Assembly: GCA_041304825.1 (NCBI GenBank) | Contig: JBFYMQ010000004.1 | Location: forward strand, 1-50,931 | Length of the DNA: 50,931 bases | Direction of reading: 5' to 3' | Origin: Thermoplasmatales archaeon | GTDB lineage: Archaea; Thermoplasmatota; E2; DHVEG-1 | Part shown: positions 1 to 50,931 of the stretch, piece after piece | How positions within the stretch are numbered: position 1 is the first letter of the stretch | How the letters are laid out: every line of letters starts with the position of its first letter | Translations under genes and position numbers: made by a program | The notes under the pieces: generated by a model | Seen by the model: the letters and a program-made list of their open reading frames with translations, nothing else | Database searches by the model: none | Told to the model about the DNA's origin: nothing

Positions 1-1
1 T

Positions 2-2521
2 TCCTCTACAAAATATACTGATGAGATTGCGTTTTCCATCGCCTGCTGCCCTATGGGGCGGGTTCCTTCCGCATTGCTTTTGAAAGAAAACGCAGAGTCG
101 CTCTACGAGCATGATCAATGGATCTCCTATGCGGACATCATAGACTATGATGACGGGACTGGGAATTACTCCTCCACGATTCGCTATCGAGTCCTTGAAG
201 ACGGAACAGAGAAATATTTTACGCTTCCCTCTGAGATTTATTACTGGTATGTCGTCCATCCGAAGATAACAAACGAAGATATCGACACGGTCTACGGACC
301 ATTGTGGCGAAATTACCTCTTTGAACATAATGATTTAGGGTACCCCTTGCTTAAAGAAAAACTCTCCACAATCCAGTATCTCTGGGACTGCCAATCGTAT
401 GACCAACCAGGGGCACGACTCTGGAGCGTATGTATCAACCAGCATCCCACCGCGATTGAAGCAATCAGCTACTGGGTCGGAAAAACCGTCCCCAACCAAG
501 CGACCGGGGACCGACCAGGACAAGCCTCGGTGATCGCTCATGAGCATAACGGCTGGTGCGGAGAGCTACAAAAGATAGCGATTGCTGCGCAACGAGCCGC
601 ACTCATCCCCTCAATAGCCGCCTGTAACGTCGGCGAGGATCATGTCTGGCGGGAATTCTATGAGCGAGGCTGGCATGAGAACGACAACTGGTGGAGCGAC
701 ACCGGTGGCGCAGTGGATGAGCCTGATGTCTACGCGTATGGCTGGGGAAAGAACATGTCCGCGATCTACCAATGGCGCGGGGACGGCACCATCCTGCAGG
801 ACACCGCACGCTACATCCATGAAGAAGACCGGATCACCGTGGATTTTACGATCAAAGACCTGTTTAGACAGCCGGTGGACGGCGCCCGAGTCGTCGTCTT
901 AGTCAAGGGTCCAAAGGATATCACGTTTTATAAGAACCTGTTCTCAGAAAAGATACAAAACCTTTGGGATACGCTCCCTGAGTTTCTCAAAGGAAAACTC
1001 TTCACGTTATTGTTTGGTAAGATTAATGAACGGATTGATAAAACCCCAGATAGCATCACCGGGCTGACGATCACCACCTGGAGCTATACGGATTCTCAGG
1101 GACAATGCAGTTTTGAATTAGGGAAAAATCTGGAGTACCTTTTTTTAATCCAAGAGGGAAACCTGAAGAAACCCTGGCAGCTCGCCTGCCATAATACCTT
1201 TCGCAGTCTTAAAACCGGGGAGGATAAATCATTTAGAATCACTCTAATGGATGCCTCACGCAAACCCCGGAAGATGACCCCTGAGGCGACTCAACTGCCT
1301 GTATTTCAATTTCGCCTGTCGTTCACCAGCAGCGGGTATCAATCACAGAAACATTTCACGAACGAAGGAATCGGCAGATATGAATTTCTAGGCAACATCG
1401 ATATATTGTTGCTCGATTCAGCAAATTTTCAACGATACCAGGAAGGAACAGCGTTTAGCTATATCAGATTTAACGGCAGTATCGATGCCGCGGTCAATGC
1501 GATCCTGACTTGTTCAATGGAAGAAACAGACCTGTATCTCATCTTCAAAAATCATAACCGGTTCACCCATGAGATCATTGATTTTTCTCTGGATGTTTCT
1601 ATTGAGACCACAAGCGACCGGGTGCAGATCGTCACCCCGGACACCCCGCTGTTTGAAACACCCATTGCAAATATCGGAGACACGGTGCTCATCTCCGGGA
1701 TTGCGACGACAGATCCGGTCTTTCTTTCCTTTGATCATGAGCCTCCTGTGATCGAGCTTTCCGTTACGAACGGGGGCTGGTCCTATGCGTGGGACACCTC
1801 GGGAGCGACCCTTGGCACTCATCTAATCACGATCGCGGATGGAGGAAACATATCAGACGAACGACCCATTCAGTTGATTGATGGACGACCTCCATGTCTT
1901 TCGATTGACACCCCGGTTGATGGCGTGATTCTTGAACAAGGGCTCCTTGATATCTCAGGACAGAGTTCAGATAATCTCGCTGTTGACCATATTGAGATCA
2001 CTTTGGATAACATCACCCACGTAGCTGTCGGCACAACCAACTGGAGTCTCTCATGGGATACAACAGAACTGCCCCTTGGTGATCATCTTCTCACCGTAAA
2101 AGCCATAGACGCCCAATATCTGACGTCGACTCAAACACGCTGGATTGTCCTGAACGAAACCGGCCATACCTGGGGTCCTCAGATCAACACCTTATCATAT
2201 AGCCCTGCGAATCCCACCAACACCAGCAACATGATTATCTACGCAAACGTAACCTCAACAGGACCATTTGCTATTCGCAACATTACTCTCTACTGGTATA
2301 ATGGAACCGACACAGTGGCCTATGAGATGTATCGATACGGAGCCTATCCCGTTCAAAACCGCCATGAGGAAGACCCGCTAATTAATCAATCAAATGCACC
2401 TCTTTTTGGTGTTGAACTCGGACAATTTCCCACTGGTCAAACCATTGGATTCTGGATTGTCGCAATCGATACCGCTCAAAATAGATTACAATCAGAGGGT
2501 GACTCGTTTACCATCCAATAA
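2..2521 (+). CDS. Transglutaminase-like (Cys/His/Asp papain-fold) surface protein with C-terminal Ig-like/beta-sandwich modules; 5' end cut by window edge
   Basis: Track ORF 53..2521, but the frame stays open back to nt 2, so the true start is upstream. Transglutaminase-core context NGWCGE (Cys codon 557-559), GEDHVWREFY (His 641-643), ENDNWW (Asp 683-685). Ig-like segments (GDHLLTVKAID). The last module (NITLYWYNGTD..FWIVAIDTAQN) resembles the repeats of ORF 9946..15591. Confidence 0.7.
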   Translation, partial: SSTKYTDEIAFSIACCPMGRVPSALLLKENAESLYEHDQWISYADIIDYDDGTGNYSSTIRYRVLEDGTEKYFTLPSEIYYWYVVHPKITNEDIDTVYGPLWRNYLFEHNDLGYPLLKEKLSTIQYLWDCQSYDQPGARLWSVCINQHPTAIEAISYWVGKTVPNQATGDRPGQASVIAHEHNGWCGELQKIAIAAQRAALIPSIAACNVGEDHVWREFYERGWHENDNWWSDTGGAVDEPDVYAYGWGKNMSAIYQWRGDGTILQDTARYIHEEDRITVDFTIKDLFRQPVDGARVVVLVKGPKDITFYKNLFSEKIQNLWDTLPEFLKGKLFTLLFGKINERIDKTPDSITGLTITTWSYTDSQGQCSFELGKNLEYLFLIQEGNLKKPWQLACHNTFRSLKTGEDKSFRITLMDASRKPRKMTPEATQLPVFQFRLSFTSSGYQSQKHFTNEGIGRYEFLGNIDILLLDSANFQRYQEGTAFSYIRFNGSIDAAVNAILTCSMEETDLYLIFKNHNRFTHEIIDFSLDVSIETTSDRVQIVTPDTPLFETPIANIGDTVLISGIATTDPVFLSFDHEPPVIELSVTNGGWSYAWDTSGATLGTHLITIADGGNISDERPIQLIDGRPPCLSIDTPVDGVILEQGLLDISGQSSDNLAVDHIEITLDNITHVAVGTTNWSLSWDTTELPLGDHLLTVKAIDAQYLTSTQTRWIVLNETGHTWGPQINTLSYSPANPTNTSNMIIYANVTSTGPFAIRNITLYWYNGTDTVAYEMYRYGAYPVQNRHEEDPLINQSNAPLFGVELGQFPTGQTIGFWIVAIDTAQNRLQSEGDSFTIQ

Positions 2522-2558
2522 AAAACAAGCCAAGGATTTTGAAAACTTTTAAAAGAGG

Positions 2559-3266
2559 ATGCAGCATCCCAGATACGAACATAACTTGTTGTGGGGAATG
2601 AAAAAAATGAGTCCAATAGAGCAACCAAGAAAGCGGGTAGACAATCCACCTCAAAAACTACAGAAATCATCACGAAAATGGATGTACCTCGCATTGATAC
2701 TCATCGTTATTGTAATCGCTGTTGTCGCAGTCGTGGTATCCCAAAATCTAATATCGAATCCGGACGACAATATGCCTGAAGGAAATCCCATCGCACTCTT
2801 CGATACAAGCTTCGGAACCTTCAAGGTGGAATTGTCCAAAGATAAAATGCCAGAGACCGTCGATAATTTTGTAAAACTGGTAAATGATGGGTTTTACAAT
2901 GGGGTGATTTTCCATCGAATCGGTGATAACTTTATGATTCAAAGTGGCGGGTATTACCCAAATGGGACACGGAAAACCAGTCCGTATGGGAACATCCCGT
3001 TTGAGACCAGCGATGTCAAACACGTGGATGGCGCAATTTCCATGGCAAGCACCGGGGCAAAAGTCGGCGGAGCCGCGGAATTCTTCATCTGTGATGGAGC
3101 GCAGTCGTTCCTTGATGGGAACTATGCTGCTTTTGGTGTAGTTATCGAAGGTCTTGATGTCGTACAAACAATCGCAACCCAACCTCAAGATAAAAGTGAG
3201 AGTGAAACAGTCGGGAAACCAACTACCGATATCGTCATCAATAACATCATCATATTAAGTTCATAA
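2559..3266 (+). CDS. Membrane-anchored cyclophilin-type peptidyl-prolyl cis-trans isomerase
   Basis: Cyclophilin blocks FHRIGDNFMIQSGG and GAISMASTGAKVGGAAEFFI follow a single TM helix (WMYLALILIVIVIAVVAVVV). Start is ambiguous (ATG 2559, 2598 or 2607). Confidence 0.85.
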   Translation: MQHPRYEHNLLWGMKKMSPIEQPRKRVDNPPQKLQKSSRKWMYLALILIVIVIAVVAVVVSQNLISNPDDNMPEGNPIALFDTSFGTFKVELSKDKMPETVDNFVKLVNDGFYNGVIFHRIGDNFMIQSGGYYPNGTRKTSPYGNIPFETSDVKHVDGAISMASTGAKVGGAAEFFICDGAQSFLDGNYAAFGVVIEGLDVVQTIATQPQDKSESETVGKPTTDIVINNIIILSS

Positions 3267-3283
3267 GCAGGAGCTGAGAAGAC

Positions 3284-3766
3284 ATGGGGAACAGAAAAGC
3301 GATTTTTGAGACAAATAAAGGCAAATTTACTCTTGAACTGTATGAAGATAAAGCACCACTTACCACCGGGAATTTCATAAAACTCGTGAACCAAGGGTTC
3401 TACAATGGCTTGATTTTCCATCGGGTGATCCCCCAGTTCATGATCCAAGGTGGATGTCCGGAGGGAACTGGTACCGGTGGCCCAGGATACACGATTAAAG
3501 ATGAGTTTCACAAGGACCTGAGTAACGTGCGTGGGACGATTGCGATGGCGAACCGTGGACCGAACACTGGTGGGAGTCAATGGTTTATCAATGTCGTTGA
3601 TAACTGTTATCTTGATTTTGATAAGAAACCGTATTCAAGTGCACACCCGGTGTTCGGAAAGGTTGTCGAAGGCATGGAGATCATCGATGCAATCTCTCAG
3701 GTGAAGCTTGGTAGGAACGATAAACCTGTTCAGGATATCATTATTAAAAAAATTACGATTTCATGA
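3284..3766 (+). CDS. Cytoplasmic cyclophilin-type peptidyl-prolyl cis-trans isomerase
   Basis: [62 protein letters not shown] lies ~10 nt upstream of the ATG. Confidence 0.9.
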
Positions 3767-3775
3767 GGAGATGAT

Positions 3776-4264
3776 GTGGTATCTATGGCTGTTCTTTCTG
3801 ATGTCGATATCGAGCAAGCACTTAAAAGCGATGAACTAGGTATTGAACCGTTCATCCAGAAGAATCTGACACCGAATGGGTATGATCTTTCTATCGATGA
3901 AATCTATCTCCGTACCATTGATGAACATATCAAAGAAGGTGTCGCGATGATCCCACCACTCACCTGGTTTGCGATTAGCACAAAAGAATTCGTCAAGATG
4001 GGTCCTCAGATTACTTCGCAGTTATGGATCCGTTCTAGTTACGCTCGCAAAGGGATCATGGCAAGCTTCGGCAAGGTCGATGCTGGGTTTCACGGGACGC
4101 TGACCTTTGGCTGTTTTAATGCTAGTGACAAAGAAGTTGAAATCCCCATTGGTGATCGGTTTTGCCAGATTGTCTTTGAGCACCTCGAACAGACACCAAA
4201 AGCTTTGTATCATGAGCGGTCTGGGACATATCAGAACCAACGCGGCGTGACATTGAAACGATAA
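3776..4264 (+). CDS. dCTP deaminase/dUTPase-family protein (size fits short archaeal dUTPase-like members)
   Basis: LSDVDIEQAL..GIEPF..NGYDLSI at the N-terminus and GIMASFGKVDAGFHGTLTF..IPIGDRFCQIVF are typical of the Dcd/Dut beta-barrel family. GTG start 5 nt after GAGGAG; alternative ATG at 3785. Confidence 0.75.
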   Translation: MVSMAVLSDVDIEQALKSDELGIEPFIQKNLTPNGYDLSIDEIYLRTIDEHIKEGVAMIPPLTWFAISTKEFVKMGPQITSQLWIRSSYARKGIMASFGKVDAGFHGTLTFGCFNASDKEVEIPIGDRFCQIVFEHLEQTPKALYHERSGTYQNQRGVTLKR

Positions 4265-4317
4265 TTCTTCTTCAAAAAGATATATATTTATATATACTTA
4301 TTTTCTTGTTTTACTTT

Positions 4318-4338
4318 CATAAAAAAGAAAAAAAAAGA
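4318..4338 (-). terminator. Oligo-T terminator (minus strand) of the FG-GAP/PKD gene, in a convergent gap
   Basis: The plus-strand run aaaaaagaaaaaaaaag reads as T-runs on the minus strand just after the stop at 4347. Confidence 0.5.
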
Positions 4339-4346
4339 ATGGTTAA

Positions 4347-6533
4347 TCAATGAAATTCCAAAAGATACCGCAGGAAAGGAAACGCATGAGGAAACCGTTC
4401 AAAAAACCATTTGAAGATAGGTAGGACCGGCTTGTCATAAGAAAACGGTATCTTCACAGATAGCGTTCCCCAGTCGCTCTCAGCACCATGGATATCTTTG
4501 GCTTTCACTTTCACAGAGTACGTCCCTTTCTCAGTCCAATTATGTACCGCTGATTCTTGTACGCCAGAGCTATATGGCCCAAACCATCCACTCGAGGTAT
4601 TATCCCCCCAGTCAACATAATAAAAGACAGTATCCAAATCAGGGTCTGTTGCAACAAAAATATACTTATAGTTCAGGAGAGGTTTGCCCTTCGAAGGCCC
4701 ATATATGTCAGGAGTATTTGGAGGAGCATTGGTCCCAGTAATCAAAGCCCAGGTCGTATCCGTAACGGTGAGATCATCTGCATCGGTGACCGATAACATC
4801 ACGGTGTAATTCCATTCCTCGGAATAGCTATGCGTCGGATTTTGAACAATAGCAGTGTTACCATCACCAAAATCCCAGAAAAAATCATAGGGTGGGTTCC
4901 CATTTTCCGCAGTCCCAGTAAATTGAATCATTTGACCTAATGACCCATAATACGGACCATGGGCATCGACATCAAATCCTAGGATAGTAAAATCAGATTC
5001 AGATATCGCAGAAGCACTTGATTCAGATGTGGTCACAATCACCTTGATCCGGCAATTCTCAGATCCACTCGCACCGATTAGCCATTGATAACATCCATTG
5101 TTCGGAATATCGGTCGCAAGAGGCTCCCATGGACCAGAACCCCCATTACGAGAAAGGAGAATATCGACCGTGGATTCACCCTGAGGCGCGGGAACCGCTG
5201 AAAGCCAGCGGATATTCCGAATGGAGCCGCTTCTGAACGTCTCCCCCCCATGTGGTGATTGTATCAACGCAGACAAACTTGTCGGCTCAAGCCAGGGAGA
5301 AAATGCTTTCAGAATATTTTGATATGAAGGCCAACTGCCTTGTTCAGCCTGTACTACAACATCCTCGCGGCCATCATGATCGAAATCTCCATCGACAAGG
5401 AATCCGGAGAAAGAACCAGGAGATGTCATGGAAAACGAGCCGTCAAGGACCCAATTTCCGTTCCCATCGCCAAGGTAGGAGTACCCAGTTGGACCCACAT
5501 ACCCGACAATATCAAGATATCCATCGCCGTCAATATCACCAAACTGGGGGTAATACTCACCAGATGTTGGAAGACCTGTAGATATCGAATCCCAATCGTT
5601 ATTTTCTCCGTCATAGACATAACAGCGTAGCCCATTGGAACTACTCCCAACCGCAAGATCATCCCAGCCGTCATTGTTCATATCACCGCAGTCCAGACCA
5701 TTCCATAATCCCCCCGGTAGACCAATTTGAGTCATCGTAAAATTGAAAGTCCCATCACCAAAAAAAACATGGGTCCCCTCTCGATTCCCTGCAAAATCAG
5801 GTAACCCATCTGCATTAAAATCAGCGATCTCGAGCATATTATTGTTATTTCCATCTGTTAACACCCAGACCTGTGTCCACGTTCCATCACCATGATTTTG
5901 GTACACATGATACCCGTTGCCATAACCAAATGATTGAGAAATAAGATCAAGCCGACCATTACAATCAAAATCAGCAAGACCACACTCAAACATCCCCCAA
6001 TCTTCCCCACCGGTCCCAAGACCAGTAGCCCAGGGAATCCAATTTGAAGCAGACCCATCACCCAACGCCGCCCCTATCAATGTATCACCAAAACCAGAAC
6101 CCGGGGTGGCATAATTATGATGGATGCCCCACACTACATCAAGGTATCCGTCTAAGTTGAGGTCACCTGCCTCAATGCCACCGTACCCGAAATCCCCGAC
6201 TTGGATGACAGACCAGGTTCCCATCCCATTACCAAGCCACACCATAATCCCATGTTGCGGGCTGTTGATATTCGGAGACCCATGATCACCAACAGAGATA
6301 ACATCTAAATTTCCGTCGTTGTTCATATCAGCAAGTTCGTACTCGGTGTTCCCTCCTTCTTTTGCAGGGGTTTGAAGACCTGTGGATTTCTCAACAAAGG
6401 TAATAGACTTCAAGGGTGATGCAATATCTTTTTGTTGAGAAAAATTACTGCCAGAAAACGAGGTCGCTGTAGAAAAAATAATCACCGCGATAAGAAGAAA
6501 AATTAGACTACTTTTCATTTTTTTATTGTTCAT
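4347..6533 (-). CDS. Secreted FG-GAP/VCBS-repeat (integrin-alpha-like beta-propeller) protein with PKD domains and a conserved C-terminal tail
   Basis: Seven Ca-binding-like repeats (DMNNDGNLDVISVG, GDLNLDGYLDVVWG, ADFDCNGRLDLISQ, ADFNADGLPDFAGN, GDMNNDGWDDLAVG, GDIDGDGYLDIVGY, GDFDHDGREDVVVQ). PKD motifs (FFWDFGDGNTA, YYVDWGDNTSSGW). Signal peptide MNNKKMKSSLIFLLIAVIIFSTA begins at internal ATG 6533 (track start 6599). Tail FERFPHAFPFLRYLLEFH. Confidence 0.85.
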   Translation of the reverse strand: MNNKKMKSSLIFLLIAVIIFSTATSFSGSNFSQQKDIASPLKSITFVEKSTGLQTPAKEGGNTEYELADMNNDGNLDVISVGDHGSPNINSPQHGIMVWLGNGMGTWSVIQVGDFGYGGIEAGDLNLDGYLDVVWGIHHNYATPGSGFGDTLIGAALGDGSASNWIPWATGLGTGGEDWGMFECGLADFDCNGRLDLISQSFGYGNGYHVYQNHGDGTWTQVWVLTDGNNNNMLEIADFNADGLPDFAGNREGTHVFFGDGTFNFTMTQIGLPGGLWNGLDCGDMNNDGWDDLAVGSSSNGLRCYVYDGENNDWDSISTGLPTSGEYYPQFGDIDGDGYLDIVGYVGPTGYSYLGDGNGNWVLDGSFSMTSPGSFSGFLVDGDFDHDGREDVVVQAEQGSWPSYQNILKAFSPWLEPTSLSALIQSPHGGETFRSGSIRNIRWLSAVPAPQGESTVDILLSRNGGSGPWEPLATDIPNNGCYQWLIGASGSENCRIKVIVTTSESSASAISESDFTILGFDVDAHGPYYGSLGQMIQFTGTAENGNPPYDFFWDFGDGNTAIVQNPTHSYSEEWNYTVMLSVTDADDLTVTDTTWALITGTNAPPNTPDIYGPSKGKPLLNYKYIFVATDPDLDTVFYYVDWGDNTSSGWFGPYSSGVQESAVHNWTEKGTYSVKVKAKDIHGAESDWGTLSVKIPFSYDKPVLPIFKWFFERFPHAFPFLRYLLEFH

Positions 6534-6731
6534 TATCAATATCCCCAATCTTAAAATAAAGTAAGTCATTATATAAATATTCTCATATCTTGATTCCATT
6601 TCTTTTTTTTTATTCTAGTAATTAATGATTGAAAGAGAATATCAACATGCAATAATAATTTTCTAAGAATGTGCACAAGTATCTGCATATGCATCTGCAT
6701 ATACCGATTGAAGTTGAGTGCCTTCTGTTGA

Positions 6732-7919
6732 TTAGAGTTTCTTCGCAAGGTTTTTCCCGTAATCAACGCAGGATTTCCTTCCTGCTTCATCAGGGTTCCA
6801 AAGCAGTTTCAACCCATCATCAACCACCGAGAATCCTGCTGCTTTTAGATGATCGGTAATAAGATGAACTGACTCCCCGCTCCAACCGTAGCAGCCGAAC
6901 GCCGCTGCTTTCTTCTCCTTGAAACTTAAACCGCGGAGCTCTTCAAGTAGCGAGGCGACCGCAGTAAGAATCCCTTTGTTGATGGTGGGTGAGCCAACCA
7001 GGATTGCCTTGGATTTGAAGATTTCCGTGATTGCATCGTTCTTATCACTATGTCCTATGTTGATGAGTTTAACAGTCACAGCCGAATCTCCTTGGACAAT
7101 TCCTTTTGCGATCTGCTCAGCCATGACTCGCGTCCCACTCCACATGGTATCATACAGAATTGTGATTTGATTTTCCTTGTACTTGTTCGACCATTTCAGA
7201 TAGGTCTCAATGATTTGTTTCGGGTTCTTTCGCCAGATGACCCCGTGGCTCGTACAGATTATATCAACGGGGAGATTCAACGATAAGACTTCCTTTATTT
7301 TCTTCTCCACCAGTGGACTAAAAGGCGTCAAAATATTCGCATAATACTTCAGTGCTTCATACATCAGCTCTGATTGATCAACAAGATCGTTGAACATAAA
7401 CTCCGAAGCGAGATGTTCCCCAAACGCATCGTTGCTAAACAGGATATTATCCCCCGTAAGATAACAGAACATCGAATCAGGCCAATGCAGCATCGGTGCC
7501 TCAATGAACACCAGTTCTTTTTTGCCAAGGCTGAGTCGATCACCGGTTTTCACCACCTTGAAATCCCAGTTCTCATGATAATGCCCCTTTAAGGATTTCA
7601 CACCATTCGCTGTGCAGTATATTGGTGTATCAGGTATCTTCCTCATCAGTTCAGGAAGTGCACCACTATGGTCGGTCTCCCCATGATTCGCTATCACATA
7701 ATCGATTTTTTTCAGGTCGATTTCCGAAGAAAGATTTTTTACAAACTCCTTTGCAAACGGACCCCACACTGTATCGATAAGAGCAACTTTCTCTTCTTTG
7801 AGAAGATACGAATTATAGGTCGAGCCTCGATGCGTGGACAGCTCGTTGCCATGGAACTTCCGAAGATCCCAATCGATTTTCCCGACCCATGAAACATTAT
7901 TTTTCACTGGTATGTTCAT
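6732..7919 (-). CDS. fprA: Flavodiiron protein (A-type flavoprotein, FprA/ROO family): MBL-like diiron domain plus flavodoxin-like domain
   Basis: Diiron motif NHGETDHSGALPEL (H-x-E-x-D-H). C-terminal flavodoxin-like part (ITILYDTMWSGTRVMAEQIAKG, ILVGSPTINKG). GGAGG lies 7 nt upstream of the ATG. Confidence 0.9.
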   Translation of the reverse strand: MNIPVKNNVSWVGKIDWDLRKFHGNELSTHRGSTYNSYLLKEEKVALIDTVWGPFAKEFVKNLSSEIDLKKIDYVIANHGETDHSGALPELMRKIPDTPIYCTANGVKSLKGHYHENWDFKVVKTGDRLSLGKKELVFIEAPMLHWPDSMFCYLTGDNILFSNDAFGEHLASEFMFNDLVDQSELMYEALKYYANILTPFSPLVEKKIKEVLSLNLPVDIICTSHGVIWRKNPKQIIETYLKWSNKYKENQITILYDTMWSGTRVMAEQIAKGIVQGDSAVTVKLINIGHSDKNDAITEIFKSKAILVGSPTINKGILTAVASLLEELRGLSFKEKKAAAFGCYGWSGESVHLITDHLKAAGFSVVDDGLKLLWNPDEAGRKSCVDYGKNLAKKL

Positions 7920-8013
7920 ATGAAAACCTCCACTTAGCGATATTTCTTACAATCCAACATGGTTCTTAAAAATTTCTATACAACAAAATCAAAAAAGTTT
8001 TCATTTCGAATGA

Positions 8014-8022
8014 ATTTAAATA
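8014..8022 (+). promoter_or_regulatory. TATA-like box for the MBL hydrolase gene in the divergent fprA/MBL intergenic region
   Basis: ATTTAAATA lies ~37-45 nt upstream of ATG 8059. Confidence 0.3.
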
Positions 8023-8058
8023 GCGGTTGGATTATCTCAAATCAGCCGGGGTACTATC

Positions 8059-8751
8059 ATGGAGATTGTCCCAGGAATACATGTAATAGAAGGCATTTCC
8101 GCTCATTGCTATCTCATCGATGGTCCTGAGCTGATGCTCATCGATACGGGCATGCCACGGAAAACAAAGAAGATCCTTCGTTATATCACCGATGTCCTTC
8201 ATAAAAACCCATCAGACCTGAAAACTATTCTTCTAACACATTGCGATATCGATCATATCGGAAACGCCCGGGAGCTGCGTAGCATCACCGGTGCGAGTAT
8301 CGCTGCTCATCCCCTGGATGCTGATATTATCGCTGGTAAAAAACCACGCCAGACCCCACGAAGAACAATGAGGATGCTTTTCAAAGTGCTTGGATTATTC
8401 CTCCAAGTAAGACCATTCCCCGTTGATGAAATACTCGACAACGGTGACACCATCGCTGGCTTGACCGTCCTTCATCTCCCGGGTCATACCCCCGGAAGCA
8501 TCGCGTTATATGACCCTAAACGAAAGGTTCTCTTCATTGGTGATACCCTGGGGTGCAAGGATGGGGTCGTCCAAGGTCCGCCAAAAAGCGTTACATGGGA
8601 TATTGAGAAAGTCTATCAATCGATTCAGACACTTAAAACACTTGATTTTAAAGTGATGCTCAGCGGACATGGGGAACCGTTAATATCGGATGCTTCAACA
8701 AAGGTAAAACAGTTTCTCGGAAAAATTAATGAAGATAAAACAGCACGATAA
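8059..8751 (+). CDS. Metallo-beta-lactamase-fold hydrolase
   Basis: LLTHCDIDHIGN (H-x-H-x-D-H variant), LPGHTPGS, SGHGEP. Confidence 0.85.
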   Translation: MEIVPGIHVIEGISAHCYLIDGPELMLIDTGMPRKTKKILRYITDVLHKNPSDLKTILLTHCDIDHIGNARELRSITGASIAAHPLDADIIAGKKPRQTPRRTMRMLFKVLGLFLQVRPFPVDEILDNGDTIAGLTVLHLPGHTPGSIALYDPKRKVLFIGDTLGCKDGVVQGPPKSVTWDIEKVYQSIQTLKTLDFKVMLSGHGEPLISDASTKVKQFLGKINEDKTAR

Positions 8752-8865
8752 ACAAGTTCAAAAATTTAATACAGTCAACAATCTGAATTAACATAATCAA
8801 CAAAGAAGAAGTCTTCGGTTATGAGTGTATGGAAATGAATATTTGAAGAAACAATCAAAGGATAA

Positions 8866-9906
8866 ATGCGCATGGAATTCTGGAAATCTTGGCTTCAGGC
8901 TGATCCCACCGAATGGCTATTGGAAAAAAACAATCCTTCAGTACGATATTTTACCCTGCGCAATCTGTTAGAAAAACCAGATAAGAATTCAGAGGTAAAA
9001 GAAGCAAAACAAGAGATTATGAAAACAGGCAGTGTGCCAGTGATTTTATCAAAGCAGAAGAACAAAGGATATTGGGAAGAACCTGAGAGGTTCTATTCTG
9101 CGAAATACAAAGGGACCGTCTGGCAACTCATGATTCTTGCTGAACTCGGGGCTGATGGAAACGATGACCGTATTCGAAGCGCATGCGAATATATCCTTTC
9201 TTATTCCCGGGATGTAGAAAGCGGAGGTTATGCTTACTCCTCAAATACCAAAAAAGGCGGAGGACGTCACAGTGAAGTCATCCCCTGTCTTACAGGAAAT
9301 ATGATCTGGAGCTTGATTCGCCTCGGATATCTGAACGATCCTCGGATAAAACAAGGGATTGAATGGATCACCAACTACCAACGGTTCGATGACCGGATAG
9401 CAGAACCACCAAAAGGCTGGCCATACGATCGATTAAAAACGGGATGCTTCAGCAAACATTCCTGTCATATGGGTGCAGTCAAAACATTAAAAGCTTTAAC
9501 CGAAATCCCTGAAAACAAAAGGAATGCTGAAGTGAAAAGGACAATTGAACACGGAGCTGAGTACTTTTTGTTACATCATGTTTTTAAAAGCAGTCATAAC
9601 CTGGATCGTATACCAAAACCAGGGTGGCTGAAATTCGGTTTTCCACTGATGTATCAAACCGATGCATTGGAGATTCTTGGGATTTTAACAAAACTGGGAT
9701 ATCATGACCAACGGATGCAAGAGGCTATCAATATTATGATTTCAAAACAAGATGCACAAGGCAAATGGATACTGGAGAACACGTATAACGGACGGTATCA
9801 GGTAAACATTGAAACGAAAGGAGAACCAAGTAAATGGATTACAGTTAAGGCATTAGAAGTGCTGAACAGGTATTATGCTGATTCACCTAATAAACAACAA
9901 AGATGA
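8866..9906 (+). CDS. Alpha/alpha-toroid (prenyltransferase/terpene-cyclase-like) repeat protein, function unknown
   Basis: Cytoplasmic-looking 346-aa ORF with repeated aromatic/Gly helical-hairpin segments (GYWEEPERFYSAKYKGTVWQLMILAELG, GNMIWSLIRLGY, TDALEILGILTKLGY). Assignment rests on pattern only. Confidence 0.4.
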   Translation: MRMEFWKSWLQADPTEWLLEKNNPSVRYFTLRNLLEKPDKNSEVKEAKQEIMKTGSVPVILSKQKNKGYWEEPERFYSAKYKGTVWQLMILAELGADGNDDRIRSACEYILSYSRDVESGGYAYSSNTKKGGGRHSEVIPCLTGNMIWSLIRLGYLNDPRIKQGIEWITNYQRFDDRIAEPPKGWPYDRLKTGCFSKHSCHMGAVKTLKALTEIPENKRNAEVKRTIEHGAEYFLLHHVFKSSHNLDRIPKPGWLKFGFPLMYQTDALEILGILTKLGYHDQRMQEAINIMISKQDAQGKWILENTYNGRYQVNIETKGEPSKWITVKALEVLNRYYADSPNKQQR

Positions 9907-9914
9907 AAGGAAGG

Positions 9915-9922
9915 TATAAATA
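9915..9922 (+). promoter_or_regulatory. TATA-like box ~25 nt upstream of the giant ORF start (leaderless or short-leader transcript)
   Basis: TATAAATA at 9915-9922; ATG at 9946. Confidence 0.4.
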
Positions 9923-9945
9923 AGGAAAAGTGATACTTTTTTCGG

Positions 9946-12900
9946 ATGCATATTTCGGATGGGTTGCGAGCCTATGGCATAGACAGAAAAGCAGTCATTA
10001 TTCTAGTGATACTGCCGTTTCTTCTTATCAGCCTGAATTGTGTTGAGGCATCCCCGGAGAACAACCTTTCTTCTCCGTCTCACGTGTCACTTGGTGATTC
10101 TGTTCTCATCGCAGGTGTTTTCCAGTACCTCGATGTGTCGCTCCCAGCTGAGCATGAAAAAATCTGCATCATCGCCTTCAATGGAAATACAGAACCAGAA
10201 CAACAAATTCGATCTGAGAGGAATTACTACAAATGGGAATACGACAATGGTGTATGGAAGGATACCAGCAAATATGATACCTCGTCTATCGATCCGTCTC
10301 GCTGCTCTAAGGATAACACAACTTACTCGTTTTATCTCAGAATCTCACAGAAAGCGAACCCTGGTAGCTGGACGATTAAGATACTCGTCGATGACAAAGA
10401 AACCTCCTCAATAGCTTTTCAGGTAATCATCGGTGATTTTTGTCTGTTCTTTTCCATGATCACTAGTGTTTTTGAACCAACTCTGAAACAAAAGAACCTG
10501 CTCTCTGAAGACGAATTACGATGTTGTTATAAGCAAAAAAAACAGGAAGTATCTGAAGCAAGAATCGAGAAACTCGTTGATAACATCCTTAATAAGCAAC
10601 ACACGCAATCAAATGAAGATAAGTCTTTGGGTAAAACAACAGATTCGTACAACGACCCAACCGAATCTAAAAGCACTCAGGAGTCCATACGAACAGCGAT
10701 TTCTCAATATCCTCGAACCAAACTAAAGGAACCAATACATAAGAAAATCAACACGTTGGTTTTTATTAGAACTCGGCAGGGGAGTAATGGTTTTTGGTCA
10801 CATGGGTCAGATGGTCTGAAGAGAATTTTTATCATTGTTGTGATGACTCTTTTGTTAACCGCTTCCATACTACCAATGGTTTTACTGATGGGGAAAAATG
10901 AAAATACTTGTGATATCACGATTATCAACAATCACAGTTATCCGCTCATCGGTGGAAACTGGACCGTACTTTTTACAACCGTTGGCTGCGCTGATTTGAC
11001 TATTACCGCAGTCAATGGAACAAGTTGGAGTAATACTGATTTGAATGCTGATTTAAAATTTTTACACTGTGACAATGGAAATCAGACCGTAGACTATTCT
11101 TGGATTAATGATTCTGTGTATATCCCAAATTTTTCCTCCAATATCACCTGTTCTGAGGTCTCTCAAGTCCTCACGCCTGGTGTTCATGTTCTTCTGTTCC
11201 GATTCGGTGATGCCATAGCATTTGCCTATAATCTTGCCTCAGAAAACTGGCTGCAAACCAGTACAAGTGATTTCAATAACGGAACAAAGACGAACATCAA
11301 TGTGAGTAACGGATCTTTTCATTTACAGGAGCATTATTACCTTCGTAATTTTTCGCGCATTCATAACGAGGGATTCGAGGGAAGCTGGCCACCTTCTGGC
11401 TGGTCTGAGGATCCAGTAGGAAATAATTGGAATAAGGAAGGTGACCGGTCATATGCGAGCGCCTACTCAGCGGATTTCGATGGAGCGGGTGGGTCTGGGG
11501 GCGCCTCAGGAAACTTACTTTCGCCTGGTATGAACTGCTCAGGTTCCAATGTCACTGCGATTTATGTGAAATTTTGGGCATATGAGGATAACGTCGATGA
11601 CGGAGAATATTATCTCGATTACTACGATGGGACAAACTGGGATCAGATCACACGATTAGATAATTTTGGGACTGACGTATGGACCCAATACTCACAGAAG
11701 ATTACAGATTCACAGTACTTCAAGTCGAACTTCCAGATACGATGGAGGGTCGTCGGACTTAACAACAACGAACATGTGTATGTCGACTTCGTGAATGTGA
11801 CTGTGGAGCGAAATGAGAGTGGTTATTATTCTACAGGCAGCCTGCTTTCATCAGCGTATGATACCACCAGGAATGCACCTGATTACAACAACATAAACGT
11901 CGGAAATACTGCACCTTCTGGTACAACCATCACAACCTGGATGCGGACTGCTGAAACACAAGTCAATCTTTCTACAGCAACCTGGTATTCATCTATCAGT
12001 CAGGTTCCTGATAAACGCTGGGTGCAATGGAGGATCAATCTCACGGGCAATACCTATCTGACTCCCACGATTGCTGATGTCAATCTCACCTGGACATATG
12101 ATAATGAATATCCAATCTCAAAAGTCAATACTCTATCACCCTATTGGCAAAAAACAACACTGTTACAGATTTCAGTCACAGCCTCTGATAATGGAACCGG
12201 AATAAAAGAGCTTAGCCTATATTATAACTATAGTGCAAATAATGTATCAGGCTGGTCTGGTTGGAACAAATATGGAACCAATGACACGACGAGCCCATAT
12301 TCCTGGTCGTTTACACCTCCGCAGGGTGATGGATATTATCGATTTTATAGTAAGGCAATTGATGGAGAGTTAAACACAGAAGCTGCTCCAGTTATACCTA
12401 GTTTCGATGCGTCATGTGGTATTGACACGGTCAAACCTTCGTCGCGATTAGATAATATCACTCCCTATTGGTATGTTGAACCAGATAGGGATGTGGTCAT
12501 CAATTGTTCGACCGCAAGTGATTCTCTTAGTGGATTACAAAATATTTTGTTATATTATCGATATAGAATTGATAATGCATCTCCCTGGGGATCCTGGCAG
12601 CTTTTTAGTTCAGATACAGCTGTCCCATGGTCTTGGATTTTCACCTTCCCAAGAGCCAAAGGTTTCTATCAGTTCTACAGTATCGCAGTTGATAACGCTA
12701 GTAATGCTGAAGACCCTCCGACTACACCGGATAACGATACAGAATGCGCATATAACTCCTCAAAACCCTATTCTGAAGTAGACGCGATTAGCCCCTACTG
12801 GCGTAGCTCATCGCTTTGGATAACAGCACAGGCAACAGATTTTAACGGTAGTGGCTTACAGAATGTGACATTATACTATTACTACAGCTCAGATAATAAT

Positions 12901-15591
12901 ACCTGGTCCAACTCCTATTTATTTGGTGTCGATACAACCCCCTGGAACACAATCTCCTGGGTATTTACATTTCCTCTCGGAACCGGTTATTATCGTTTCT
13001 ACAGCCTTGCGATTGATAATGATACCAATATAGAATATTTTACAGGCAATGATACGACTGGTGGTTACGATGCCATCAAACCCTCATCACAAGTCGATGC
13101 AATTACTCCCTATTGGCACAATGCCACAAGTAATCCCCTCATAATTACAGTCACTACTTCAAATGATGCTCATTCTGGAGTGAAAAACATCACGCTTCAC
13201 TACCGTTATCGATCAAACAACGTATCAAGCTGGAATGCCGCAGTTTCGTATGGTCAAGACGAAACAACGCCCTGGGGCTGGAGTTTCAATTTTCCCAATG
13301 GAAATGGTCAATATCGGTTCTACAGTGTAGCACATGACACAGCAGGAAACACAGAAGATCCGCCCTCCTCCCCAGATTACGATACGCAATGCGGATACGA
13401 TACATCAAAACCAAACTCCCAGGTTGACCCTATCACCCCGTATAACATCACAGTGTCCCCCTTTTCCATTAGCGCAACCGCAAGCGATGATACGAAAAAC
13501 ATAACGATCTGGTATTATTACTCTTCTCAAAATTCAAGCTGGTGGAACCCCAACTGGCAATATAGAAAACAGCTGAACATATCAGGAAAAAACGGGGGAT
13601 ATCAGATGAAGATTGTCATCGGGAACAATAGCGGTGGAAACGTTACCTGTAATGGTCATGCTCAAAGCGATTTCGATGATATTCGCTTCGTTAGCTATTC
13701 AGATAATTCAACAGAACTCTCCTATTGGTTGAAAAACTATACCGCTGGAACACAAGCGACCTTCTGGGTCAATAATTCACGCAATGATTCCTACATTTTC
13801 TTGTATTACGGCAATACGAATGCATCAACGACAAGTAGCGGGGATAATACTTTTTATTTCTTCGATGATTTCTCAAATGGTCTTAGTAAATGGGTGATGA
13901 ACTCATGGAACACTGATTCTATTTTTGTTAATCAAAGTCAAGGAAACCCGAGTCCAGCGCTCAAACATCTGCCCGACAATTCCATTCCTGCAAATAGAAC
14001 ATATCAGGATACAAGGATTCGTACTAATTACAAAATCCTAAACGGAATTATCGAATATGATGTCTATCTAGCGGGAACCCCGCGGATTATCCATCAATTC
14101 GGATGGAGAGTAAATAGCCTTTCTTGGACAAACGGATATTGTTGGCGGTTACAGAATTCTGCAGGTGATGGAGGTTTTTTTGAATTTTCTGCTCCGACGA
14201 CATGGACCCAACTAGGAGCTGCGTTTCCTGTTGTCTCTACAGGCACCTGGTATCACATGAAAATAAATGTATCCGGTTCTACCTATTCATCAAAAATCAC
14301 ACCATCCGCACCGGCTGGTGATAGCGCTCGTTCAGTGACTGATTCAACAAAAACGACCGTTGATTACCTTGTTTCACATGTACATGGAGTAAGTATGAAT
14401 TCCGGAAATTATGCATTAGTGGATAATGTATTTGTAAGGAAATATTGGACAACACCACCGACATGGGATGGTGTTGGAAGCGAACAATCAGGATACACGA
14501 AATGGAATAATGCAAGCAATCCTGACACCAGCATTCCTTGGACATGGAATTTTAACTTTCCAGATGTATATGGATATTATTGGTTTTATTCCAATGCTAT
14601 TGACCTGAACGATAATATTGAATATATCCCGGATATAGCGGATGCCCGATGCCAATATATAAGGCCGTTTCCTCCGGTGATTAATAGTTATGATTTACGA
14701 AATACTAGTGGTTCGAAGCTCAACAACGCGACTGGTCTGCTTGATGTAAATAGCGAATATTATTTCACTGTCAATGTCACTGCAAAATACGGTTGGATAT
14801 ATTTAGATTATATCGACATTACCGCTTGGTACGATCAAGGAAGTGAAAGCAGCTCGTTCAATCACACAACTGGTGGAAATCTCAACATGTATCTGCGGTA
14901 TGAAAATGTGACGGGAAATGCTAGTTTTAAGCTTCTCTGGCCGAAAAACGAAGTAAAACTTATTACTACTAATTGTACCCAGACAATCGTCAATAGTTCT
15001 ACAAGGATTATCAAAATAAGTTTCAAACCTCTCAATCAAACTCGATGGGCTTGTAGCAATAATACATGGGATTCCGCTGTAAACACGACAAATGATCCTT
15101 TCTCATGGAATTTCAATATCACTGCTATTGACACCAGTGGTCTAAAATCATGGAAGAACGATGAATATGGCATCTATAAATTTGCTATGTTATTACCTGA
15201 TAAAAACTGGGTGGATGTTCGAGCTCCACCAGGATATAATGCAACGACCAACATCGTGAATGTCACGTATTGTTCAAACTATGATTATAACATCAGTATT
15301 TATTTTGAAGAAAATCTGACGAATGTGTCATCAGGTGATATCATCCCTATTGCAGATAATGTTTTTATCTGTGCAAATGCGGATATGAACGATGATATCA
15401 CCAGTGATATGATGTTTAACGGGATCCGGGAGATTAACGCTATTGATATCATCAACAATTCTGGTATCTTTCATAGGAACAATACGAGTCAATATGTTCA
15501 TGTCCAATTCAATGTATTCATCCCGTTTGGTACTATCCAGGGGGAATATAGCGCTCATGTTGCTACGAAGATAAAATTCAATGAACATTAG
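9946..15591 (+). CDS. Giant (1881 aa) multidomain cell-surface glycoprotein / adhesin-like protein
   Basis: Signal-like N-terminus. N-module (aa 36-163) is homologous to ORF 18400. Hydrophobic segments at aa 164-177 and 293-315. MAM/'choice-of-anchor J'-like region (EGFEGSWPPSGWSED..FQIRWRVVG). ~4.5 tandem ~110-aa repeats. DUF2341-like (WQYRKQLNI..DIRFVS..YIFLYYGN) plus LamG-like insert. C-terminal ~310 aa is paralogous to ORFs 15740 and 17044. Very dense in N-x-S/T. Confidence 0.9.
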   Translation: MHISDGLRAYGIDRKAVIILVILPFLLISLNCVEASPENNLSSPSHVSLGDSVLIAGVFQYLDVSLPAEHEKICIIAFNGNTEPEQQIRSERNYYKWEYDNGVWKDTSKYDTSSIDPSRCSKDNTTYSFYLRISQKANPGSWTIKILVDDKETSSIAFQVIIGDFCLFFSMITSVFEPTLKQKNLLSEDELRCCYKQKKQEVSEARIEKLVDNILNKQHTQSNEDKSLGKTTDSYNDPTESKSTQESIRTAISQYPRTKLKEPIHKKINTLVFIRTRQGSNGFWSHGSDGLKRIFIIVVMTLLLTASILPMVLLMGKNENTCDITIINNHSYPLIGGNWTVLFTTVGCADLTITAVNGTSWSNTDLNADLKFLHCDNGNQTVDYSWINDSVYIPNFSSNITCSEVSQVLTPGVHVLLFRFGDAIAFAYNLASENWLQTSTSDFNNGTKTNINVSNGSFHLQEHYYLRNFSRIHNEGFEGSWPPSGWSEDPVGNNWNKEGDRSYASAYSADFDGAGGSGGASGNLLSPGMNCSGSNVTAIYVKFWAYEDNVDDGEYYLDYYDGTNWDQITRLDNFGTDVWTQYSQKITDSQYFKSNFQIRWRVVGLNNNEHVYVDFVNVTVERNESGYYSTGSLLSSAYDTTRNAPDYNNINVGNTAPSGTTITTWMRTAETQVNLSTATWYSSISQVPDKRWVQWRINLTGNTYLTPTIADVNLTWTYDNEYPISKVNTLSPYWQKTTLLQISVTASDNGTGIKELSLYYNYSANNVSGWSGWNKYGTNDTTSPYSWSFTPPQGDGYYRFYSKAIDGELNTEAAPVIPSFDASCGIDTVKPSSRLDNITPYWYVEPDRDVVINCSTASDSLSGLQNILLYYRYRIDNASPWGSWQLFSSDTAVPWSWIFTFPRAKGFYQFYSIAVDNASNAEDPPTTPDNDTECAYNSSKPYSEVDAISPYWRSSSLWITAQATDFNGSGLQNVTLYYYYSSDNNTWSNSYLFGVDTTPWNTISWVFTFPLGTGYYRFYSLAIDNDTNIEYFTGNDTTGGYDAIKPSSQVDAITPYWHNATSNPLIITVTTSNDAHSGVKNITLHYRYRSNNVSSWNAAVSYGQDETTPWGWSFNFPNGNGQYRFYSVAHDTAGNTEDPPSSPDYDTQCGYDTSKPNSQVDPITPYNITVSPFSISATASDDTKNITIWYYYSSQNSSWWNPNWQYRKQLNISGKNGGYQMKIVIGNNSGGNVTCNGHAQSDFDDIRFVSYSDNSTELSYWLKNYTAGTQATFWVNNSRNDSYIFLYYGNTNASTTSSGDNTFYFFDDFSNGLSKWVMNSWNTDSIFVNQSQGNPSPALKHLPDNSIPANRTYQDTRIRTNYKILNGIIEYDVYLAGTPRIIHQFGWRVNSLSWTNGYCWRLQNSAGDGGFFEFSAPTTWTQLGAAFPVVSTGTWYHMKINVSGSTYSSKITPSAPAGDSARSVTDSTKTTVDYLVSHVHGVSMNSGNYALVDNVFVRKYWTTPPTWDGVGSEQSGYTKWNNASNPDTSIPWTWNFNFPDVYGYYWFYSNAIDLNDNIEYIPDIADARCQYIRPFPPVINSYDLRNTSGSKLNNATGLLDVNSEYYFTVNVTAKYGWIYLDYIDITAWYDQGSESSSFNHTTGGNLNMYLRYENVTGNASFKLLWPKNEVKLITTNCTQTIVNSSTRIIKISFKPLNQTRWACSNNTWDSAVNTTNDPFSWNFNITAIDTSGLKSWKNDEYGIYKFAMLLPDKNWVDVRAPPGYNATTNIVNVTYCSNYDYNISIYFEENLTNVSSGDIIPIADNVFICANADMNDDITSDMMFNGIREINAIDIINNSGIFHRNNTSQYVHVQFNVFIPFGTIQGEYSAHVATKIKFNEH
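12112..13560 (+). repeat. In-frame tandem ~110-aa (about 330-nt) Ig-like repeats within the giant ORF (R1-R4 complete, R5 first half)
   Basis: Each unit follows the pattern KPxSxVDxIxPYW..(T/S)ASDxxSG(I/L)xN(I/V)xLYYxY..W..W.W.F.FPxxxGxYxFYSxAxDxxxNxE. Boundaries at roughly 12112, 12433, 12763, 13078 and 13408. Confidence 0.85.
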
Positions 15592-15691
15592 AAAAGAGAG
15601 ATTTTTTATGGTTCTGAGTATTCATTGCCGAGGAGTTTTGACCCAAAGTTTTATATGATGGAGAATGAATCTCTGACCTGCACACTAACAT

Positions 15692-15710
15692 AATTACATC
15701 ATATGTAATT
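15692..15710 (+). promoter_or_regulatory. Perfect 8-bp inverted repeat (AATTACAT-N3-ATGTAATT), candidate operator upstream of ORF 15740
   Basis: Read directly from the sequence. It lies ~30 nt upstream of ATG 15740 and downstream of a TTTTATATGA TATA-like box near 15648. Confidence 0.35.
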
Positions 15711-15739
15711 GTAAGATAGAATTATTGAAGGCAAGAAGG

Positions 15740-16846
15740 ATGGGAAAACAGAATATATACTCAGTTCTCGTTGTCGTCGTGCTAGTAATATCATTATTTA
15801 CTGGTATGTCCTGTCTTGAGCCATATCTTGTAAAAAACGTAAGAGCTAATCCGGGGGATATCAGTGAAGAGTGGTATAACGAAACGACCTTAAACGTGAC
15901 CGTTCTTTATAGAGAACCGCGTATTAATTGGTATGATTTTCAATATAATCAGGGTGGGACCTGGGTTTCTCGGTTGAATGCGCAAAGTGATGTGAATGAT
16001 AGTGCTGAATATCGATTCATTGTCAATGTTAGCGCTGATAACGGATGGGAGAATATCACATATATCAATGTCTCAGCATGGTATGATGAAGGAAATGAAA
16101 ACACGGTATACAATCAGACGCTTGGAGGGAATCTCAATTTGTACTTCGAATATGAAAACCTTACGGGAACCCCATCATGGCAAATGCTATGGCCGACGGG
16201 TGGCGAGGTGACAGGATTTTCATACTCCGAGACGATTGTTCGCGATCCTGTAGGAAGTCCACGTTTTACCGATTGTCATAATATCACATTTTCTTTCGTT
16301 CCTGGATATCAATTCCGGTATGCTTCCGGGGATGGGAGTTGGAATACTTCTCGTAATGCGACGAATGATGCAGAATCCTGGAACTTTAGAATCTCTGCGT
16401 CCAACGAACAAGGGTACGTCAGTTGGATACATGATGAATTTGGGATTTATTCTTATACCGAGATCCTTAGTGCAGGATGGCCAGCGATCTACGGATATCC
16501 TGGGGAAAATGCGACCGCTGAGACGAATATCACCATGGTGACCCGGTCGAATGGTAACTATTCCCTCTCCGTTGATGTCGGGAATTTAACCCATGAAACA
16601 CATCCTACTGCTAATATAACCCGGAAAAGTATTTGGATCCGAGGTGGTGATTTAGACATATCGAGTAATTTTACTGGTGCTTCTGACTTGCTCTACTTTT
16701 ATGGATCCGCGATAGCGTATCATATTTCCCGGGCAAATGGAACCAGTCTTACCACGAGTGATATTGAGTACAAATGTAATATCCCACTTGGGCAGACTGC
16801 AGGAGAATATACTGCTCCTATTAGCTATCATCTCGTGACAACCTAA
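15740..16846 (+). CDS. Secreted N-glycoprotein, paralog 1 of the giant protein's C-terminal domain (candidate structural subunit)
   Basis: Signal peptide (IYSVLVVVVLVISLFTGMSC..VRA|NPGD). 18 N-x-S/T sequons counted by eye. Shares AWYDEG, GGNLNLYFEYENLTG, SWNFRISA, DEFGIYSY and the terminal strand IPLGQTAGEYTAPISYHLVTT with ORF 17044 and aa 1573-1881 of the giant ORF. Track start is TTG 15725. Confidence 0.85.
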   Translation: MGKQNIYSVLVVVVLVISLFTGMSCLEPYLVKNVRANPGDISEEWYNETTLNVTVLYREPRINWYDFQYNQGGTWVSRLNAQSDVNDSAEYRFIVNVSADNGWENITYINVSAWYDEGNENTVYNQTLGGNLNLYFEYENLTGTPSWQMLWPTGGEVTGFSYSETIVRDPVGSPRFTDCHNITFSFVPGYQFRYASGDGSWNTSRNATNDAESWNFRISASNEQGYVSWIHDEFGIYSYTEILSAGWPAIYGYPGENATAETNITMVTRSNGNYSLSVDVGNLTHETHPTANITRKSIWIRGGDLDISSNFTGASDLLYFYGSAIAYHISRANGTSLTTSDIEYKCNIPLGQTAGEYTAPISYHLVTT

Positions 16847-17043
16847 GAATAAGGCTCTCGAGTATCTTACTTCTTTTTGCTTCAGTACTCTTGTTCTTGT
16901 GCTCTGATTTTTCATGGTTTTTATCGAGATGCTCTCCAGGGTTGACTCTATTCCAGAGTGACGTTTTGACGAAATATCTTTAAATATCGTGACTGCCAAA
17001 ACGCATACCTGACATGTGTTAGCATGTTGTAAAGTAACTCGAT

Positions 17044-18192
17044 ATGGAACGGAAGAAGGTGAAAAAAATGGAGATGGAACAAAAGAGAAAATTATTTTCT
17101 ACTCTCGTAGGAATAACAATAATTAGCTCTTTGGTGGTCAATATCTTTCTTATGAGCCCCCTCATCATGATTGGGAAGGCCGATCCTGGTGACATTCCTC
17201 ATATTTGGCATAATTCAACAACATTAAACGTCACCGTCCTTCATTTAGAACCAAGAATCCTCTGGTATGATTTCCAGTATAACCAGACTGGGACCTGGGT
17301 TACAAAACTAAACGCACAAAGCGATGTGAACAACAGCGCAGAATACCGATTCATCATCAATATCAGCAGCGATCAGGGCTGGGATGATATTGAATTTGTC
17401 AATATTTTTACATGGTACGACCAAGGAAATGAAACGAGCACCTATAACCAAACACAAGGTGGAAACTGGAATTTCTATTTGCAATATGAAAACACCACAG
17501 GAACCGCTGTCTGGAGGATTCTCTGGCCTCATGGTGGAGAGTTTACACAAGGAACCTATACCGATAGAGTTGAACATGACCCTTATGGGAGTTCAGGGTT
17601 TACTGAATGTCATAATCTTTCCTTTTCGTTTGTCCCAAGTTATCAGGTACGATATGCCCCCGGTGATGGGGTATGGGATGATACCTATAACACTACAGAT
17701 GATGTAGAATCCTGGAACTTTATCATGGAAGTTATTGATAGTGGTGAAGATGCTCCAGATCCTATAACGATTTGGATAAGAGATGAGTTTGGTATCTATT
17801 CCTATAGTGAAATCGTTAGTGCTGGATGGCCAACTATCATTGGTCACCCTGGAGAAAACGCGACAGCGAACAGTAATATAACGCTTGTCACACGTTCAAA
17901 TGGTAACTACTCTCTTACCACAGATGTTGAAAATCTCACGCATCGTTCATTTCCAGCAACAATCTCTCGAGAGCGAATCTGGGTGCGTGGTGGTGACTTA
18001 GATTCGTTTGACAATTACACTGCGATCAGCGGTAATATTTACTTCTACGGGTCACTTGGCATATACCATCTTGCACAGGCGAACGGTACCGCTCTGACAA
18101 CCAATGATGTTCAGTATAAATGTGACATCCCGCTGGGTCAAATCGCGGGAGACTATACTGCCCCCATTCGTTATCATCTGACGACAACATAG
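17044..18192 (+). CDS. Secreted N-glycoprotein, paralog 2 (candidate structural subunit)
   Basis: Collinear with ORF 15740 and similar to it throughout (EPRILWYDFQYNQTGTWVTKLNAQSDVNNSAEYRFIINIS.., IPLGQIAGDYTAPIRYHLTTT). Signal peptide ends ..IGKA|DPGD. Confidence 0.85.
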   Translation: MERKKVKKMEMEQKRKLFSTLVGITIISSLVVNIFLMSPLIMIGKADPGDIPHIWHNSTTLNVTVLHLEPRILWYDFQYNQTGTWVTKLNAQSDVNNSAEYRFIINISSDQGWDDIEFVNIFTWYDQGNETSTYNQTQGGNWNFYLQYENTTGTAVWRILWPHGGEFTQGTYTDRVEHDPYGSSGFTECHNLSFSFVPSYQVRYAPGDGVWDDTYNTTDDVESWNFIMEVIDSGEDAPDPITIWIRDEFGIYSYSEIVSAGWPTIIGHPGENATANSNITLVTRSNGNYSLTTDVENLTHRSFPATISRERIWVRGGDLDSFDNYTAISGNIYFYGSLGIYHLAQANGTALTTNDVQYKCDIPLGQIAGDYTAPIRYHLTTT

Positions 18193-18242
18193 AGGGACAA
18201 TACATCCCTTATTTCTCTTTTTCTTTTATTCATTTTTTTTTA
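18193..18242 (+). terminator. Hairpin plus oligo-T terminator after ORF 17044
   Basis: GGGAcaatacaTCCC hairpin followed by several T-runs (tctctttttcttttattcattttttttt). Confidence 0.55.
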
Positions 18243-18399
18243 AAATTTTTATCTCTAATAAATTGTTATAATATTTTCGTTTTTCCTTTGATTCTTAGGA
18301 AAGAATAATTTTTTCAAAGAAAACCTTTAATAGACGAAATAAGATAAGAAATATGGATGGGTAAATGCACAAACTCAATTAATTACAGGAGAGTGGAGA

Positions 18400-19749
18400 A
18401 TGGGACAACACTATAAGAAACAAGGGATCGTTTTTTGTATTCTTCTCCTGTATATTTCCGTAGTATTCTCTGCGGTCTCATCAGCGCAGGATGCGACCTT
18501 ATCGATACGTATGTTAGACGGAGAACAACAAACCCGTTTTAACACACCTGTACTTGTTGCAGGCGTCTGGCATTATATGGACATCACCACAGATCAGGAT
18601 TTCGATGAATTGTTACTCAGAATCTACAAAGGAATTGTACTTCCAACTGGGGTGAAAAATGAAACAAATTACTACGAATGGAGCTATGACCAAAATACTG
18701 CTGCCGTCTGGTCCGATGAAAGCGGTTATGGGATCGAGTACATCCAACAGGGATTGTGCCAAAAGACGAACACTCAGTATAGTTTTTGCATCGGATTAAA
18801 TGATTTCATGCCAAACATCATTGATTATTATGAGAACTGGACCATCGAAGTATCCCATGACGGAACAACCATTCATTCAACACGCATCGTGGTTGAAAAA
18901 CCAAAAACCGGTGTTTCCTTAAGTAAACCCTCATCTATTATCTTTCATGTTGATCCGTTCACCATAATGGATGCTATCGGTGATAATTTTTTCAAGATAG
19001 GCAACATCGGGAATGTCCCGCTGAACGTCGATTTTGATACAGAAACCTATAGCGAAGTCGAAATAAACGATATGAATAAAAAATTTTTACCAGATGAAAT
19101 CATCACCCACTATGTCACGATTCATTCAAAGAGTTGGCCACCTGGGTTTAAAAATATCGAGATTCAATTAAATGGGTCCTATCCGCAATCGTATTTCGTT
19201 GATACCAATGCCACCGTCACTTTGTACACCTCCTTTATCATTGATGTGCCGCTGCTGGTAATCTATGTTGGACATAGTAATTACAAAATTGATGAAATCC
19301 AGGGGACAGGGATCACCTTCCAGTATGTAGAAACATTGAATATGTACGAGGGCGAAACACGAGACATTACCGCCTATGTATCTGGGAACGGGGCTGTCAC
19401 CGCGCAGATTTGGGCTGATGAAAAAAACATTAGCGCGTTGAAATTCTATGACAATGGCATAGAGGCGCAATCTCCCCTTTCTTTTACTTCCACGAATACC
19501 TCAGAGCGGATCATCAAGATAACTGTGAAGGCACTCAGCGAAGGAACAACAGGGGTTCTCACATATCAGATTACTGGGAGTGGTATCACGAAAACATACG
19601 CCACGCAGATCCGTATCGGACCACCAGAGTCCGCCCCTGAAGAAGAATCAGGAGGTTCTCTTTCCGTTATGCAACTTGTTGTCATTGGCATTGTTTTGCT
19701 CGTTGTCATTTATATGATCGTTACATACCTACGAAATCGAAAGAGGTAA
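18400..19749 (+). CDS. Type-I membrane-anchored surface protein whose N-module matches the giant protein's N-module
   Basis: Signal peptide plus C-terminal TM and basic tail (LSVMQLVVIGIVLLVVIYMIVTYLRNRKR). N-module shares VLVAGVWHYMDI/VLIAGVFQYLDV, NYYEWSYD/NYYKWEYD, TQYSF/TTYSF and WTIEV/WTIKI with giant ORF aa 36-163. GGAGAG RBS. Confidence 0.8.
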   Translation: MGQHYKKQGIVFCILLLYISVVFSAVSSAQDATLSIRMLDGEQQTRFNTPVLVAGVWHYMDITTDQDFDELLLRIYKGIVLPTGVKNETNYYEWSYDQNTAAVWSDESGYGIEYIQQGLCQKTNTQYSFCIGLNDFMPNIIDYYENWTIEVSHDGTTIHSTRIVVEKPKTGVSLSKPSSIIFHVDPFTIMDAIGDNFFKIGNIGNVPLNVDFDTETYSEVEINDMNKKFLPDEIITHYVTIHSKSWPPGFKNIEIQLNGSYPQSYFVDTNATVTLYTSFIIDVPLLVIYVGHSNYKIDEIQGTGITFQYVETLNMYEGETRDITAYVSGNGAVTAQIWADEKNISALKFYDNGIEAQSPLSFTSTNTSERIIKITVKALSEGTTGVLTYQITGSGITKTYATQIRIGPPESAPEEESGGSLSVMQLVVIGIVLLVVIYMIVTYLRNRKR

Positions 19750-19759
19750 CAGACGGAAA

Positions 19760-20455
19760 ATGAGGAAAGCCATTGTATCCTTTTTCACACTGTTTATGGC
19801 TGTGATCCTTTGCTCTGCCGTTCTGCCGTTGCACGCAAACGCAGGTCAAGCAGGTGTAGGAGTCATAAACGTTCCACCAAAATACGGTTACATCCGAGTA
19901 GAAGAGCAAGGTGATTACTTTAGAGTGTACCTCAATATCTCTGATTATAACTCCTGGGCTGATGTGTACAATGTTAGCGTCAGCCTTGATAATTATGGGA
20001 CAAAACTCTCCACGTTTCTTTTCCAGCAATATAAAAATCTGGACTCTTTTGTTGAGATCAACGAGTTCAGTGAAACACCAAAGAAAAGACATTTATTAGA
20101 TATCGAAAAATGTTTTTTCCAAAAATCTAATGGACAGGAAACAATCGATGAACGCTGTGATATCGCTATACGCTTTGTTTTTCAAAAAACTTTTTTTACT
20201 GGTCTTAGCATTGTGATTAATGACCGGGCAGGATCTGCTCCGGCGGAGGCGTATATCTATTACAACAGTGAGGAGTCTCTGAGAAGTGGCAACACGATAG
20301 TGATTCCATGGATAGATTCTCAAATAACTCTGACCCTCCCTCCGTATCTAATTGATCTCATCGCAATAATACTTGCAATATTTGGTGTGATGTACTATCT
20401 TAAAAAGACAGGGATCCGAGAAAAAAGCAAAAAGGCTTACAAAAAAATCTCATAG
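19760..20455 (+). CDS. Small type-I membrane-anchored secreted protein, unknown function (11 nt after ORF 18400; likely co-transcribed)
   Basis: Signal peptide (FFTLFMAVILCSAVLPLHANA) and C-terminal TM with Lys-rich tail (LIDLIAIILAIFGVMYYLKKTG..KKAYKKIS). Confidence 0.7.
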   Translation: MRKAIVSFFTLFMAVILCSAVLPLHANAGQAGVGVINVPPKYGYIRVEEQGDYFRVYLNISDYNSWADVYNVSVSLDNYGTKLSTFLFQQYKNLDSFVEINEFSETPKKRHLLDIEKCFFQKSNGQETIDERCDIAIRFVFQKTFFTGLSIVINDRAGSAPAEAYIYYNSEESLRSGNTIVIPWIDSQITLTLPPYLIDLIAIILAIFGVMYYLKKTGIREKSKKAYKKIS

Positions 20456-20585
20456 TCGCTTATGGCTTTTTCCTAACTGTTTTTTTATATTTTTCTCGAT
20501 ATATCTTCTGATAAAATTCATTTTCATATTCTTCTTCAAAGCCACCTACGAACCACAATTCATCTTCGAACTCACCCCACTGTAT

Positions 20586-21587
20586 TTGTTGTCTGGATTC
20601 AGTAATGTACAACTCCTATCGCTCTCGTTCTTGATCATCGTATTAGATATGGTTCTTCACCTCCAGTCAAGTAAACGAAATTTACTGCTCTCGTTCCTTC
20701 CAACTGCACTTATGATTATCGGAGCTGGATTTACAATCATGTTCAACCCGATGGATCTGGCGTATCTCTTCCATTATGTGCTCTTTGGCTGTCTTTTGCT
20801 TATCGTTCTCATCGATTATCAATATATCTTGAAAGGTGTGGACGCCCCAAGATTCTTCAAGAGAAAAGAACCTGTACCACTGCAAATCAGCGAACATGAG
20901 CCAGTCTTGGCATCACGAGCACCATTATTCTTTGCCAAGAACGTAAAACCTGTTCAGCAACCCCCTGGCACACTTGCTCCGGAGAATGTCGCTGATTTGA
21001 AGATAATATCGGATGCAATGGTCCAAAGAATGCAAAATGTCTTAAACGACCTTGAAAAAAAGGCTGCGCGAATCGAACAATTGGAAGACAAAATCCAGCA
21101 GCAACACACCATTCCGTTCTCCGCTGAAAAAACGTTCCCACCCTCCCCCACTCCGCTTCCTGAAGCAGCAGAAAAAACCCCTGTGACTAAGGAAAAACTA
21201 ATCAACACGATTTGCTCGGAAGAGAAAATCATCTTAAAAGAACGAATCGAAAATCATCTTATCATTGATGAGATGGATCACGTCGTCGCAGTCGTACAGC
21301 GGGGGATTTTCAGAGACATCAGTAACTCGTTTGCTGATTTTCTTGGCTATAACCGCACGGAGCTTCTGCAGAAGAATTTTTTTGTTTTTATCGCTCCTCG
21401 GGGTTTTAACGATGCAAGGAAATACTATCTCAATCGATTAAAAGGAATCGCTACGAACTCCTTTAAAACGGTGTTACTGACAAAAGAACAAACCGAAATA
21501 CCCGTCGAAATCACTGTAGTCCCGACAGTGTACAAAGGAGATTCCGCTGAGTTCATTAGTATAAAAGAAATCAAAGACCAATCGTAA
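20586..21587 (+). CDS. Membrane protein with three N-terminal TM helices, a coiled-coil/Pro-rich linker and a C-terminal PAS domain, with no output domain
   Basis: TM segments LLSLSFLIIVLDMVLHL, LPTALMIIGAGFTIMF, YVLFGCLLLIVLIDY. PAS-like C-terminus (FRDISNSFADFLGYNRTELLQKNFFVFIAP..PVEITVVP). Start uncertain (TTG 20586 or ATG 20649). Confidence 0.65.
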   Translation: MLSGFSNVQLLSLSFLIIVLDMVLHLQSSKRNLLLSFLPTALMIIGAGFTIMFNPMDLAYLFHYVLFGCLLLIVLIDYQYILKGVDAPRFFKRKEPVPLQISEHEPVLASRAPLFFAKNVKPVQQPPGTLAPENVADLKIISDAMVQRMQNVLNDLEKKAARIEQLEDKIQQQHTIPFSAEKTFPPSPTPLPEAAEKTPVTKEKLINTICSEEKIILKERIENHLIIDEMDHVVAVVQRGIFRDISNSFADFLGYNRTELLQKNFFVFIAPRGFNDARKYYLNRLKGIATNSFKTVLLTKEQTEIPVEITVVPTVYKGDSAEFISIKEIKDQS

Positions 21588-21758
21588 TAAAAGAATCAAT
21601 CCTTTTTCTATTCATGGGAAAAATGATACGAAATCAGAAGACCTAATCCCCTTTTATCAGGAGAAGATGCTATTTCTTATCCCCTTAAAAATTGACCCAA
21701 ATATTTAATTACTACTGAACTATAATATACAATACTATAATAGGGGGTTATAAATAAA

Positions 21759-24248
21759 ATGAAGAAAATAACAATTCTGTTTATTGTAGGTATTCTGATA
21801 GGTTCCACCATGGGGGCTATTGGAACACAAGGCAAGCAAGAAACTGCACAGTCTCTCTCAGAACATCTTAGCACGCCATCCATCCAAAAACAAACAATGA
21901 ACAATGAAGGATATCTTCTGATCGAACTTACTGGGACATCGACGTTTCAGACAACCGCCGGTCAACCGCAGCTACCGAAGATCGTCCGTACCATAGAGCT
22001 TCCGTTTGGGGTGACCGATATCCGTGTTTCTCTTACGCCTGGTGCCATTACCACCCAGCATATCGATCAAGAGATACGTCCTGCTCAACAGATGATCCTT
22101 CTCACTCAAGAGTCTCAAAGCATGGCTGCTTCCACGACACCCAAAGATGCAGAAGTCTATGCCATGACCACGCCATATCCTGAGACTTGGTTTACGTCAT
22201 CGGTTGGTGTTGGTTTGAATAAAAACAACGAGCATGTGACCTTTGTTGCGGTTCATTATTATCCGATTCGATACACACCAACCACAGGGACCCTTCATAT
22301 CGCCACCGATGCAGATCTCTCCATTACATATTCAGCACCTAGCCATAATCCGTTTCCATTAAAAAGTGAATATAACCTTGTCATCATCGCACCAAAATCC
22401 TTCGAAAAAGCACTTCAACCACTCATCGAACATAAAAACAGCCATGGAGTCCTGACGGTTTTGAAAACAACCGAGGACATCTATAATGAATCTACTGGTG
22501 TTGACAAACCAGAACAGATTAAATATTTCATAAAAAATGCAATTGAGACCTGGGGTGTCGAATACGTATTGTTAGTGGGTGGATTAAAAAATATGGTGTT
22601 TGCCAAACCTCGTGATAACCCAAACGAAGGAACCAAGGGATGGCATCTGCCTGTCCGGTACACCAACCTCTATGACAACCCGAAATTCCCATTACACTCA
22701 GAAAGCACACTCTATGACCCTGGTGTCCTCAGCGATCTGTACTACGCAGATATCTATGAGGCAGGGGGTAACTTCTCCAGTTGGGACCCCAATAGCGATG
22801 GAATATTTGCCGCATGGAGAATGGAAGGGTATGAAAATGATACAGGTATTGATTTGTACCCAGATGTCGCCCTCGGTCGACTTGCATGTGTCAGTGTCTC
22901 TGAAGTACGAACCGTAGTGAAGAAAATCATCACCTATGAGACGACAACCTATGGCTCAGAATGGTTTAAGAAAATGACGGTCATCAGCGGCGACGGTTTC
23001 CTTGACCAAGAGGATTTGAACATCCAATGGGACACCGCTAGCTTACCAACAGGAACCTACACGATTTACGCGCAAAGCAGTAACCCTGCTGCAGAATATG
23101 GACCCGTTGAAACAATCAATGTCACGGTCGATAAAACCAAAGCAACCAACCTTACCTTCAACCATGATGATCACTTGCGGATTCATGAGTACCCTGGATT
23201 GCCAATCGCTGAGATTGTGACTGTTTCTGAAGGAAATATTCTAGGGAATACAGACTTTACTTATACTCCTGGTGAAAACGAGGCGTATTGTAACGAATTC
23301 TATTTCTGGGGAAACATGAGTTACCTTTCTGGTGTTCTTACTATTCGAGGGAAAAGCTATGATCCTAAACCGTATGGGAATCTCACGAGTATCCATGTCT
23401 GGATAAAAAATAGCGCAGACACTATCGTGTTTGAAAACTGGCGTAACGACACAGAGATGTACTACGAAGGAGAATACACCACCGGTGAACAAGCGTTACT
23501 TGGTCGAGGTGGAGCACTGTATTATATGCCTGAGGAATTTGAACGTGATATCATCTGGGCTTCCAATGGTTTATTCACTGGACAACAAGACGTCATCGAC
23601 GCCTGGGATGAAGGTGCTGGTTTTATGTTCATCTCTGGTCATGGCAGTCCTAACGTCTGGGCTGATCACTACCCTGGCGTTCCTGGGAATAGGGCATATG
23701 GGAGCGTCACCGGTTTATCGGTCACCACGCTACGTCCATGGCCACCATTTTTCAACACACCGATCTTCCCGATGGACACCATCAGAAATGAAGAGAGACT
23801 GCCAATAACCGTTATTGGTGGTTGTCATAACAGCCAGTTCAACGTCTCCATGGTGTATGGTTTCCTTGAGGGAATGATTTATCTGTTCCCAAACTTCCCA
23901 CAAATGCATATGTGGTGTCACGGGCAACCCGTCCCTGAAACCTTCAGCTGGAGACTCATTCGAAACCCCCATGGTGGTTCGATTGCGACAATGGGAAACA
24001 CCGGGCTTGGGTATGGAATGCCTGGTGTTGATCTCACCACGGGTGGTGGTGACGGATGGATCACTATCGAATTTTTCAAGCAATACGGCACAGACGGACT
24101 AGATATTCTCGGACAGGCGTATCAACAAACCCTTACCGCCTATGTCAGCACCTTTGATATGACAGATCTCGCAGCAGGTCATCCCAAATCTGTCCAACAG
24201 TGGGTGTTGCTCGGTGACCCTTCATTAAAAATCGGTGGATACGAATAA
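21759..24248 (+). CDS. Secreted peptidase C25 (gingipain-like, clan CD) family protein
   Basis: Signal peptide MKKITILFIVGILIGSTMGAIG. C25-type N-terminal region (YNLVIIAPKSFEKALQPLIEHKNSHGV, VEYVLLVGG). Catalytic-type His in FISGHGSPNVW (codon 23640-23642) and Cys in VIGGCHNSQF (23823-23825). Confidence 0.8.
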   Translation: MKKITILFIVGILIGSTMGAIGTQGKQETAQSLSEHLSTPSIQKQTMNNEGYLLIELTGTSTFQTTAGQPQLPKIVRTIELPFGVTDIRVSLTPGAITTQHIDQEIRPAQQMILLTQESQSMAASTTPKDAEVYAMTTPYPETWFTSSVGVGLNKNNEHVTFVAVHYYPIRYTPTTGTLHIATDADLSITYSAPSHNPFPLKSEYNLVIIAPKSFEKALQPLIEHKNSHGVLTVLKTTEDIYNESTGVDKPEQIKYFIKNAIETWGVEYVLLVGGLKNMVFAKPRDNPNEGTKGWHLPVRYTNLYDNPKFPLHSESTLYDPGVLSDLYYADIYEAGGNFSSWDPNSDGIFAAWRMEGYENDTGIDLYPDVALGRLACVSVSEVRTVVKKIITYETTTYGSEWFKKMTVISGDGFLDQEDLNIQWDTASLPTGTYTIYAQSSNPAAEYGPVETINVTVDKTKATNLTFNHDDHLRIHEYPGLPIAEIVTVSEGNILGNTDFTYTPGENEAYCNEFYFWGNMSYLSGVLTIRGKSYDPKPYGNLTSIHVWIKNSADTIVFENWRNDTEMYYEGEYTTGEQALLGRGGALYYMPEEFERDIIWASNGLFTGQQDVIDAWDEGAGFMFISGHGSPNVWADHYPGVPGNRAYGSVTGLSVTTLRPWPPFFNTPIFPMDTIRNEERLPITVIGGCHNSQFNVSMVYGFLEGMIYLFPNFPQMHMWCHGQPVPETFSWRLIRNPHGGSIATMGNTGLGYGMPGVDLTTGGGDGWITIEFFKQYGTDGLDILGQAYQQTLTAYVSTFDMTDLAAGHPKSVQQWVLLGDPSLKIGGYE

Positions 24249-24250
24249 AA

Positions 24251-24275
24251 CCACCTTTTTTCTTTTCTTTTTATT
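24251..24275 (+). terminator. Oligo-T terminator in the convergent gap between the C25 peptidase and the thioredoxin-like gene
   Basis: ccaccttttttcttttctttttatt follows immediately after the stop at 24246-24248. Confidence 0.5.
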
Positions 24276-24292
24276 ATTCAAGATGCCAAGTT

Positions 24293-24646
24293 TTATTGTT
24301 TTTTTCGAAGGCGGCAGACTTTGATTAACTCTTGAAATTGTCCTTCATTGAGTCCAACTCCATGGATGCCATCGAGCCGCTCGACTGCTTTTCCTTTTTC
24401 AAAAAAGACGATTGTCGGATATACCTGTACGACATATCGATCGCAGAGATGAGGATATTCATCAATTTTCATACGATAACACTCATAGCTTGAATCTTTA
24501 GCGCATCTCTCAAATATAGGTAAGAACATCTGAGAAAAAGGACACCATTCCGCATAGAAAAGAACAAAACAGGTATCTTTTATTTGGAGGATTTTCTCAA
24601 GGTTTTCTTCGGTTTCGATAAGTGAACATTTTTCAAGGGTCTTCAT
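24293..24646 (-). CDS. Thioredoxin-fold protein with monothiol CxxS active-site motif
   Basis: FVLFYAEWCPFSQMF sits in the Trx active-site position (WCPFS instead of WCGPC). 117 aa. VYPTIVFF matches the cis-Pro loop region. Confidence 0.75.
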   Translation of the reverse strand: MKTLEKCSLIETEENLEKILQIKDTCFVLFYAEWCPFSQMFLPIFERCAKDSSYECYRMKIDEYPHLCDRYVVQVYPTIVFFEKGKAVERLDGIHGVGLNEGQFQELIKVCRLRKKQ

Positions 24647-25153
24647 AAAGCATTCAACTTTTACTGTTTTTCTTCAGGGTACTTTTTACTATCACACAAC
24701 GATTTGTCTTATTATATTCCGCATCGATAAAGTGCATATGGTGTTTTTTTTCTGGAAAGTTGTGTTCTCTTACCGTTCACAGAAATCCCATTTGCTGCCG
24801 TATTTGAGTATATTTTGACTGCGGGGTATTGAATCGTAGAGGAGGTATAGTCTATTTTTACAGACCATACTCAAGTATTTTTGTTCTGTAGTCTCAAAAT
24901 TTTCTTGATTGCAAGGTTTATCTCCTGTCATTTCTCATCGGTTTTTTCGTGTAATAACGTTGCATGTAGATTGATGATTTCAAATAGTCAATGTTTGTGA
25001 ATCATTTGATATTTATGTTCTTTGCGTATTTTGGTATCATCATGCTATTTTTTTAAAAGTTTTTATAATATCTGTATACCATAAAATATCGACAATTAAT
25101 GAAGTTAATATTGGAAATATTTATAAGACGAATATCCTTTCTTTCCATAGAGG

Positions 25154-26323
25154 ATGTATTGTATGAAGGAAAAAAAAATCATACCACTTATTGTAGCAGT
25201 TGTGCTCGTCGGTGTATCGTGCTTCTCCGGCTGTGTCGGACCGTGGGCAATCGATACACTTGGTTGGGAACATATTAATCTTGAAGGAACTTCTGTCAGA
25301 ATCTGGGGACAGCTGACGATAAGTGAATCTGCGGATAACTGGAATGAAGGATTCGTCTGGGACACTGAATCCCATCAGAATTGGGAGGATTATGCATATC
25401 GTGAATGGGCAGATAACCATGGAGGTTTAGGGCTGTATTCACTCGATATCGATAGCCTCTCCAGAACCACAGAATATCACTATAGAGCATTTGGAGAATA
25501 CACCAAAGGAAAGAGCCAATATCGCGTTGGAGCAGACCTGACATTCATTCCTGGTGGACCACGAGTAGTTACCGATAACGCAACCAATATCGGTCTTACA
25601 CAAGCAACACTCACTGGTAATCTCTGGCACATGGGTGGAGCTGCATCCTGCACCGTCTATTTCCTTTATGGAACCGATATACAATCACTTAACCAACAAA
25701 CCCCACCAGTAACAATGACCTCAGTAGGACCATTCAACGCACCACTGACCAGCCTGGCTACGAATACCACCTATTATTACAAGGCTGTTGCAGAAAATGA
25801 TGCTGATACATGGTCCGGGATTATCCTATCGGTCACACCGGGACAACCCCTTATCATATCCCGACAACCTGGGGAAATCAGTATGAACCATGCGATACTG
25901 AAAGGAGAACTGTGGAACACTGGTGGAACAGCAACATGTACCGTCTGGTTCGTCTACAGCGACGTCAACCCCAATCAACTTGATCAATCCACCCCGCATC
26001 AACTTATGAACGCAACCGGCCCATTCCAGGCATATATCGGAAATCTCTCTGCAAGCACAACCTATTGGTACAGAGCGGTTGGTGACAATGGCTTCGCACA
26101 AGGAAAAGGAGATATCATCGAATTCAGTACCACACCAACAGCAGAAATCAGAACAACTGGTGAGCTTGGAAAACCATACCAACCAAACAAATATACCCTT
26201 GATGACGAGCTTGCCTCTCGAATCCCTGCTCGTTATCTCCAGCTCCTGCAAAAATATCCGATACTACTAAAATTATTACAACAACCACGCATACGGGCTT
26301 TTCTAATGGGGCTTCATCAATAA
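25154..26323 (+). CDS. Lipoprotein-like secreted protein with three tandem FN3-like domains and a variant C-terminal tail
   Basis: N-terminus KKIIPLIVAVVLVGVSCFSGC (lipobox-like). Repeats TLTGNLWHMGGAASCTVYFLYGTD..TTYYYKAVAEN and ILKGELWNTGGTATCTVWFVYSD..TTYWYRAVGDN, plus a divergent first copy. Tail KYPILLKLLQQPRIRAFLMGLHQ. Confidence 0.7.
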   Translation: MYCMKEKKIIPLIVAVVLVGVSCFSGCVGPWAIDTLGWEHINLEGTSVRIWGQLTISESADNWNEGFVWDTESHQNWEDYAYREWADNHGGLGLYSLDIDSLSRTTEYHYRAFGEYTKGKSQYRVGADLTFIPGGPRVVTDNATNIGLTQATLTGNLWHMGGAASCTVYFLYGTDIQSLNQQTPPVTMTSVGPFNAPLTSLATNTTYYYKAVAENDADTWSGIILSVTPGQPLIISRQPGEISMNHAILKGELWNTGGTATCTVWFVYSDVNPNQLDQSTPHQLMNATGPFQAYIGNLSASTTYWYRAVGDNGFAQGKGDIIEFSTTPTAEIRTTGELGKPYQPNKYTLDDELASRIPARYLQLLQKYPILLKLLQQPRIRAFLMGLHQ

Positions 26324-26334
26324 AACCGTCAATC

Positions 26335-26355
26335 TTTTTTTTTTTAAAAAAAAAA
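26335..26355. terminator. T11-A10 tract: candidate bidirectional terminator between convergent genes
   Basis: tttttttttttaaaaaaaaaa read directly. It lies between the stop at 26323 (+) and the stop at 26455 (-). Confidence 0.5.
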
Positions 26356-26454
26356 GTAATTGGAAGAATATCATTTTTCATTATGTTGGATAAATTAAAA
26401 TCGTTTTATTCCAGAATGACGATATCTTTAGATAAAGAAAGGAATAATCTTACG

Positions 26455-27027
26455 TTATTTCTTATATCGTGAATAGTAAATCAATATTATAGCGATTGCC
26501 ATTATGAATGACATGAACAGAAATCCTGGTGTTTCCATACATGTTTTAATTTCATTTTTGGAAGCATCAGCTATCTCAGATGGTATCCCGCCTTCGATAA
26601 TGTGCCCGAAATCACCAGTTTCACCACCATAGTCGTCACTAAGTAGGTATAACGCGGGTATTGTAAATTTTTGGGTATTATTGATAAAAAAATATTGTAT
26701 TGAAATTGCATATCGTGTATTTCCCCATTTCATGTAAAAGAACACTTCATGCATTACTTGACCATAATATGAAGTTTCTATGATACGATGATACCATTTT
26801 TTTTCTTCTAATTCACCTATTCTATCATTAAGTTCTAAATACTCTGTCGAAACGTCTGGGAAATTTGTTGGCAAGGGAAGAAAACAATCATCAAATTTTT
26901 CACTATATTGATTTAATATTTCTAAGACTTCTGATTGATAATTGATTTTATTTACTTCATCTTGCGCATTCACATTCATGGCGATTATGAAAAAACTTAC
27001 GATAACAATTATTACTCCTACTTTCAT
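26455..27027 (-). CDS. Hypothetical secreted/membrane-anchored protein
   Basis: Signal peptide MKVGVIIVIVSFFIIAMNVNA from ATG 27027 (GGGAG 5 nt upstream; track start is TTG 27051). C-terminal TM FLFMSFIMAIAIILIYYSRYKK. No recognisable family. Confidence 0.55.
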   Translation of the reverse strand: MKVGVIIVIVSFFIIAMNVNAQDEVNKINYQSEVLEILNQYSEKFDDCFLPLPTNFPDVSTEYLELNDRIGELEEKKWYHRIIETSYYGQVMHEVFFYMKWGNTRYAISIQYFFINNTQKFTIPALYLLSDDYGGETGDFGHIIEGGIPSEIADASKNEIKTCMETPGFLFMSFIMAIAIILIYYSRYKK

Positions 27028-27507
27028 AACACTCCCATAACAAAATAACAAAAGATAATTTATAATCTTTGCCCTGAGACGAAGTATCGATTTCAGAGAA
27101 TAACTACAGTTATGTAAATTTTTTTTGTGTTGTATATAAAGAAATAGTCTTAGAATTAATGACGAAAGATAAATAGAAAATTATGAAATAAATAAGGCAA
27201 CTCACTATCTCTAGCCGTGAAAAAAAATAATCACAAAAATTCTTTCCATGTTTTATTCAATTCTGTAAAAAATTACGAAAAAATAAAAAAATAATACGAT
27301 GAATCATCAATTCGTTCAACTTAAAGCAAAAAACTCTTTTATATCCAGAAAAACATGGTCAAATGATAGTGGATAATATGAAGGGGATCTCGCCTGAGGA
27401 ACATCTTATGAACAATAAGATTGAGGCGACACATGGAGGTATAACAGAAAGAGAGAGACGATCCTTTTCAATCCTCTAGAAATAAAAGAACAATTGGAGG
27501 AACAAGA

Positions 27508-30500
27508 ATGAAGCATAACAAAAGAAAAATGTGGGCTGTTGTATACTTTGCTCTTTTAATCGGAACCATATTTTTTGTTCCGGCAAGTTCAGAAAAAGAA
27601 AACTCTTCTTTTCTTAACACTTCACAAAACCAACAGAGTGGGTATAGTGGTGATACAAAGGAACCCCCTGGAGCATTGATCCCAGATAGGAAATATGTCT
27701 TTGATGATGAGCCTGCTCCCATGACTAAGAGTGAAGAAAATCCAGATTGCGGGACAAAACGCGATGCAGGGGACGATTTTAATCGTGCTACTGCCCTTTA
27801 CCCGGGTGAAGTTATTGATAATACCCCGGGACGTGGAAGAATCGGCGCGTTAACATCTACCAACCCGCAGGATTGGTATTACTTCTCCCTCTGCGAAGGT
27901 CAAGACGTCGTTATCACTCTCTCACCTCCATCCAGTTTTAACTTTGACCTTTTCTTAATAGATTCAGATGAAATTCAGATAGCCGCATCAACCAACGGAG
28001 GAAGCGACCTTGAGGTAATAACTTACACTGCGGGATATACCGGATACCATTACCTCAAAGTACTCTTTATCAGCGGAACAGGGACCGGTGAATATACCAT
28101 TGATATTACAATGACGACACAAAATGATGCAGACAGCGGAACTGACGCATCAGATGCTTTTACTTCCGCTCTTGCCATCACCCCGGGCTCGTACTTCGGA
28201 TACCTTGATATGAACGATGCCTATGATTACTATAAATTCCAGGTCGACAGTGGAAAAGGGATTTCTTTCAGCTTACAGATGCAAACCACCGCGATTTTAT
28301 CTGATTTTGACTTACAACTCTACAACCCAAGCGGAACCCTTGTCTATGAGGCAACTCAATATTACAATGATGAATTGTTGTACCCGGCAACCGAAACAGG
28401 GGAATGGAGGATTCGCATCGACATTTTCCCTGGATGGGTTGATATTCCTCACCCAACAGAATGGGCGTATTATGCATATGGATCTGGAGCTTATTTGTTC
28501 ACATTAAATATCGAAAACAGTGCATCTGCTCCACCAGAAATACCACAGCCACAGATCACTCCTCTCATCAAAACCTTTCGGGTGACAAACGATGATTCAA
28601 CCACCAAGGATGACTTTGGGTATCTTGCAGCAATTCCCGCCTGCAACTACCTTGAAGATGAGACACGATATACCGCTCCGATAGTATACAAGGGAGATGA
28701 CACACCAACAAACTACTATGATACTGAAGCATACCGAGGTACCGTCGACGATACCACCCAATACCTCATCGATGACTGGAATGCCTATCTTGCTATGCAT
28801 GGAGAAACAGCGACATCATATGATGTTCCTGCAAATCCTGTCGAAGCAGCAGCAGATATCGCACAGCAAAACTGGGGTGCCTCGGATCTTGCCGTGGTGG
28901 CAGTCGACGGAAGCGAATATACTGATAATGTAAAAACCATCTTGAAACGAACAAGAACCCTTACTAGGACGGTAGACATCGAAGAAATACAACACGATGA
29001 CCCAAAACTAATAGAAGATCTTGGGTACCTCATGTTTCTTGGCCCAAAATGGTGTGCTCTGAATATCAATGTCACAGGGATTAGTGTAACAAGTGGGAGT
29101 GTTGTTGGTGCGTTGCTTACGCAGGTGTACCCAAAATATATCGATGTTGCCTCTGATGACTGGCCAACACCCTACGATGGTCCGGGTAATGCTTTTGATA
29201 TTTACCATCCCGTCTCGCGTATTGGACTATGGTCAGCAAACACTGGTGTTCAGAACACTCAATTCGACCTTCTGCGTATCACGAAATATGCTGGTGATCG
29301 ATACCATGTGAATGTGAAAAACGCTGATTCAGTTCTTACCGCCAAAGTCACAACCACGGAATCATCAGATCTTCTTGTATATTGCATTGATCCTAAGGGA
29401 TATGTTCGTGCGCCAGATATGCCGATTTGGAATGGTCCGGTCAATCCAATACATGTCTGGAATGGACTAGAGAATCCTGAGGTCAATCCCTGGCGATGCT
29501 GGAACCCAGAACTACATACCGAATTCACCGCTGAAGTAATGCACCCTGAATCAGGCTGGTGGACCGTGATTGTCGTCCCTCGCTACGCAGATGGTGCAGA
29601 AAAAATAAGATACACGTTAACCGTGGACCAACGAATTGTCAACACAAAACGAGCTGATGCTGAAGTTTCTGCAGCAAACGCTGCAGTCATCGCATCATTA
29701 AATCACGCACCTCTTCTATATGTCTCAGAAAATTCCATTCCTTCTGCGACTTCTGCTGCATTCACCGCTCTTGGTGTCAATAAGGTTATCTTCGTTGAAC
29801 GAGGCGATATCGGGAAAGCGAGTTTCCCATCCGGAATATCGGTACAAGCTGATTTAACAGATATGGATCAAATAGTTAATCACATAAAAGGATATGGCGC
29901 CTCAGATAACTTCATTACCATCACATCCCTCAAGACCGGAAAAGGTTTCTTTGCCCCTGCTGCGTATCTCGCTGCCTACCATGGGTCACCAATCCTCCGT
30001 ATCGAAGATGCTCCCGGTAACCCAGCTGCAATGGCTGACCGGATTGAAACCTGGCGACTTGGAGATGGGGATTACTATCATGGTTCCCGTGCTCCCGGGC
30101 ATCTGCCTGATGCTGATGAACCAGTAGATCAAAGTCCGCTTTACTTGTTTAAGACAATGCTACATTTCATACAATCACAGGATCCTGCAATTCTTCCCCC
30201 CATAGGTCTAGATGCAGATCGTTACTGGCGTGCAGAAATGTATAATGAAACGTATGAGTGGATTGCTGGATATGGTCTTGATCTTGACGGACAAGAAGCC
30301 TATTGTTTTGTTGCACCAAGGACCGACATCTACCTACCCTTACATTCCGTGATGATTGGGAATAATTCCTATGCAGGTCATATCCCTGGTGATACACCAG
30401 CATATTCCTCTGCTGTCATCGTCCGAAGCGTTCTGTACCCTGCTCTAATCTTCGCAAACCCCAACCGAAACACCACAACCGCTCAACTGATGAATTACCC

Positions 30501-31233
30501 AGACGGAGAATCCTGGACATACAATAATGGACAAAGCGATATCACCTATTCAAGCCGAACATTAAAACAATGTCTCAGTTCACATTTAAGAAACTTTGAG
30601 GGGCATTGCCTCTGGGATGCCCACCTTGAACAGATAAACGATGGTGTCAGCATTTTCTATTACACCGGCCATGGTACCGGAGGTAGCGGTGTTTCTGCCC
30701 AATATTATCAGAGTGAGCATTCGAACTATCCTGATCAAATCTGGTGGGACTCTTGGCGGGGATACAGTGGATATGATTTTTGGCGAATTGTTCGCAACAA
30801 TGGAAGATCATGGTATAACCCAGAACCGCCCTCCCTCTACGATCTCATTCAATATGACTATGTCGATCAACTGTTAGGAAATCTAAAAAGCTGTGCAGTC
30901 TTCTATCAATCGTGTTCCACCGGTGATGGGTATGGTCCGATGGTGTATCTGGACCATGGCGCTGTTGTCTGGTATGGCAACGCAGGATCGGGGCTCTGTC
31001 CTGAGGCGGATTTAATGGATGATAAATTCTTCGAAGATGCTTTAATACATGGTGAAACAATCGGTCAAGCCTATTCTAAACAGGTCTGGCTGCATTATCG
31101 TGATTTCACTACACAAGACCTTGTTTCGATGTATGGTTCATCAACTAAACAAATCACCACCGTACATTGTATCTATGGGGATCCTGCCTTAGTGGTTTTT
31201 GGACCAGAGTGGACCTCTCCGGTACCAATTTAA
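27508..31233 (+). CDS. Large secreted protein: two PPC-like (pre-peptidase C-terminal type) beta-sandwich domains plus a C-terminal gingipain/C25-like clan CD cysteine peptidase domain
   Basis: Signal peptide MWAVVYFALLIGTIFFVPASS. PPC-like repeats (QDWYYFSLCEGQDVVITL..FDLFLIDSD..GYHYLKV; YDYYKFQVDSGKGISFSL..FDLQLYNPSG..GEWRIRI). His in IFYYTGHGTGGSG (30670-30672). Cys in AVFYQSCSTGDG (30913-30915). GGAGG RBS. Confidence 0.7.
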   Translation: MKHNKRKMWAVVYFALLIGTIFFVPASSEKENSSFLNTSQNQQSGYSGDTKEPPGALIPDRKYVFDDEPAPMTKSEENPDCGTKRDAGDDFNRATALYPGEVIDNTPGRGRIGALTSTNPQDWYYFSLCEGQDVVITLSPPSSFNFDLFLIDSDEIQIAASTNGGSDLEVITYTAGYTGYHYLKVLFISGTGTGEYTIDITMTTQNDADSGTDASDAFTSALAITPGSYFGYLDMNDAYDYYKFQVDSGKGISFSLQMQTTAILSDFDLQLYNPSGTLVYEATQYYNDELLYPATETGEWRIRIDIFPGWVDIPHPTEWAYYAYGSGAYLFTLNIENSASAPPEIPQPQITPLIKTFRVTNDDSTTKDDFGYLAAIPACNYLEDETRYTAPIVYKGDDTPTNYYDTEAYRGTVDDTTQYLIDDWNAYLAMHGETATSYDVPANPVEAAADIAQQNWGASDLAVVAVDGSEYTDNVKTILKRTRTLTRTVDIEEIQHDDPKLIEDLGYLMFLGPKWCALNINVTGISVTSGSVVGALLTQVYPKYIDVASDDWPTPYDGPGNAFDIYHPVSRIGLWSANTGVQNTQFDLLRITKYAGDRYHVNVKNADSVLTAKVTTTESSDLLVYCIDPKGYVRAPDMPIWNGPVNPIHVWNGLENPEVNPWRCWNPELHTEFTAEVMHPESGWWTVIVVPRYADGAEKIRYTLTVDQRIVNTKRADAEVSAANAAVIASLNHAPLLYVSENSIPSATSAAFTALGVNKVIFVERGDIGKASFPSGISVQADLTDMDQIVNHIKGYGASDNFITITSLKTGKGFFAPAAYLAAYHGSPILRIEDAPGNPAAMADRIETWRLGDGDYYHGSRAPGHLPDADEPVDQSPLYLFKTMLHFIQSQDPAILPPIGLDADRYWRAEMYNETYEWIAGYGLDLDGQEAYCFVAPRTDIYLPLHSVMIGNNSYAGHIPGDTPAYSSAVIVRSVLYPALIFANPNRNTTTAQLMNYPDGESWTYNNGQSDITYSSRTLKQCLSSHLRNFEGHCLWDAHLEQINDGVSIFYYTGHGTGGSGVSAQYYQSEHSNYPDQIWWDSWRGYSGYDFWRIVRNNGRSWYNPEPPSLYDLIQYDYVDQLLGNLKSCAVFYQSCSTGDGYGPMVYLDHGAVVWYGNAGSGLCPEADLMDDKFFEDALIHGETIGQAYSKQVWLHYRDFTTQDLVSMYGSSTKQITTVHCIYGDPALVVFGPEWTSPVPI

Positions 31234-31270
31234 GGGTGACCTACCCTTTCTCTTTTTTTTCTTTTTATTC
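31234..31270 (+). terminator. Short hairpin plus long oligo-T terminator after ORF 27508..31233
   Basis: GGGTgacctACCC followed by tttctcttttttttcttttt. Confidence 0.55.
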
Positions 31271-31417
31271 TCTGCCTGTTTCTTTTTAAAAATTAACCGG
31301 TTTTACATCTTCAGCGTTTCTTTTGTTACGTCTCTGTGTTACGTCCTTGCTACTCAACAGATACTTTTAATACGCTATGCTTTCTATTTCTTATCATTTC
31401 AGAATGATAGATGATTC

Positions 31418-31891
31418 ATGGTGTACATCATGGGGAAAGAATTTTCTTCGGATCTTATCGCACCCTGCGGCATGGACTGTAACGTATGTAGTGGATATCT
31501 TGCGATGTACCAAGATGTGAAGAAAAAAGGTATTCGTATGTCTTCATGTAAAGGCTGTCGCCCCCGCGATAAGAAATGTGCGTTTCTGAAAAAAAGATGC
31601 GTGCGTCTCCTCAATCACGCCGTGACATTTTGTTATGAATGCCCAGACTATCCTTGTGAGAACCTCACACATATTGACACGAGGTATAAAACGTTTTTTC
31701 GGATGAGCCTTCTTGAAAACCTCGCATCAATCAAAAAGAAGGGAATGGAAGCATTCCTGAAGACAGAAAAAAAGAAATGGCGATGTCCAACCTGTGGAGG
31801 AGTCATCTGTTGTCATAATGGTCTGTGTTTTTTCTGCGACAGTGTTCTTTTGAGAACAAAGAAACAACTCTATCGGTGGGAAGATGAATAA
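31418..31891 (+). CDS. DUF3795-like Cys-rich (probable metal-binding) protein
   Basis: N-terminal APCGMDCNVCSGY plus further Cys pairs (CKGC, CYECPDYPC, CPTCGG). Pattern matches the DUF3795 family as I recall it. Confidence 0.55.
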   Translation: MVYIMGKEFSSDLIAPCGMDCNVCSGYLAMYQDVKKKGIRMSSCKGCRPRDKKCAFLKKRCVRLLNHAVTFCYECPDYPCENLTHIDTRYKTFFRMSLLENLASIKKKGMEAFLKTEKKKWRCPTCGGVICCHNGLCFFCDSVLLRTKKQLYRWEDE

Positions 31892-32288
31892 CAAGATAGT
31901 AGCATTCTGTGGATACCGATGTGATCTCTGTCCGGCGCATTCGAAGAATGTTGATACACTTGCAAAGAGAACAACCATCAGAAACGGATGGAATACTTTT
32001 TTTGGTTTCGATGTCCCGGAGGAGCGAATCCTGTGTGTTGGCTGCGGTAATGAGGGAAGTCATTTGGATACCGAATGTCCTGTTAAACCCTGCGCACTAA
32101 GGAAACAGCTGCAGAACTGTTCGTTCTGTGATTGTTTTGAGTCTTGTGAAACCTTAAAAATGCGTGCGGACATCCTTGAAGAGACTAAAAAGCATTACAC
32201 CGGTCAGATTTCAAAAGAGGAGTACGAATTGTTCTTTCGGCCGTATAACGGAAGAGAAGAGCTAAAAAAACAACGAAAGCGGAGGTAA
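31884..32288 (+). CDS. DUF3795-like Cys-rich protein (second tandem copy)
   Basis: AFCGYRCDLCPAH, CVGCGNEG, CPVKPC, CSFCDCFESC. The start overlaps the upstream stop (ATGAATAA). Confidence 0.55.
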   Translation: MNNKIVAFCGYRCDLCPAHSKNVDTLAKRTTIRNGWNTFFGFDVPEERILCVGCGNEGSHLDTECPVKPCALRKQLQNCSFCDCFESCETLKMRADILEETKKHYTGQISKEEYELFFRPYNGREELKKQRKRR

Positions 32289-32292
32289 GCAT

Positions 32293-32793
32293 ATGGCATA
32301 TAAAAAAAAGTCATGGCAGGAGAAACTCGCGGATAAGAAGAATTTACCAAAGATTCTAAAGTTACAAAAAAGCTTCCCGTGTTATAACGCGGTTCATAAG
32401 ATGGGAGCTGAAGCCGGGGATGATGTTGTGCTTGTCAACCCCAGCGAAGTCGTCACCCTGATGAAACAGGTCCCTAAAGGAAAAATCATCACTCTTGCAG
32501 AGATCTGTAAAGCAATAGCAAAGAAGCATCATGTCAAAGGATGTTGCTCTTTGACGACAGGGATTTTTATTATGACTGCAGCAAATGCAGCAGAAGAAGC
32601 TACAAAACAAGGAAAACCACTTGATGTCCCCTATTGGCGGACATTGAAAGTCGATGGATTTCTGAACGAAAAATACCCTGGTGGAGCGCTTGCTCAGAAA
32701 AAATTACTTGAACAAGAAGGATGTACTGTACTAGCGAAAGGCAAGAAATTTATTGTAAAGGATTTCGAAACATATCTAGCTGAGGTGAATTAA
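32293..32793 (+). CDS. MGMT/ATL-like DNA-binding-domain protein lacking the alkyl-acceptor cysteine
   Basis: VPKGKIITLAEICKAIAKK and VPYWRTLKVDGFLNEKYPGG..KKLLEQEG align by eye with the IPyGkv.tYgeiA and PCHRVv..dG.lggY.gG..K..LL..EG blocks of O6-alkylguanine transferases. The motif reads PYWR instead of PCHR. Confidence 0.5.
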   Translation: MAYKKKSWQEKLADKKNLPKILKLQKSFPCYNAVHKMGAEAGDDVVLVNPSEVVTLMKQVPKGKIITLAEICKAIAKKHHVKGCCSLTTGIFIMTAANAAEEATKQGKPLDVPYWRTLKVDGFLNEKYPGGALAQKKLLEQEGCTVLAKGKKFIVKDFETYLAEVN

Positions 32794-33263
32794 TGAAAGA
32801 AACTGAATGTTGCCCGAAATTTAATCCTACACCATGGGAGGGGAAGCTATTTGAATGGAAAAACAAGATGTTCATAAAGGGGAATGTCTCGACGTTTTTT
32901 CACATGCCACTGAATTTTGGTGCTGCGATGAAGAAACTTGATGAAAAGGTACGGGAAGCGCATGCGACGATACCGGACGGCATCTGTTTATCAGACCATA
33001 CGTCAAAATGGAATATGAATGTGTATCTTGCAGTTGATAAGGAAATCCCTGGTTTGGAGAATATGACGTTGAGCGGGAAATTTCTCAGTAAAGTCTACGA
33101 AGGTCCTTTTCAGAATACCGGGAAATGGTGCAAAGATTTTGAAGAGTTCGCCTCAAGTAAGGGTGTGACGATCTCAAAATGGTTCATGTGGTATACGACC
33201 TGTCCGAAATGCGCGAAAATATATGGTAAAAATTACGTCGTTATCGTCGCTCAGGTCACATGA
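32793..33263 (+). CDS. Conserved-looking hypothetical protein (Cys-containing N- and C-termini)
   Basis: 156-aa ORF. Start overlaps the upstream stop (TAATG). TECCPKFNPTPWEG.. and ..YTTCPKCAKIYG. No family recognised. Confidence 0.5.
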   Translation: MKETECCPKFNPTPWEGKLFEWKNKMFIKGNVSTFFHMPLNFGAAMKKLDEKVREAHATIPDGICLSDHTSKWNMNVYLAVDKEIPGLENMTLSGKFLSKVYEGPFQNTGKWCKDFEEFASSKGVTISKWFMWYTTCPKCAKIYGKNYVVIVAQVT

Positions 33264-33275
33264 TCTGTTCTTCTG

Positions 33276-33965
33276 GTGTCTTCTATAATCCCCCGGGTCA
33301 TCATCCATAATTCCATCAGCATCGATGGTTCGCTTTCTTCCTTTGAGCCGAACATGGAGCTGCATTATCGAATTGCCAGTATGTTCAAACCTGATATCCA
33401 TTTGATTGGTTCAAATACCATCACAACAGGGATAAAGCTATATGGAGCTAGTATTCCACCTGAGGCGGTCTCTGATTTTCAAAAACCAAAACGGAGCAAC
33501 ACCCTTCCAGCATGGGTAGTGGTTGACTCCAAAGGTAAGCTTGAAGGTTTGCTGCATACGTGCAGACAATTTGAACAATGTCGTGATGTGATTGTACTAG
33601 TATCGCAGACGACACCAAAGCAGTATATCCGTTATCTAGATGAGCGGCAGTACGATTATCATTGTGTCGGAAAAGACTGTGTTGATTTACGAAAAACGTT
33701 AGACCTTCTAAGTAAGAAATATCATGTGAAAACCATTCTCACTGACACTGGAAGAATTCTAGGGAATCTCTTGCTCAACCAAGGATTCGTCGATGAGATA
33801 AGTTTGCTTGTTCACCCGGTGATTGTTGGGAAGAAATCTTATAGCATGTTTAATGAGATTGAAAAAAATCATGATGTGACCGTAATGAAATGCGAACGGT
33901 TGGAGGGGCAGTACGTCTGGTTATTGTACAAAATTAAGAAAAAAGAATCTCCTTATACCAGATAA
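33276..33965 (+). CDS. RibD C-terminal/dihydrofolate-reductase-like reductase family protein
   Basis: VIIHNSISIDGSL, IHLIGSNTI, ILTDTGRILGNLLLNQGFVDEISLLVHPVIVG. GTG start. Confidence 0.65.
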   Translation: MSSIIPRVIIHNSISIDGSLSSFEPNMELHYRIASMFKPDIHLIGSNTITTGIKLYGASIPPEAVSDFQKPKRSNTLPAWVVVDSKGKLEGLLHTCRQFEQCRDVIVLVSQTTPKQYIRYLDERQYDYHCVGKDCVDLRKTLDLLSKKYHVKTILTDTGRILGNLLLNQGFVDEISLLVHPVIVGKKSYSMFNEIEKNHDVTVMKCERLEGQYVWLLYKIKKKESPYTR

Positions 33966-34048
33966 GGAAAGTTATCTCTTTTTAGGGAAAAGTAATTTCG
34001 GGAAAAGATAAGGAAAATTTTTTGTCGGTATTATTAAATAACAAAATA

Positions 34049-35050
34049 ATGATATTTTCTGTTATGAAGAAATTATGGTCGATTCTTCTTCTTGGTGCAC
34101 TCTCAATGCTATTTGCAGAGGTCTTCTCGGGTGCATCGACAGTGTGGTTCCTTGATGCATGGGGTCTGCTGCTTACATATCCCTTGTATCTAGGACATGC
34201 GATATTCTTGCTGAACGTAGCGTTTCTGTGGAAAAAGACATCGCCTCGTCAATTATACTTCTTCGGGATGTTATTTGGGCTGTATGAGGCACTTATCACT
34301 AAAGTCCTCTGGTTTGGATATCCTGCTTCAACAGGTCCTATGGTCGGTTATTTTTTTGGTGTTGCCTGGGGGGAGTTCCTCACATTGGTTCTGTTCTACC
34401 ATCCGATTATGTCTTTTGTTGTGCCGGTGTTTGTGTATGAGTTGCTGAGCAGGGATGTTCTTCCAGGTCATGAACGGTTTTTACAAAAAAATCGGAAATC
34501 GCTCTTGCTCGTCATTATACTGATTGTGATGGGCGCAAGCTTTCAGAGCAATGGATCGAACTATGATGTGGTTCGAGCGGTAGGTTCCATGGGTGGATCA
34601 ATTCTCATAGTCGTTCTGTTGCATGTTCTTTCAAAAGGCAAGAATCTACAATCGCTTGTCCTTGGCAAAAAAGAGATGACCGTCGTGATTGTTTATCTTT
34701 TTGTCTTGTATGGGGTGACGACTATGGTTATTTTCCCTGAGCGTCTGCCAAAAATGATTCTTCCGTATCTGTTGATACTTCTGTGGTATCTGGTTGCTAT
34801 CATTCTGCTCTGGATTGATCGGTTTTCATCTGTGAATGTTGCTCTTAAAAGAACCATTTTCTCTCAGAAAGAGTTGAGGATTTTTGCGTTACTCATCGTG
34901 GGTGTGATTATTATCTGCAGTCTTTTCCAGCAGATGACCTATGGGGTTCTTCTGGTGATGTTTGTGTCACTTATGGGAGCCGGTGTTGGTTTTTTCTCCT
35001 GGTCTCTGATTTCTCTGTTAAAACAAAGAATCATGGGTATAGTACCATGA
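34049..35050 (+). CDS. Polytopic membrane protein (about 8-9 TM), unknown function
   Basis: Hydrophobic throughout. First ATG at 34049 (track start TTG 34022; a further ATG at 34064). Confidence 0.6.
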   Translation: MIFSVMKKLWSILLLGALSMLFAEVFSGASTVWFLDAWGLLLTYPLYLGHAIFLLNVAFLWKKTSPRQLYFFGMLFGLYEALITKVLWFGYPASTGPMVGYFFGVAWGEFLTLVLFYHPIMSFVVPVFVYELLSRDVLPGHERFLQKNRKSLLLVIILIVMGASFQSNGSNYDVVRAVGSMGGSILIVVLLHVLSKGKNLQSLVLGKKEMTVVIVYLFVLYGVTTMVIFPERLPKMILPYLLILLWYLVAIILLWIDRFSSVNVALKRTIFSQKELRIFALLIVGVIIICSLFQQMTYGVLLVMFVSLMGAGVGFFSWSLISLLKQRIMGIVP

Positions 35051-35176
35051 ACTCTGAATGGTCCTTTCATGTACATGGAGCATACGATACCAAATCTATA
35101 CCAGAACAATCGTATGGAACAATGTTTCGGAAATCTCTAATGAGCCGCATGACATAATCAATAATGGTGATAAAAA

Positions 35177-35815
35177 ATGGAAATGGATTTAGAACTCACA
35201 AACATGGAAACAAAAATAAAAAAAGAAATGAAACACTTCATGGCCCTTACCGTTATGAGCCTGGCTTTTGGTGCCATGGCAATGGCGTTTGCGATTGCTA
35301 CGATAACAACGAATGTTTTTGCGTTAACGAAGACGATTTCAAATATGTATTTCATTCTCTCCTCTCTAGTGATTGGGTTTGTTGTAGCATATTTTGCTCT
35401 TCGATATGTGATTTCCAGTGCAGAAGTCATGAGTAAATTTGATGAGATACAAGAAGACGAGAACGGTGAAAAAAATCTACCTTCTGAGCGGATCACTGAA
35501 CGCATCGTTAAACTCATGGGCTTGTACCGCGAGGAAAAACCACAGATTAAAAGAATGATTCTTGTGAGTAAAATCGCAGGCGTCTGCTTTTTTGCAAATG
35601 CACTAATTCAAACCATTATTGTTTTTATAACTTTCAATTCGGGAACGGTTGAATTGATTCCTTCTGTAGGAGGGATACTTGTCAGCCTTATTATGGGCTT
35701 GGTAGGATTTTATCTTCCCTCTTCTTTTCATAAATACGCGATTTGCTGGGACGATCGGCTTGAAAAAAGTGAAGATGCCGAGAAGAAGATGGCGTCTTAT
35801 ATGGAGGAATCCTAG
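35177..35815 (+). CDS. Membrane protein (about 4 TM), unknown function
   Basis: TM segments FMALTVMSLAFGAMAMAFAIATI, YFILSSLVIGFVVAYFAL, IAGVCFFANALIQTIIVFITF, GGILVSLIMGLVGFYL. The antisense 119-aa ORF was rejected. Confidence 0.6.
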   Translation: MEMDLELTNMETKIKKEMKHFMALTVMSLAFGAMAMAFAIATITTNVFALTKTISNMYFILSSLVIGFVVAYFALRYVISSAEVMSKFDEIQEDENGEKNLPSERITERIVKLMGLYREEKPQIKRMILVSKIAGVCFFANALIQTIIVFITFNSGTVELIPSVGGILVSLIMGLVGFYLPSSFHKYAICWDDRLEKSEDAEKKMASYMEES

Positions 35816-36090
35816 TGAATAATCGACGGACCCACTATGAGATTTACTGGGAGATACTGACCTATTGCAAGACGCCTCGATCGATAACTCAGATTATCCA
35901 GCGGTGCAACTTAAACTCCAAGATTGGCCAAGAGTATGTTGATTTTCTCGTATCAAAAGGATACCTTGGAGAAACGATGGAGAAAGACAGATTTCTATTT
36001 GCCACGACACCGGCTGCGAAGGAATATGTGGAGATCTTTATGAAATTATATCTTGAACTATTTAAAAACAGTCCGGAATTTAGACTTTGA
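35815..36090 (+). CDS. Small winged-helix DNA-binding protein (archaeal wHTH type)
   Basis: RRTHYEIYWEILTYCKTPRSITQIIQRCNLNSKIGQEYVDFLVSKGYL. GTG start overlaps the upstream TAG, indicating translational coupling. Confidence 0.6.
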   Translation: MNNRRTHYEIYWEILTYCKTPRSITQIIQRCNLNSKIGQEYVDFLVSKGYLGETMEKDRFLFATTPAAKEYVEIFMKLYLELFKNSPEFRL

Positions 36091-36214
36091 TGGATGTATA
36101 AAACCTTATCCTTTTCGTATACTTCGAATCTAGAGACGACTTCTTGTTTGCGATATAAAATATCTCTGTCTCTTGTTTTCTCATACGTTAGTAAGTTTGT
36201 ATCGTTCCATCTGT

Positions 36215-36925
36215 TTAGTATTTTTTATTAAAAAGATAAAACAATACACCAAGTAAGATCAGATGCAACACAAATCCAATCCCGAGAAAGACATAATCCT
36301 GCTGCCCGGTTGTGAGTAATTTATCTAGTGCCATGAACGTCCAGAAATTCGGTATGATACCAAGGATATATTTGAGATCATTGTTTATGAAGAACGCAAA
36401 CAAGGGGATGTAGAAGACCCCTCCAAGTGTTTTGAACACCGCGAAGGCTTGGACTTTATTGGTTGCAACGATATTTGCCACCAGTCCAAGGACCGGCGTA
36501 AGAAATGCAAGGAGTATCCCAATGGGGAGATAGTCGATAAAACTGGTATCGATCAGACCGGTGAGGAATGGGAAGAGCAGGATATACATGAGTGATAGCA
36601 TGCTGATGAACATCATCCGATAGAGAAGGTAGGTATTCCTTGAGATCGGCATAACCCGTAGGACGGTCAGCAGATTTTCATCCCGTTCATCCATGATGAG
36701 GAATCCGATGACAAAACCAAACATCATGGGGATAGTGATGACGATAAGCATAAACAACAGGGGATAGAACTGCTGAAGCGGGATTACATTTTCTGATAGC
36801 CAGGGAATGACGAGTCTTGTGAAAATAATAATGATCAGTGGTATTAAAAAGGCGGTATAGAGCAGTAACCGGTCTCTGATGATATTTCTGATATCATTGA
36901 GGAGTAATTTTCTTATCTGAACCAT
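36215..36925 (-). CDS. ABC-2-type transporter permease (subunit 2)
   Basis: Six-TM hydrophobic profile. ATG 36925 lies 2 nt after the stop of the upstream permease (track start 37003 is an overlap artefact). Confidence 0.7.
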   Translation of the reverse strand: MVQIRKLLLNDIRNIIRDRLLLYTAFLIPLIIIIFTRLVIPWLSENVIPLQQFYPLLFMLIVITIPMMFGFVIGFLIMDERDENLLTVLRVMPISRNTYLLYRMMFISMLSLMYILLFPFLTGLIDTSFIDYLPIGILLAFLTPVLGLVANIVATNKVQAFAVFKTLGGVFYIPLFAFFINNDLKYILGIIPNFWTFMALDKLLTTGQQDYVFLGIGFVLHLILLGVLFYLFNKKY

Positions 36926-36927
36926 GG

Positions 36928-37629
36928 TCAGCCTCCACGTAGCACAATGTGTTTGTAGAATGCTTTTTTTGCCAGATAATAGCAGCCGACGATCCAGATG
37001 CAAAGATAGGCGAGTGCGTAGATGGTTTCATTAAGTGAAAGGGTGCCAAACACACCTTCGAAGAGGAGGAATGATGCTTGTGATGGCCAGAGGTAAAAGA
37101 TGATGTTGTTGTAGATTCCGGTGATGTCTAATAATGGTGGGAGGAAGAGCAGGAGGAATGCAAGCATCATCATCAACAGATATTCATTGATGCTGTTGCA
37201 TCGTGCCACAAGGATGAACCCAAGCAAGATAAGAAAGATCGAGGTCAGAATAATCCCAGTGACCATATAGAAATATTCAAAATGAATTCCATGGGAAAGG
37301 AAAAGGAAAAGAAACGCAGAGATAACCGACAGTAAAGTAAGGGAAATGATCTTTGAAAAGAAATATGTTCTGGTCTGCATGGGGGTGACGTTGAGTGCTT
37401 GCAGCGTATTTTCTGTTTTTTCAAAAAGGACCAGGGCACCGACGAACATGATGCCGATGAGCGTCGGGTCGAAAAATAAATACAGGGTCTTGAACTCCTC
37501 GGTGTTCATCGATGGAAGTGCAACAAGTGTAACGTAGTAGATAAGGACGCTCAGGATGGAAAGATGGATGATTTTATATCTCGATTGAAGGATGATGTCC
37601 CATTTTAACATCGTTTTCAGCTGCGTCAT
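36928..37629 (-). CDS. ABC-2-type transporter permease (subunit 1)
   Basis: Six-TM profile. The start overlaps the ATPase stop (37626-37629). Confidence 0.7.
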   Translation of the reverse strand: MTQLKTMLKWDIILQSRYKIIHLSILSVLIYYVTLVALPSMNTEEFKTLYLFFDPTLIGIMFVGALVLFEKTENTLQALNVTPMQTRTYFFSKIISLTLLSVISAFLFLFLSHGIHFEYFYMVTGIILTSIFLILLGFILVARCNSINEYLLMMMLAFLLLFLPPLLDITGIYNNIIFYLWPSQASFLLFEGVFGTLSLNETIYALAYLCIWIVGCYYLAKKAFYKHIVLRGG

Positions 37630-38642
37630 TTCAGCTGCCTTCCTGTTACTGTTATGAACACGTCATCAAGGGTCGCTTCCTGGGTATGAATGGTGATGAC
37701 CCGGTTGCTGTTCAGAAGTTTTATGAATGCAAGGTTCGAACCAAGGTTGGCCAAGGTAAATTCTTCTCGTACGATCTCTCCATTGTTGATGTGTTCTACT
37801 CGTACGATTTTTTTGCCATGTTCCAGTTTCAGATCTTTTGGACTTTCGATGAGGACCAATGTTCCATCTACCATAAATCCCACGCGGTCACAGAGTTCGT
37901 CAGCATCGGTCATATTATGAGTTGTTAAGAAAATGGAGGTCCCTTGTTTCTTTTTTTCATTAATGATGTTTTTGATCTGGCGAGCGCTGATTGGGTCAAG
38001 TCCTGTGGTTGGTTCATCAAGGAAAAGCATCTGTGGGTTGTTGAGGAGAGCTCTAGCGAAGTTGAGTTTAGTCTTCATGCCTTTTGAAAAAGAACTCACA
38101 CGTTGGTTTGCGTCTTTGTCCAGGTCAATCATGGCCAGGAGATCATTCGGATCAACCGTTTTACTTTTATAGAATGAACTGAACAGCTCAAGGTTTTCCA
38201 GTGCCGTGAGTTTTTGGTAATGGTTTGGAAATTCGAAACAGACGCCGATGTGTTCATACAGGTCTGTTTTCCAGTTTTTTAGGTTCTTGCCGAGTAATTC
38301 TACGTTTCCGTTGTATCCTTTGAGCAGTCCGATGATGACTTTTTGGGTGGTGCTTTTCCCTGCGCCGTTTGGTCCGAGGAACCCGAAGATTTCTCCTTTT
38401 TTTATCTGAAATGAGACGTTATTCACTGCTTTTTTTCCTGCTTTGGGGTAAGTGAACGTAAGGTTTTGTATGTCAAGGGCATTTGAACCGTCGGTTAGTG
38501 TTCTGTGAGGCATCGATTCTGGGAATCGGAATACACCGTTCATGGTACAGGATGGGCAGGTTACATTGATTTTTTCCCCAGGGTTCCCCTGGATGATAAA
38601 GGTGTTTTTACACTGGGGGCATGCGATGGTTTGTGTCATCAT
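37626..38642 (-). CDS. ABC transporter ATP-binding protein with N-terminal CxxC..CxxC zinc-ribbon extension
   Basis: Walker A GPNGAGKST, signature FSKGMKTKL, Walker B MLFLDEPTTGLD, H-loop TTHNM. N-terminal IACPQCKNTF..VTCPSCTMNG. Confidence 0.9.
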   Translation of the reverse strand: MMTQTIACPQCKNTFIIQGNPGEKINVTCPSCTMNGVFRFPESMPHRTLTDGSNALDIQNLTFTYPKAGKKAVNNVSFQIKKGEIFGFLGPNGAGKSTTQKVIIGLLKGYNGNVELLGKNLKNWKTDLYEHIGVCFEFPNHYQKLTALENLELFSSFYKSKTVDPNDLLAMIDLDKDANQRVSSFSKGMKTKLNFARALLNNPQMLFLDEPTTGLDPISARQIKNIINEKKKQGTSIFLTTHNMTDADELCDRVGFMVDGTLVLIESPKDLKLEHGKKIVRVEHINNGEIVREEFTLANLGSNLAFIKLLNSNRVITIHTQEATLDDVFITVTGRQLK

Positions 38643-38795
38643 CTCATTTCACATCCTCATCCTATCATCTAAATATGTATCCATTTGAGGCCTATAATTT
38701 TTTAGCCGACGGTGATTTATGAAAATACTATTAAAAGAACAGACTATTCATAGCAAAAAAGATAGTCAACAGACAAGCGAATAGGAGACGTTCGA

Positions 38796-39110
38796 ATGAA
38801 GAAAATACGAATTACCGTCCTTAAGACTCTGGTGCAAAAAGAGTTTCAATCATACTGCGGTGTCCCCCTGGAAAAATGCCCCTGCCATTCGGAAGGACAA
38901 GTGTATTTCACCACATACGATAAACCCGAAGGATTTTGCGATTGGGCCTGGAAGGATATCCATCCGTACATCGTATCATTTTTAACAGGAGGGAATTTCA
39001 CAAAAGACATCTTCGAAGACTGGATGAAAGATAAGGATACCATGATTGCGTGCTGTACCGATGGGATACGACCCGTTATCTTTGAAATAAAGTTAATAAC
39101 TAATAAATAG
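38796..39110 (+). CDS. TIGR04076-like small Cys-containing protein
   Basis: MKKIRITVLK.., CPCHSEGQVYF, KPEGFCDWAWKDIHPYI..LTGGNF, ACCTDGIRPVIFEI match my recollection of the TIGR04076 family pattern. Confidence 0.5.
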   Translation: MKKIRITVLKTLVQKEFQSYCGVPLEKCPCHSEGQVYFTTYDKPEGFCDWAWKDIHPYIVSFLTGGNFTKDIFEDWMKDKDTMIACCTDGIRPVIFEIKLITNK

Positions 39111-39161
39111 TAAAAATCTTTGTTCGATGAAATTCTTACTTAAATAAAGGGATTGAAACCT

Positions 39162-40268
39162 ATGACTACACAGAACAAAAAATTCCCTCAAGATCTCCTA
39201 ATTTTTGATGCGCACTGTGACACCGTCCACGACCTCGTCAATCCATCCATCGATTTTAGGAAAAGAAACCAAGGCCATGTCGATCTAAAAAAGATTCAGA
39301 AAGGCGGATTGAAAGCACAGATCTTCGCACTCTACGTCAATCCTGTCTATGCGCCACATCGATCGATCAAAAAAGCTTTGTTGCTGTATCAAACACTTGA
39401 GAAAAAGATTTTTTCCCCAGGATACGGAATCAAGGTAACCTCGACTGCTGAAATGGACTGTGCTGTGAAAAAAAACAAACTCGCCTGCTGGCTGTCTCTA
39501 GAAGGTGGACATATCATTGAAAACTCATTTGAGATCCTTGAGCTCTTTTCTTCACTTGGGATCCGTAGTATGACCCTGACTCATATGAAAAACACTGACT
39601 GGGCGGATTCCTCAGCGGATTCTCCTCGATGGGATGGACTGAACGCACTTGGAAAAAAGATCGTTGCACGCATGCAGGAACTTCATATGATTATCGATGT
39701 CTCTCATGCATCAGATAAAACCGTCGAGGATGTCCTGGATGTCACAGCAGCTCCGTTCATGGCATCTCATTCGAATGCACGGGCGTTATGCGACATCCCG
39801 CGCAACTTACCTGATGATCTCATAAAGGAAATCGCAGATAGGAACGGCTATATTGGCGTGAATTTTTTCCCGGTTTTTCTGAAGAAAACCATTTTTGACC
39901 AAGTAAGTAAAAACGTTGAAAAATATGAACATCAGCATCAGGAAATGCTGCAACAGAAAAGAGACGACCCTGATTTTGTCAGCAAGGCAGAATCAACGCT
40001 GTTCCAAAAGTATGTAGACGGCTCTGATAATGTTGATGTGAATGCGGTCATTGACCATATCGATCATATCTCCGATATTGGCGGAATAGATTGCGTTGGC
40101 CTAGGAAGTGATTTTGATGGGATAAACACCACTCCTACTAATTTAACCGATGTCTCCTGTTACCCTACATTGGTGGAAGGATTAGCTTTAAGAGGATATA
40201 ACACCAAGGAAATCCAGAAGATCATGGGTTTGAATCTCTATCGTTTTTTAAAACAATTTGATCTGTGA
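39162..40268 (+). CDS. Membrane dipeptidase (peptidase family M19, renal-dipeptidase-like)
   Basis: IFDAHCDT, WLSLEGGH, MTLTHMKNTDWADS, IIDVSHASDKT, MASHSNARAL, VGLGSDFDGI. Track start is TTG 39153. Confidence 0.9.
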   Translation: MTTQNKKFPQDLLIFDAHCDTVHDLVNPSIDFRKRNQGHVDLKKIQKGGLKAQIFALYVNPVYAPHRSIKKALLLYQTLEKKIFSPGYGIKVTSTAEMDCAVKKNKLACWLSLEGGHIIENSFEILELFSSLGIRSMTLTHMKNTDWADSSADSPRWDGLNALGKKIVARMQELHMIIDVSHASDKTVEDVLDVTAAPFMASHSNARALCDIPRNLPDDLIKEIADRNGYIGVNFFPVFLKKTIFDQVSKNVEKYEHQHQEMLQQKRDDPDFVSKAESTLFQKYVDGSDNVDVNAVIDHIDHISDIGGIDCVGLGSDFDGINTTPTNLTDVSCYPTLVEGLALRGYNTKEIQKIMGLNLYRFLKQFDL

Positions 40269-40319
40269 TTGAGACAAGGGGAATAAATATTTACGGAAAG
40301 AATTGTTCCATGGAATAGA

Positions 40320-40709
40320 ATGATACGTATTCTTAAAAAAAAAATGGACGTCCAAAAAGAGGACACAATCTCAGTCGTCATAACCCTCTGCTTGCTGCTA
40401 ATCTGGTATCTTACTCTTGTCTTGTTCAACTACCCCTTAGCAAGCCTCTTATTTCTCTGGGTCGGGATGATCGTCTTATCGATAGTCTATTACATCGTCT
40501 ATAGGAAGAAAAAGCGTGATATGAGGATATTCAAAATACGGTTCTTTGTATCAGCAGTACCAATCTATTCCGCACTCATTTTTTATGTGATTGCCTTGCT
40601 ATACGGAAAAGGGATGCCCAGTATTTTTCGATTCATGCCCATTGGCATCATCGGAACCATGTTGCTCCTTAACGCAGGAGTGGTCTATTGTTTTTCTCAA
40701 AGCAAATGA
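40320..40709 (+). CDS. Small 4-TM membrane protein, unknown function
   Basis: Hydrophobic segments VVITLCLLLIWYLTLVLF, LLFLWVGMIVLSIVYYIVY, FFVSAVPIYSALIFYVIALLY, IGIIGTMLLLNAGVVYCF. Confidence 0.5.
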   Translation: MIRILKKKMDVQKEDTISVVITLCLLLIWYLTLVLFNYPLASLLFLWVGMIVLSIVYYIVYRKKKRDMRIFKIRFFVSAVPIYSALIFYVIALLYGKGMPSIFRFMPIGIIGTMLLLNAGVVYCFSQSK

Positions 40710-40834
40710 CTCGATTTTACTTGCTCTTATACTTTTTCCAAGGTTATCTTTGGCTTGAAATTCTCTCAAAATATTTTAACCTTGTGACCGAAAAACATCA
40801 CCGGTTCTCATCCCGCATATTTTATATACACTAG

Positions 40835-41989
40835 ATGATTTTATCGCTCCCCATGGATTTTGACTTGACAAATAATTCAGTAGTCACTTATACACCCTTA
40901 GCAGGATACACCCTCCCCAACCTCTTTCGAATACTTGCACAGAACCACTTCCACATTAGCCCTCGGTACGCAGCACGGTTTGCCTACAGTATGGCTCTTA
41001 GTACTATCATGAGTCCGTTCTATATCAGAGAACGTGTTAAATATGACAAATCCACCGAAGCAACACCAATTAAAAAAGACCCGATTTTCATTATTGGTCA
41101 TTGGCGCTGCGGAACGACACTCATGCATAACATCCTGGCACGGGACCAACAGTTCGGGTACTTCACGACCTGTCAAACCCTGATTCCTTCTATTTTTATC
41201 AGCGGTGAAAAACTCTTCAAGCCTATCGTTGTCGCAAGTCTTCCAAAGAAACGACCGATGGATGACGGAGACCTCGGTGCAGATCTCCCTCAAGAAGATA
41301 TCTACGCTCTTGGTGCGCTCTCCCCGTACTCATACTACCACGGTTGGTGCTTCCCTCGGAATATGGCACATTACAACAACTACATTGATTTTAAGAACGC
41401 CTCCCCGCAGACCATTGAAGACTGGAAAAATACCTACCTGTTCCTTTTAAAAAAAATAACCATGTTCCACCAAGGTAAACAGCTGATCTTGAAGAATCAG
41501 GATAACACGGGGAAGATACCGCAACTTTTGGAGATGTTCCCGGACGCGAAATTCATTTACATGTACCGCAACCCCTATGATCTTTACATGTCCATGCTGA
41601 AGTTCATGCGAAAGGTCATCCCGCTGTACTGCGTACAAACCCCACCACCTCTGAAGGACGTTGAAGATTATATGATGACTTTATTTACACATATGACAAA
41701 GAAATACCTCCAGGATAAACCTCTCATCCCTGAGGAGAACCTTGTGGAAGTGCGGTATGAAAGCTTCATCAATCAACCGCTGGTCTCCGTCAGTACCCTT
41801 TATAAAAAATTCAACCTCGATGGATACCAAGACATCGAGCATTCCATGAAAGCGTATCTTGCGACACAGAAAACAATTCATATGGACAACTATACCTTCA
41901 CCGATTCGATAAAAAAGAAAATCGAGAACCATTGGGGCTTCGCACTCAAAGAATACCAATACAAACATCCGCAGGAAGAAATCTGCTAA
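40835..41989 (+). CDS. Cytoplasmic PAPS-type sulfotransferase family protein
   Basis: 5'-phosphosulfate-binding loop IFIIGHWRCGTTLMHNIL. Later block FIYMYRNPYDLYMSML. No signal peptide. Confidence 0.75.
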   Translation: MILSLPMDFDLTNNSVVTYTPLAGYTLPNLFRILAQNHFHISPRYAARFAYSMALSTIMSPFYIRERVKYDKSTEATPIKKDPIFIIGHWRCGTTLMHNILARDQQFGYFTTCQTLIPSIFISGEKLFKPIVVASLPKKRPMDDGDLGADLPQEDIYALGALSPYSYYHGWCFPRNMAHYNNYIDFKNASPQTIEDWKNTYLFLLKKITMFHQGKQLILKNQDNTGKIPQLLEMFPDAKFIYMYRNPYDLYMSMLKFMRKVIPLYCVQTPPPLKDVEDYMMTLFTHMTKKYLQDKPLIPEENLVEVRYESFINQPLVSVSTLYKKFNLDGYQDIEHSMKAYLATQKTIHMDNYTFTDSIKKKIENHWGFALKEYQYKHPQEEIC

Positions 41990-42044
41990 ATGGATTCCAT
42001 AAAAAAGTTTCAAATCACGTCTGAAAAAAAAGTTGAAATCGTTT

Positions 42045-42386
42045 TTATCCCACTGTCTTTGACTGATTATAACTATTTTTTATAAACGATATTATTTTCT
42101 TTAGGTCAGATGTTTCATCAACTGGTATTTGTGGCCACCCCTTCATTATCCTCGTTGCTGCTTGGAAGGGTTTAATCATAAATTCTTGGGATAATTTCAT
42201 TTTATCTTGTTCACTTGCTTTCGTAAGAACCACACCATCTGTTACGAGAAATCCAAATAATTTATCATTATATTTGTAACAAGGACACCCATACATTTTT
42301 TTTGTTGTCACATCAGGCCAACTCAGAATCTCTTTTTCCAATCTCACTCTGAGATTCTTCATTTTTTCTTCATTGTAATATTGCAT
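42045..42386 (-). CDS. TfoX-N/YjbR-like small protein (weak assignment)
   Basis: VTTKKMYGCPCYKYNDKLFGFLVTDGVVLTK resembles the MFGG.gy..ng.mFa.i.dd.lylK block of TfoX_N/YjbR-type folds. Confidence 0.35.
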   Translation of the reverse strand: MQYYNEEKMKNLRVRLEKEILSWPDVTTKKMYGCPCYKYNDKLFGFLVTDGVVLTKASEQDKMKLSQEFMIKPFQAATRIMKGWPQIPVDETSDLKKIISFIKNSYNQSKTVG

Positions 42387-42420
42387 GGTAACATGTTATG
42401 ATTTATGATATTAATAAAGA

Positions 42421-42586
42421 GATGCTTCCATCCTGATTGCGTACCAAGACTTCAGAATCCCCCCAGGCGGGAGAATTGAAGGTCTGGCAGAAAATATTCC
42501 GGGGGGATTGCTTGCTAGAGGTTCAATGCCCATCCAATATTTTGTCGATTTTAAGAAACCAGAGAGAAAGCATTGACACGGTTTTC
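42421..42586 (+). repeat. Intergenic structured repeat, copy A (core 42439-42535 plus trailing motif AGCATTGACACGGTTTTC)
   Basis: Aligns by eye with copies at 48119-48269 and 49036-49190. Shared string ..CCAAGACTTCAGA..GGGAGA..TGAAGGTCTGGCAGAAAAT..GATTGCTTGCTAGAGGTTCAATGCCC. Confidence 0.7.
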
Positions 42587-42600
42587 CCTTAGGAGCGAAA

Positions 42601-42628
42601 AGCAAAAAAAAGAAAAAAAGAGGTGGAG
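42601..42628 (-). terminator. Oligo-T terminator (minus strand) after ASST-like copy 1
   Basis: Plus-strand agcaaaaaaaagaaaaaaagagg reads as T7-8 runs on the minus strand directly after the stop at 42629. Confidence 0.55.
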
Positions 42629-43858
42629 TTAGAATCCCATGAGATGCCGAAGCAAGGGGAATGCATGTGGAAATCGCACAAGTAACCTCGCAAGAAACCC
42701 ATGCTGTTCGATATTATGGCTAAACGGTGTGGTGAGCGTGACAGGGATCATGCAGTAATCGCTACTGTTATCCTTATTGACTATTGTGATATTTCCTTGG
42801 AACCCTGCGTTCTTCTCCGGGGGTACAACCATGTACACATGTACGGTCACTGACCCCTGTGCCGGTGTAATGTTCTCACCGGACGACGGTTTGAACGTCC
42901 ACGCCCCCCATGTCAATGTATTGTTCACGGTCCAGTTCAGCAGCGAGTCGTTATCCCCGATGTTCATCACCTGGAAACTGCCATGCACAGTCGCCCCTGG
43001 TTTGATGTTCGACCAAGAGAGGCTCCCGTTGCATTCGAGATCAGGGAGATGCTGCTGTGGGGGCGGTGGTGGTTCATACGGTGGTATGTACTGGGTGCGG
43101 TAGACTTCGGCATGTTGGTACGGATAAGGGTTAACGAAGGTCCAGACGATTTGTTTGTCTGGTGTGACCTCGATGAAAACCCCGTTCCATCCGGAGCAGA
43201 TAAGGGTATTGTTGTTGAGCATTCGTTGGGCACCGCCAAAGCCGTCGGAGAAGAGGTCTTCCGGCAGCATATACTGCCAGGTGAGATCAGCTGGGCCATA
43301 GGTTCCTCCAGGCGGAAGATAGTATTCGCCAGTGTCGTTGTTTACATCGGGGGTGATTTCATCGACGCTTGAGATAGGGCCTCCAGGGCGGGTGTTGCCG
43401 TTTGAGAAGACAAGGATGTGTCCTGCGCCGGGAAGACCAGGTTTGACCCAGCAGCATTGATGTTGGAAGCAGAGTTTTTTATCACTAGCGTCTCCTCGAT
43501 CGTAGGTCTGGGGGTTACCCCAGCGGTAGAGCAGATCACCACCGTGGCCGTAAATGCCGCCCTCGTGGCTTGCCGCTTCCTCAGTAGTTGTACTGTGATC
43601 GATGATCCAGACCTCGTCAAAATTATGAGCACTGATGAGGACTTGGTCAAACTGCGGGTTGTAGTCCACGGAGTTGAAATAAGGCCAGCCAGGGCTCCAG
43701 TATTGGTCGAAGTTGATGTTGGCAAGTTCAGGATACTGGCTGACAATACCGTAGTTGTCTTTGCTAGCGTCAAAATCCTGGATGAGGTGGTCCCAGACGT
43801 GCCATTCCCAGACAATGTCGCCGCTGGTTGGTCCGGTCTGGTGGACCTGGATGAGCAT
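42629..43858 (-). CDS. Arylsulfotransferase (ASST)-like beta-propeller protein, copy 1, downstream ORF (C-terminal ~3/4) with Pro-rich linker, Ig/CARDB-like domain and conserved tail
   Basis: GDIVWEWHVWDHL, NSVDYNPQFDQVLISAHNFDEVWIIDHSTTTEEAASHEGGIYGHGGDLLYRWGNPQTYDRG and CFQHQCCWV..ILVFSNGN match the ASST family pattern. Tail VRFPHAFPLLRHLMGF. It lacks its own signal peptide; that is encoded by the upstream out-of-frame ORF. Confidence 0.75.
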   Translation of the reverse strand: MLIQVHQTGPTSGDIVWEWHVWDHLIQDFDASKDNYGIVSQYPELANINFDQYWSPGWPYFNSVDYNPQFDQVLISAHNFDEVWIIDHSTTTEEAASHEGGIYGHGGDLLYRWGNPQTYDRGDASDKKLCFQHQCCWVKPGLPGAGHILVFSNGNTRPGGPISSVDEITPDVNNDTGEYYLPPGGTYGPADLTWQYMLPEDLFSDGFGGAQRMLNNNTLICSGWNGVFIEVTPDKQIVWTFVNPYPYQHAEVYRTQYIPPYEPPPPPQQHLPDLECNGSLSWSNIKPGATVHGSFQVMNIGDNDSLLNWTVNNTLTWGAWTFKPSSGENITPAQGSVTVHVYMVVPPEKNAGFQGNITIVNKDNSSDYCMIPVTLTTPFSHNIEQHGFLARLLVRFPHAFPLLRHLMGF

Positions 43859-44247
43859 ATTTGGGTAGAATTGTCATGAGTCGCGTAACTGCTGTCTCGT
43901 GTATAGTGATATTCCCAGAGAACTGTACTATCATAGGCGATTTTTTGGAATCCACCTTGACCGGAATCGATAGCGAGGAAAATGGAACCATTCTCCCCCA
44001 TGTAGGAGTCATATAAGGGGTAATAGGCACTCTGCCAGGTGTGGTTGACGGCACCGGTTTCATTGATGAGATACGTCGTCTTCGAATGCCACGGGGTGTA
44101 GAGGAAGTGGCCTTCCTTGCGATCGAGCGGCAAAGGTTGTATCAGGTTCTCTATGTTCTGTGAAAGAGCTCCGGAATTGAACAGACTCGCCGTGAAAAGG
44201 GTAGCGGTAATCAGCACCACGATTTTAACGAAAATCTTATGGCTCAT
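43342..44247 (-). CDS. ASST-like copy 1, upstream ORF: signal peptide plus first propeller part (only 43859-44247 is homologous; the rest is an out-of-frame S/T-rich read-through)
   Basis: MSHKIFVKIVVLITATLFTASLF.., HFLYTPWHSKTTYLINETGAVNHTWQS..YATHD. The frame then departs (STQICSSRSTRP..) exactly where the downstream ORF's homology begins (FYPN-MLIQVHQ). Confidence 0.6.
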   Translation of the reverse strand: MSHKIFVKIVVLITATLFTASLFNSGALSQNIENLIQPLPLDRKEGHFLYTPWHSKTTYLINETGAVNHTWQSAYYPLYDSYMGENGSIFLAIDSGQGGFQKIAYDSTVLWEYHYTRDSSYATHDNSTQICSSRSTRPDQPAATLSGNGTSGTTSSRILTLAKTTTVLSASILNLPTSTSTNTGALAGLISTPWTTTRSLTKSSSVLIILTRSGSSITVQLLRKRQATRAAFTATVVICSTAGVTPRPTIEETLVIKNSASNINAAGSNLVFPAQDTSLSSQTATPALEALSQASMKSPPM

Positions 44248-44368
44248 GTCTCATCCTCATTTGAAATTTTTAAACAGGAAGGGTGCTTCGTGTTCTATCC
44301 AGTTGCCAACATGCACGAACGCTGGTTTCGGTATAGATATCCCCTTTAATGTAGTAAGGCTCCGGGGG

Positions 44369-44382
44369 ATATATAAAAATAT
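44369..44382 (-). promoter_or_regulatory. TATA-like box (minus strand TTTTTATATAT) upstream of ASST-like copy 1
   Basis: Lies ~120 nt upstream of ATG 44247 within the duplicated, highly conserved non-coding segment. GAGGATGAG RBS-like sequence lies 5 nt before the ATG. Confidence 0.4.
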
Positions 44383-44480
44383 GCCTGATTTTCTTTAATA
44401 ATCACAATATTAATGACTGCCTCAGACTTTTTATGTGACTCTTAAACGATTCATTAGATTATTCCCTTTAGAAATTATAT

Positions 44481-44599
44481 GTCCTAGGATTTCTGGACCC
44501 TTACCTGCAGAGAAGTGAATATTTAATAGAAAAAGCTTCTGGGAAATTGCTTATTCGAGGTTCGAGGCTACCCAATTAAAGAGCATTGACATGGTTTTC
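44481..44599 (+). repeat. Intergenic structured repeat, copy D (degenerate; 3' module and trailing AGCATTGACATGGTTTTC conserved)
   Basis: GGGAAATTGCTTATTCGAGGTTCGAGGCTACCC aligns with the 3' module of the other copies. The 5' half is strongly diverged. Confidence 0.5.
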
Positions 44600-44600
44600 T

Positions 44601-44622
44601 TAATAAGAAAAAAAATTTGGGT
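44601..44622 (-). terminator. Oligo-T terminator (minus strand) after ASST-like copy 2
   Basis: Plus-strand agaaaaaaaattt reads as a T8 run on the minus strand right after the stop at 44623. Confidence 0.55.
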
Positions 44623-45864
44623 TCAGTACCCCAGCAGATGTCGTAGGAGTGAAAATCCATGCGGGAATCGCTCGAACAACCACGAAATGATCAGGTTGTT
44701 GGATAGGGCTGTTACACTGGCTGAGGTCGTCAAAGTGACCGGGATGTCGACGTAGTCGGAGGCGTTGTCCCTGTTCTCTACGCGGAGGGTTCCATCAAAC
44801 ATCTGGTTTTTCTCGTTTGGGACTACAACGTACACCTGTACAGTGAAGGGCCCTGCCCCCGGGAAGAGGTTTGCCCCAGATGCAGGGATAAACGTCCACG
44901 TCCCCCAGGTGATGGTGTTGTTAATAGTCCAGTTCAGCAACGAGTCGTTATCCCCGATGTTCATCACCTGGAAACTGCCATGCACAGTCGCCCCTGGTTT
45001 GATGTTCGACCAAGAGAGGCTCCCGTTGCATTCGATATCAGGGTGAGACGGCGGGGGTGGCGGTGGTGGTGGCGGTGGCACATACGGGGGTATGTATTGG
45101 GTGCGGTAGACTTGGTCGTATTGATTCGGGTAGGGGTTGATGAAGGTCCAGACCACTTCCATTTCTGGTGTGACCTCGATGAAAACCCCGTTCCATCCGG
45201 AGCAGATAAGGGTATTGTTGTTGAGCATTCGTTGGGCACCGCCAAAATAGTAGGAATAGAGGTCTTCCGGCAGCATATACTGCCAGGTGAGATTATCCGG
45301 GCCATAGGTTCCCCCAGGCGGAAGATAGTATGCACCCGTGTCATTGTCGACATCAGGAGTGAACTCATCGACGCTTGAGATAGGGCCTCCAGGGCGGGTT
45401 ACGCCGTTGGAGAAGACGAGGATGTTACCTGCACCGGGAAGACCAGGTTTGATCCAGCCGCTTTGATGTTGGAAGCAGAGTTTTTTATCACTAGCGTCCC
45501 CTCTATCGTAGGTCTGGGGGTTGCCCCAGCGGTAGATCAGATCGCCACCGTGGCCGTAAATGCCGCCCTCGTGGCTTGCGGCTTCTTCTGTTGTAGTGCT
45601 GTGGTCGATAACCCAGACCTCATCGAAGTTGTGGGCGCTGATGAGGATTTGGTCGAACTTGGGGTTGTAGTCCACAGAGGTAAAATAGGGCCAGCCGGTG
45701 CACCAAGGTTGGTCGAAGTTGATGTTGGCAAGTTCAGGATGCTGACTGATATTACCATAGTTATTTTTGCTAGCGTCGAAATCCTGGATGAGGTGGTCCC
45801 AGACGTGCCATTCCCAGACAATGTCGCCGCTGGTTGGTCCGGTCTGGTGGACCTGGATGAGCAT
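44623..45864 (-). CDS. ASST-like protein, copy 2, downstream ORF (C-terminal ~3/4) with poly-Pro linker, Ig-like domain and conserved tail
   Basis: Collinear with ORF 42629..43858 and roughly 85% identical at the protein level by eye. Linker PPYVPPPPPPPPPPSHPD. Tail FERFPHGFSLLRHLLGY. Confidence 0.75.
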   Translation of the reverse strand: MLIQVHQTGPTSGDIVWEWHVWDHLIQDFDASKNNYGNISQHPELANINFDQPWCTGWPYFTSVDYNPKFDQILISAHNFDEVWVIDHSTTTEEAASHEGGIYGHGGDLIYRWGNPQTYDRGDASDKKLCFQHQSGWIKPGLPGAGNILVFSNGVTRPGGPISSVDEFTPDVDNDTGAYYLPPGGTYGPDNLTWQYMLPEDLYSYYFGGAQRMLNNNTLICSGWNGVFIEVTPEMEVVWTFINPYPNQYDQVYRTQYIPPYVPPPPPPPPPPSHPDIECNGSLSWSNIKPGATVHGSFQVMNIGDNDSLLNWTINNTITWGTWTFIPASGANLFPGAGPFTVQVYVVVPNEKNQMFDGTLRVENRDNASDYVDIPVTLTTSASVTALSNNLIISWLFERFPHGFSLLRHLLGY

Positions 45865-46247
45865 ATTTGGGTAGAATGAGTGGCGTAGCTGCTATCTCGT
45901 GTGTAGCGGTAATCCCAGAGGATTGTGCCGTCGTACGCAATTTTTTGGATTCCACCTCGGCCTGATTGGATGGTGAGGTAGATGGAGCCGTTATCTCCCA
46001 TATAAGAGTCATATAAGGGGTAATAGGTACTCTGCCATGTGTGGTTGACGACGCCGGTTTCATTGATGAGATAGGTGGTCTTCGAATGATATGGGGTGTA
46101 GAGGAAGTGGCCTTCATTGCGATCGAATGGTGGAGGTGTTATCAGGTTCTCCATCTTCTGTGAAAGAGCTCCGGAATTGAATAGACTCGCCGTAAAAAGG
46201 GCGGCGGTAATCAGCGCTACGATTTTGATATAATTCTTCTTGTTCAT
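45537..46247 (-). CDS. ASST-like copy 2, upstream ORF (signal peptide plus first propeller part; only 45865-46247 is homologous)
   Basis: MNKKNYIKIVALITAALFTASLF.., same architecture and same frame break as copy 1 (..YATH | STQICSSRSTRP.. versus FYPN-MLIQVHQ). Confidence 0.6.
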   Translation of the reverse strand: MNKKNYIKIVALITAALFTASLFNSGALSQKMENLITPPPFDRNEGHFLYTPYHSKTTYLINETGVVNHTWQSTYYPLYDSYMGDNGSIYLTIQSGRGGIQKIAYDGTILWDYRYTRDSSYATHSTQICSSRSTRPDQPAATLSGNGTSGTTSSRISTLAKITMVISVSILNLPTSTSTNLGAPAGPILPLWTTTPSSTKSSSAPTTSMRSGLSTTALQQKKPQATRAAFTATVAI

Positions 46248-46368
46248 GTCTCATCCTCATTTGAAATCTTTAAACAGGAAGGATACTTCGTGTTCTATCC
46301 AGTTGCCAACATGCACGAACGCTGGTTTTGGTATAGATATCCTCCTTAATGTAGTAAGGCTCCGGGGG

Positions 46369-46382
46369 ATATATAAAAATAT
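46369..46382 (-). promoter_or_regulatory. TATA-like box upstream of ASST-like copy 2 (duplicate of 44369-44382)
   Basis: Identical ggggatatataaaaatatgcc context. Confidence 0.4.
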
Positions 46383-46496
46383 GCCTGATTTTCTTTAATA
46401 ATCACAATATTAATGACTGTCTCAGACTCTTTACGTTACTCTCAAATGATTCCTCTGTGGAGTTTTTACGTAGAGACCCAAAGTCTCTTTGCTACC

Positions 46497-48029
46497 TCAT
46501 CGCTTTAAAATGGAGAGGATGAGAATTTGCGTACCCTCGGCAATTTTGGTCGCTTCGCCGACCATCGTGGTTACCTGGATGCCGCCAAGACCGAAGAACA
46601 TGCCAGTCCCGATCGTCTTTGTCTCTCCGACGGCGACGTCGACAGTCCCACTTACGGTATGGTTCATCCGGTGAAGGATGCCGCCCTGGACATGGACCTG
46701 CCATGGGACATTGGTCGCGTTCGCGGTCCCGTTATTGGTGATCTTCACATGGATGCCTAGGCCACCTGTAGCCGTGAATGAGAGTTCGGGCGTTCCATGC
46801 TCTTGTGCGAATTTTATCACCCAGACGTCACCGTTGTAGTACCCGGTGGACGACCCAGCGATGATATACCCGCCGTCACTAGTCTGTTGTCCACCGGTGA
46901 ACGGCATGGGGATTGTGATGTTCCATGCTTCGTTCCCGGAGCTGTCGGTCTTGATGAGCCCGTAGCCGGTCGCGATGTAGCCGCCATCTGTTGTCTGTTT
47001 CGCGGAGTAGCCAAAGAACGTTGCATCATTCAGAAACGGGGTATTACGCCATGTTTCATTGCCGTTTGTGTCGGTCTTTAACAAACACCCTAGGTAATTC
47101 ATCGCTCCTGCGATGATGAAGCCGCCGTCGCATGTCTGTTGCACCGAGTTGCCGTAGTTCTTTAATCCGACGCGGACTTGGCCGTTGGTTTCCTCGAATT
47201 TTTTATCCCAAACCACGATGCCGCTGGCATCTGTTTTGATAAGCCAGATTTTTCCCCAGTCTGTGTCGTAGTTGCAATCAGACATCCCTGTGAGGATGTA
47301 CCCGCCGTTTGAAGTCTCTTGGACCATGTGACCTTCTTCATCCATGTCGCTTACTCCGTAAGTTCTCAGCCATTGAATGGCTCCATCTGAGAATGTCTTC
47401 AAGAGGTACATGTCTGGAGAGCCGTCGGTGCTTGCATTGCCACCGCCGGTCGCGATGTATCCGCCGTCGCGGGTCTGTCGAACACAGAAGCACCATGAGT
47501 AGTTCAGGCCAGCGTACGTCCTGTTCCATTCCTCATTCCCCTGGGAGTCTGTTTTGATGAGCACAGTCGAGGAGATGAATCCAATCTTGGATTTTAGCGT
47601 CGCATTAAAGAACGTGCACCCAAGGATGTATCCGTCGTCAGCAGTCTGTTGGACTGACCATATCTTCCCTGAGACCGACGGGAGAGTATAGTAATCAAAC
47701 GTCTTGTTCCACTCCATGGTTCCATTGGAGTCGGTCTTGATCAGCCATGGGTTCCAGAGAGCGATACCGAAAGATTTCGCGTACCCCGCGATGATGTATC
47801 CTCCATCGTTGGTCTGTTGTATGTCATAGGCGGCATCATCGATATTTGGGCCACCAAACGTCTTATTCCATTCCTCCGCTGGAGGAATCCCTCCCAGCAT
47901 TTCTGGACGACCATCAGAAACGGTAAGATGCTGATTCGAACCACCACTGATGCACGAGGTGATACACACACCAAGCAACAAGACAAGCATTTCGAAGACA
48001 ACGCTTTTTTTAACAATGTCTCTAGTCAT
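46497..48029 (-). CDS. Secreted/lipoprotein-like beta-propeller repeat protein (about 7-8 repeats) with C-terminal Ig/CARDB-like domain
   Basis: Repeats of Q(Q/T)T.DGGYI(I/A/L).G......(W/Y)L(I/L)KTD..G...W(N/R).T (TNDGGYIIAGY, TADDGYILGC, TRDGGYIATGG, TSNGGYILTGM, TCDGGFIIAGA, TTDGGYIATGY, TSDGGYIIAGS). Signal/lipobox-like MTRDIVKKSVVFEMLVLLLGVCITSC from ATG 48029 (GGGAG ~10 nt upstream; track start 48083). Confidence 0.75.
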   Translation of the reverse strand: MTRDIVKKSVVFEMLVLLLGVCITSCISGGSNQHLTVSDGRPEMLGGIPPAEEWNKTFGGPNIDDAAYDIQQTNDGGYIIAGYAKSFGIALWNPWLIKTDSNGTMEWNKTFDYYTLPSVSGKIWSVQQTADDGYILGCTFFNATLKSKIGFISSTVLIKTDSQGNEEWNRTYAGLNYSWCFCVRQTRDGGYIATGGGNASTDGSPDMYLLKTFSDGAIQWLRTYGVSDMDEEGHMVQETSNGGYILTGMSDCNYDTDWGKIWLIKTDASGIVVWDKKFEETNGQVRVGLKNYGNSVQQTCDGGFIIAGAMNYLGCLLKTDTNGNETWRNTPFLNDATFFGYSAKQTTDGGYIATGYGLIKTDSSGNEAWNITIPMPFTGGQQTSDGGYIIAGSSTGYYNGDVWVIKFAQEHGTPELSFTATGGLGIHVKITNNGTANATNVPWQVHVQGGILHRMNHTVSGTVDVAVGETKTIGTGMFFGLGGIQVTTMVGEATKIAEGTQILILSILKR

Positions 48030-48118
48030 GAAATCATACTCCCTTAATCTTCTGATGAATGTTATAATATCAGGAAGATTCATTTAAATGTTTGGAATCA
48101 ATAAAAATAAGAGATGAA

Positions 48119-48269
48119 AGCAATGGTATGGTTTTTTCTCCTGTTAGATGAGTAGTAAGTGCTCCCGTCGGGAATACGCACCAAGACCTCAGAGCTCCCA
48201 AGGGTGGGAGATGTGAAGGTCTGGCAGAAAATCCCAACAGGGAAATGCTTGTTAGAGGTTCAATGCCCC
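48119..48269 (+). repeat. Intergenic structured repeat, copy B (full length; leading AGCAATGGTATGGTTTTTTC motif plus core)
   Basis: About four-fifths identical by eye to copy C. Nested hairpin AGACCT(48184-89)/AGGTCT(48217-22) and CTCCCA(48195-200)/TGGGAG(48205-10). 3' GAGGTTCAATGCCCC. Confidence 0.7.
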
Positions 48270-48331
48270 ATGAATACTCTGGTTTAGCAAAATATAAATA
48301 ATATGTAAGATATAACTTACATTGATTGAAA

Positions 48332-48601
48332 ATGGTTGAAATTGCAATAACTAAAATTAGCTCGAAAGGACAAATCGTCATACCTGCCCATCTACGAAAA
48401 AGCTTTGCTCAGGGAGAAGAACTCCTTATTATAAAAAAAAAAGATCAAGTCATCCTCCAACGACTGACTGATATCGATAAAAAATTTAAAGAAGATCTCG
48501 CCTTTGCCTTAAAGACTGAAAAGATGCTGAAGAAGTACGATCGAGGGGAGTTTAAACAGAAATCTGCAAAAGAGTTCCTAAAAGAGTTAGAGAAATGGTA
48601 A
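48332..48601 (+). CDS. AbrB/SpoVT-family antitoxin
   Basis: MVEIAITKISSKGQIVIPAHLRKSF..GEELLIIKK is a classic swapped-hairpin AbrB/MazE N-domain. Its stop overlaps the toxin start (ATGGTAA). Track start is TTG 48326. Confidence 0.8.
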   Translation: MVEIAITKISSKGQIVIPAHLRKSFAQGEELLIIKKKDQVILQRLTDIDKKFKEDLAFALKTEKMLKKYDRGEFKQKSAKEFLKELEKW

Positions 48602-48843
48602 CCGTATCGTACCACCCCTCTTTTGAAAAGCAAATAAGAAAAATTAAAAATGAAGGGTTAAAACAGCGGATAAAACAACAGATTCAAAAAATTATAGAAA
48701 ATCCTGAAATTGGTAAACCAATGAGGTTCGGACGAAAAGGAACCCGAGAATTGTATATTTCCTCTTTTAGACTTTCATACCTCTATGAACAAGACGATGA
48801 GAGGGTTGTGTTGCTTTCCTTCTACCATAAGGATGAACAATAA
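48595..48843 (+). CDS. RelE/ParE-family toxin (type II TA system)
   Basis: 82 aa. IIENPEIGKPMRFGRKGTRELYISSFRLSYLYEQDDERVVLLSFYHKDEQ matches the RelE/ParE pattern (..P..G.pl.g.l.g.r.lr.g.yRl.Y.i......v.ll...hR). Confidence 0.8.
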   Translation: MVTVSYHPSFEKQIRKIKNEGLKQRIKQQIQKIIENPEIGKPMRFGRKGTRELYISSFRLSYLYEQDDERVVLLSFYHKDEQ

Positions 48844-48970
48844 AAAGTATTTTCGAATAGGGTTACAAAATAATATCACCCCTTTATATTTATATCTTAT
48901 CTTTCATATTTATTCGGAATAAAAGCTCCATTTTTTCGTATTTTTTAAGGAATTATCAAAATCAAAAAAT

Positions 48971-49020
48971 GGGGTTAAAATCCCCTCGGAGGAATGCTTG
49001 CTAGGAGTTCAATGCTACCG
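48971..49020 (+). repeat. Intergenic structured repeat, partial copy P (3' module only)
   Basis: AAAATCCCCTCGGAGGAATGCTTGCTAGGAGTTCAATGCTACC aligns with the last ~50 nt of copies A, B and C. Confidence 0.6.
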
Positions 49021-49035
49021 AAGGGTCTAAAAAAA

Positions 49036-49190
49036 ATACCGTTTTTTCTCCTGTTGAGCGAGTATAAAGTGCTCCCGTCGGGAATACGTGCCAAGACTTC
49101 AGAGCCCCCAAGGGTGGGAGACGTGAAGGACTGACATAAAATCCCCCCGAAGGATTACTCGCTAGAGGTTCAAATCCCCCAGGTTTTATT
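49036..49190 (+). repeat. Intergenic structured repeat, copy C (full length) followed by a T-run
   Basis: Same order of blocks as copy B. 3' end GAGGTTCAAATCCCCC is followed by AGGTTTTATT. Confidence 0.7.
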
Positions 49191-49253
49191 CCTTATCTCG
49201 TCCAGATCCATTATCAATACCGAAGTGTTCCTAGATATAACGGATTCCAAATG

Positions 49254-50931
49254 TCAAGAGCTATCCGCCAGTAAAATGTTTTCCCTATTATTGTTCAGTG
49301 TTTTTATTTCCGATGCATAAATAAAAAATTTATCCTGATTATGAGAGTTTGAATAAAACGAATTTAATAATGTATTTGTTCTGATTGGTAAACCAGGGAA
49401 AAGGATTAGTATGTATTCCTTTACCAGGCTTTCTCCATCGTTATCTCGTGCTTTTGCACTCACTACATACGAACGGGCTCTTGACCACGTATGATTTACC
49501 GTGATTTTCTCGTCAGAAGCATAAGGACCAATCCATCCTGAATTTGTTCCATCTCCCCAGTCAATGAAATAGGAAATATTATCATCGTTAATATCTTTTG
49601 AAACGAATCCAAACTCTAATTTTTTATGGGTTTCAAAATCACTTGGTTGTTGAATCGATGGTCGAAACGGTGGCAACTGACCAAAATGATTAATAAAAAG
49701 TCTCACAATGCCCTGAACGCCTCCAGTAATAATATCGATTTTTCCATCAGTGTTGAAGTCTGATGCGGTGATTCCTCCGAGATTCAAGTCATCTATATAA
49801 TTTCCTTGTGGAGGAAGATGACCTAAGAAGTAGACATCAAAAATAGATTGTTTGTTCACACAGAGATACACACCGTCAGCGATTCCCACGATGAGGTCGA
49901 TATCACCATCATTCTCATAATCAAAGGATTGTACACATGCACGGCCACCGGAATTATACAACAAAATCTCTCCCGCATCAGTTCCAAAACAAACGCTATG
50001 GTTTGATTCAATCCATTGATTTCGTATCAGATAAATGTATCCTTCATATCCACTTTCAAGTGCTGATGCAACGAAAAAATCGCTATCGCCATCACCATCA
50101 ACATCATTTGATGTAAGCCCCCAACTAAGAGATCCCCAGTCGTGAAGAATACCTGCGGAGGTGAAATTCCCAGTACCATTATTTACATAGAATTCAACCT
50201 TGCCGCTATTATCTCCAACCAGAAAATCTATATCACCGTCCAAATCAAAATCCGCTGAAGTGAGTTTGGGGTTAATCCTGTTCTCAGGATCATAGGGAGA
50301 ACCTGGTCCATGCCAGGCAATCTGAGTACAATTTTCGAAATTGTTGCTCCCATCATTCATTAACATTTTAATAACACCATTAATTTTCACGAGCAATCCC
50401 TGATACCATATAGCTTCAGATTGGGTAATCATCAGATCGATGTCGCCATCATTATCATAATCCGCTGCATTTAAATCCTCAATATAACGTGGACGTGATG
50501 GATCGATAATCGAATAGACATCATCTTGTGTAAACTCTCCGTTCCCGTTGTTATAAAGTATTGAAATAGTTTCTTCTTCCCAAGGGGACGTTGCTCCGCA
50601 TGATACGACATCCATATTCCCATCTTTGTTAAAATCAGCTGATGCCAATCCATAAGCGCACTGCCCGAATTCCTGGATATCCTGAACATCAAAAAGAGGC
50701 TGTTTGTCGACATAGTCAAAAGAAATACTATAGGGCATAACGATTATTTCTCTACAAATACCGAAAAATTTTACAGGGCCATCATAATTTCCATGGTTAT
50801 TATTACTTTCATTTATTAATGGACCAATCCCAAAAAAACCTCTTAGCATGATTAAAGTTGGGACTTCAAGTTGTTGTACCTTACCGTTGATTTTTAATTC
50901 TGTCGGTACGTCTCGAATATTTATTTGGATA
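49254..50931 (-). CDS. FG-GAP/VCBS-repeat beta-propeller protein with C-terminal PKD-like domain; 5' end cut by window edge
   Basis: ADFNKDGNMDVVSC, ADYDNDGDIDLMIT, ADFDLDGDIDFLVGD, NDVDGDGDSDFFVA, FDYENDGDIDLIVG, SDFNTDGKIDIITG. PKD-like YFIDWGDGTNSGWIGPY. The frame is open from 50849 to the window end and there is no signal peptide at Met 50849, so the true start lies beyond the window. Confidence 0.8.
   Translation of the reverse strand, partial: IQINIRDVPTELKINGKVQQLEVPTLIMLRGFFGIGPLINESNNNHGNYDGPVKFFGICREIIVMPYSISFDYVDKQPLFDVQDIQEFGQCAYGLASADFNKDGNMDVVSCGATSPWEEETISILYNNGNGEFTQDDVYSIIDPSRPRYIEDLNAADYDNDGDIDLMITQSEAIWYQGLLVKINGVIKMLMNDGSNNFENCTQIAWHGPGSPYDPENRINPKLTSADFDLDGDIDFLVGDNSGKVEFYVNNGTGNFTSAGILHDWGSLSWGLTSNDVDGDGDSDFFVASALESGYEGYIYLIRNQWIESNHSVCFGTDAGEILLYNSGGRACVQSFDYENDGDIDLIVGIADGVYLCVNKQSIFDVYFLGHLPPQGNYIDDLNLGGITASDFNTDGKIDIITGGVQGIVRLFINHFGQLPPFRPSIQQPSDFETHKKLEFGFVSKDINDDNISYFIDWGDGTNSGWIGPYASDEKITVNHTWSRARSYVVSAKARDNDGESLVKEYILILFPGLPIRTNTLLNSFYSNSHNQDKFFIYASEIKTLNNNRENILLADSS

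What the first reader, a model, noticed from the sequence alone, without database searches (positions are those of the whole stretch)
9946..20455. Modular surface-structure locus: the giant protein carries the domains of downstream stand-alone genes
Seen in sequence:
- The last ~310 aa of the 1881-aa ORF (nt 14662-15588) are collinear with two stand-alone secreted paralogs (15740-16846 and 17044-18192).
- Shared blocks are EY(Y/R)F.VNV(T/S)A, AWYD(Q/E)G, GGNLN.Y..YEN.TG, SWNF.I.A, DE(Y/F)GIY and a terminal alternating strand IP(L/F)G..(A/Q)GEY(T/S)A.
- Its N-module (nt 10051-10434) is homologous to the N-module of the membrane-anchored ORF 18400-19749 (VL.AGV..Y.D, NYY.W.YD, .YSF, WTI).

Inference: one large 'tip/adhesin' protein, two abundant-subunit-like paralogs and membrane-anchored partners is the gene logic of donor-strand or strand-exchange filaments. 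Known examples are bacterial type V pili, TasA/archaeal bundling pili and Sulfolobus threads. The conserved C-terminal beta-strand is what such systems use for polymerisation.

A C25 peptidase lies 1.3 kb downstream. Type V pilins are matured by gingipain cleavage after Arg/Lys. Both paralogs have a basic residue just before the conserved A(N/D)PGD (..NVR-ANPGD, ..IGK-ADPGD), although this also fits ordinary signal-peptidase AxA cleavage.

I recognise no described family for the shared domain.
Basis: partly seen in the sequence, partly recalled or inferred. Interest (0 to 1): 0.8.

Follow-up and report, generated by a model that had tools for sequence, protein, structure and literature searches.

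The report
Conserved archaeal surface-protein assembly cassette
An uncultured Thermoplasmatota archaeon carries a conserved, undescribed gene cassette for heavily glycosylated surface proteins that share modules, most likely building an adhesive fibre or coat tethered to the membrane; the proposed link to a nearby protease does not hold.

Summary
The last ~310 aa of the 1881-aa ORF match the two stand-alone secreted paralogs (35% identity, E 4e-41). The paralogs are 58% identical. The giant's N-module matches that of the membrane-anchored 449-aa ORF (E 4e-14).

New findings:
- The cassette [large protein ending in the paralog-like module] – paralog(s) – 449-aa anchor – 231-aa anchor – 4-TM protein is conserved across dozens of divergent Thermoplasmatota MAGs.
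- The module is either stand-alone or at the extreme C-terminus of variable large proteins (52 of 55).
- The 231-aa protein is a membrane-anchored relative of the paralogs' first domain.
- Stand-alone forms carry a strand-like N-terminal segment that the giants lack.
- No Pfam, NCBIfam or PDB family matches the module.

The type V pilus reading fails. The C25 peptidase is syntenic only in the closest clade, and the basic residue before A(N/D)PGD is not conserved, whereas the Ala fits signal peptidase I.

The tip / major subunit / anchor logic resembles usher-less strand-complementation pili, most closely the CPR Pam pili. Polymerisation is untested, and a non-filamentous stalk-and-cap coat is a serious rival.

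Verdict: partly supported; a new variant of a known kind.

The parts
9946..15591 (+). GIANT, 1881 aa: a variable multi-domain surface protein ending in the PARA-like module. It has 73 N-X-S/T sequons.
   Evidence: ORF and translation. TM-like segments and sequon counts. Orthologs of 1869-1899 aa in relatives.
10051..10434 (+). Giant N-module (aa 36-163), homologous to the membrane-distal N-terminal Ig-like domain of ANCHOR.
   Evidence: BLASTP E 4e-14. The ANCHOR N-module is a confident beta domain, aa 33-166.
10417..10887 (+). TM-like segment (aa 158-176), charged ~120-aa linker, and second TM (aa 296-314). The second TM aligns with the N-terminal signal sequence of simpler giants that lack the N-module.
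   Evidence: Hydropathy. Linker conserved in relatives. Alignment of the region upstream of the base domain.
10897..11280 (+). Conserved 'base' domain (aa ~318-445, motif IINxxSYPxxGGxW), present directly after the signal/TM in all giants examined.
   Evidence: tblastn hits G_320_725 limited to ~110 aa in divergent loci. 39 BLASTP hits. Motif listing.
12121..13425 (+). Four tandem ~110-aa Ig-like repeats (aa 726-1160), in the variable part of the giant.
   Evidence: Repeat-to-protein BLASTP, E 3e-20 to 3e-28. Content differs between loci.
13558..14475 (+). DUF2341 plus a LamG-like region (aa ~1205-1510), nested inside a fifth, split Ig-like repeat (aa 1159-1201 and 1515-1569).
   Evidence: Pfam DUF2341, E 9e-17 at aa 1242-1317. 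The repeat halves are found on either side of the insert. The LamG assignment is by eye only.
14662..15588 (+). PARA-like two-domain module at the giant's extreme C-terminus. It lacks the paralogs' N-terminal strand.
   Evidence: 35% identity to PARA1 aa 65-370. The module is C-terminal in 52 of 55 large representatives. Module starts at P-x-I-N-S-Y-D-L in giants.
15740..16846 (+). PARA1, a secreted two-beta-sandwich glycoprotein subunit with 18 sequons. An alternative TTG start lies at 15725.
   Evidence: AF2 pLDDT 76, with domains aa 65-251 and 262-372. 330 homologs, all named hypothetical. TATA-like box 90 nt upstream, and oligo-T runs downstream.
15845..15916 (+). PARA1 mature N-terminal segment (aa 41-64): ANPGD..W.N.T.LNVTV. 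It is a candidate free or donor strand.
   Evidence: Conserved among ~99 stand-alone homologs. pLDDT 40-58 with no secondary structure in the monomer model. Absent from giants.
17044..18192 (+). PARA2, a paralogous subunit with 16 sequons.
   Evidence: 58% identity to PARA1. The orthologous PARA1-type/PARA2-type pair is kept in the close clade.
18400..19749 (+). ANCHOR: signal peptide, three tandem Ig-like domains, linker, C-terminal TM helix and basic tail.
   Evidence: AF2 pLDDT 87.6. Foldseek top hits are ASH/PapD-like Ig arrays, E 1e-12. Directly follows PARA in nearly all loci, and is co-duplicated with PARA in L032, L035 and L046.
19760..20455 (+). P231: signal peptide, a domain related to the first part of PARA domain 1 (beginning with an N-terminal strand), then a C-terminal TM helix.
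   Evidence: hhalign 92.7%, E 4.4e-7, P231 aa 28-84 vs PARA1 aa 53-127. TM. Core synteny.
20439..21587 (+). Fourth core gene: a conserved 4-TM membrane domain plus a variable cytoplasmic domain (PAS here). The first canonical start is at 20586.
   Evidence: Pfam PAS_9, E 5e-9. Upstream in-frame conserved TM1. The N-terminal membrane domain is the most conserved part. The C-terminal domain varies between loci.
21759..24248 (+). C25 (gingipain-family) secreted peptidase: a peripheral neighbour, not part of the core cassette.
   Evidence: Pfam Peptidase_C25, E 3.6e-50. Adjacent only in the closest clade.
8866..9906 (+). Squalene-hopene-cyclase-like (alpha/alpha toroid repeat) protein, 40 nt upstream of the giant. 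Peripheral, conserved in the close clade only.
   Evidence: Pfam SQHop_cyclase_C, E 3e-7. Synteny in L004, L008-L011, L013, L015, L019 and L020. No TATA-like box between it and the giant.

Best explanation
The locus is a lineage-specific cassette of uncultured Thermoplasmatota. It most likely builds a Sec-dependent, usher-less surface fibre or short fimbria from paralogous beta-sandwich subunits.

Shown:
- All products except the 4-TM protein have Sec-type signal sequences.
- PARA1 and PARA2 are soluble, sequon-rich, two-domain subunits.
- The same two-domain module closes the C-terminus of many different large proteins.
- ANCHOR and P231 are type I membrane proteins.
- P231 is a relative of PARA domain 1.
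- The gene set is syntenic across the phylum.

Inferred:
- Signal peptidase I exposes a strand-like N-terminus on PARA and P231.
- This strand pairs with the module of the preceding subunit.
- The giant has the module but no strand, so it acts as the first (tip, adhesive) subunit.
- PARA1/2 form the shaft.
- P231 has the strand and a TM helix, so it terminates the fibre and tethers it to the membrane.
- ANCHOR, with three Ig-like domains on a TM helix, acts as a membrane-bound chaperone or platform.
- The 4-TM protein is a membrane partner with exchangeable cytoplasmic sensor domains.
- The C25 peptidase is an unrelated or accessory neighbour.
For: - Homology network.
- The core synteny giant–PARA–ANCHOR–P231–4TM is kept down to 23-45% identity in >20 loci.
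- The module is stand-alone (46 representatives) or at the extreme C-terminus (52 of 55 large representatives), on proteins with different middle domains. This is the adhesin-plus-pilin-domain architecture.
- Stand-alone forms have a conserved strand-like segment just after an A-x-A-type site. AF2 does not place it in cis (pLDDT 40-58), whereas ANCHOR's first strand is placed at ~87.
- Giants lack that segment.
- P231's mature N-terminus aligns with that strand.
- ANCHOR's best structural matches are PapD-like/ASH Ig arrays and CfaE-CfaB.
- Several loci occur per genome, with different giants.
- PARA1 and PARA2 each have their own TATA-like box and oligo-T tract, while ANCHOR and P231 are 10 nt apart.
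- The described Pam pili of CPR bacteria use the same logic: Sec, two-domain pilins, TM-anchored chaperones, a strand-less tip, and a TM-anchored terminator with an extra N-terminal strand.
Against: - There is no direct evidence of polymerisation. No multimer model could be run.
- The PARA monomer model shows two apparently complete beta-sandwiches, and Foldseek finds no pilin at a significant score (best E 1.3e-3, TM ~0.2).
- The NCBIfam hit to the Pam pilin C-domain is sub-threshold (20 vs 55 bits). It is seen in only 3 of 47 diverse members.
- Family-wide, the N-terminal strand is less conserved than the domain cores (0.32 vs 0.42-0.46).
- The window's giant has two further TM-like segments besides its signal peptide. 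A tip position therefore needs cleavage after the second, which is untested.
- PARA–ANCHOR pairs duplicate 1:1. That fits a stoichiometric complex at least as well as a shaft-plus-chaperone.
- Codon bias gives no sign of high expression.
Confidence: 0.42

Rival explanations
1. Stalk-and-cap surface coat, not a filament. PARA sits 1:1 on the membrane-distal N-module of ANCHOR, with P231 as a second tether. This forms a glycoprotein canopy or unordered exterior protein layer. The giant is a coat-integrated adhesin that uses the same PARA-like module, and its own ANCHOR-type N-module, to dock into the layer.
For: - PARA and ANCHOR are always adjacent, and duplicate together as pairs (L032, L035, L046).
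- The giant combines the ANCHOR N-module and the PARA-like module in one chain, a Rosetta-stone hint that the two modules interact.
- Sequon density is high in PARA and the giant (3.9-4.8 per 100 aa) and low in ANCHOR and P231 (0.9-1.3). That fits an exposed canopy over buried stalks.
- Both AF2 models look like closed, complete domains.
- Cultured Thermoplasmatales lack an S-layer but have a ~20 nm unordered protein layer of unknown composition.
- The window's giant has membrane-spanning segments.
Against: - Several loci occur per genome, with different giants and solitary PARAs. This is unusual for a main envelope protein.
- The model does not explain why giants systematically lack the N-terminal segment. 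It also does not explain why P231 is a PARA-domain-1 relative starting with that strand.
- There is no similarity to any known S-layer protein.
- The family is absent from the cultured Thermoplasmatales in which the layer was seen. Hits are MAGs only.
Confidence: 0.33
2. Type V-pilus-like or sortase-like system. The C25 peptidase matures or sorts the subunits, either by cutting after Arg/Lys to free a groove or by processing the C-terminal module as PorU does for T9SS cargo. Polymerisation then runs through the conserved C-terminal strand.
For: - A C25 peptidase with signal peptide and propeptide lies 1.3 kb downstream, and is kept there in the closest clade.
- It has weak similarity to PorU-type sortases (46 bits).
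- Subunit size and two beta-sandwich domains resemble FimA/Mfa1 (own knowledge).
Against: - C25 is absent within 10 kb in nearly all divergent loci and in one close one (L014).
- The basic residue before A(N/D)PGD is not conserved.
- There is no lipobox.
- The C-terminal strand is an integral, confident strand.
- No type V pilin appears in the Foldseek list shown.
- The PorU similarity is far below cut-off (46 vs 420 bits) and reflects the shared C25 fold.
Confidence: 0.05
3. No joint assembly. The genes are a cluster of independently acting paralogous surface or binding proteins, such as lectin-like or substrate-capturing proteins of a protein- or polymer-degrading sediment archaeon. The shared modules reflect duplication and domain shuffling only.
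For: - The window is rich in other secreted multi-domain proteins and peptidases: Big_7, FG-GAP/PKD, PPC, C25 and M19.
- Invariant polar residues in domain 1 (D121, N136, E238, W219/N220) could be a ligand or Ca site.
- Solitary PARAs exist.
Against: - Strict gene order and co-retention of five different gene families over deep divergence argue for a complex or pathway. So do the translational coupling of ANCHOR–P231–4TM and the strictly C-terminal placement of the module.
Confidence: 0.15

Closest known systems
Pam pili of Candidate Phyla Radiation bacteria (PamA/B pilins, PamC/D membrane-anchored chaperones, PamT tip, PamR anchor; bioRxiv 10.64898/2026.03.03.709456)
   Same: - Sec signal peptides on all parts, no usher and no outer membrane.
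- Pilins of two beta domains, ~350-450 aa.
- Ig-like partners held in the membrane by a C-terminal TM helix.
- A strand-less acceptor-only tip.
- A TM-anchored terminator with an extra N-terminal strand, which is the logic proposed here for P231.
- PARA1 gives a weak hit to the Pam pilin C-domain model.
   Different: - The hit is far below cut-off and not family-wide, so homology is not shown.
- In Pam the donated strand is the inter-domain linker. Here the candidate is the mature N-terminus.
- The tip here is a giant multi-domain protein, not a single truncated Ig domain.
- A 4-TM protein is core here.
- The host is archaeal and the subunits are rich in N-glycosylation sequons.
Chaperone-usher pili (FimH/PapG two-domain adhesins, FimA/PapA, PapH terminator, PapD chaperone)
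   Same: - The adhesin is a variable N-terminal part plus a C-terminal pilin-type module without the N-terminal extension.
- Major subunits carry the N-terminal extension.
- The terminator donates a strand but ends growth.
- There are multiple operons per genome with different adhesins (own knowledge).
- ANCHOR's best fold matches include PapD-like/ASH Ig arrays and CfaE-CfaB.
   Different: - There is no usher, no periplasm and no soluble chaperone.
- The module is two full beta-sandwiches (~310 aa), not one incomplete Ig domain.
- There is no sequence or significant fold match of PARA to any CU pilin.
Archaeal donor-strand filaments: Sulfolobus threads (Saci_0406/0405), TasA-like bundling pili (AbpA), Pyrodictium cannulae (CanA)
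   Same: - Sec and signal peptidase I processing.
- An N-terminal tail donated to the next subunit.
- Heavy glycosylation.
- No dedicated ATPase machinery.
- Small conserved gene clusters with a cap-like paralog and membrane proteins of unknown role.
   Different: - Those subunits are single-domain and ~150-250 aa.
- None has giant adhesins carrying the subunit module, or TM-anchored subunit paralogs.
- No homology was detected.
Type V pili of Bacteroidota (FimA/Mfa1, gingipain-matured)
   Same: Two-beta-sandwich subunits of similar size. There are tip, shaft and anchor paralogs in one operon. A C25 peptidase is involved in maturation (own knowledge, review listed).
   Different: - There is no lipoprotein signal.
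- There is no conserved Arg/Lys cleavage site.
- C25 is not part of the conserved cassette.
- No fold match was listed.
Two-component archaeal S-layers (SlaA canopy / SlaB membrane stalk) and the exterior protein layer of Thermoplasmatales
   Same: A soluble, glycosylated outer protein is encoded next to a membrane-anchored Ig-like stalk protein, and the two are co-duplicated. Relatives have a non-crystalline protein layer.
   Different: - There is no homology.
- PARA is much smaller than SlaA.
- Several loci occur per genome.
- The subunit module is reused as a C-terminal tag on many large proteins.

Membership tests
Type V pili (FimA/Mfa1 superfamily) | Subunits are lipoproteins (lipobox Cys) exported and lipid-anchored before assembly | tested here: not met
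   N-termini of ~99 stand-alone homologs show n-, h- and c-regions ending in x-A | [ND]PGD. There is no conserved Cys.
Type V pili (FimA/Mfa1 superfamily) | Maturation by Arg/Lys-specific C25 gingipain at a conserved basic residue | tested here: not met
   The residue before the conserved Ala varies: R, K, S, Q, C, N, G, M, T.
Type V pili (FimA/Mfa1 superfamily) | Co-occurrence of pilin genes with the maturing C25 peptidase in the organism or locus | tested here: not met
   C25 is adjacent only in the closest clade, plus two odd cases. It is absent within 10 kb in most loci. Presence elsewhere in those genomes was not tested.
Type V pili (FimA/Mfa1 superfamily) | FimA-like fold (two transthyretin-like domains) recognisable by structure search | tested here: inconclusive
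   Foldseek with the PARA1 model found no hit at E <= 1e-3, and no FimA/Mfa1 among the 50 listed. The model pLDDT is only 76.
Pam pili (NCBIfam NF058581 CPR_Pam_pilin_C) | Match to the pilin C-domain model above its cut-off (55 bits) | tested here: not met
   PARA1 scores 20.1 bits, E 5.4e-4. Nine of 36 close and 3 of 47 diverse members hit at E <= 1.
Pam pili (NCBIfam NF058581 CPR_Pam_pilin_C) | Open C-terminal Ig-like domain filled by the neighbour's linker strand | not testable with these tools
   No multimer prediction and no model coordinates were available. The monomer model shows ~10 strands in domain 2.
Pam pili (NCBIfam NF058581 CPR_Pam_pilin_C) | Operon with C-terminally TM-anchored Ig-like chaperones and a TM-anchored terminator | tested here: inconclusive
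   ANCHOR (three Ig domains + TM) and P231 (PARA-D1-like + TM) have the right topology. A chaperone or terminator function was not shown.
Chaperone-usher pili | Outer-membrane usher and periplasmic PapD-family chaperone | tested here: not met
   No Usher or PapD Pfam hit on any cassette protein. The host is an archaeon with no outer membrane. ANCHOR has only a generic PapD-like/ASH fold resemblance.
Chaperone-usher pili | Tip adhesin = receptor domain + C-terminal pilin domain lacking the N-terminal extension | tested here: met
   This is an architectural analogy only. The module is C-terminal in 52 of 55 large proteins, and giants lack the N-terminal segment.
TasA / archaeal bundling pili | TasA (Peptidase_M73/camelysin-like) fold or sequence family; dedicated SipW-type signal peptidase in the operon | tested here: not met
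   No such Pfam or NCBIfam hit, and no PDB sequence hit. There is no peptidase S26 gene in the cassette.
Sulfolobus threads | Homology to Saci_0406, and an N-terminal donor strand with inter-subunit isopeptide bond | tested here: not met
   A thread structure has been published, so its sequence should be in the PDB copy. The PARA profiles nevertheless found no PDB sequence at E <= 10. The isopeptide bond is not testable.
Archaeal S-layer proteins | Forms the main 2-D envelope lattice; a single dominant, very highly expressed gene | not testable with these tools
   No expression or imaging data. Codon bias is uninformative. Several loci per genome argue mildly against.
T9SS-type C-terminal sorting domain / PorU sortase | ~80-aa CTD on cargo plus a PorU-class C25 sortase and T9SS translocon | tested here: not met
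   The module is ~310 aa and also stands alone. C25 scores 46 bits vs the 420 cut-off for PorU. It is not syntenic.

The most novel reading that the evidence does not exclude
This is an undescribed, archaea-specific class of strand-complementation surface fibre. It would have evolved independently of chaperone-usher, type V, TasA, thread, cannula and Pam pili.

- A ~310-aa double-beta-sandwich module is both the shaft subunit and a universal C-terminal plug that mounts many different giant adhesins on the fibre tip.
- A membrane-anchored half-subunit (P231) terminates and tethers the fibre.
- A TM-anchored three-Ig protein and a 4-TM protein with swappable cytoplasmic sensor domains form the assembly platform.
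- In some lineages, including this window, the adhesin is fused to its own anchor-type N-module behind an internal signal sequence.
Probability: 0.35. Interest if true: 0.75.

Novelty: new variant of a known kind. Interest (0 to 1): 0.6.

Why it matters
Uncultured sediment, soil and digester Thermoplasmatota are abundant, yet their cell surfaces are essentially unknown. Cultured relatives lack S-layers and carry an uncharacterised protein layer.

This cassette is a concrete, phylum-wide candidate for how these archaea display adhesins. It has defined parts: shaft or cap subunit, variable giant adhesins, two membrane tethers and a 4-TM partner.

If the strand-complementation reading holds, it adds another independent origin of usher-less donor-strand assembly. 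It also offers a portable C-terminal module for surface display.

If the coat reading holds, it identifies components of the Thermoplasmatota exterior layer. Either way it defines at least four protein families with no Pfam or NCBIfam model.

Tried and rejected
- **Gingipain / type V maturation:** rejected on site conservation and synteny.
- **C-terminal strand as donor:** not supported. It is a confident integral strand in the model.
- **Homology to Pam pilins via NF058581:** followed up on 36 close and 47 diverse members. It is too weak and patchy to count.
- **Profile searches against PDB sequences:** the PARA (two alignments), ANCHOR and P231 profiles gave nothing usable.
- **Foldseek of PARA1:** only generic tandem-Ig hits at E >= 1e-3.
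- **Domain-by-domain hhalign** among PARA D1/D2, the three ANCHOR domains, the two P231 halves and the giant base domain: only P231–PARA D1 is related.
- **Codon-bias proxy for expression:** uninformative, ENC 52-61 for all cassette genes.
- **Word-indexed search with the 4-TM domain:** only 3 close hits and no annotation.
- **Pfam on six orthologs of the 4-TM protein:** no family for the membrane domain.
- **Self-BLAST of the giant:** returned only the identity hit. Repeats were found by searching one repeat against the whole protein.

Full report
**1. Observation**

The region holds co-oriented ORFs:
- GIANT, 9946-15591, 1881 aa.
- PARA1, 15725/15740-16846.
- PARA2, 17044-18192.
- ANCHOR, 18400-19749, 449 aa.
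- P231, 19760-20455.
- A TM+PAS ORF, 20586-21587.
- A C25 peptidase, 21759-24248.

- PARA1 vs PARA2: 58% identity, E 4e-166.
- Giant aa 1577-1876 vs PARA1 aa 65-370: 35% identity, collinear, E 4e-41.
- Giant aa 14-129 vs ANCHOR aa 7-129: 27% identity, E 4e-14.

Pfam recognises only three things in this set: DUF2341 inside the giant, PAS, and Peptidase_C25 with its propeptide. The giant's copy of the module begins at PARA1 residue 65. It therefore lacks the paralogs' conserved mature N-terminus.

**2. Anatomy of the proteins**

*Topology and glycosylation.*
- Every product except the TM+PAS protein has an N-terminal signal-type hydrophobic segment.
- ANCHOR and P231 each have a C-terminal TM helix followed by a basic tail.
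- The giant has two further TM-like segments (aa 158-176 and 296-314) around a charged ~120-aa linker.
- N-X-S/T sequons are dense in the giant (73) and in PARA1/2 (18 and 16, i.e. 4-5 per 100 aa).
- Sequons are sparse in ANCHOR and P231 (about 1 per 100 aa).

*PARA1 structure.* AlphaFold2 on a 36-sequence alignment gave pLDDT 76:
- A signal helix.
- An unplaced segment at aa 34-64, with pLDDT 40-58 and no secondary structure.
- Two beta-sandwich domains, aa 65-251 and aa 262-372.

Foldseek against the PDB gave no hit at E <= 1e-3. The top of the list was generic tandem-Ig proteins: MSCRAMM N2N3, Gram-positive pilins, arrestins and RbmA, all with TM ~0.2.

*ANCHOR structure.* The model is confident, pLDDT 87.6. 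It shows three tandem Ig-like domains, a short linker and a TM helix. Its best fold matches are arrays of ASH/PapD-like Ig domains (E 1e-12), and the list also includes PrgB and CfaE-CfaB.

*Giant middle region.* It contains four ~110-aa Ig-like repeats. A fifth repeat is split by a nested DUF2341/LamG-like insert.

**3. Distribution and synteny**

- PARA1 has 330 homologs in the 5.8-billion-protein set. All are unnamed, and the named sources are Thermoplasmatota MAGs.
- An exhaustive profile search of 1.84 billion cluster representatives found 292 clusters at E <= 1e-3.
- Among the best 150, the module is stand-alone with a signal peptide in 46. It sits in a larger protein in 55, and in 52 of those it ends within 9 residues of the C-terminus.
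- The large proteins differ in their middle domains.

A scan of one genome per species gave 70 loci. Almost all are Thermoplasmatota MAGs, and the closest is UBA346 at 88%.

tblastn and ORF maps over 73 loci show a conserved order. The order is [large protein ending in the module] – PARA (1-2 copies) – ANCHOR – P231 – 4-TM protein. It persists where identities fall to 23-45%.

In L032, L035 and L046 the PARA–ANCHOR pair is tandemly duplicated as a pair. Some genomes have several loci, or solitary PARAs.

The C25 peptidase is adjacent only in the closest clade. L014, a 72%-identity relative with 5 kb of downstream sequence, lacks it, as do nearly all divergent loci.

**4. Further relationships**

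- *P231 is related to PARA domain 1.* Profile-profile comparison shows that P231 aa 28-84/96 matches the beginning of PARA domain 1, including the N-terminal strand. hhalign gave 82% (E 1e-5) locally and 92.7% (E 4.4e-7) with the diverse alignment. P231 is thus a membrane-anchored relative of the subunit, and its mature N-terminus is that strand.
- *No other paralogy.* No other pair of sub-domains is detectably related.
- *The 4-TM protein.* Its conserved part is the N-terminal 4-TM domain. Its cytoplasmic C-terminal domain varies between loci: PAS, zinc ribbon, DUF4332 or none.
- *TM2 of the giant.* It aligns with the N-terminal signal sequence of simpler giants that lack the N-module. The window's giant therefore looks like a fusion of an ANCHOR-type N-module + TM with a conventional secreted giant.

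**5.

*N-terminal processing.* About 99 stand-alone homologs share one N-terminal pattern:
- A basic n-region and an h-region of ~20 aa.
- A c-region ending in x-A | [ND]-P-G-[DN].
- Then W-x-N-x-T-x-L-N-V-T-V.
- The Ala, with a small residue at -3, fits signal peptidase I.

Together with the lack of C25 synteny, this removes the type V / gingipain analogy.

*What remains.* The general strand-exchange logic survives, but with a different candidate strand:
- The mature N-terminal segment is strand-like, with alternating hydrophobic residues.
- It is conserved among stand-alone forms.
- AF2 does not place it in cis, whereas ANCHOR's first strand is placed at pLDDT ~87.
- It is absent from the module copies on giants.
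- It is present at the mature N-terminus of the TM-anchored P231.

That triad is acceptor-only large protein, strand-plus-module small subunits, and a strand-bearing membrane-anchored relative. It is the tip / shaft / terminator pattern of chaperone-usher pili (own knowledge). It is also that of the recently described usher-less Pam pili of CPR bacteria. Those additionally use TM-anchored PapD-like chaperones and a TM-anchored terminator with an extra N-terminal strand.

*The Pam lead.* PARA1 gives a weak NCBIfam hit to the Pam pilin C-domain: 20 bits, E 5.4e-4, cut-off 55. The hit appears in only 9 of 36 close and 3 of 47 diverse members. I treat it as a lead, not as homology.

**6. Caveats and the main rival**

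- Nothing here shows polymerisation.
- Family-wide, the N-terminal strand is less conserved than the domain cores.
- The monomer models look closed.
- The 1:1 co-duplication of PARA with ANCHOR fits a stoichiometric cap-on-stalk complex.
- The fusion of the ANCHOR N-module and the PARA-like module in one giant fits the same reading.
- So does the contrast in sequon density between PARA and the anchors.
- In this reading the products form a glycoprotein coat, comparable in logic to SlaA/SlaB. It could also correspond to the ~20 nm unordered exterior protein layer seen on S-layer-less Thermoplasmatales.

Against the coat reading:
- There are several loci per genome.
- The module is systematically C-terminal on many different large proteins.
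- The N-terminal strand has a specific distribution: present on stand-alone forms and P231, absent from giants.

My estimates are: fibre 0.42, coat 0.33, independent paralogous binding proteins 0.15, and the C25-dependent version 0.05.

**7. Regulation hints read from the sequence**

- PARA1 and PARA2 each have a TATA-like box 65-90 nt upstream, and oligo-T runs downstream.
- ANCHOR and P231 are 10 nt apart.
- In relatives, P231 and the 4-TM gene overlap.
- The giant follows an SQHop-cyclase-like gene by 40 nt, with no TATA-like box between them.

They are consistent with separately and strongly transcribed subunit genes plus a coupled anchor operon, but this is inference only. Codon bias was uninformative.

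**8. Novelty and verdict**

The module, the ANCHOR N-module, P231 and the 4-TM domain have no Pfam, NCBIfam or PDB-sequence counterpart. The cassette is a real, conserved, undescribed surface system of uncultured Thermoplasmatota.

Its logic resembles known strand-complementation pili, so I file it as a new variant of a known kind. It is not a member of any named family, because every membership test that could be run was not met or was inconclusive.

Its interpretation is partly supported: the assembly logic and anchor synteny hold, while the C25 maturation and C-terminal donor strand do not.

Noticed in passing
window 13420-13548 and 14488-14652, flanking 13558-14475: The fifth Ig-like repeat of the giant is split. 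Its first ~43 aa and last ~55 aa lie on either side of a ~300-aa DUF2341/LamG-like insert, i.e. a domain nested inside an Ig-like repeat.
   Followed up: partly
window 20439-20586: The conserved first TM helix of the 4-TM/PAS protein is encoded in frame upstream of the first canonical start (TTG at 20586). There is no ATG, GTG or TTG in that stretch. Where the ortholog in L001 starts MKKHSHRLW, the window reads TKKSHSRLW. This could be a non-canonical start, a sequencing error or a decaying gene.
   Followed up: partly
L064:3113-4270, L032:14328-15227, L046:13398-14693, versus window 20586-21587: The cytoplasmic C-terminal domain of the fourth core gene is swapped between lineages (PAS, zinc ribbon, DUF4332/HhH-like, or none). 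The 4-TM domain is kept, with conserved E-P, D..H, H-Y and D residues inside the TM helices. That pattern hints at a catalytic or ion-binding membrane domain.
   Followed up: partly
window 8866-9906: A squalene-hopene-cyclase-like (alpha/alpha toroid repeat) protein without a signal peptide sits 40 nt upstream of the giant. It is conserved there in the close clade (L004, L008-L011, L013, L015, L019, L020). Its role next to a surface-protein gene is unexplained.
   Followed up: no
window 53-2521, 4347-6599 (-), 25154-26323, 27508-31233, 39153-40268: The window is rich in other large secreted or peptidase-type proteins: Big_7 (822 aa), FG-GAP+PKD (750 aa), a purple-acid-phosphatase-N-like 389-aa protein, a PPC-domain 1241-aa protein and an M19 dipeptidase. 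Several are syntenic with the cassette in the close clade.
   Followed up: no
L041 (JABMRT010000024.1) and L058 (QMQQ01000052.1): PARA homologs lie on 2.2-2.7 kb contigs binned as a KSB1 bacterium and a Woesearchaeota archaeon. L058 also carries a giant C-module and the start of an ANCHOR gene. These are probably mis-binned Thermoplasmatota contigs rather than transfers.
   Followed up: no
P0158 (1977-aa representative), middle region: One giant carries a long run of repeats that look like S-x-D-x-G-x-T-W (BNR/sialidase-type) between the base domain and the C-terminal module. Others carry DUF2341+LamG or FN3/PKD-like domains. The payload is highly variable. This was seen by eye and not scanned.
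   Followed up: no
window 26455-27051 (-): A 198-aa ORF has much lower GC (0.31, GC3 0.26) than its neighbours (~0.42-0.46) and no Pfam hit. It may be foreign or non-coding.
   Followed up: no
window 18400-18511: The public protein set holds the window's ANCHOR as a 412-aa product. That version starts at the internal Met38 and so loses the signal peptide. Most orthologs are 449 aa with the signal peptide, so the longer start at 18400 is preferred.
   Followed up: partly

Follow-up and report, generated by a model that had tools for sequence, protein, structure and literature searches.

The repeats between positions 42421 and 49190 of the window (the whole stretch of DNA analysed, 50,931 nt) are not a new small RNA. 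With a probability of about two in three, they are att sites, or relics of att sites, left when elements integrated site-specifically, one after another, at the tRNA-Glu(CUC) 3′ end in a Thermoplasmatota archaeon. On this reading, the copies mark repeated splicing of gene blocks into a variable region of this uncultured organism. An earlier note had listed decayed att duplicates among its candidates; the att part of that suggestion fits the evidence, but the segment that it took to be tRNA-derived is not the real one, which is the reverse complement of the GTGCTCCCGTCGGGAATACG block.

Number and anatomy of the copies

Block and HMM searches confirm five copies (A, D, B, P and C) at the places first reported and none elsewhere in the window. 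The block TGCTTGYTAGAGGTTCAA, allowing at most three mismatches, matches exactly these five places, all on the plus strand, where shuffled sequences give an expectation of 0.11, and an HMM built from the copies and run over the window finds no additional copy. All five lie within 7 kb, the remaining 44 kb being free of copies, and all are intergenic, as had been proposed. Their common orientation likewise holds, but the strand chosen for them does not, the gene-sense strand being minus. The companion motif AGCAWTG..AYGGTTTT is present at 42569, 44582 and 48119. Two details needed correction: GGTTCAAATCC is confined to copy C, with GGTTCAATGCC in the other copies, and copy D, described as degenerate, is not merely decayed but a conserved subtype with orthologues in contigs L061 and L065.

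Read on the minus strand, a full copy consists of a left arm of ~95-100 nt (H1-H3) that leads into a 14-nt core, TCCCGACGGGAGCA. In B and C, the core is followed by about 30 nt (F1) homologous to the downstream flank of tRNA-Glu itself. The features are as follows.

42422-42540 (A), 44476-44578 (D), 48159-48277 (B), 48977-49019 (P, partial) and 49069-49185 (C): spans matched by the HMM
49084..49185, minus strand: copy C, left arm of about 100 nt (H1-H2-H3), starting 69 nt past the stop of the FG-GAP gene (49254)
49070..49083, minus strand: core of copy C, TCCCGACGGGAGCA, the last 14 nt of tRNA-Glu(CUC)
49040..49069, minus strand: F1 flank on the right of copy C, CTTTATACTCGCTCAACAGGAGAAAAAACG, with homology to the native sequence 3′ of tRNA-Glu
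48977..49019, minus strand: copy P, partial arm (H1-H2 only) after F1
48326..48843, plus strand: MazE/AbrB-ParE toxin-antitoxin pair, antisense, between C/P and B
48174..48277, minus strand: left arm H1-H3 of copy B
48160..48173, minus strand: core of copy B, TCCCGACGGGAGCA
48119..48159, minus strand: F1 and companion motif X of copy B, …CTAACAGGAGAAAAAACCATACCATTGCT, running into the promoter of the beta-propeller gene (46497-48083)
44582..44598, minus strand: F1/X-like motif, flanked by copy D and by the stop and T-run of arylsulfotransferase paralog 2
44476..44578, minus strand: copy D, arm with decayed core, orthologous to L061 9677-9779 and L065 1235-1336
42569..42600, minus strand: F1/X-like flank, TTCGCTCCTAAGGGAAAACCGTGTCAATGCT, directly after the stop and T-run of arylsulfotransferase paralog 1
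42422..42540, minus strand: copy A, arm and decayed core (AATCAGGATGGAAGCATC at 42421-42438)

In the arm of copy C, H2 is a palindrome of the TCC-N-GGA type, and H3, CCAGTCCTTCA...TGAAGTCTTGG, is an inverted repeat that is long but imperfect. The composite of core, F1 and H1-H2 seen at P occurs again in L096 (5539-5656), L020 and L066. Copy D starts 45 nt past the stop of arylsulfotransferase paralog 2, while copy A starts 89 nt past the stop of paralog 1 and ends 36 nt before a YjbR-like gene. L067 carries the flank at 42569..42600 unaccompanied by the element, and L065 carries part of it.

A non-autonomous mobile element of the MITE or SINE kind, with a tRNA-Glu tail as its passenger or its target, could also account for a multi-copy family whose members measure 110-130 nt, contain hairpins and include degenerate and partial versions. 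Such an element would spread by transposition, and a few copies do lie in other contexts (L024, L067 and L061a). This alternative, raised in the earlier note, is quite improbable: the window copies are clustered in one variable region rather than dispersed as insertions, the copies point one way with respect to the tRNA, orthologues persist across genomes, a search of the copies for terminal inverted repeats found none, and no transposase was seen.

The core derives from the 3′ end of tRNA-Glu

GTGCTCCCGTCGGGAATACG, together with the T-rich stretch that precedes it, is the reverse complement of the tRNA-Glu(CUC) 3′ end plus ~26 nt of downstream flank. Specifically, the core of copy C covers the 3′ strand of the T-stem, the 3′ strand of the acceptor and the discriminator. 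The tRNA-Glu 3′ end and flank align over 39-46 nt to the ends of B, C, L096x and the solo core of L061, with all 14 core bases exact and with none of 500 shuffles scoring as high. At the F1 of copy C, the alignment to tRNA-Glu and its flank extends over 40 nt, again reached by 0 of 500 shuffles.

In L066, the corresponding gene array starts with an intact tRNA-Glu(CTC) gene (117-191, plus strand), co-oriented with every L066 copy; the copies downstream of it, at 2193, 6201 and 10051, are all on the plus strand. In the window and up to 7 kb past its end, there is no intact tRNA-Glu. Only the last 14-17 nt of tRNA-Glu occur in the copies, and the 5′ acceptor strand is absent. A tRNA gene or pseudogene was rejected on this ground, together with the lack of a cloverleaf and of any ARAGORN prediction.

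Arms are exchanged and synteny breaks at the core

Comparison of some ten related contigs from Thermoplasmatota shows the 13-14-nt core joined to at least four kinds of left arm and to several kinds of right arm. The left arms found at an exact or near-exact core are H1-H3, the real tRNA, a T-arm remnant and a fourth class common to L061 and L021, and the right arms are F1, an inverted-F1 type and others. Synteny between relatives ends exactly at one or other edge of the core. For example, L021 is 98% identical to the window and its synteny stops exactly at 49070, while synteny with L061 begins at 48173, the 5′ edge of the copy B core, and synteny with L041 begins at 42421.

Between direct copies of the core lie segments of 0.6-5.5 kb, including a flavodoxin gene, a toxin-antitoxin pair, an ars/thioredoxin block and a UbiA block, and core-bounded segments are present or absent between relatives, with breakpoints at 49070, 48173 and 42421. 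In L061, a 5.5-kb ArsR/ArsP/thioredoxin/DsbD block is located between 392 and 5936, with a 22-nt repeat, and direct core copies bound the flavodoxin gene at 11917-12479. In L021, cores bound a 3.7-kb block (1410 to 5171). L066 carries a 3.7-kb block between copies L066a and L066c, the window equivalent of which is the single copy A, a chimera with a 5′ part like L066a and a 3′ part like L066c. L066 lacks the MazE/AbrB-ParE pair of the window at the corresponding position. Some of these breakpoints could stem from homologous recombination between repeats.

The copies are neither RNA genes nor coding sequences

The earlier note favoured an independently transcribed, structured plus-strand sRNA or tRNA-like RNA of ~140 nt. 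Its starting points were a GGTTCAA motif, which does occur, and A/T-rich, TATA-like stretches upstream. The motif lies on the strand opposite the real tRNA-derived block, and in 17 of 19 copies it matches the tRNA no better than chance; copy C does share 12 nt exactly with the T arm of tRNA-Glu. The A/T-rich stretches are promoters of the adjacent minus-strand genes, such as TTTATTAATA, ~30 nt before the ATG at 42386. ARAGORN finds no tRNA gene in the window or at any copy. Rfam yields nothing at the gathering threshold and nothing credible at E<=10, the best matches reaching 17 and 16 bits where the thresholds are 208 and 150, respectively. RNAalifold predicts 0 pairs on the plus strand, where the stems require A.C mismatches, and a conserved terminator is absent. 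The plus-strand reading is thus largely refuted, and we regard it as highly improbable.

On the minus, gene-sense strand, RNAalifold does predict hairpins with many G.U pairs. The hairpins are present in the sequence, with 78% of cells pairing compared with 30-57% when the partners are slid. Covariation, tested with 19 distinct copies and 33 pairs, is not above that of shuffles: the copies score 0.164 and the shuffles 0.174 on average, pairs changed on both sides number 8 against 9.9, and the percentage paired is equalled by 111 of 500 shuffles. The gene-sense strand has 80 G.U pairs against 42 A.C mismatches, an excess that would also fit an RNA role and is a point against the att reading.

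This excess could reflect a cis-acting minus-strand RNA, namely a 3′-UTR stabiliser, a terminator module or a 3′-derived sRNA, with a tRNA-like tail arising by chance. Copies directly downstream of co-oriented genes, hairpins predicted on the minus strand only, a folding z of -3.25 for copy B on that strand, and conservation of the element about equal to that of the neighbouring coding DNA all suit such a role. We nevertheless consider it improbable. Covariation and pairing do not exceed those of shuffled copies, A and C fold no better than shuffled sequence, a long T-run (an archaeal termination signal) separates the stop codon from the element in A and D, and neither B nor the L067 copy lies behind a co-oriented gene. 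In addition, a cis-acting RNA leaves the exchange of arms around the core unexplained.

A protein-coding gene, including a fragment of a split SSV-type integrase with its att site, was rejected owing to stops and a lack of homologues: several copies have stops in every frame, and the element translation has no Pfam or PHROGs match and no word in common with any protein in a set of 5.8 billion sequences. Taken together, the ARAGORN, Rfam, RNAalifold, covariation, stop-codon and protein-word results indicate that the copies are neither RNA genes nor coding.

A model of serial integration at tRNA-Glu

The att reading rests on the block identical to the last bases of a tRNA gene, on the L066 copies, which follow the intact tRNA in the direction of that gene, on the exchange of arms around the core, and on the presence or absence of segments bounded by the repeats, with breakpoints at the core edges. 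We infer that a recombinase acts at the core and that the ~100-nt arm may serve as an accessory binding region for it. In the model, a tyrosine-type integrase, not encoded in the sequence examined, would recombine two cores, one brought in on a circular element and the other belonging to the tRNA gene or to any copy already in place. Every event would add a copy of the core and move older insertions further from the tRNA. If the mobility genes of the inserted elements were subsequently lost, the remainder would be a co-oriented array of cargo genes with att copies in between; the cargo would comprise arylsulfotransferases, FG-GAP and beta-propeller secreted proteins, the toxin-antitoxin pair, flavodoxin, and metal and redox genes. 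Later recombination between copies would delete or reshuffle segments.

Several observations weigh against integration at tRNA-Glu. Neither the 51-kb window nor the fetched loci (L001, L020, L021, L024, L038/L096 and L061-L067) yielded a Phage_integrase or any other recombinase gene, and a search for a free attP or a matching virus or plasmid found none. Most of the segments between copies consist of one gene, far below the usual size of integrative elements. Moreover, 12 of the 14 full copies lie 5-111 nt past the stop codon of a co-oriented gene, a placement that simple decay of islands does not predict.

This cassette-like placement leaves room for an integron-like reading, where each gene and its ~125-nt element form a mobile cassette, the element corresponding in function to attC and the tRNA-Glu 3′ end to attI. 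The arrays are almost wholly co-oriented, cassette-sized units of 0.6-2.5 kb, including the toxin-antitoxin pair, vary between relatives, and crossovers fall at the 3′ end of the element. The array would then be an active gene-capture system of Thermoplasmatota, a recombinase elsewhere in the genome stacking single-gene cassettes at the tRNA-Glu 3′ end, and would constitute a cassette platform without sequence relation to bacterial integrons. We judge both the cassette reading and such an active system unlikely. The element ends, GGGGCATTGAACC… and …CGGGAGCA, do not fit the R″/R′ boxes (RYYYAAC / GTTRRRY) and are not complementary, with GTTRRRY-like strings occurring in the F1 flank only. The element has three or four separate hairpins instead of one long imperfect hairpin. 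No IntI-like gene was seen in the window or the fetched loci, and a tRNA gene heads the L066 array. Furthermore, B and the L067 copy lack an upstream gene, and multi-gene blocks of 5.5 kb and 3.7 kb also lie between cores.

Comparison with known systems

The Islander database (PMC4383910) gives the definition of displaced tRNA-gene fragments (attL/attR) of islands in tRNA genes, tandem islands among them, and such fragments have been described for archaeal tyrosine integrases (PMC8371274). The repeats resemble such islands in having an identity block from a tRNA 3′ end, in recurring as direct repeats downstream of that tRNA, and in bounding segments that some relatives have and others lack. 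Archaeal att sites prefer the tRNA 3′ end and may extend past the gene, as here. Unlike in tRNA-gene islands, no integrase was found here, the intervening segments are mostly single genes, a long (~100-nt) conserved arm accompanies most copies, and the identity block is short (14 nt within the gene) and continues into the downstream flank.

Partial tRNAs dispersed through islands have been interpreted as traces of older integrations (10.1101/2020.12.28.424599). Like the tycheposon-shaped islands of Prochlorococcus (10.1101/2020.12.28.424599), the array is tRNA-adjacent, with newcomers that would push older arrivals inward, cargo left over and partial tRNAs scattered in the island. Unlike in those islands, the repeat has a large non-tRNA arm, no tycheposon-type recombinase or replication module was seen, and the host belongs to another domain of life and lineage.

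Archaea, too, have been reported to carry integron attC sites and cassette arrays (PMC9668308). The arrays described here share with these the co-oriented units of gene and repeat, a toxin-antitoxin cassette, repeats that resemble each other within an array, and crossover at the repeat 3′ end. Unlike integron attC sites, the repeats have no R″/L″/L′/R′ boxes, no single bulged hairpin and no accompanying IntI, and their site derives from the 3′ end of a tRNA.

Copies in the window and related loci

The five intergenic repeats of the window (copies A, D, B and C, and the partial copy P) share the anatomy of att sites that arise when a tRNA gene is the target of repeated site-specific integration. 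The block TGCTTGYTAGAGGTTCAA (≤3 mismatches) matches the window five times, all on the + strand within 42.5–49.2 kb and each at a position where the earlier note had placed a copy, against 0.11 matches expected by chance (shuffles). Searching the whole 50.9-kb window with a profile of these copies reveals no sixth one. All copies are intergenic, as had been stated, and the shared blocks and hairpins described for them are real when checked in the sequence; the observation of a repeat family is confirmed.

JGI contig Ga0209288_10000107 (L001) also encodes a protein of the window and, save for one gap, is the same sequence as window 30835–45867; homologues of the neighbouring arylsulfotransferase are named from Candidatus Thermoplasmatota MAGs. 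A pattern scan of species-representative genomes returned 18 matches. Every one falls in the genome of an unrelated bacterium or haloarchaeon and was treated as chance, so that collection does not represent the species with these copies. The same scan on metagenome contigs yielded true relatives (L020, L021, L024, L027, L041, L060 and L038) amid chance matches, and contigs fetched around the arylsulfotransferase homologues contributed further copies in L061, L065, L066 and L067, with no copies in the more distant relatives L062–L064 obtained by the same route. The alignment set comprises 19 distinct copies from the window and its relatives.

Orientation and RNA readings

RNAalifold predicts 0 pairs on the + strand, the orientation previously proposed, and on the minus strand it recovers a long hairpin in part, rich in G·U pairs. 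Specifically, five hand-defined helices contain 80 G·U cells versus 42 A·C cells on the minus strand. In addition, the stop codon of a same-strand gene lies 5–111 nt upstream in 12 of the 14 full copies at related loci. The meaningful orientation of the element is therefore the window minus strand, on which the flanking genes are in sense.

A structured sRNA, for which covariation had been suggested as a check, is not borne out. Hairpins exist on the minus strand, where 78% of cells pair versus 30–57% in slid controls, yet covariation is no better than in shuffles, and folding on either strand is no better in copies A and C than in shuffled sequence. Read-through out of the upstream gene is disfavoured in copies A and D by the long T-run that separates the stop codon from the element. 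ARAGORN reports no tRNA or tmRNA at any copy and no tRNA in the window, and Rfam gives nothing at the gathering threshold and nothing credible at E ≤ 10. A coding function (a small protein or a split integrase fragment) was rejected as well, with stops in all frames, no match in Pfam or PHROGs, and no protein sharing words with the translation. The MITE reading is not supported: the copies form a cluster, share one orientation and show no terminal inverted repeats.

The core matches the 3′ end of tRNA-Glu

Locus L066 carries an intact tRNA-Glu(CTC) gene (117–191, +), which heads the equivalent gene array and is oriented like every L066 copy. The minus-strand end of copies B and C reads …GTATTCCCGACGGGAGCA followed by CTTTATACTCGCTCAACAGGAGA; its counterpart in the alignment is the end of this gene, …AAATCCCGACGGGAGCA, with the ~26 nt beyond it, TATTCTCTTCGTCCAACAGGGGA. 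The alignment spans 39–46 nt with 14 bases exact, and 0 of 500 shuffles equal its score. The core of the element reads TCCCGACGGGAGCA. Judged by this alignment, the block 'GTGCTCCCGTCGGGAATACG' singled out in the earlier note, with the T-rich stretch before it, is, in reverse complement, the 3′ end of tRNA-Glu with its native flank.

The 'T arm' from which tRNA homology had been argued is found at the far end of the element from this tRNA-Glu-derived block, on the other strand, and is a chance-level match in 17 of 19 copies. A 12-nt exact match to the tRNA-Glu T arm, GGTTCAAATCCC, occurs only in copy C (49165–49176) and its near-identical relative L021, and may be a coincidence or gene conversion. 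In C it runs opposite to the tRNA-3′-end block, which lies at the element's other end. The remaining copies read GGTTCAATGCCC at this place, which is no better than chance.

Probable recombination at the core

We searched the related loci for the core 13-mer CCCGACGGGAGCA (≤2 mismatches). The left arm next to the 13-mer comes in several classes: the ~100-nt arm with hairpins H1–H3 in most copies, a real tRNA in L066, a decayed T arm at L096 5644, ~380 nt past the window's end, and a further class common to L061 5936 and L021 5171, which reads 'GGATTTATACnCGTGGA…AAAT-core'. The right arms of the 13-mer are also several, including the tRNA-type flank F1, a type with the F1 motif inverted, and others. 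Furthermore, close relatives lose synteny exactly at core edges.

Synteny breakpoints at core edges (window coordinates)
49070: L021 (98% identical) ends
42421: L041 begins
48173: L061 begins

Normally the core is followed by the 15-mer CAACAGGAGAAAAAA; in some copies this is found inverted (TTTTTTCTCCTGTTG) ~8–10 nt past the core. The sequences suggest either that the motif was inverted or that another type of arm contains it as well.

Inverted 15-mer TTTTTTCTCCTGTTG
L020, 6938–6965
L024, ~1195–1215
L061, 405–435

Segments and cargo between copies

Direct copies of the core bound gene segments that differ between relatives.

Core-bounded segments
L061, 392–5957: 5.5-kb ArsR/ArsP/thioredoxin/DsbD block with a 22-nt direct repeat
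L061 and L041: flavodoxin gene, missing from the window
L021: 3.7-kb block
L066: 3.7 kb, eight genes, between copies L066a and L066c

In the window, single copy A replaces the eight-gene block of L066, the 5′ part of A resembling L066a and its 3′ part L066c. A toxin-antitoxin pair lies between C/P and B (48326–48843, +) and is absent at the equivalent place in L066. No recognisable integrase lies inside L061 392–5957.

The direct repeat bounding the L061 block is TCCCGACGGGAGCACTTnATTC, and the block encodes an ArsR-type regulator, an ArsP permease, and thioredoxin, CMD, DUF2703, DGC and DsbD-like proteins. The toxin-antitoxin pair consists of MazE/AbrB-type antitoxin and ParE-type toxin genes with a 7-nt overlap, antisense to the rest of the array; the exact toxin protein is present on 15 contigs. 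The gene at 46497–48083 (−) encodes a secreted protein without a Pfam match, containing 5–7 repeats of a ~55-aa unit with a 'TxDGGYI' motif, visible in the DNA as 34–41-nt families spaced 111–330 nt apart.

The arylsulfotransferase-like family (window 42629–46350 and related loci) is very large, with E ≤ 1e-20 for 7,997 of 8,000 candidates scored. In these Thermoplasmatota, an array has several paralogs, with a proline run (PPPPP…) preceding a C-terminal domain in each. Relative to every related contig, the window lacks 101 nt at 43872/43873 and 107 nt at 45875/45876, inside its two arylsulfotransferase paralogs. Each gap comes directly after a ~98-nt stretch identical in both (43773–43870 = 45778–45875), where L001 ends, and the same-sample contigs L001 and L096 carry intact genes of 573 and 577 aa; an assembly artefact is thus the probable cause of the split, frameshifted ORFs of the window. 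A SECIS element or an in-frame stop in these genes was discarded, the apparent frame break being the ~101-nt gap peculiar to the window.

Probable att sites and known systems

Among the options in the earlier note, att duplicates are the correct one, although both the orientation and the portion that comes from the tRNA had to be amended; its interpretation overall is partly supported. The ~100-nt arm, which holds a core-like TCC-N-GGA-type palindrome and an 11-bp inverted repeat, would be an element-side accessory region, and a recombinase would act at the core. No recombinase was found in the window or any examined locus; two candidates beside the L061 block (203 and 195 aa) have translations that are not integrase-like and empty precomputed Pfam entries. 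No free attP was found in viral and plasmid collections: IMG/VR has no match for the core pattern and only chance matches for a looser one, and GenBank phage and PLSDB give nothing.

Recognising these sites avoids a false annotation, as the family otherwise resembles a new sRNA or tRNA-like RNA. It also marks a variable region downstream of tRNA-Glu in an uncultured Thermoplasmatota lineage, in which secreted-protein, toxin-antitoxin and metal/redox genes are exchanged between close relatives, and the 14-nt core with its arms can serve as a marker for locating islands of this kind in metagenome-assembled genomes.

The units are mostly a single gene closely trailed by one site, in arrays almost wholly co-oriented, which is unexpected from simple decay of a large island and leaves some room for integron-like gene capture. 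This cassette-like regularity could indicate an archaeal gene-capture mechanism, its recombinase being presumed; nevertheless, an integron-like system is unlikely, as the boxes and the single hairpin of an attC site are absent. For att sites from repeated integration at a tRNA gene, the known counterpart is islands with scattered partial tRNAs, which are read as records of older integrations that were displaced inward by each newer arrival (10.1101/2020.12.28.424599; PMC4383910).

What the first reader, a model, noticed from the sequence alone, without database searches (positions are those of the whole stretch)
42629..44680. Conserved C-terminal tail RFPH(A/G)F(P/S)(F/L)LR(H/Y)L(L/M)(G/E)(F/Y) shared by otherwise unrelated secreted proteins
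Three secreted proteins end, right at the stop codon, with nearly the same 15-18 residues:
- FERFPHAFPFLRYLLEFH (FG-GAP/PKD protein, nt 4350-4403).
- VRFPHAFPLLRHLMGF (ASST-like copy 1, nt 42632-42679).
- FERFPHGFSLLRHLLGY (ASST-like copy 2, nt 44626-44676).

The FG-GAP protein has no other similarity to the ASST proteins. A looser variant, KYPILLKLLQQ..FLMGLHQ, ends the FN3-repeat protein (nt 26252-26320).

The tail is too short and too polar to be a TM helix followed by a basic cluster. It therefore does not look like the tripartite PGF-, PEF- or LPXTG-type sorting signals. It could be an amphipathic membrane or S-layer anchoring peptide, or a recognition tag for a processing or sorting enzyme, possibly one of the nearby cysteine peptidases.
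Basis: partly seen in the sequence, partly recalled or inferred. Interest (0 to 1): 0.65.

Follow-up and report, generated by a model that had tools for sequence, protein, structure and literature searches.

The report
New C-terminal anchoring tag in sediment archaea
Unrelated secreted proteins of the widespread sediment archaea Thermoprofundales (MBG-D), many of them protein-degrading enzymes, end in the same roughly 25-residue two-helix tail, which no database or paper describes and which most likely holds them on the cell surface.

Summary
Three minus-strand genes end in ..[FL]-x-R-F-P-H-[AG]-F-[PS]-x-L-R-x-L-[LM]-x-[FY], two to three residues before the stop. A tail HMM finds nothing else in the window.

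The tail is not confined to these paralogs. An exhaustive profile search of 1.84 billion representative proteins found 694 clusters. All 150 listed matches end 0-6 residues from the C-terminus. Genome scans found about 160 carriers in about 35 uncultured Thermoplasmatota MAGs, including published Thermoprofundales (MBG-D) genomes. Carriers have Sec-type signal peptides and no other membrane segment. They span unrelated families: PKD, beta-propellers, NosD, FG-GAP, ASST, and C25, C1, C10 and S8 peptidases.

Synonymous codons vary at conserved residues, so selection acts on the peptide. The tail has no transmembrane helix and no basic end. It is predicted as two short amphipathic, aromatic-rich helices joined by an FP(H/N)AFP turn. 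Classical PGF-CTERM-type signals occur in the same MAGs, so this is a second, separate signal. No Pfam or NCBIfam model and no paper matches it.

Best reading: a surface-retention tag. Whether its target is the membrane interface or a receptor, and whether it is cleaved, remain unresolved.

Caveat: both ASST genes are interrupted by deletions in this window. They are intact in another assembly.

The parts
4350..4418 (-). Tail of the FG-GAP/PKD protein: IFKWFFERFPHAFPFLRYLLEFH. The stop codon is at 4347-4349.
   Evidence: Translation. Tail HMM 40.0 bits. AF2 predicts helix 104-112, an FPHAF turn and helix 118-126.
4419..4448 (-). Ten-residue linker PFSYDKPVLP between the last PKD strand (..LSVKI) and the tail.
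   Evidence: Tail alignment shows the conserved P-x-S-Y-x-x-P spacer. PDB 4XED, a PKD construct, ends at the equivalent ..VTMP.
4347..6599 (-). Carrier 1: secreted FG-GAP repeat plus two PKD domains, 750 aa as the longest ORF. The likely start is the internal MNNKKMKSS.. signal peptide.
   Evidence: Pfam FG-GAP_3 6e-29 and PKD_4 3e-15. The identical protein occurs on three JGI metagenome contigs.
42632..42700 (-). Tail of ASST-like copy 1: GFLARLLVRFPHAFPLLRHLMGF. The stop codon is at 42629-42631.
   Evidence: HMM 39.9 bits. Orthologs in other MAGs and metagenomes keep the L-L-V-R-F-P variant.
42629..43858 (-). Carrier 2, downstream ORF (409 aa): ASST-like beta-propeller part, Pro-rich linker, Ig-like domain and tail.
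   Evidence: Pfam Arylsulfotrans 6e-07. It is 78% identical to copy 2.
43342..44247 (-). Carrier 2, upstream ORF. It holds the signal peptide MSHKIFVKIVVLITATLFTASLFNSGALSQ and the N-terminal ASST part. It leaves the gene's frame at the 43872/43873 junction, where 101 nt are missing relative to L198.
44626..44694 (-). Tail of ASST-like copy 2: LIISWLFERFPHGFSLLRHLLGY. The stop codon is at 44623-44625.
   Evidence: HMM 33.4 bits.
44623..45864 (-). Carrier 3, downstream ORF (413 aa), ASST-like.
45537..46247 (-). Carrier 3, upstream ORF with the signal peptide. The frame is lost at junction 45876/45877, where 107 nt are missing relative to L198.
26228..26320 (+). C-terminus of the FN3-like protein, ARYLQLLQKYPILLKLLQQPRIRAFLMGLHQ. 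It is a possible short-form relative of the tail, not established.
   Evidence: No tail-HMM hit. Conserved among its own orthologs. Comparable short forms occur after PKD domains elsewhere.

Best explanation
The tail is a lineage-specific, modular C-terminal surface-retention tag of Thermoprofundales (MBG-D) and closely related Thermoplasmatota.

Proposed mechanism:
1. The carrier is exported through Sec by an ordinary N-terminal signal peptide.
2. After export, the last 23-25 residues fold into two short amphipathic, aromatic-rich helices. The consensus is F-L-E-W-L-F-E-R-F and P-I-L-R-x-L-L-G-Y, hinged by the nearly invariant F-P-(H/N)-A-F-P turn.
3. This hairpin lies in the outer face of the cytoplasmic membrane. 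It acts as a non-covalent, monotopic anchor and stays on the mature protein.
4. A roughly 10-residue linker and an Ig-like or PKD stalk hold the catalytic or binding domain just above the cell surface. Extracellular peptidases and other enzymes are therefore not lost to the sediment.

Shown: modularity, strict C-terminal position, Sec-type carriers with no other anchor, selection at the peptide level, absence of a TM helix and of a basic end, amphipathicity, and coexistence with PGF-CTERM-type signals.

Inferred: that the tail anchors the protein, that the target is the membrane interface, and that the tail is not removed.
For: Position:
- Every in-frame archaeal match lies 0-12 residues from a stop, mostly with 2-3 residues after the final L-L. 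All 70 tails in the first 80 loci lie within 0-7 residues.
- Of HMM hits at 25 bits or more in the archaeal loci and window, 172 of 175 end within 8 residues of the C-terminus.
- All 150 listed hits of the exhaustive search end 0-6 residues from the C-terminus. That search found 694 clusters at E<=1e-3.
- Bacterial matches to the same DNA pattern sit at random positions, mostly in short or out-of-context ORFs. They serve as an internal control.

Carriers:
- 104 of 113 full-length carriers have an N-terminal signal-like hydrophobic stretch.
- Only 1 has a lipobox-like motif, 1 a Tat-like motif, and none an internal TM-grade segment. Without the tail they would be soluble.
- They belong to unrelated families: PKD 50, beta-propeller 20, NosD 7, ASST 5, FG-GAP 4, peptidases C25 3, C1 3, C10 2 and S8 1, and beta-lactamase 2.

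Selection: conserved residues use mixed synonymous codons, including both Arg and both Leu codon families.

Physical properties:
- The maximum Kyte-Doolittle 19-residue window is 1.35, and none reaches 1.6.
- The helical hydrophobic moment is 0.59 against 0.38 for shuffled sequences.
- The Wimley-White interfacial energy is -2.5 kcal/mol, against +3.4 for control C-termini.
- Aromatic content is 23% against 12%.

Structure: AF2 gives a confident PKD domain (pLDDT above 93). The tail forms two helices at pLDDT 61-77, well below the PKD domain. A second, low-confidence model in a different domain context also gives two helices.

No partner nearby: no conserved partner gene lies next to tail genes. 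Tail genes are scattered around complete chromosomes.

Degenerate and short-form variants keep the helix-Pro-helix pattern but not the sequence. This suggests a physico-chemical role.
Against: - The main form is conserved far more strictly than simple lipid-binding helices usually are. R-F-P-(H/N)-A-F-P-(I/L)-L-R is close to invariant, and Arg is hardly ever replaced by Lys. That pattern is typical of motifs read by one protein partner.
- Part of this conservation reflects ascertainment, because the genome scans required F-P-[HN]-A-F-P.
- There is no experimental evidence for membrane binding or for retention of the tail.
- The envelope architecture of these uncultured archaea is unknown. A membrane-proximal anchor under an S-layer would limit access to large detrital substrates.
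- AF2 confidence for the tail is only moderate.
Confidence: 0.4

Rival explanations
1. Docking tag. The hairpin is a mini 'dockerin' that binds non-covalently to one conserved envelope receptor or scaffold, such as an S-layer or membrane protein. This would display many different hydrolases together on the cell surface.
For: - Residue-specific conservation is near invariant, including Pro, Ala, His/Asn and Arg (not Lys), across hundreds of unrelated carriers.
- About twelve large hydrophobic side chains in 22 residues need a burial partner. AF2 models the tail at much lower confidence than the PKD domain, and the preceding domain differs among carriers.
- The carriers are mostly hydrolases and binding modules, as in cellulosomes.
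- PGF-CTERM-type proteins in the same MAGs could supply the anchored receptor.
Against: - No candidate receptor was identified, and no conserved neighbour exists.
- The tail is much shorter than any known docking module.
- Variants with altered or missing FPxAFP persist.
Confidence: 0.25
2. Cleavable sorting signal. The tail is recognised and removed by an unknown dedicated peptidase or transpeptidase, which then attaches the protein covalently to a lipid or glycan. The analogy is with archaeosortase/PGF-CTERM or PorU/T9SS-CTD.
For: - The strictly C-terminal, strongly conserved short motif on many Sec substrates is the hallmark of sortase-type signals.
- T9SS shows that a non-TM C-terminal signal can be cleaved by a C25-family enzyme (established knowledge). 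C25-type peptidases are common in these genomes (PMC6461988).
Against: - The tail has no TM helix and no basic cluster to hold the precursor at the membrane.
- No match exists to any CTERM model in NCBIfam, although that library detects PGF-, Heimdall- and Loki-CTERM-like signals in the same MAGs.
- No archaeosortase-, sortase- or rhomboid-like gene lies in the window or next to tail genes.
- C25, C1 and C10 peptidases are cargo, not conserved partners.
- C25 is reported only 'in at least one' of the published MAGs (PMC6461988).
Confidence: 0.2
3. Self-association or folding element. The hairpins of two or more carriers pack into a helical bundle and oligomerise the proteins, or the tail acts as an intramolecular chaperone or cap for the preceding Ig-like domain.
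For: The amphipathic hairpin has exposed hydrophobic faces. The linker to the preceding beta-sandwich has a constant short length.
Against: - The preceding domain differs among carriers (PKD, the ASST Ig-like domain and others).
- The PKD domain of an MBG-D peptidase was crystallised without the tail (4XED), so the tail is not needed for folding.
- Oligomerisation would not explain the restriction to secreted proteins.
Confidence: 0.08
4. No dedicated function. The similarity is a leftover of recent duplication or recombination, or the by-product of a conserved DNA element at gene 3' ends.
For: The two ASST copies are recent tandem paralogs. PKD plus tail often travel together as a cassette.
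Against: - Synonymous sites are scrambled while the residues are kept.
- There are 694 protein clusters at 50% identity, about 35 MAGs and many unrelated domain families.
- Tails follow their orthologs across genomes.
Confidence: 0.02

Closest known systems
Archaeosortase/exosortase-type C-terminal sorting domains (PGF-CTERM with ArtA; PEF-, PEP-, Loki- and Heimdall-CTERM)
   Same: Both are short, conserved, Pro-containing motifs at the extreme C-terminus of many unrelated Sec-exported surface proteins of one lineage. Both often follow Ig-like or PKD spacer domains, occur in many copies per genome and are scattered around the chromosome.
   Different: The tail has no transmembrane helix and no terminal basic cluster. 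It has no HMM match. The same MAGs also carry genuine PGF-like tripartite signals, so the tail is a separate signal. No cognate enzyme is known.
C-terminal amphipathic-helix membrane anchors, e.g. E. coli PBP5/PBP6 (from general knowledge)
   Same: Both are C-terminal and non-transmembrane. Both are amphipathic helices on an otherwise soluble exported enzyme. Both are non-covalent and need no dedicated machinery.
   Different: Here there are two helices with a rigidly conserved Pro-x-x-x-Pro turn. The sequence is conserved far more strongly. The element is shared as a portable module by hundreds of unrelated proteins rather than belonging to one enzyme family.
Dockerin modules of cellulosomal enzymes
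   Same: Both are a common C-terminal module on diverse hydrolases and could mediate surface display.
   Different: Dockerins are about 60-70 residues with duplicated Ca-binding loops and a known cohesin partner. The tail is about 25 residues, has no Pfam dockerin match and has no known partner.
T9SS C-terminal domain (CTD) with the PorU sortase
   Same: Both are non-TM C-terminal signals on secreted proteases, including C25 gingipain-type enzymes.
   Different: The CTD is a 70-100-residue beta-sandwich in Bacteroidota, which have an outer membrane. The tail is a short helical hairpin in archaea. No CTD model matches it.
PDB 4XED, PKD domain of an M14-like peptidase from the MBG-D single-cell genome SCGC AB-540-F20
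   Same: It is 49% identical to the PKD domain that precedes the tail in the window's FG-GAP protein (rmsd 0.6 A against the AF2 model). It shows that the PKD stalk module is shared by different enzymes of this lineage.
   Different: The crystallised construct stops at ..LEVTMP, exactly where the linker and tail would begin. It therefore says nothing about the tail. Whether the parent protein carries the tail could not be checked.

Membership tests
Archaeosortase/exosortase tripartite sorting signals (PGF-, PEF-, PEP-, Loki- and Heimdall-CTERM) | Located at the extreme C-terminus of signal-peptide-bearing proteins, many per genome | tested here: met
   At least 13 carriers occur on distinct contigs of one MAG (CAYGVY01).
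Archaeosortase/exosortase tripartite sorting signals (PGF-, PEF-, PEP-, Loki- and Heimdall-CTERM) | The signature motif is followed by a hydrophobic transmembrane helix | tested here: not met
   The maximum Kyte-Doolittle 19-residue window in the last 30 residues has mean 0.59 and maximum 1.35. None of 158 tails reaches 1.6. Only 8-10 residues follow the FPxAFP motif.
Archaeosortase/exosortase tripartite sorting signals (PGF-, PEF-, PEP-, Loki- and Heimdall-CTERM) | A cluster of basic residues at the very end | tested here: not met
   Tails end in L-L-G-[YFL] or similar.
Archaeosortase/exosortase tripartite sorting signals (PGF-, PEF-, PEP-, Loki- and Heimdall-CTERM) | Match to a curated CTERM model | tested here: not met
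   No NCBIfam or Pfam hit to the tail even at E<=10. Other proteins of the same MAGs match the CTERM models: Heimdall-CTERM at 26.7 bits (cutoff 24), PGF_CTERM below cutoff (21.3 vs 24.5) and Loki-CTERM below cutoff (17.0 vs 19.9).
Archaeosortase/exosortase tripartite sorting signals (PGF-, PEF-, PEP-, Loki- and Heimdall-CTERM) | A co-occurring dedicated archaeosortase or exosortase paralog | not testable with these tools
   Whole genomes could not be profiled. None was seen in the window or in the 6-8 kb loci around carriers.
LPXTG/sortase cell-wall anchors | An LPXTG-like motif followed by a TM helix and a basic tail | tested here: not met
   The motif is absent and there is no TM helix. TIGR01167 does not match the tails.
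T9SS C-terminal domain | A 70-100-residue beta-sandwich CTD | tested here: not met
   The tail is 23-35 residues and predicted helical. No model matches it.
Dockerin | About 60-70 residues with duplicated Ca-binding F-hand segments | tested here: not met
   No Pfam match at E<=10. The length and composition differ.
In-plane amphipathic C-terminal membrane anchors (a functional class, not a homologous family) | A C-terminal amphipathic helix or helices with a high hydrophobic moment, favourable interfacial partitioning and no TM segment | tested here: met
   hydrophobic moment 0.59 against 0.38, and Wimley-White energy -2.5 against +3.4 kcal/mol. predicts helices.
In-plane amphipathic C-terminal membrane anchors (a functional class, not a homologous family) | Demonstrated membrane association that depends on the tail | not testable with these tools
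   This needs liposome or fractionation experiments.

The most novel reading that the evidence does not exclude
The tail is the address label of a previously unrecognised protein-sorting or surface-display system of Thermoprofundales (MBG-D). The system would be separate from archaeosortase/PGF-CTERM. It would have its own, still unidentified receptor or processing enzyme. It would organise the extracellular peptidases and other hydrolases with which these abundant sediment archaea degrade detrital protein.
Probability: 0.3. Interest if true: 0.8.

Novelty: new variant of a known kind. Interest (0 to 1): 0.62.

Why it matters
[quoted passage not shown] They are thought to live by degrading detrital protein with extracellular peptidases (PMC6461988). 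How these uncultured cells keep their secreted enzymes is unknown.

A portable, strongly conserved C-terminal tag on hundreds of secreted protein families has several uses:
- It gives a simple sequence marker for the surface-exposed proteome of the lineage.
- It suggests that the enzymes are cell-attached rather than freely released. This changes how extracellular enzyme activity in sediments should be interpreted.
- It adds a non-tripartite type to the catalogue of prokaryotic C-terminal sorting and anchoring signals.
- If a partner exists, it makes that partner findable by phylogenetic profiling.
- The tag could also serve as a surface-display handle in archaeal biotechnology.

Tried and rejected
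- Known-family assignment. Pfam and NCBIfam scans of the tails and of the full proteins at E<=10 found no model covering the tail. A full-text search for six motif strings found no paper. Other literature searches found no description.
It was repeated with longer tails.
- Partner by neighbourhood. I clustered 1301 ORFs from 171 archaeal loci plus the window. No non-tail family is consistently adjacent. The most frequent neighbours are a B12-type radical SAM-like protein (7 loci), an Lrp/AsnC-like regulator (5 loci) and the TM-anchored cyclophilin (4 syntenic loci). These look incidental.
- Candidate processing enzymes in the window. No sortase-, archaeosortase- or rhomboid-like gene was found. 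The C25 proteins are not specifically linked to the tail.
- The FN3 'looser variant' as a family member was rejected by the HMM. It is kept only as a possible short form.
- A DNA-level repeat as the explanation was rejected by codon analysis.
- A programmed frameshift in the ASST genes was rejected. The breaks are 101- and 107-nt deletions relative to an otherwise identical assembly.
- Exact look-ups of the two split ASST ORFs found nothing on record.
- The second AF2 model (ASST Ig-like domain plus tail, 10 sequences) was too poor to use beyond secondary structure (pLDDT 43).
- The Foldseek search of the PKD-tail model matched only PKD and Ig folds, and nothing for the hairpin.

Full report
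**Observation**

The three tails exist as described, but on the minus strand.
- The 750-aa FG-GAP/PKD protein (4347-6599) ends ..PIFKWFFERFPHAFPFLRYLLEFH*.
- ASST-like copy 1 (42629-43858) ends ..GFLARLLVRFPHAFPLLRHLMGF*.
- ASST-like copy 2 (44623-45864) ends ..LIISWLFERFPHGFSLLRHLLGY*.

A six-frame regex scan finds the strict motif only at these three places, each 3-4 residues from a stop. BLASTP between the FG-GAP and ASST proteins gives one significant segment, the last 44 residues (E 6e-6). The ASST copies are 78% identical paralogs. Within the tails, identical residues are mostly encoded by different codons (7/10, 9/11 and 8/11). The similarity is therefore maintained at the peptide level.

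**Is it more than these paralogs?**

Yes.
- A word-indexed search with the tail alignment found 15 metagenome fragments, both PKD-type and ASST-type. All end in the tail.
- A scan of 185,579 species-representative genomes for [FL][EV]RFP[HN]AFP gave 236 stretches, of which 199 were confirmed by tblastn. All 80 kept loci come from uncultured Thermoplasmatota, Thermoplasmata or Thermoplasmatales MAGs.
About 23 of these are bacterial.
- In the archaeal loci every in-frame match sits 0-12 residues from a stop, mostly with 2-3 residues after the final L-L. The bacterial matches lie at random positions, mostly in short or out-of-context ORFs, and act as an internal negative control.
- An exhaustive hmmsearch with a 35-position tail profile read all 1.84 billion representative proteins. 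It found 694 clusters at E<=1e-3 and 109 at E<=1e-10. In all 150 listed hits the match ends 0-6 residues from the C-terminus.
- An HMM built from 146 unique tails finds only the three known ORFs in the window (40.0, 39.9 and 33.4 bits; the next best is 7.5).

**Who carries it?**

M11B2D, 3300003432D, SG8-52-3 and SM1-50 all have carriers. They are published Thermoprofundales (MBG-D) MAGs (PMC6461988; loci). Single MAGs hold at least 13 (CAYGVY01) or at least 11 (DATMWV01) carriers on distinct contigs, even though both scans were truncated. On complete chromosomes (CP070798.1, CP070724.1) the carriers are scattered.

Of 113 full-length carriers:
- 104 have an N-terminal signal-like hydrophobic stretch.
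- 1 has a lipobox-like motif, 1 a Tat-like motif, and none an internal TM-grade segment.

Pfam on 93 carriers shows unrelated families:
- PKD 50
- PQQ-like and other beta-propellers 20
- NosD/beta-helix 7
- ASST 5
- FG-GAP 4
- Peptidase_C25 3, C1 3, C10 2 and S8 1
- beta-lactamase 2
- fn3 2

Minimal proteins consisting only of signal peptide, PKD and tail also exist (P0175; a 152-aa ORF in L094).

The published MBG-D work lists highly expressed extracellular peptidases annotated as PKD-domain proteins. This is the class of protein that carries the tail here.

**Anatomy**

The consensus over 146 tails is: (last beta-strand)-V-T-M-P, then a roughly 10-residue linker x-S-Y-x-x-P-x-x-x, then F-L-E-W-L-[FL]-E-R-F-P-[HN]-A-F-P-[IL]-L-R-x-L-L-G-[YFL].

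The invariance of F-P-x-A-F-P partly reflects the search patterns. However, the flanking positions, which were not used, are also conserved. These are W/L/F, E, R and L-L-G-Y. The profile-based hits also show the same core: 98 of 147 have FP[HN]AFP[IL]LR, and most of the rest differ at one position.

Across 89 tails the conserved residues use mixed synonymous codons, including CGN and AGR for Arg and CTN and TTR for Leu.

No tail has a TM-grade segment:
- The maximum Kyte-Doolittle 19-residue window is 1.35.
- The two halves have raised helical hydrophobic moments (0.59 and 0.46, against 0.38 and 0.36 for shuffled sequences).
- The Wimley-White interfacial energy is -2.5 kcal/mol, against +3.4 for control C-termini.
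- Aromatic content is 23% against 12%.

AF2 on PKD plus tail with 45 sequences gives a confident PKD domain (pLDDT above 93). The tail forms two helices (residues 104-112 and 118-126) around the FPHAF turn at pLDDT 61-77, well below the domain. A second model in the ASST context is poor (pLDDT 43) but again gives two terminal helices.

The PKD part is 49% identical to PDB 4XED, the PKD domain of an M14-like peptidase from an MBG-D single-cell genome. That construct stops at ..VTMP, just before where the tail would begin.

**Relation to known signals**

No Pfam or NCBIfam model touches the tail, even at E<=10. Pfam hits precomputed with a newer release also show none on these proteins. No paper in the library contains the motif strings.

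The tail fails two defining features of archaeosortase, exosortase or sortase signals: it has neither a TM helix nor a basic end.

The same MAGs also encode proteins with genuine tripartite PGF-type ends, for example ..TPGFEVVAVIAAVAIALILIRRHQ. These give a Heimdall-CTERM hit of 26.7 bits, above the cutoff of 24, and a PGF_CTERM hit of 21.3 bits, just below its 24.5 cutoff. Sarcinarray/MAST proteins are present as well. The tail is therefore a second, distinct C-terminal signal, not this lineage's version of PGF-CTERM.

**Mechanism**

What is shown: Sec-exported, otherwise soluble proteins of many families share a peptide-level-selected, strictly C-terminal, amphipathic helix-turn-helix with no TM segment.

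The most economical reading is a surface-retention tag. I rank the alternatives as follows.
- A non-covalent in-plane membrane anchor (0.40). It is favoured by the physical properties, by the absence of any conserved neighbour, and by degenerate and short variants that keep the helix-Pro-helix pattern but not the sequence.
- A docking tag for a conserved envelope receptor (0.25). It is favoured by the unusually strict residue conservation, including Arg but not Lys.
- A cleaved sorting signal for an unknown enzyme (0.20).
- Oligomerisation or a folding role (0.08).
- No dedicated function (0.02).

I found no support for this. C25, C1 and C10 peptidases are themselves cargo elsewhere. The window's C25 protein (21759-24248) and its PPC-domain protein (27508-31233) lack the tail. 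C25 is not reported as universal in the published MAGs.

**Corrections to the finding**

1. In this window both ASST-like genes are broken. Intact homologs read ..SSYATHDIVPLPNGDI..FYPNML.. (L121, L150). An independent JGI contig (L198) is 100% identical to the window over 43872-47777 and has a single mismatch over 34835-43873. It carries 101 and 107 additional nt at window junctions 43872/43873 and 45876/45877. There the genes encode 573- and 577-aa proteins with a signal peptide and the tail. The window versions put the signal peptide and the tail in different frames. These are either strain-level deletions or assembly errors.

2. The FN3 protein's ending (..LLQKYPILLKLLQQPRIRAFLMGLHQ) is not recognised by the tail HMM. 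It is conserved as such among its own orthologs. Short forms such as ..LMNRFPLIERLLNLL..LFEKLPLLRLIF....LEQFPMLQKLLLFLK and ..LFQRFPLLEKLF.. follow PKD domains in related proteins. A distant 'short-form' relationship is therefore plausible but unproven.

**Limits**

- Taxonomy rests on record titles plus four MAGs tied to Thermoprofundales by one paper.
- The genome scans were pattern-based and truncated, so counts per genome are lower bounds.
- Signal peptides were judged by a hydrophobic-stretch heuristic.
- No whole-genome profiling for a partner was possible.
- There is no experimental evidence on membrane binding or cleavage.

**Verdict**

This is a real and widespread C-terminal tag that appears to be undescribed. 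It is a new, non-tripartite variant of the known class of C-terminal sorting and anchoring signals. It is specific to an ecologically important uncultured archaeal lineage. Its function as a surface-retention tag is likely, but its molecular target is unresolved.

Noticed in passing
window 43872/43873 and 45876/45877 (ASST-like genes 42629-44247 and 44623-46247, minus strand): Both tandem ASST-like paralogs lack the homologous roughly 100-nt segment (101 and 107 nt) that encodes ..IVPLPNGD(I/F)IIIMQEIKS..GRDP... An independent assembly (L198) carries this segment and is otherwise 100% identical. Each deletion causes a frame change. Two near-identical deletions in two paralogs are odd and could be strain variants or assembly errors.
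   Followed up: partly
window 2559-3266 (+) and 3284-3766 (+): Two cyclophilin-type peptidyl-prolyl isomerases lie next to the FG-GAP tail gene (with a dCTP deaminase-like gene between). The first has an N-terminal TM anchor and is probably extracytoplasmic. The arrangement is syntenic in close relatives (L002, L195-L197). A link to the Pro-rich tail turn is pure speculation.
   Followed up: partly
L012:3122-3787(+), L139:613-1119(-), L090:5653-6321(-), L106:4668-5333(+), L102:453-1157(-): The same MAGs encode small secreted proteins with classical PGF-type tripartite C-termini, including sarcinarray/MAST-domain proteins. This implies that an archaeosortase-type system coexists with the new tail.
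   Followed up: partly
PDB 4XED: A solved PKD domain of an M14-like peptidase from the MBG-D single-cell genome SCGC AB-540-F20 is 49% identical to the PKD preceding the tail. The construct ends exactly at ..VTMP. Whether the native protein carries the tail could not be checked.
   Followed up: partly
window 9946-20455 (+): A run of large secreted proteins rich in N-x-S/T sequons. It includes a 1881-aa DUF2341 protein, two tandem paralogs (15725-16846 and 17044-18192), and two proteins with a C-terminal TM helix plus basic end (18400-19749 and 19760-20455). The window thus shows several anchoring styles side by side.
   Followed up: no
window 21759-24248 (+) and 27508-31233 (+): A gingipain-type C25 peptidase with propeptide, and a 1241-aa protein with PPC domains. 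Both have signal peptides but no tail and no C-terminal TM. C25 homologs in other MAGs do carry the tail.
   Followed up: partly
window 46497-48083 (-) and 49254-50849 (-): A repeat protein (..TDGGYI..WNKTF.. repeats) and a second FG-GAP/PKD protein lack the tail. The repeat protein resembles the families that most often carry it elsewhere. The FG-GAP/PKD paralog also lacks an obvious signal peptide as called.
   Followed up: no
loci L148, L192 and others: A B12-binding radical SAM-like protein (7 loci) and an Lrp/AsnC-like regulator (5 loci) recur near tail genes. This is probably coincidental, but the regulator could control secreted peptidase genes.
   Followed up: no
window 25154-26323 (+) and P0163-P0166: The FN3/purple-acid-phosphatase-N-like protein has its own conserved C-terminal amphipathic ending (..LPARYIQLLEKHPMFLKLLQQPRFRALL..). 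This may represent a second, shorter type of tail.
   Followed up: partly
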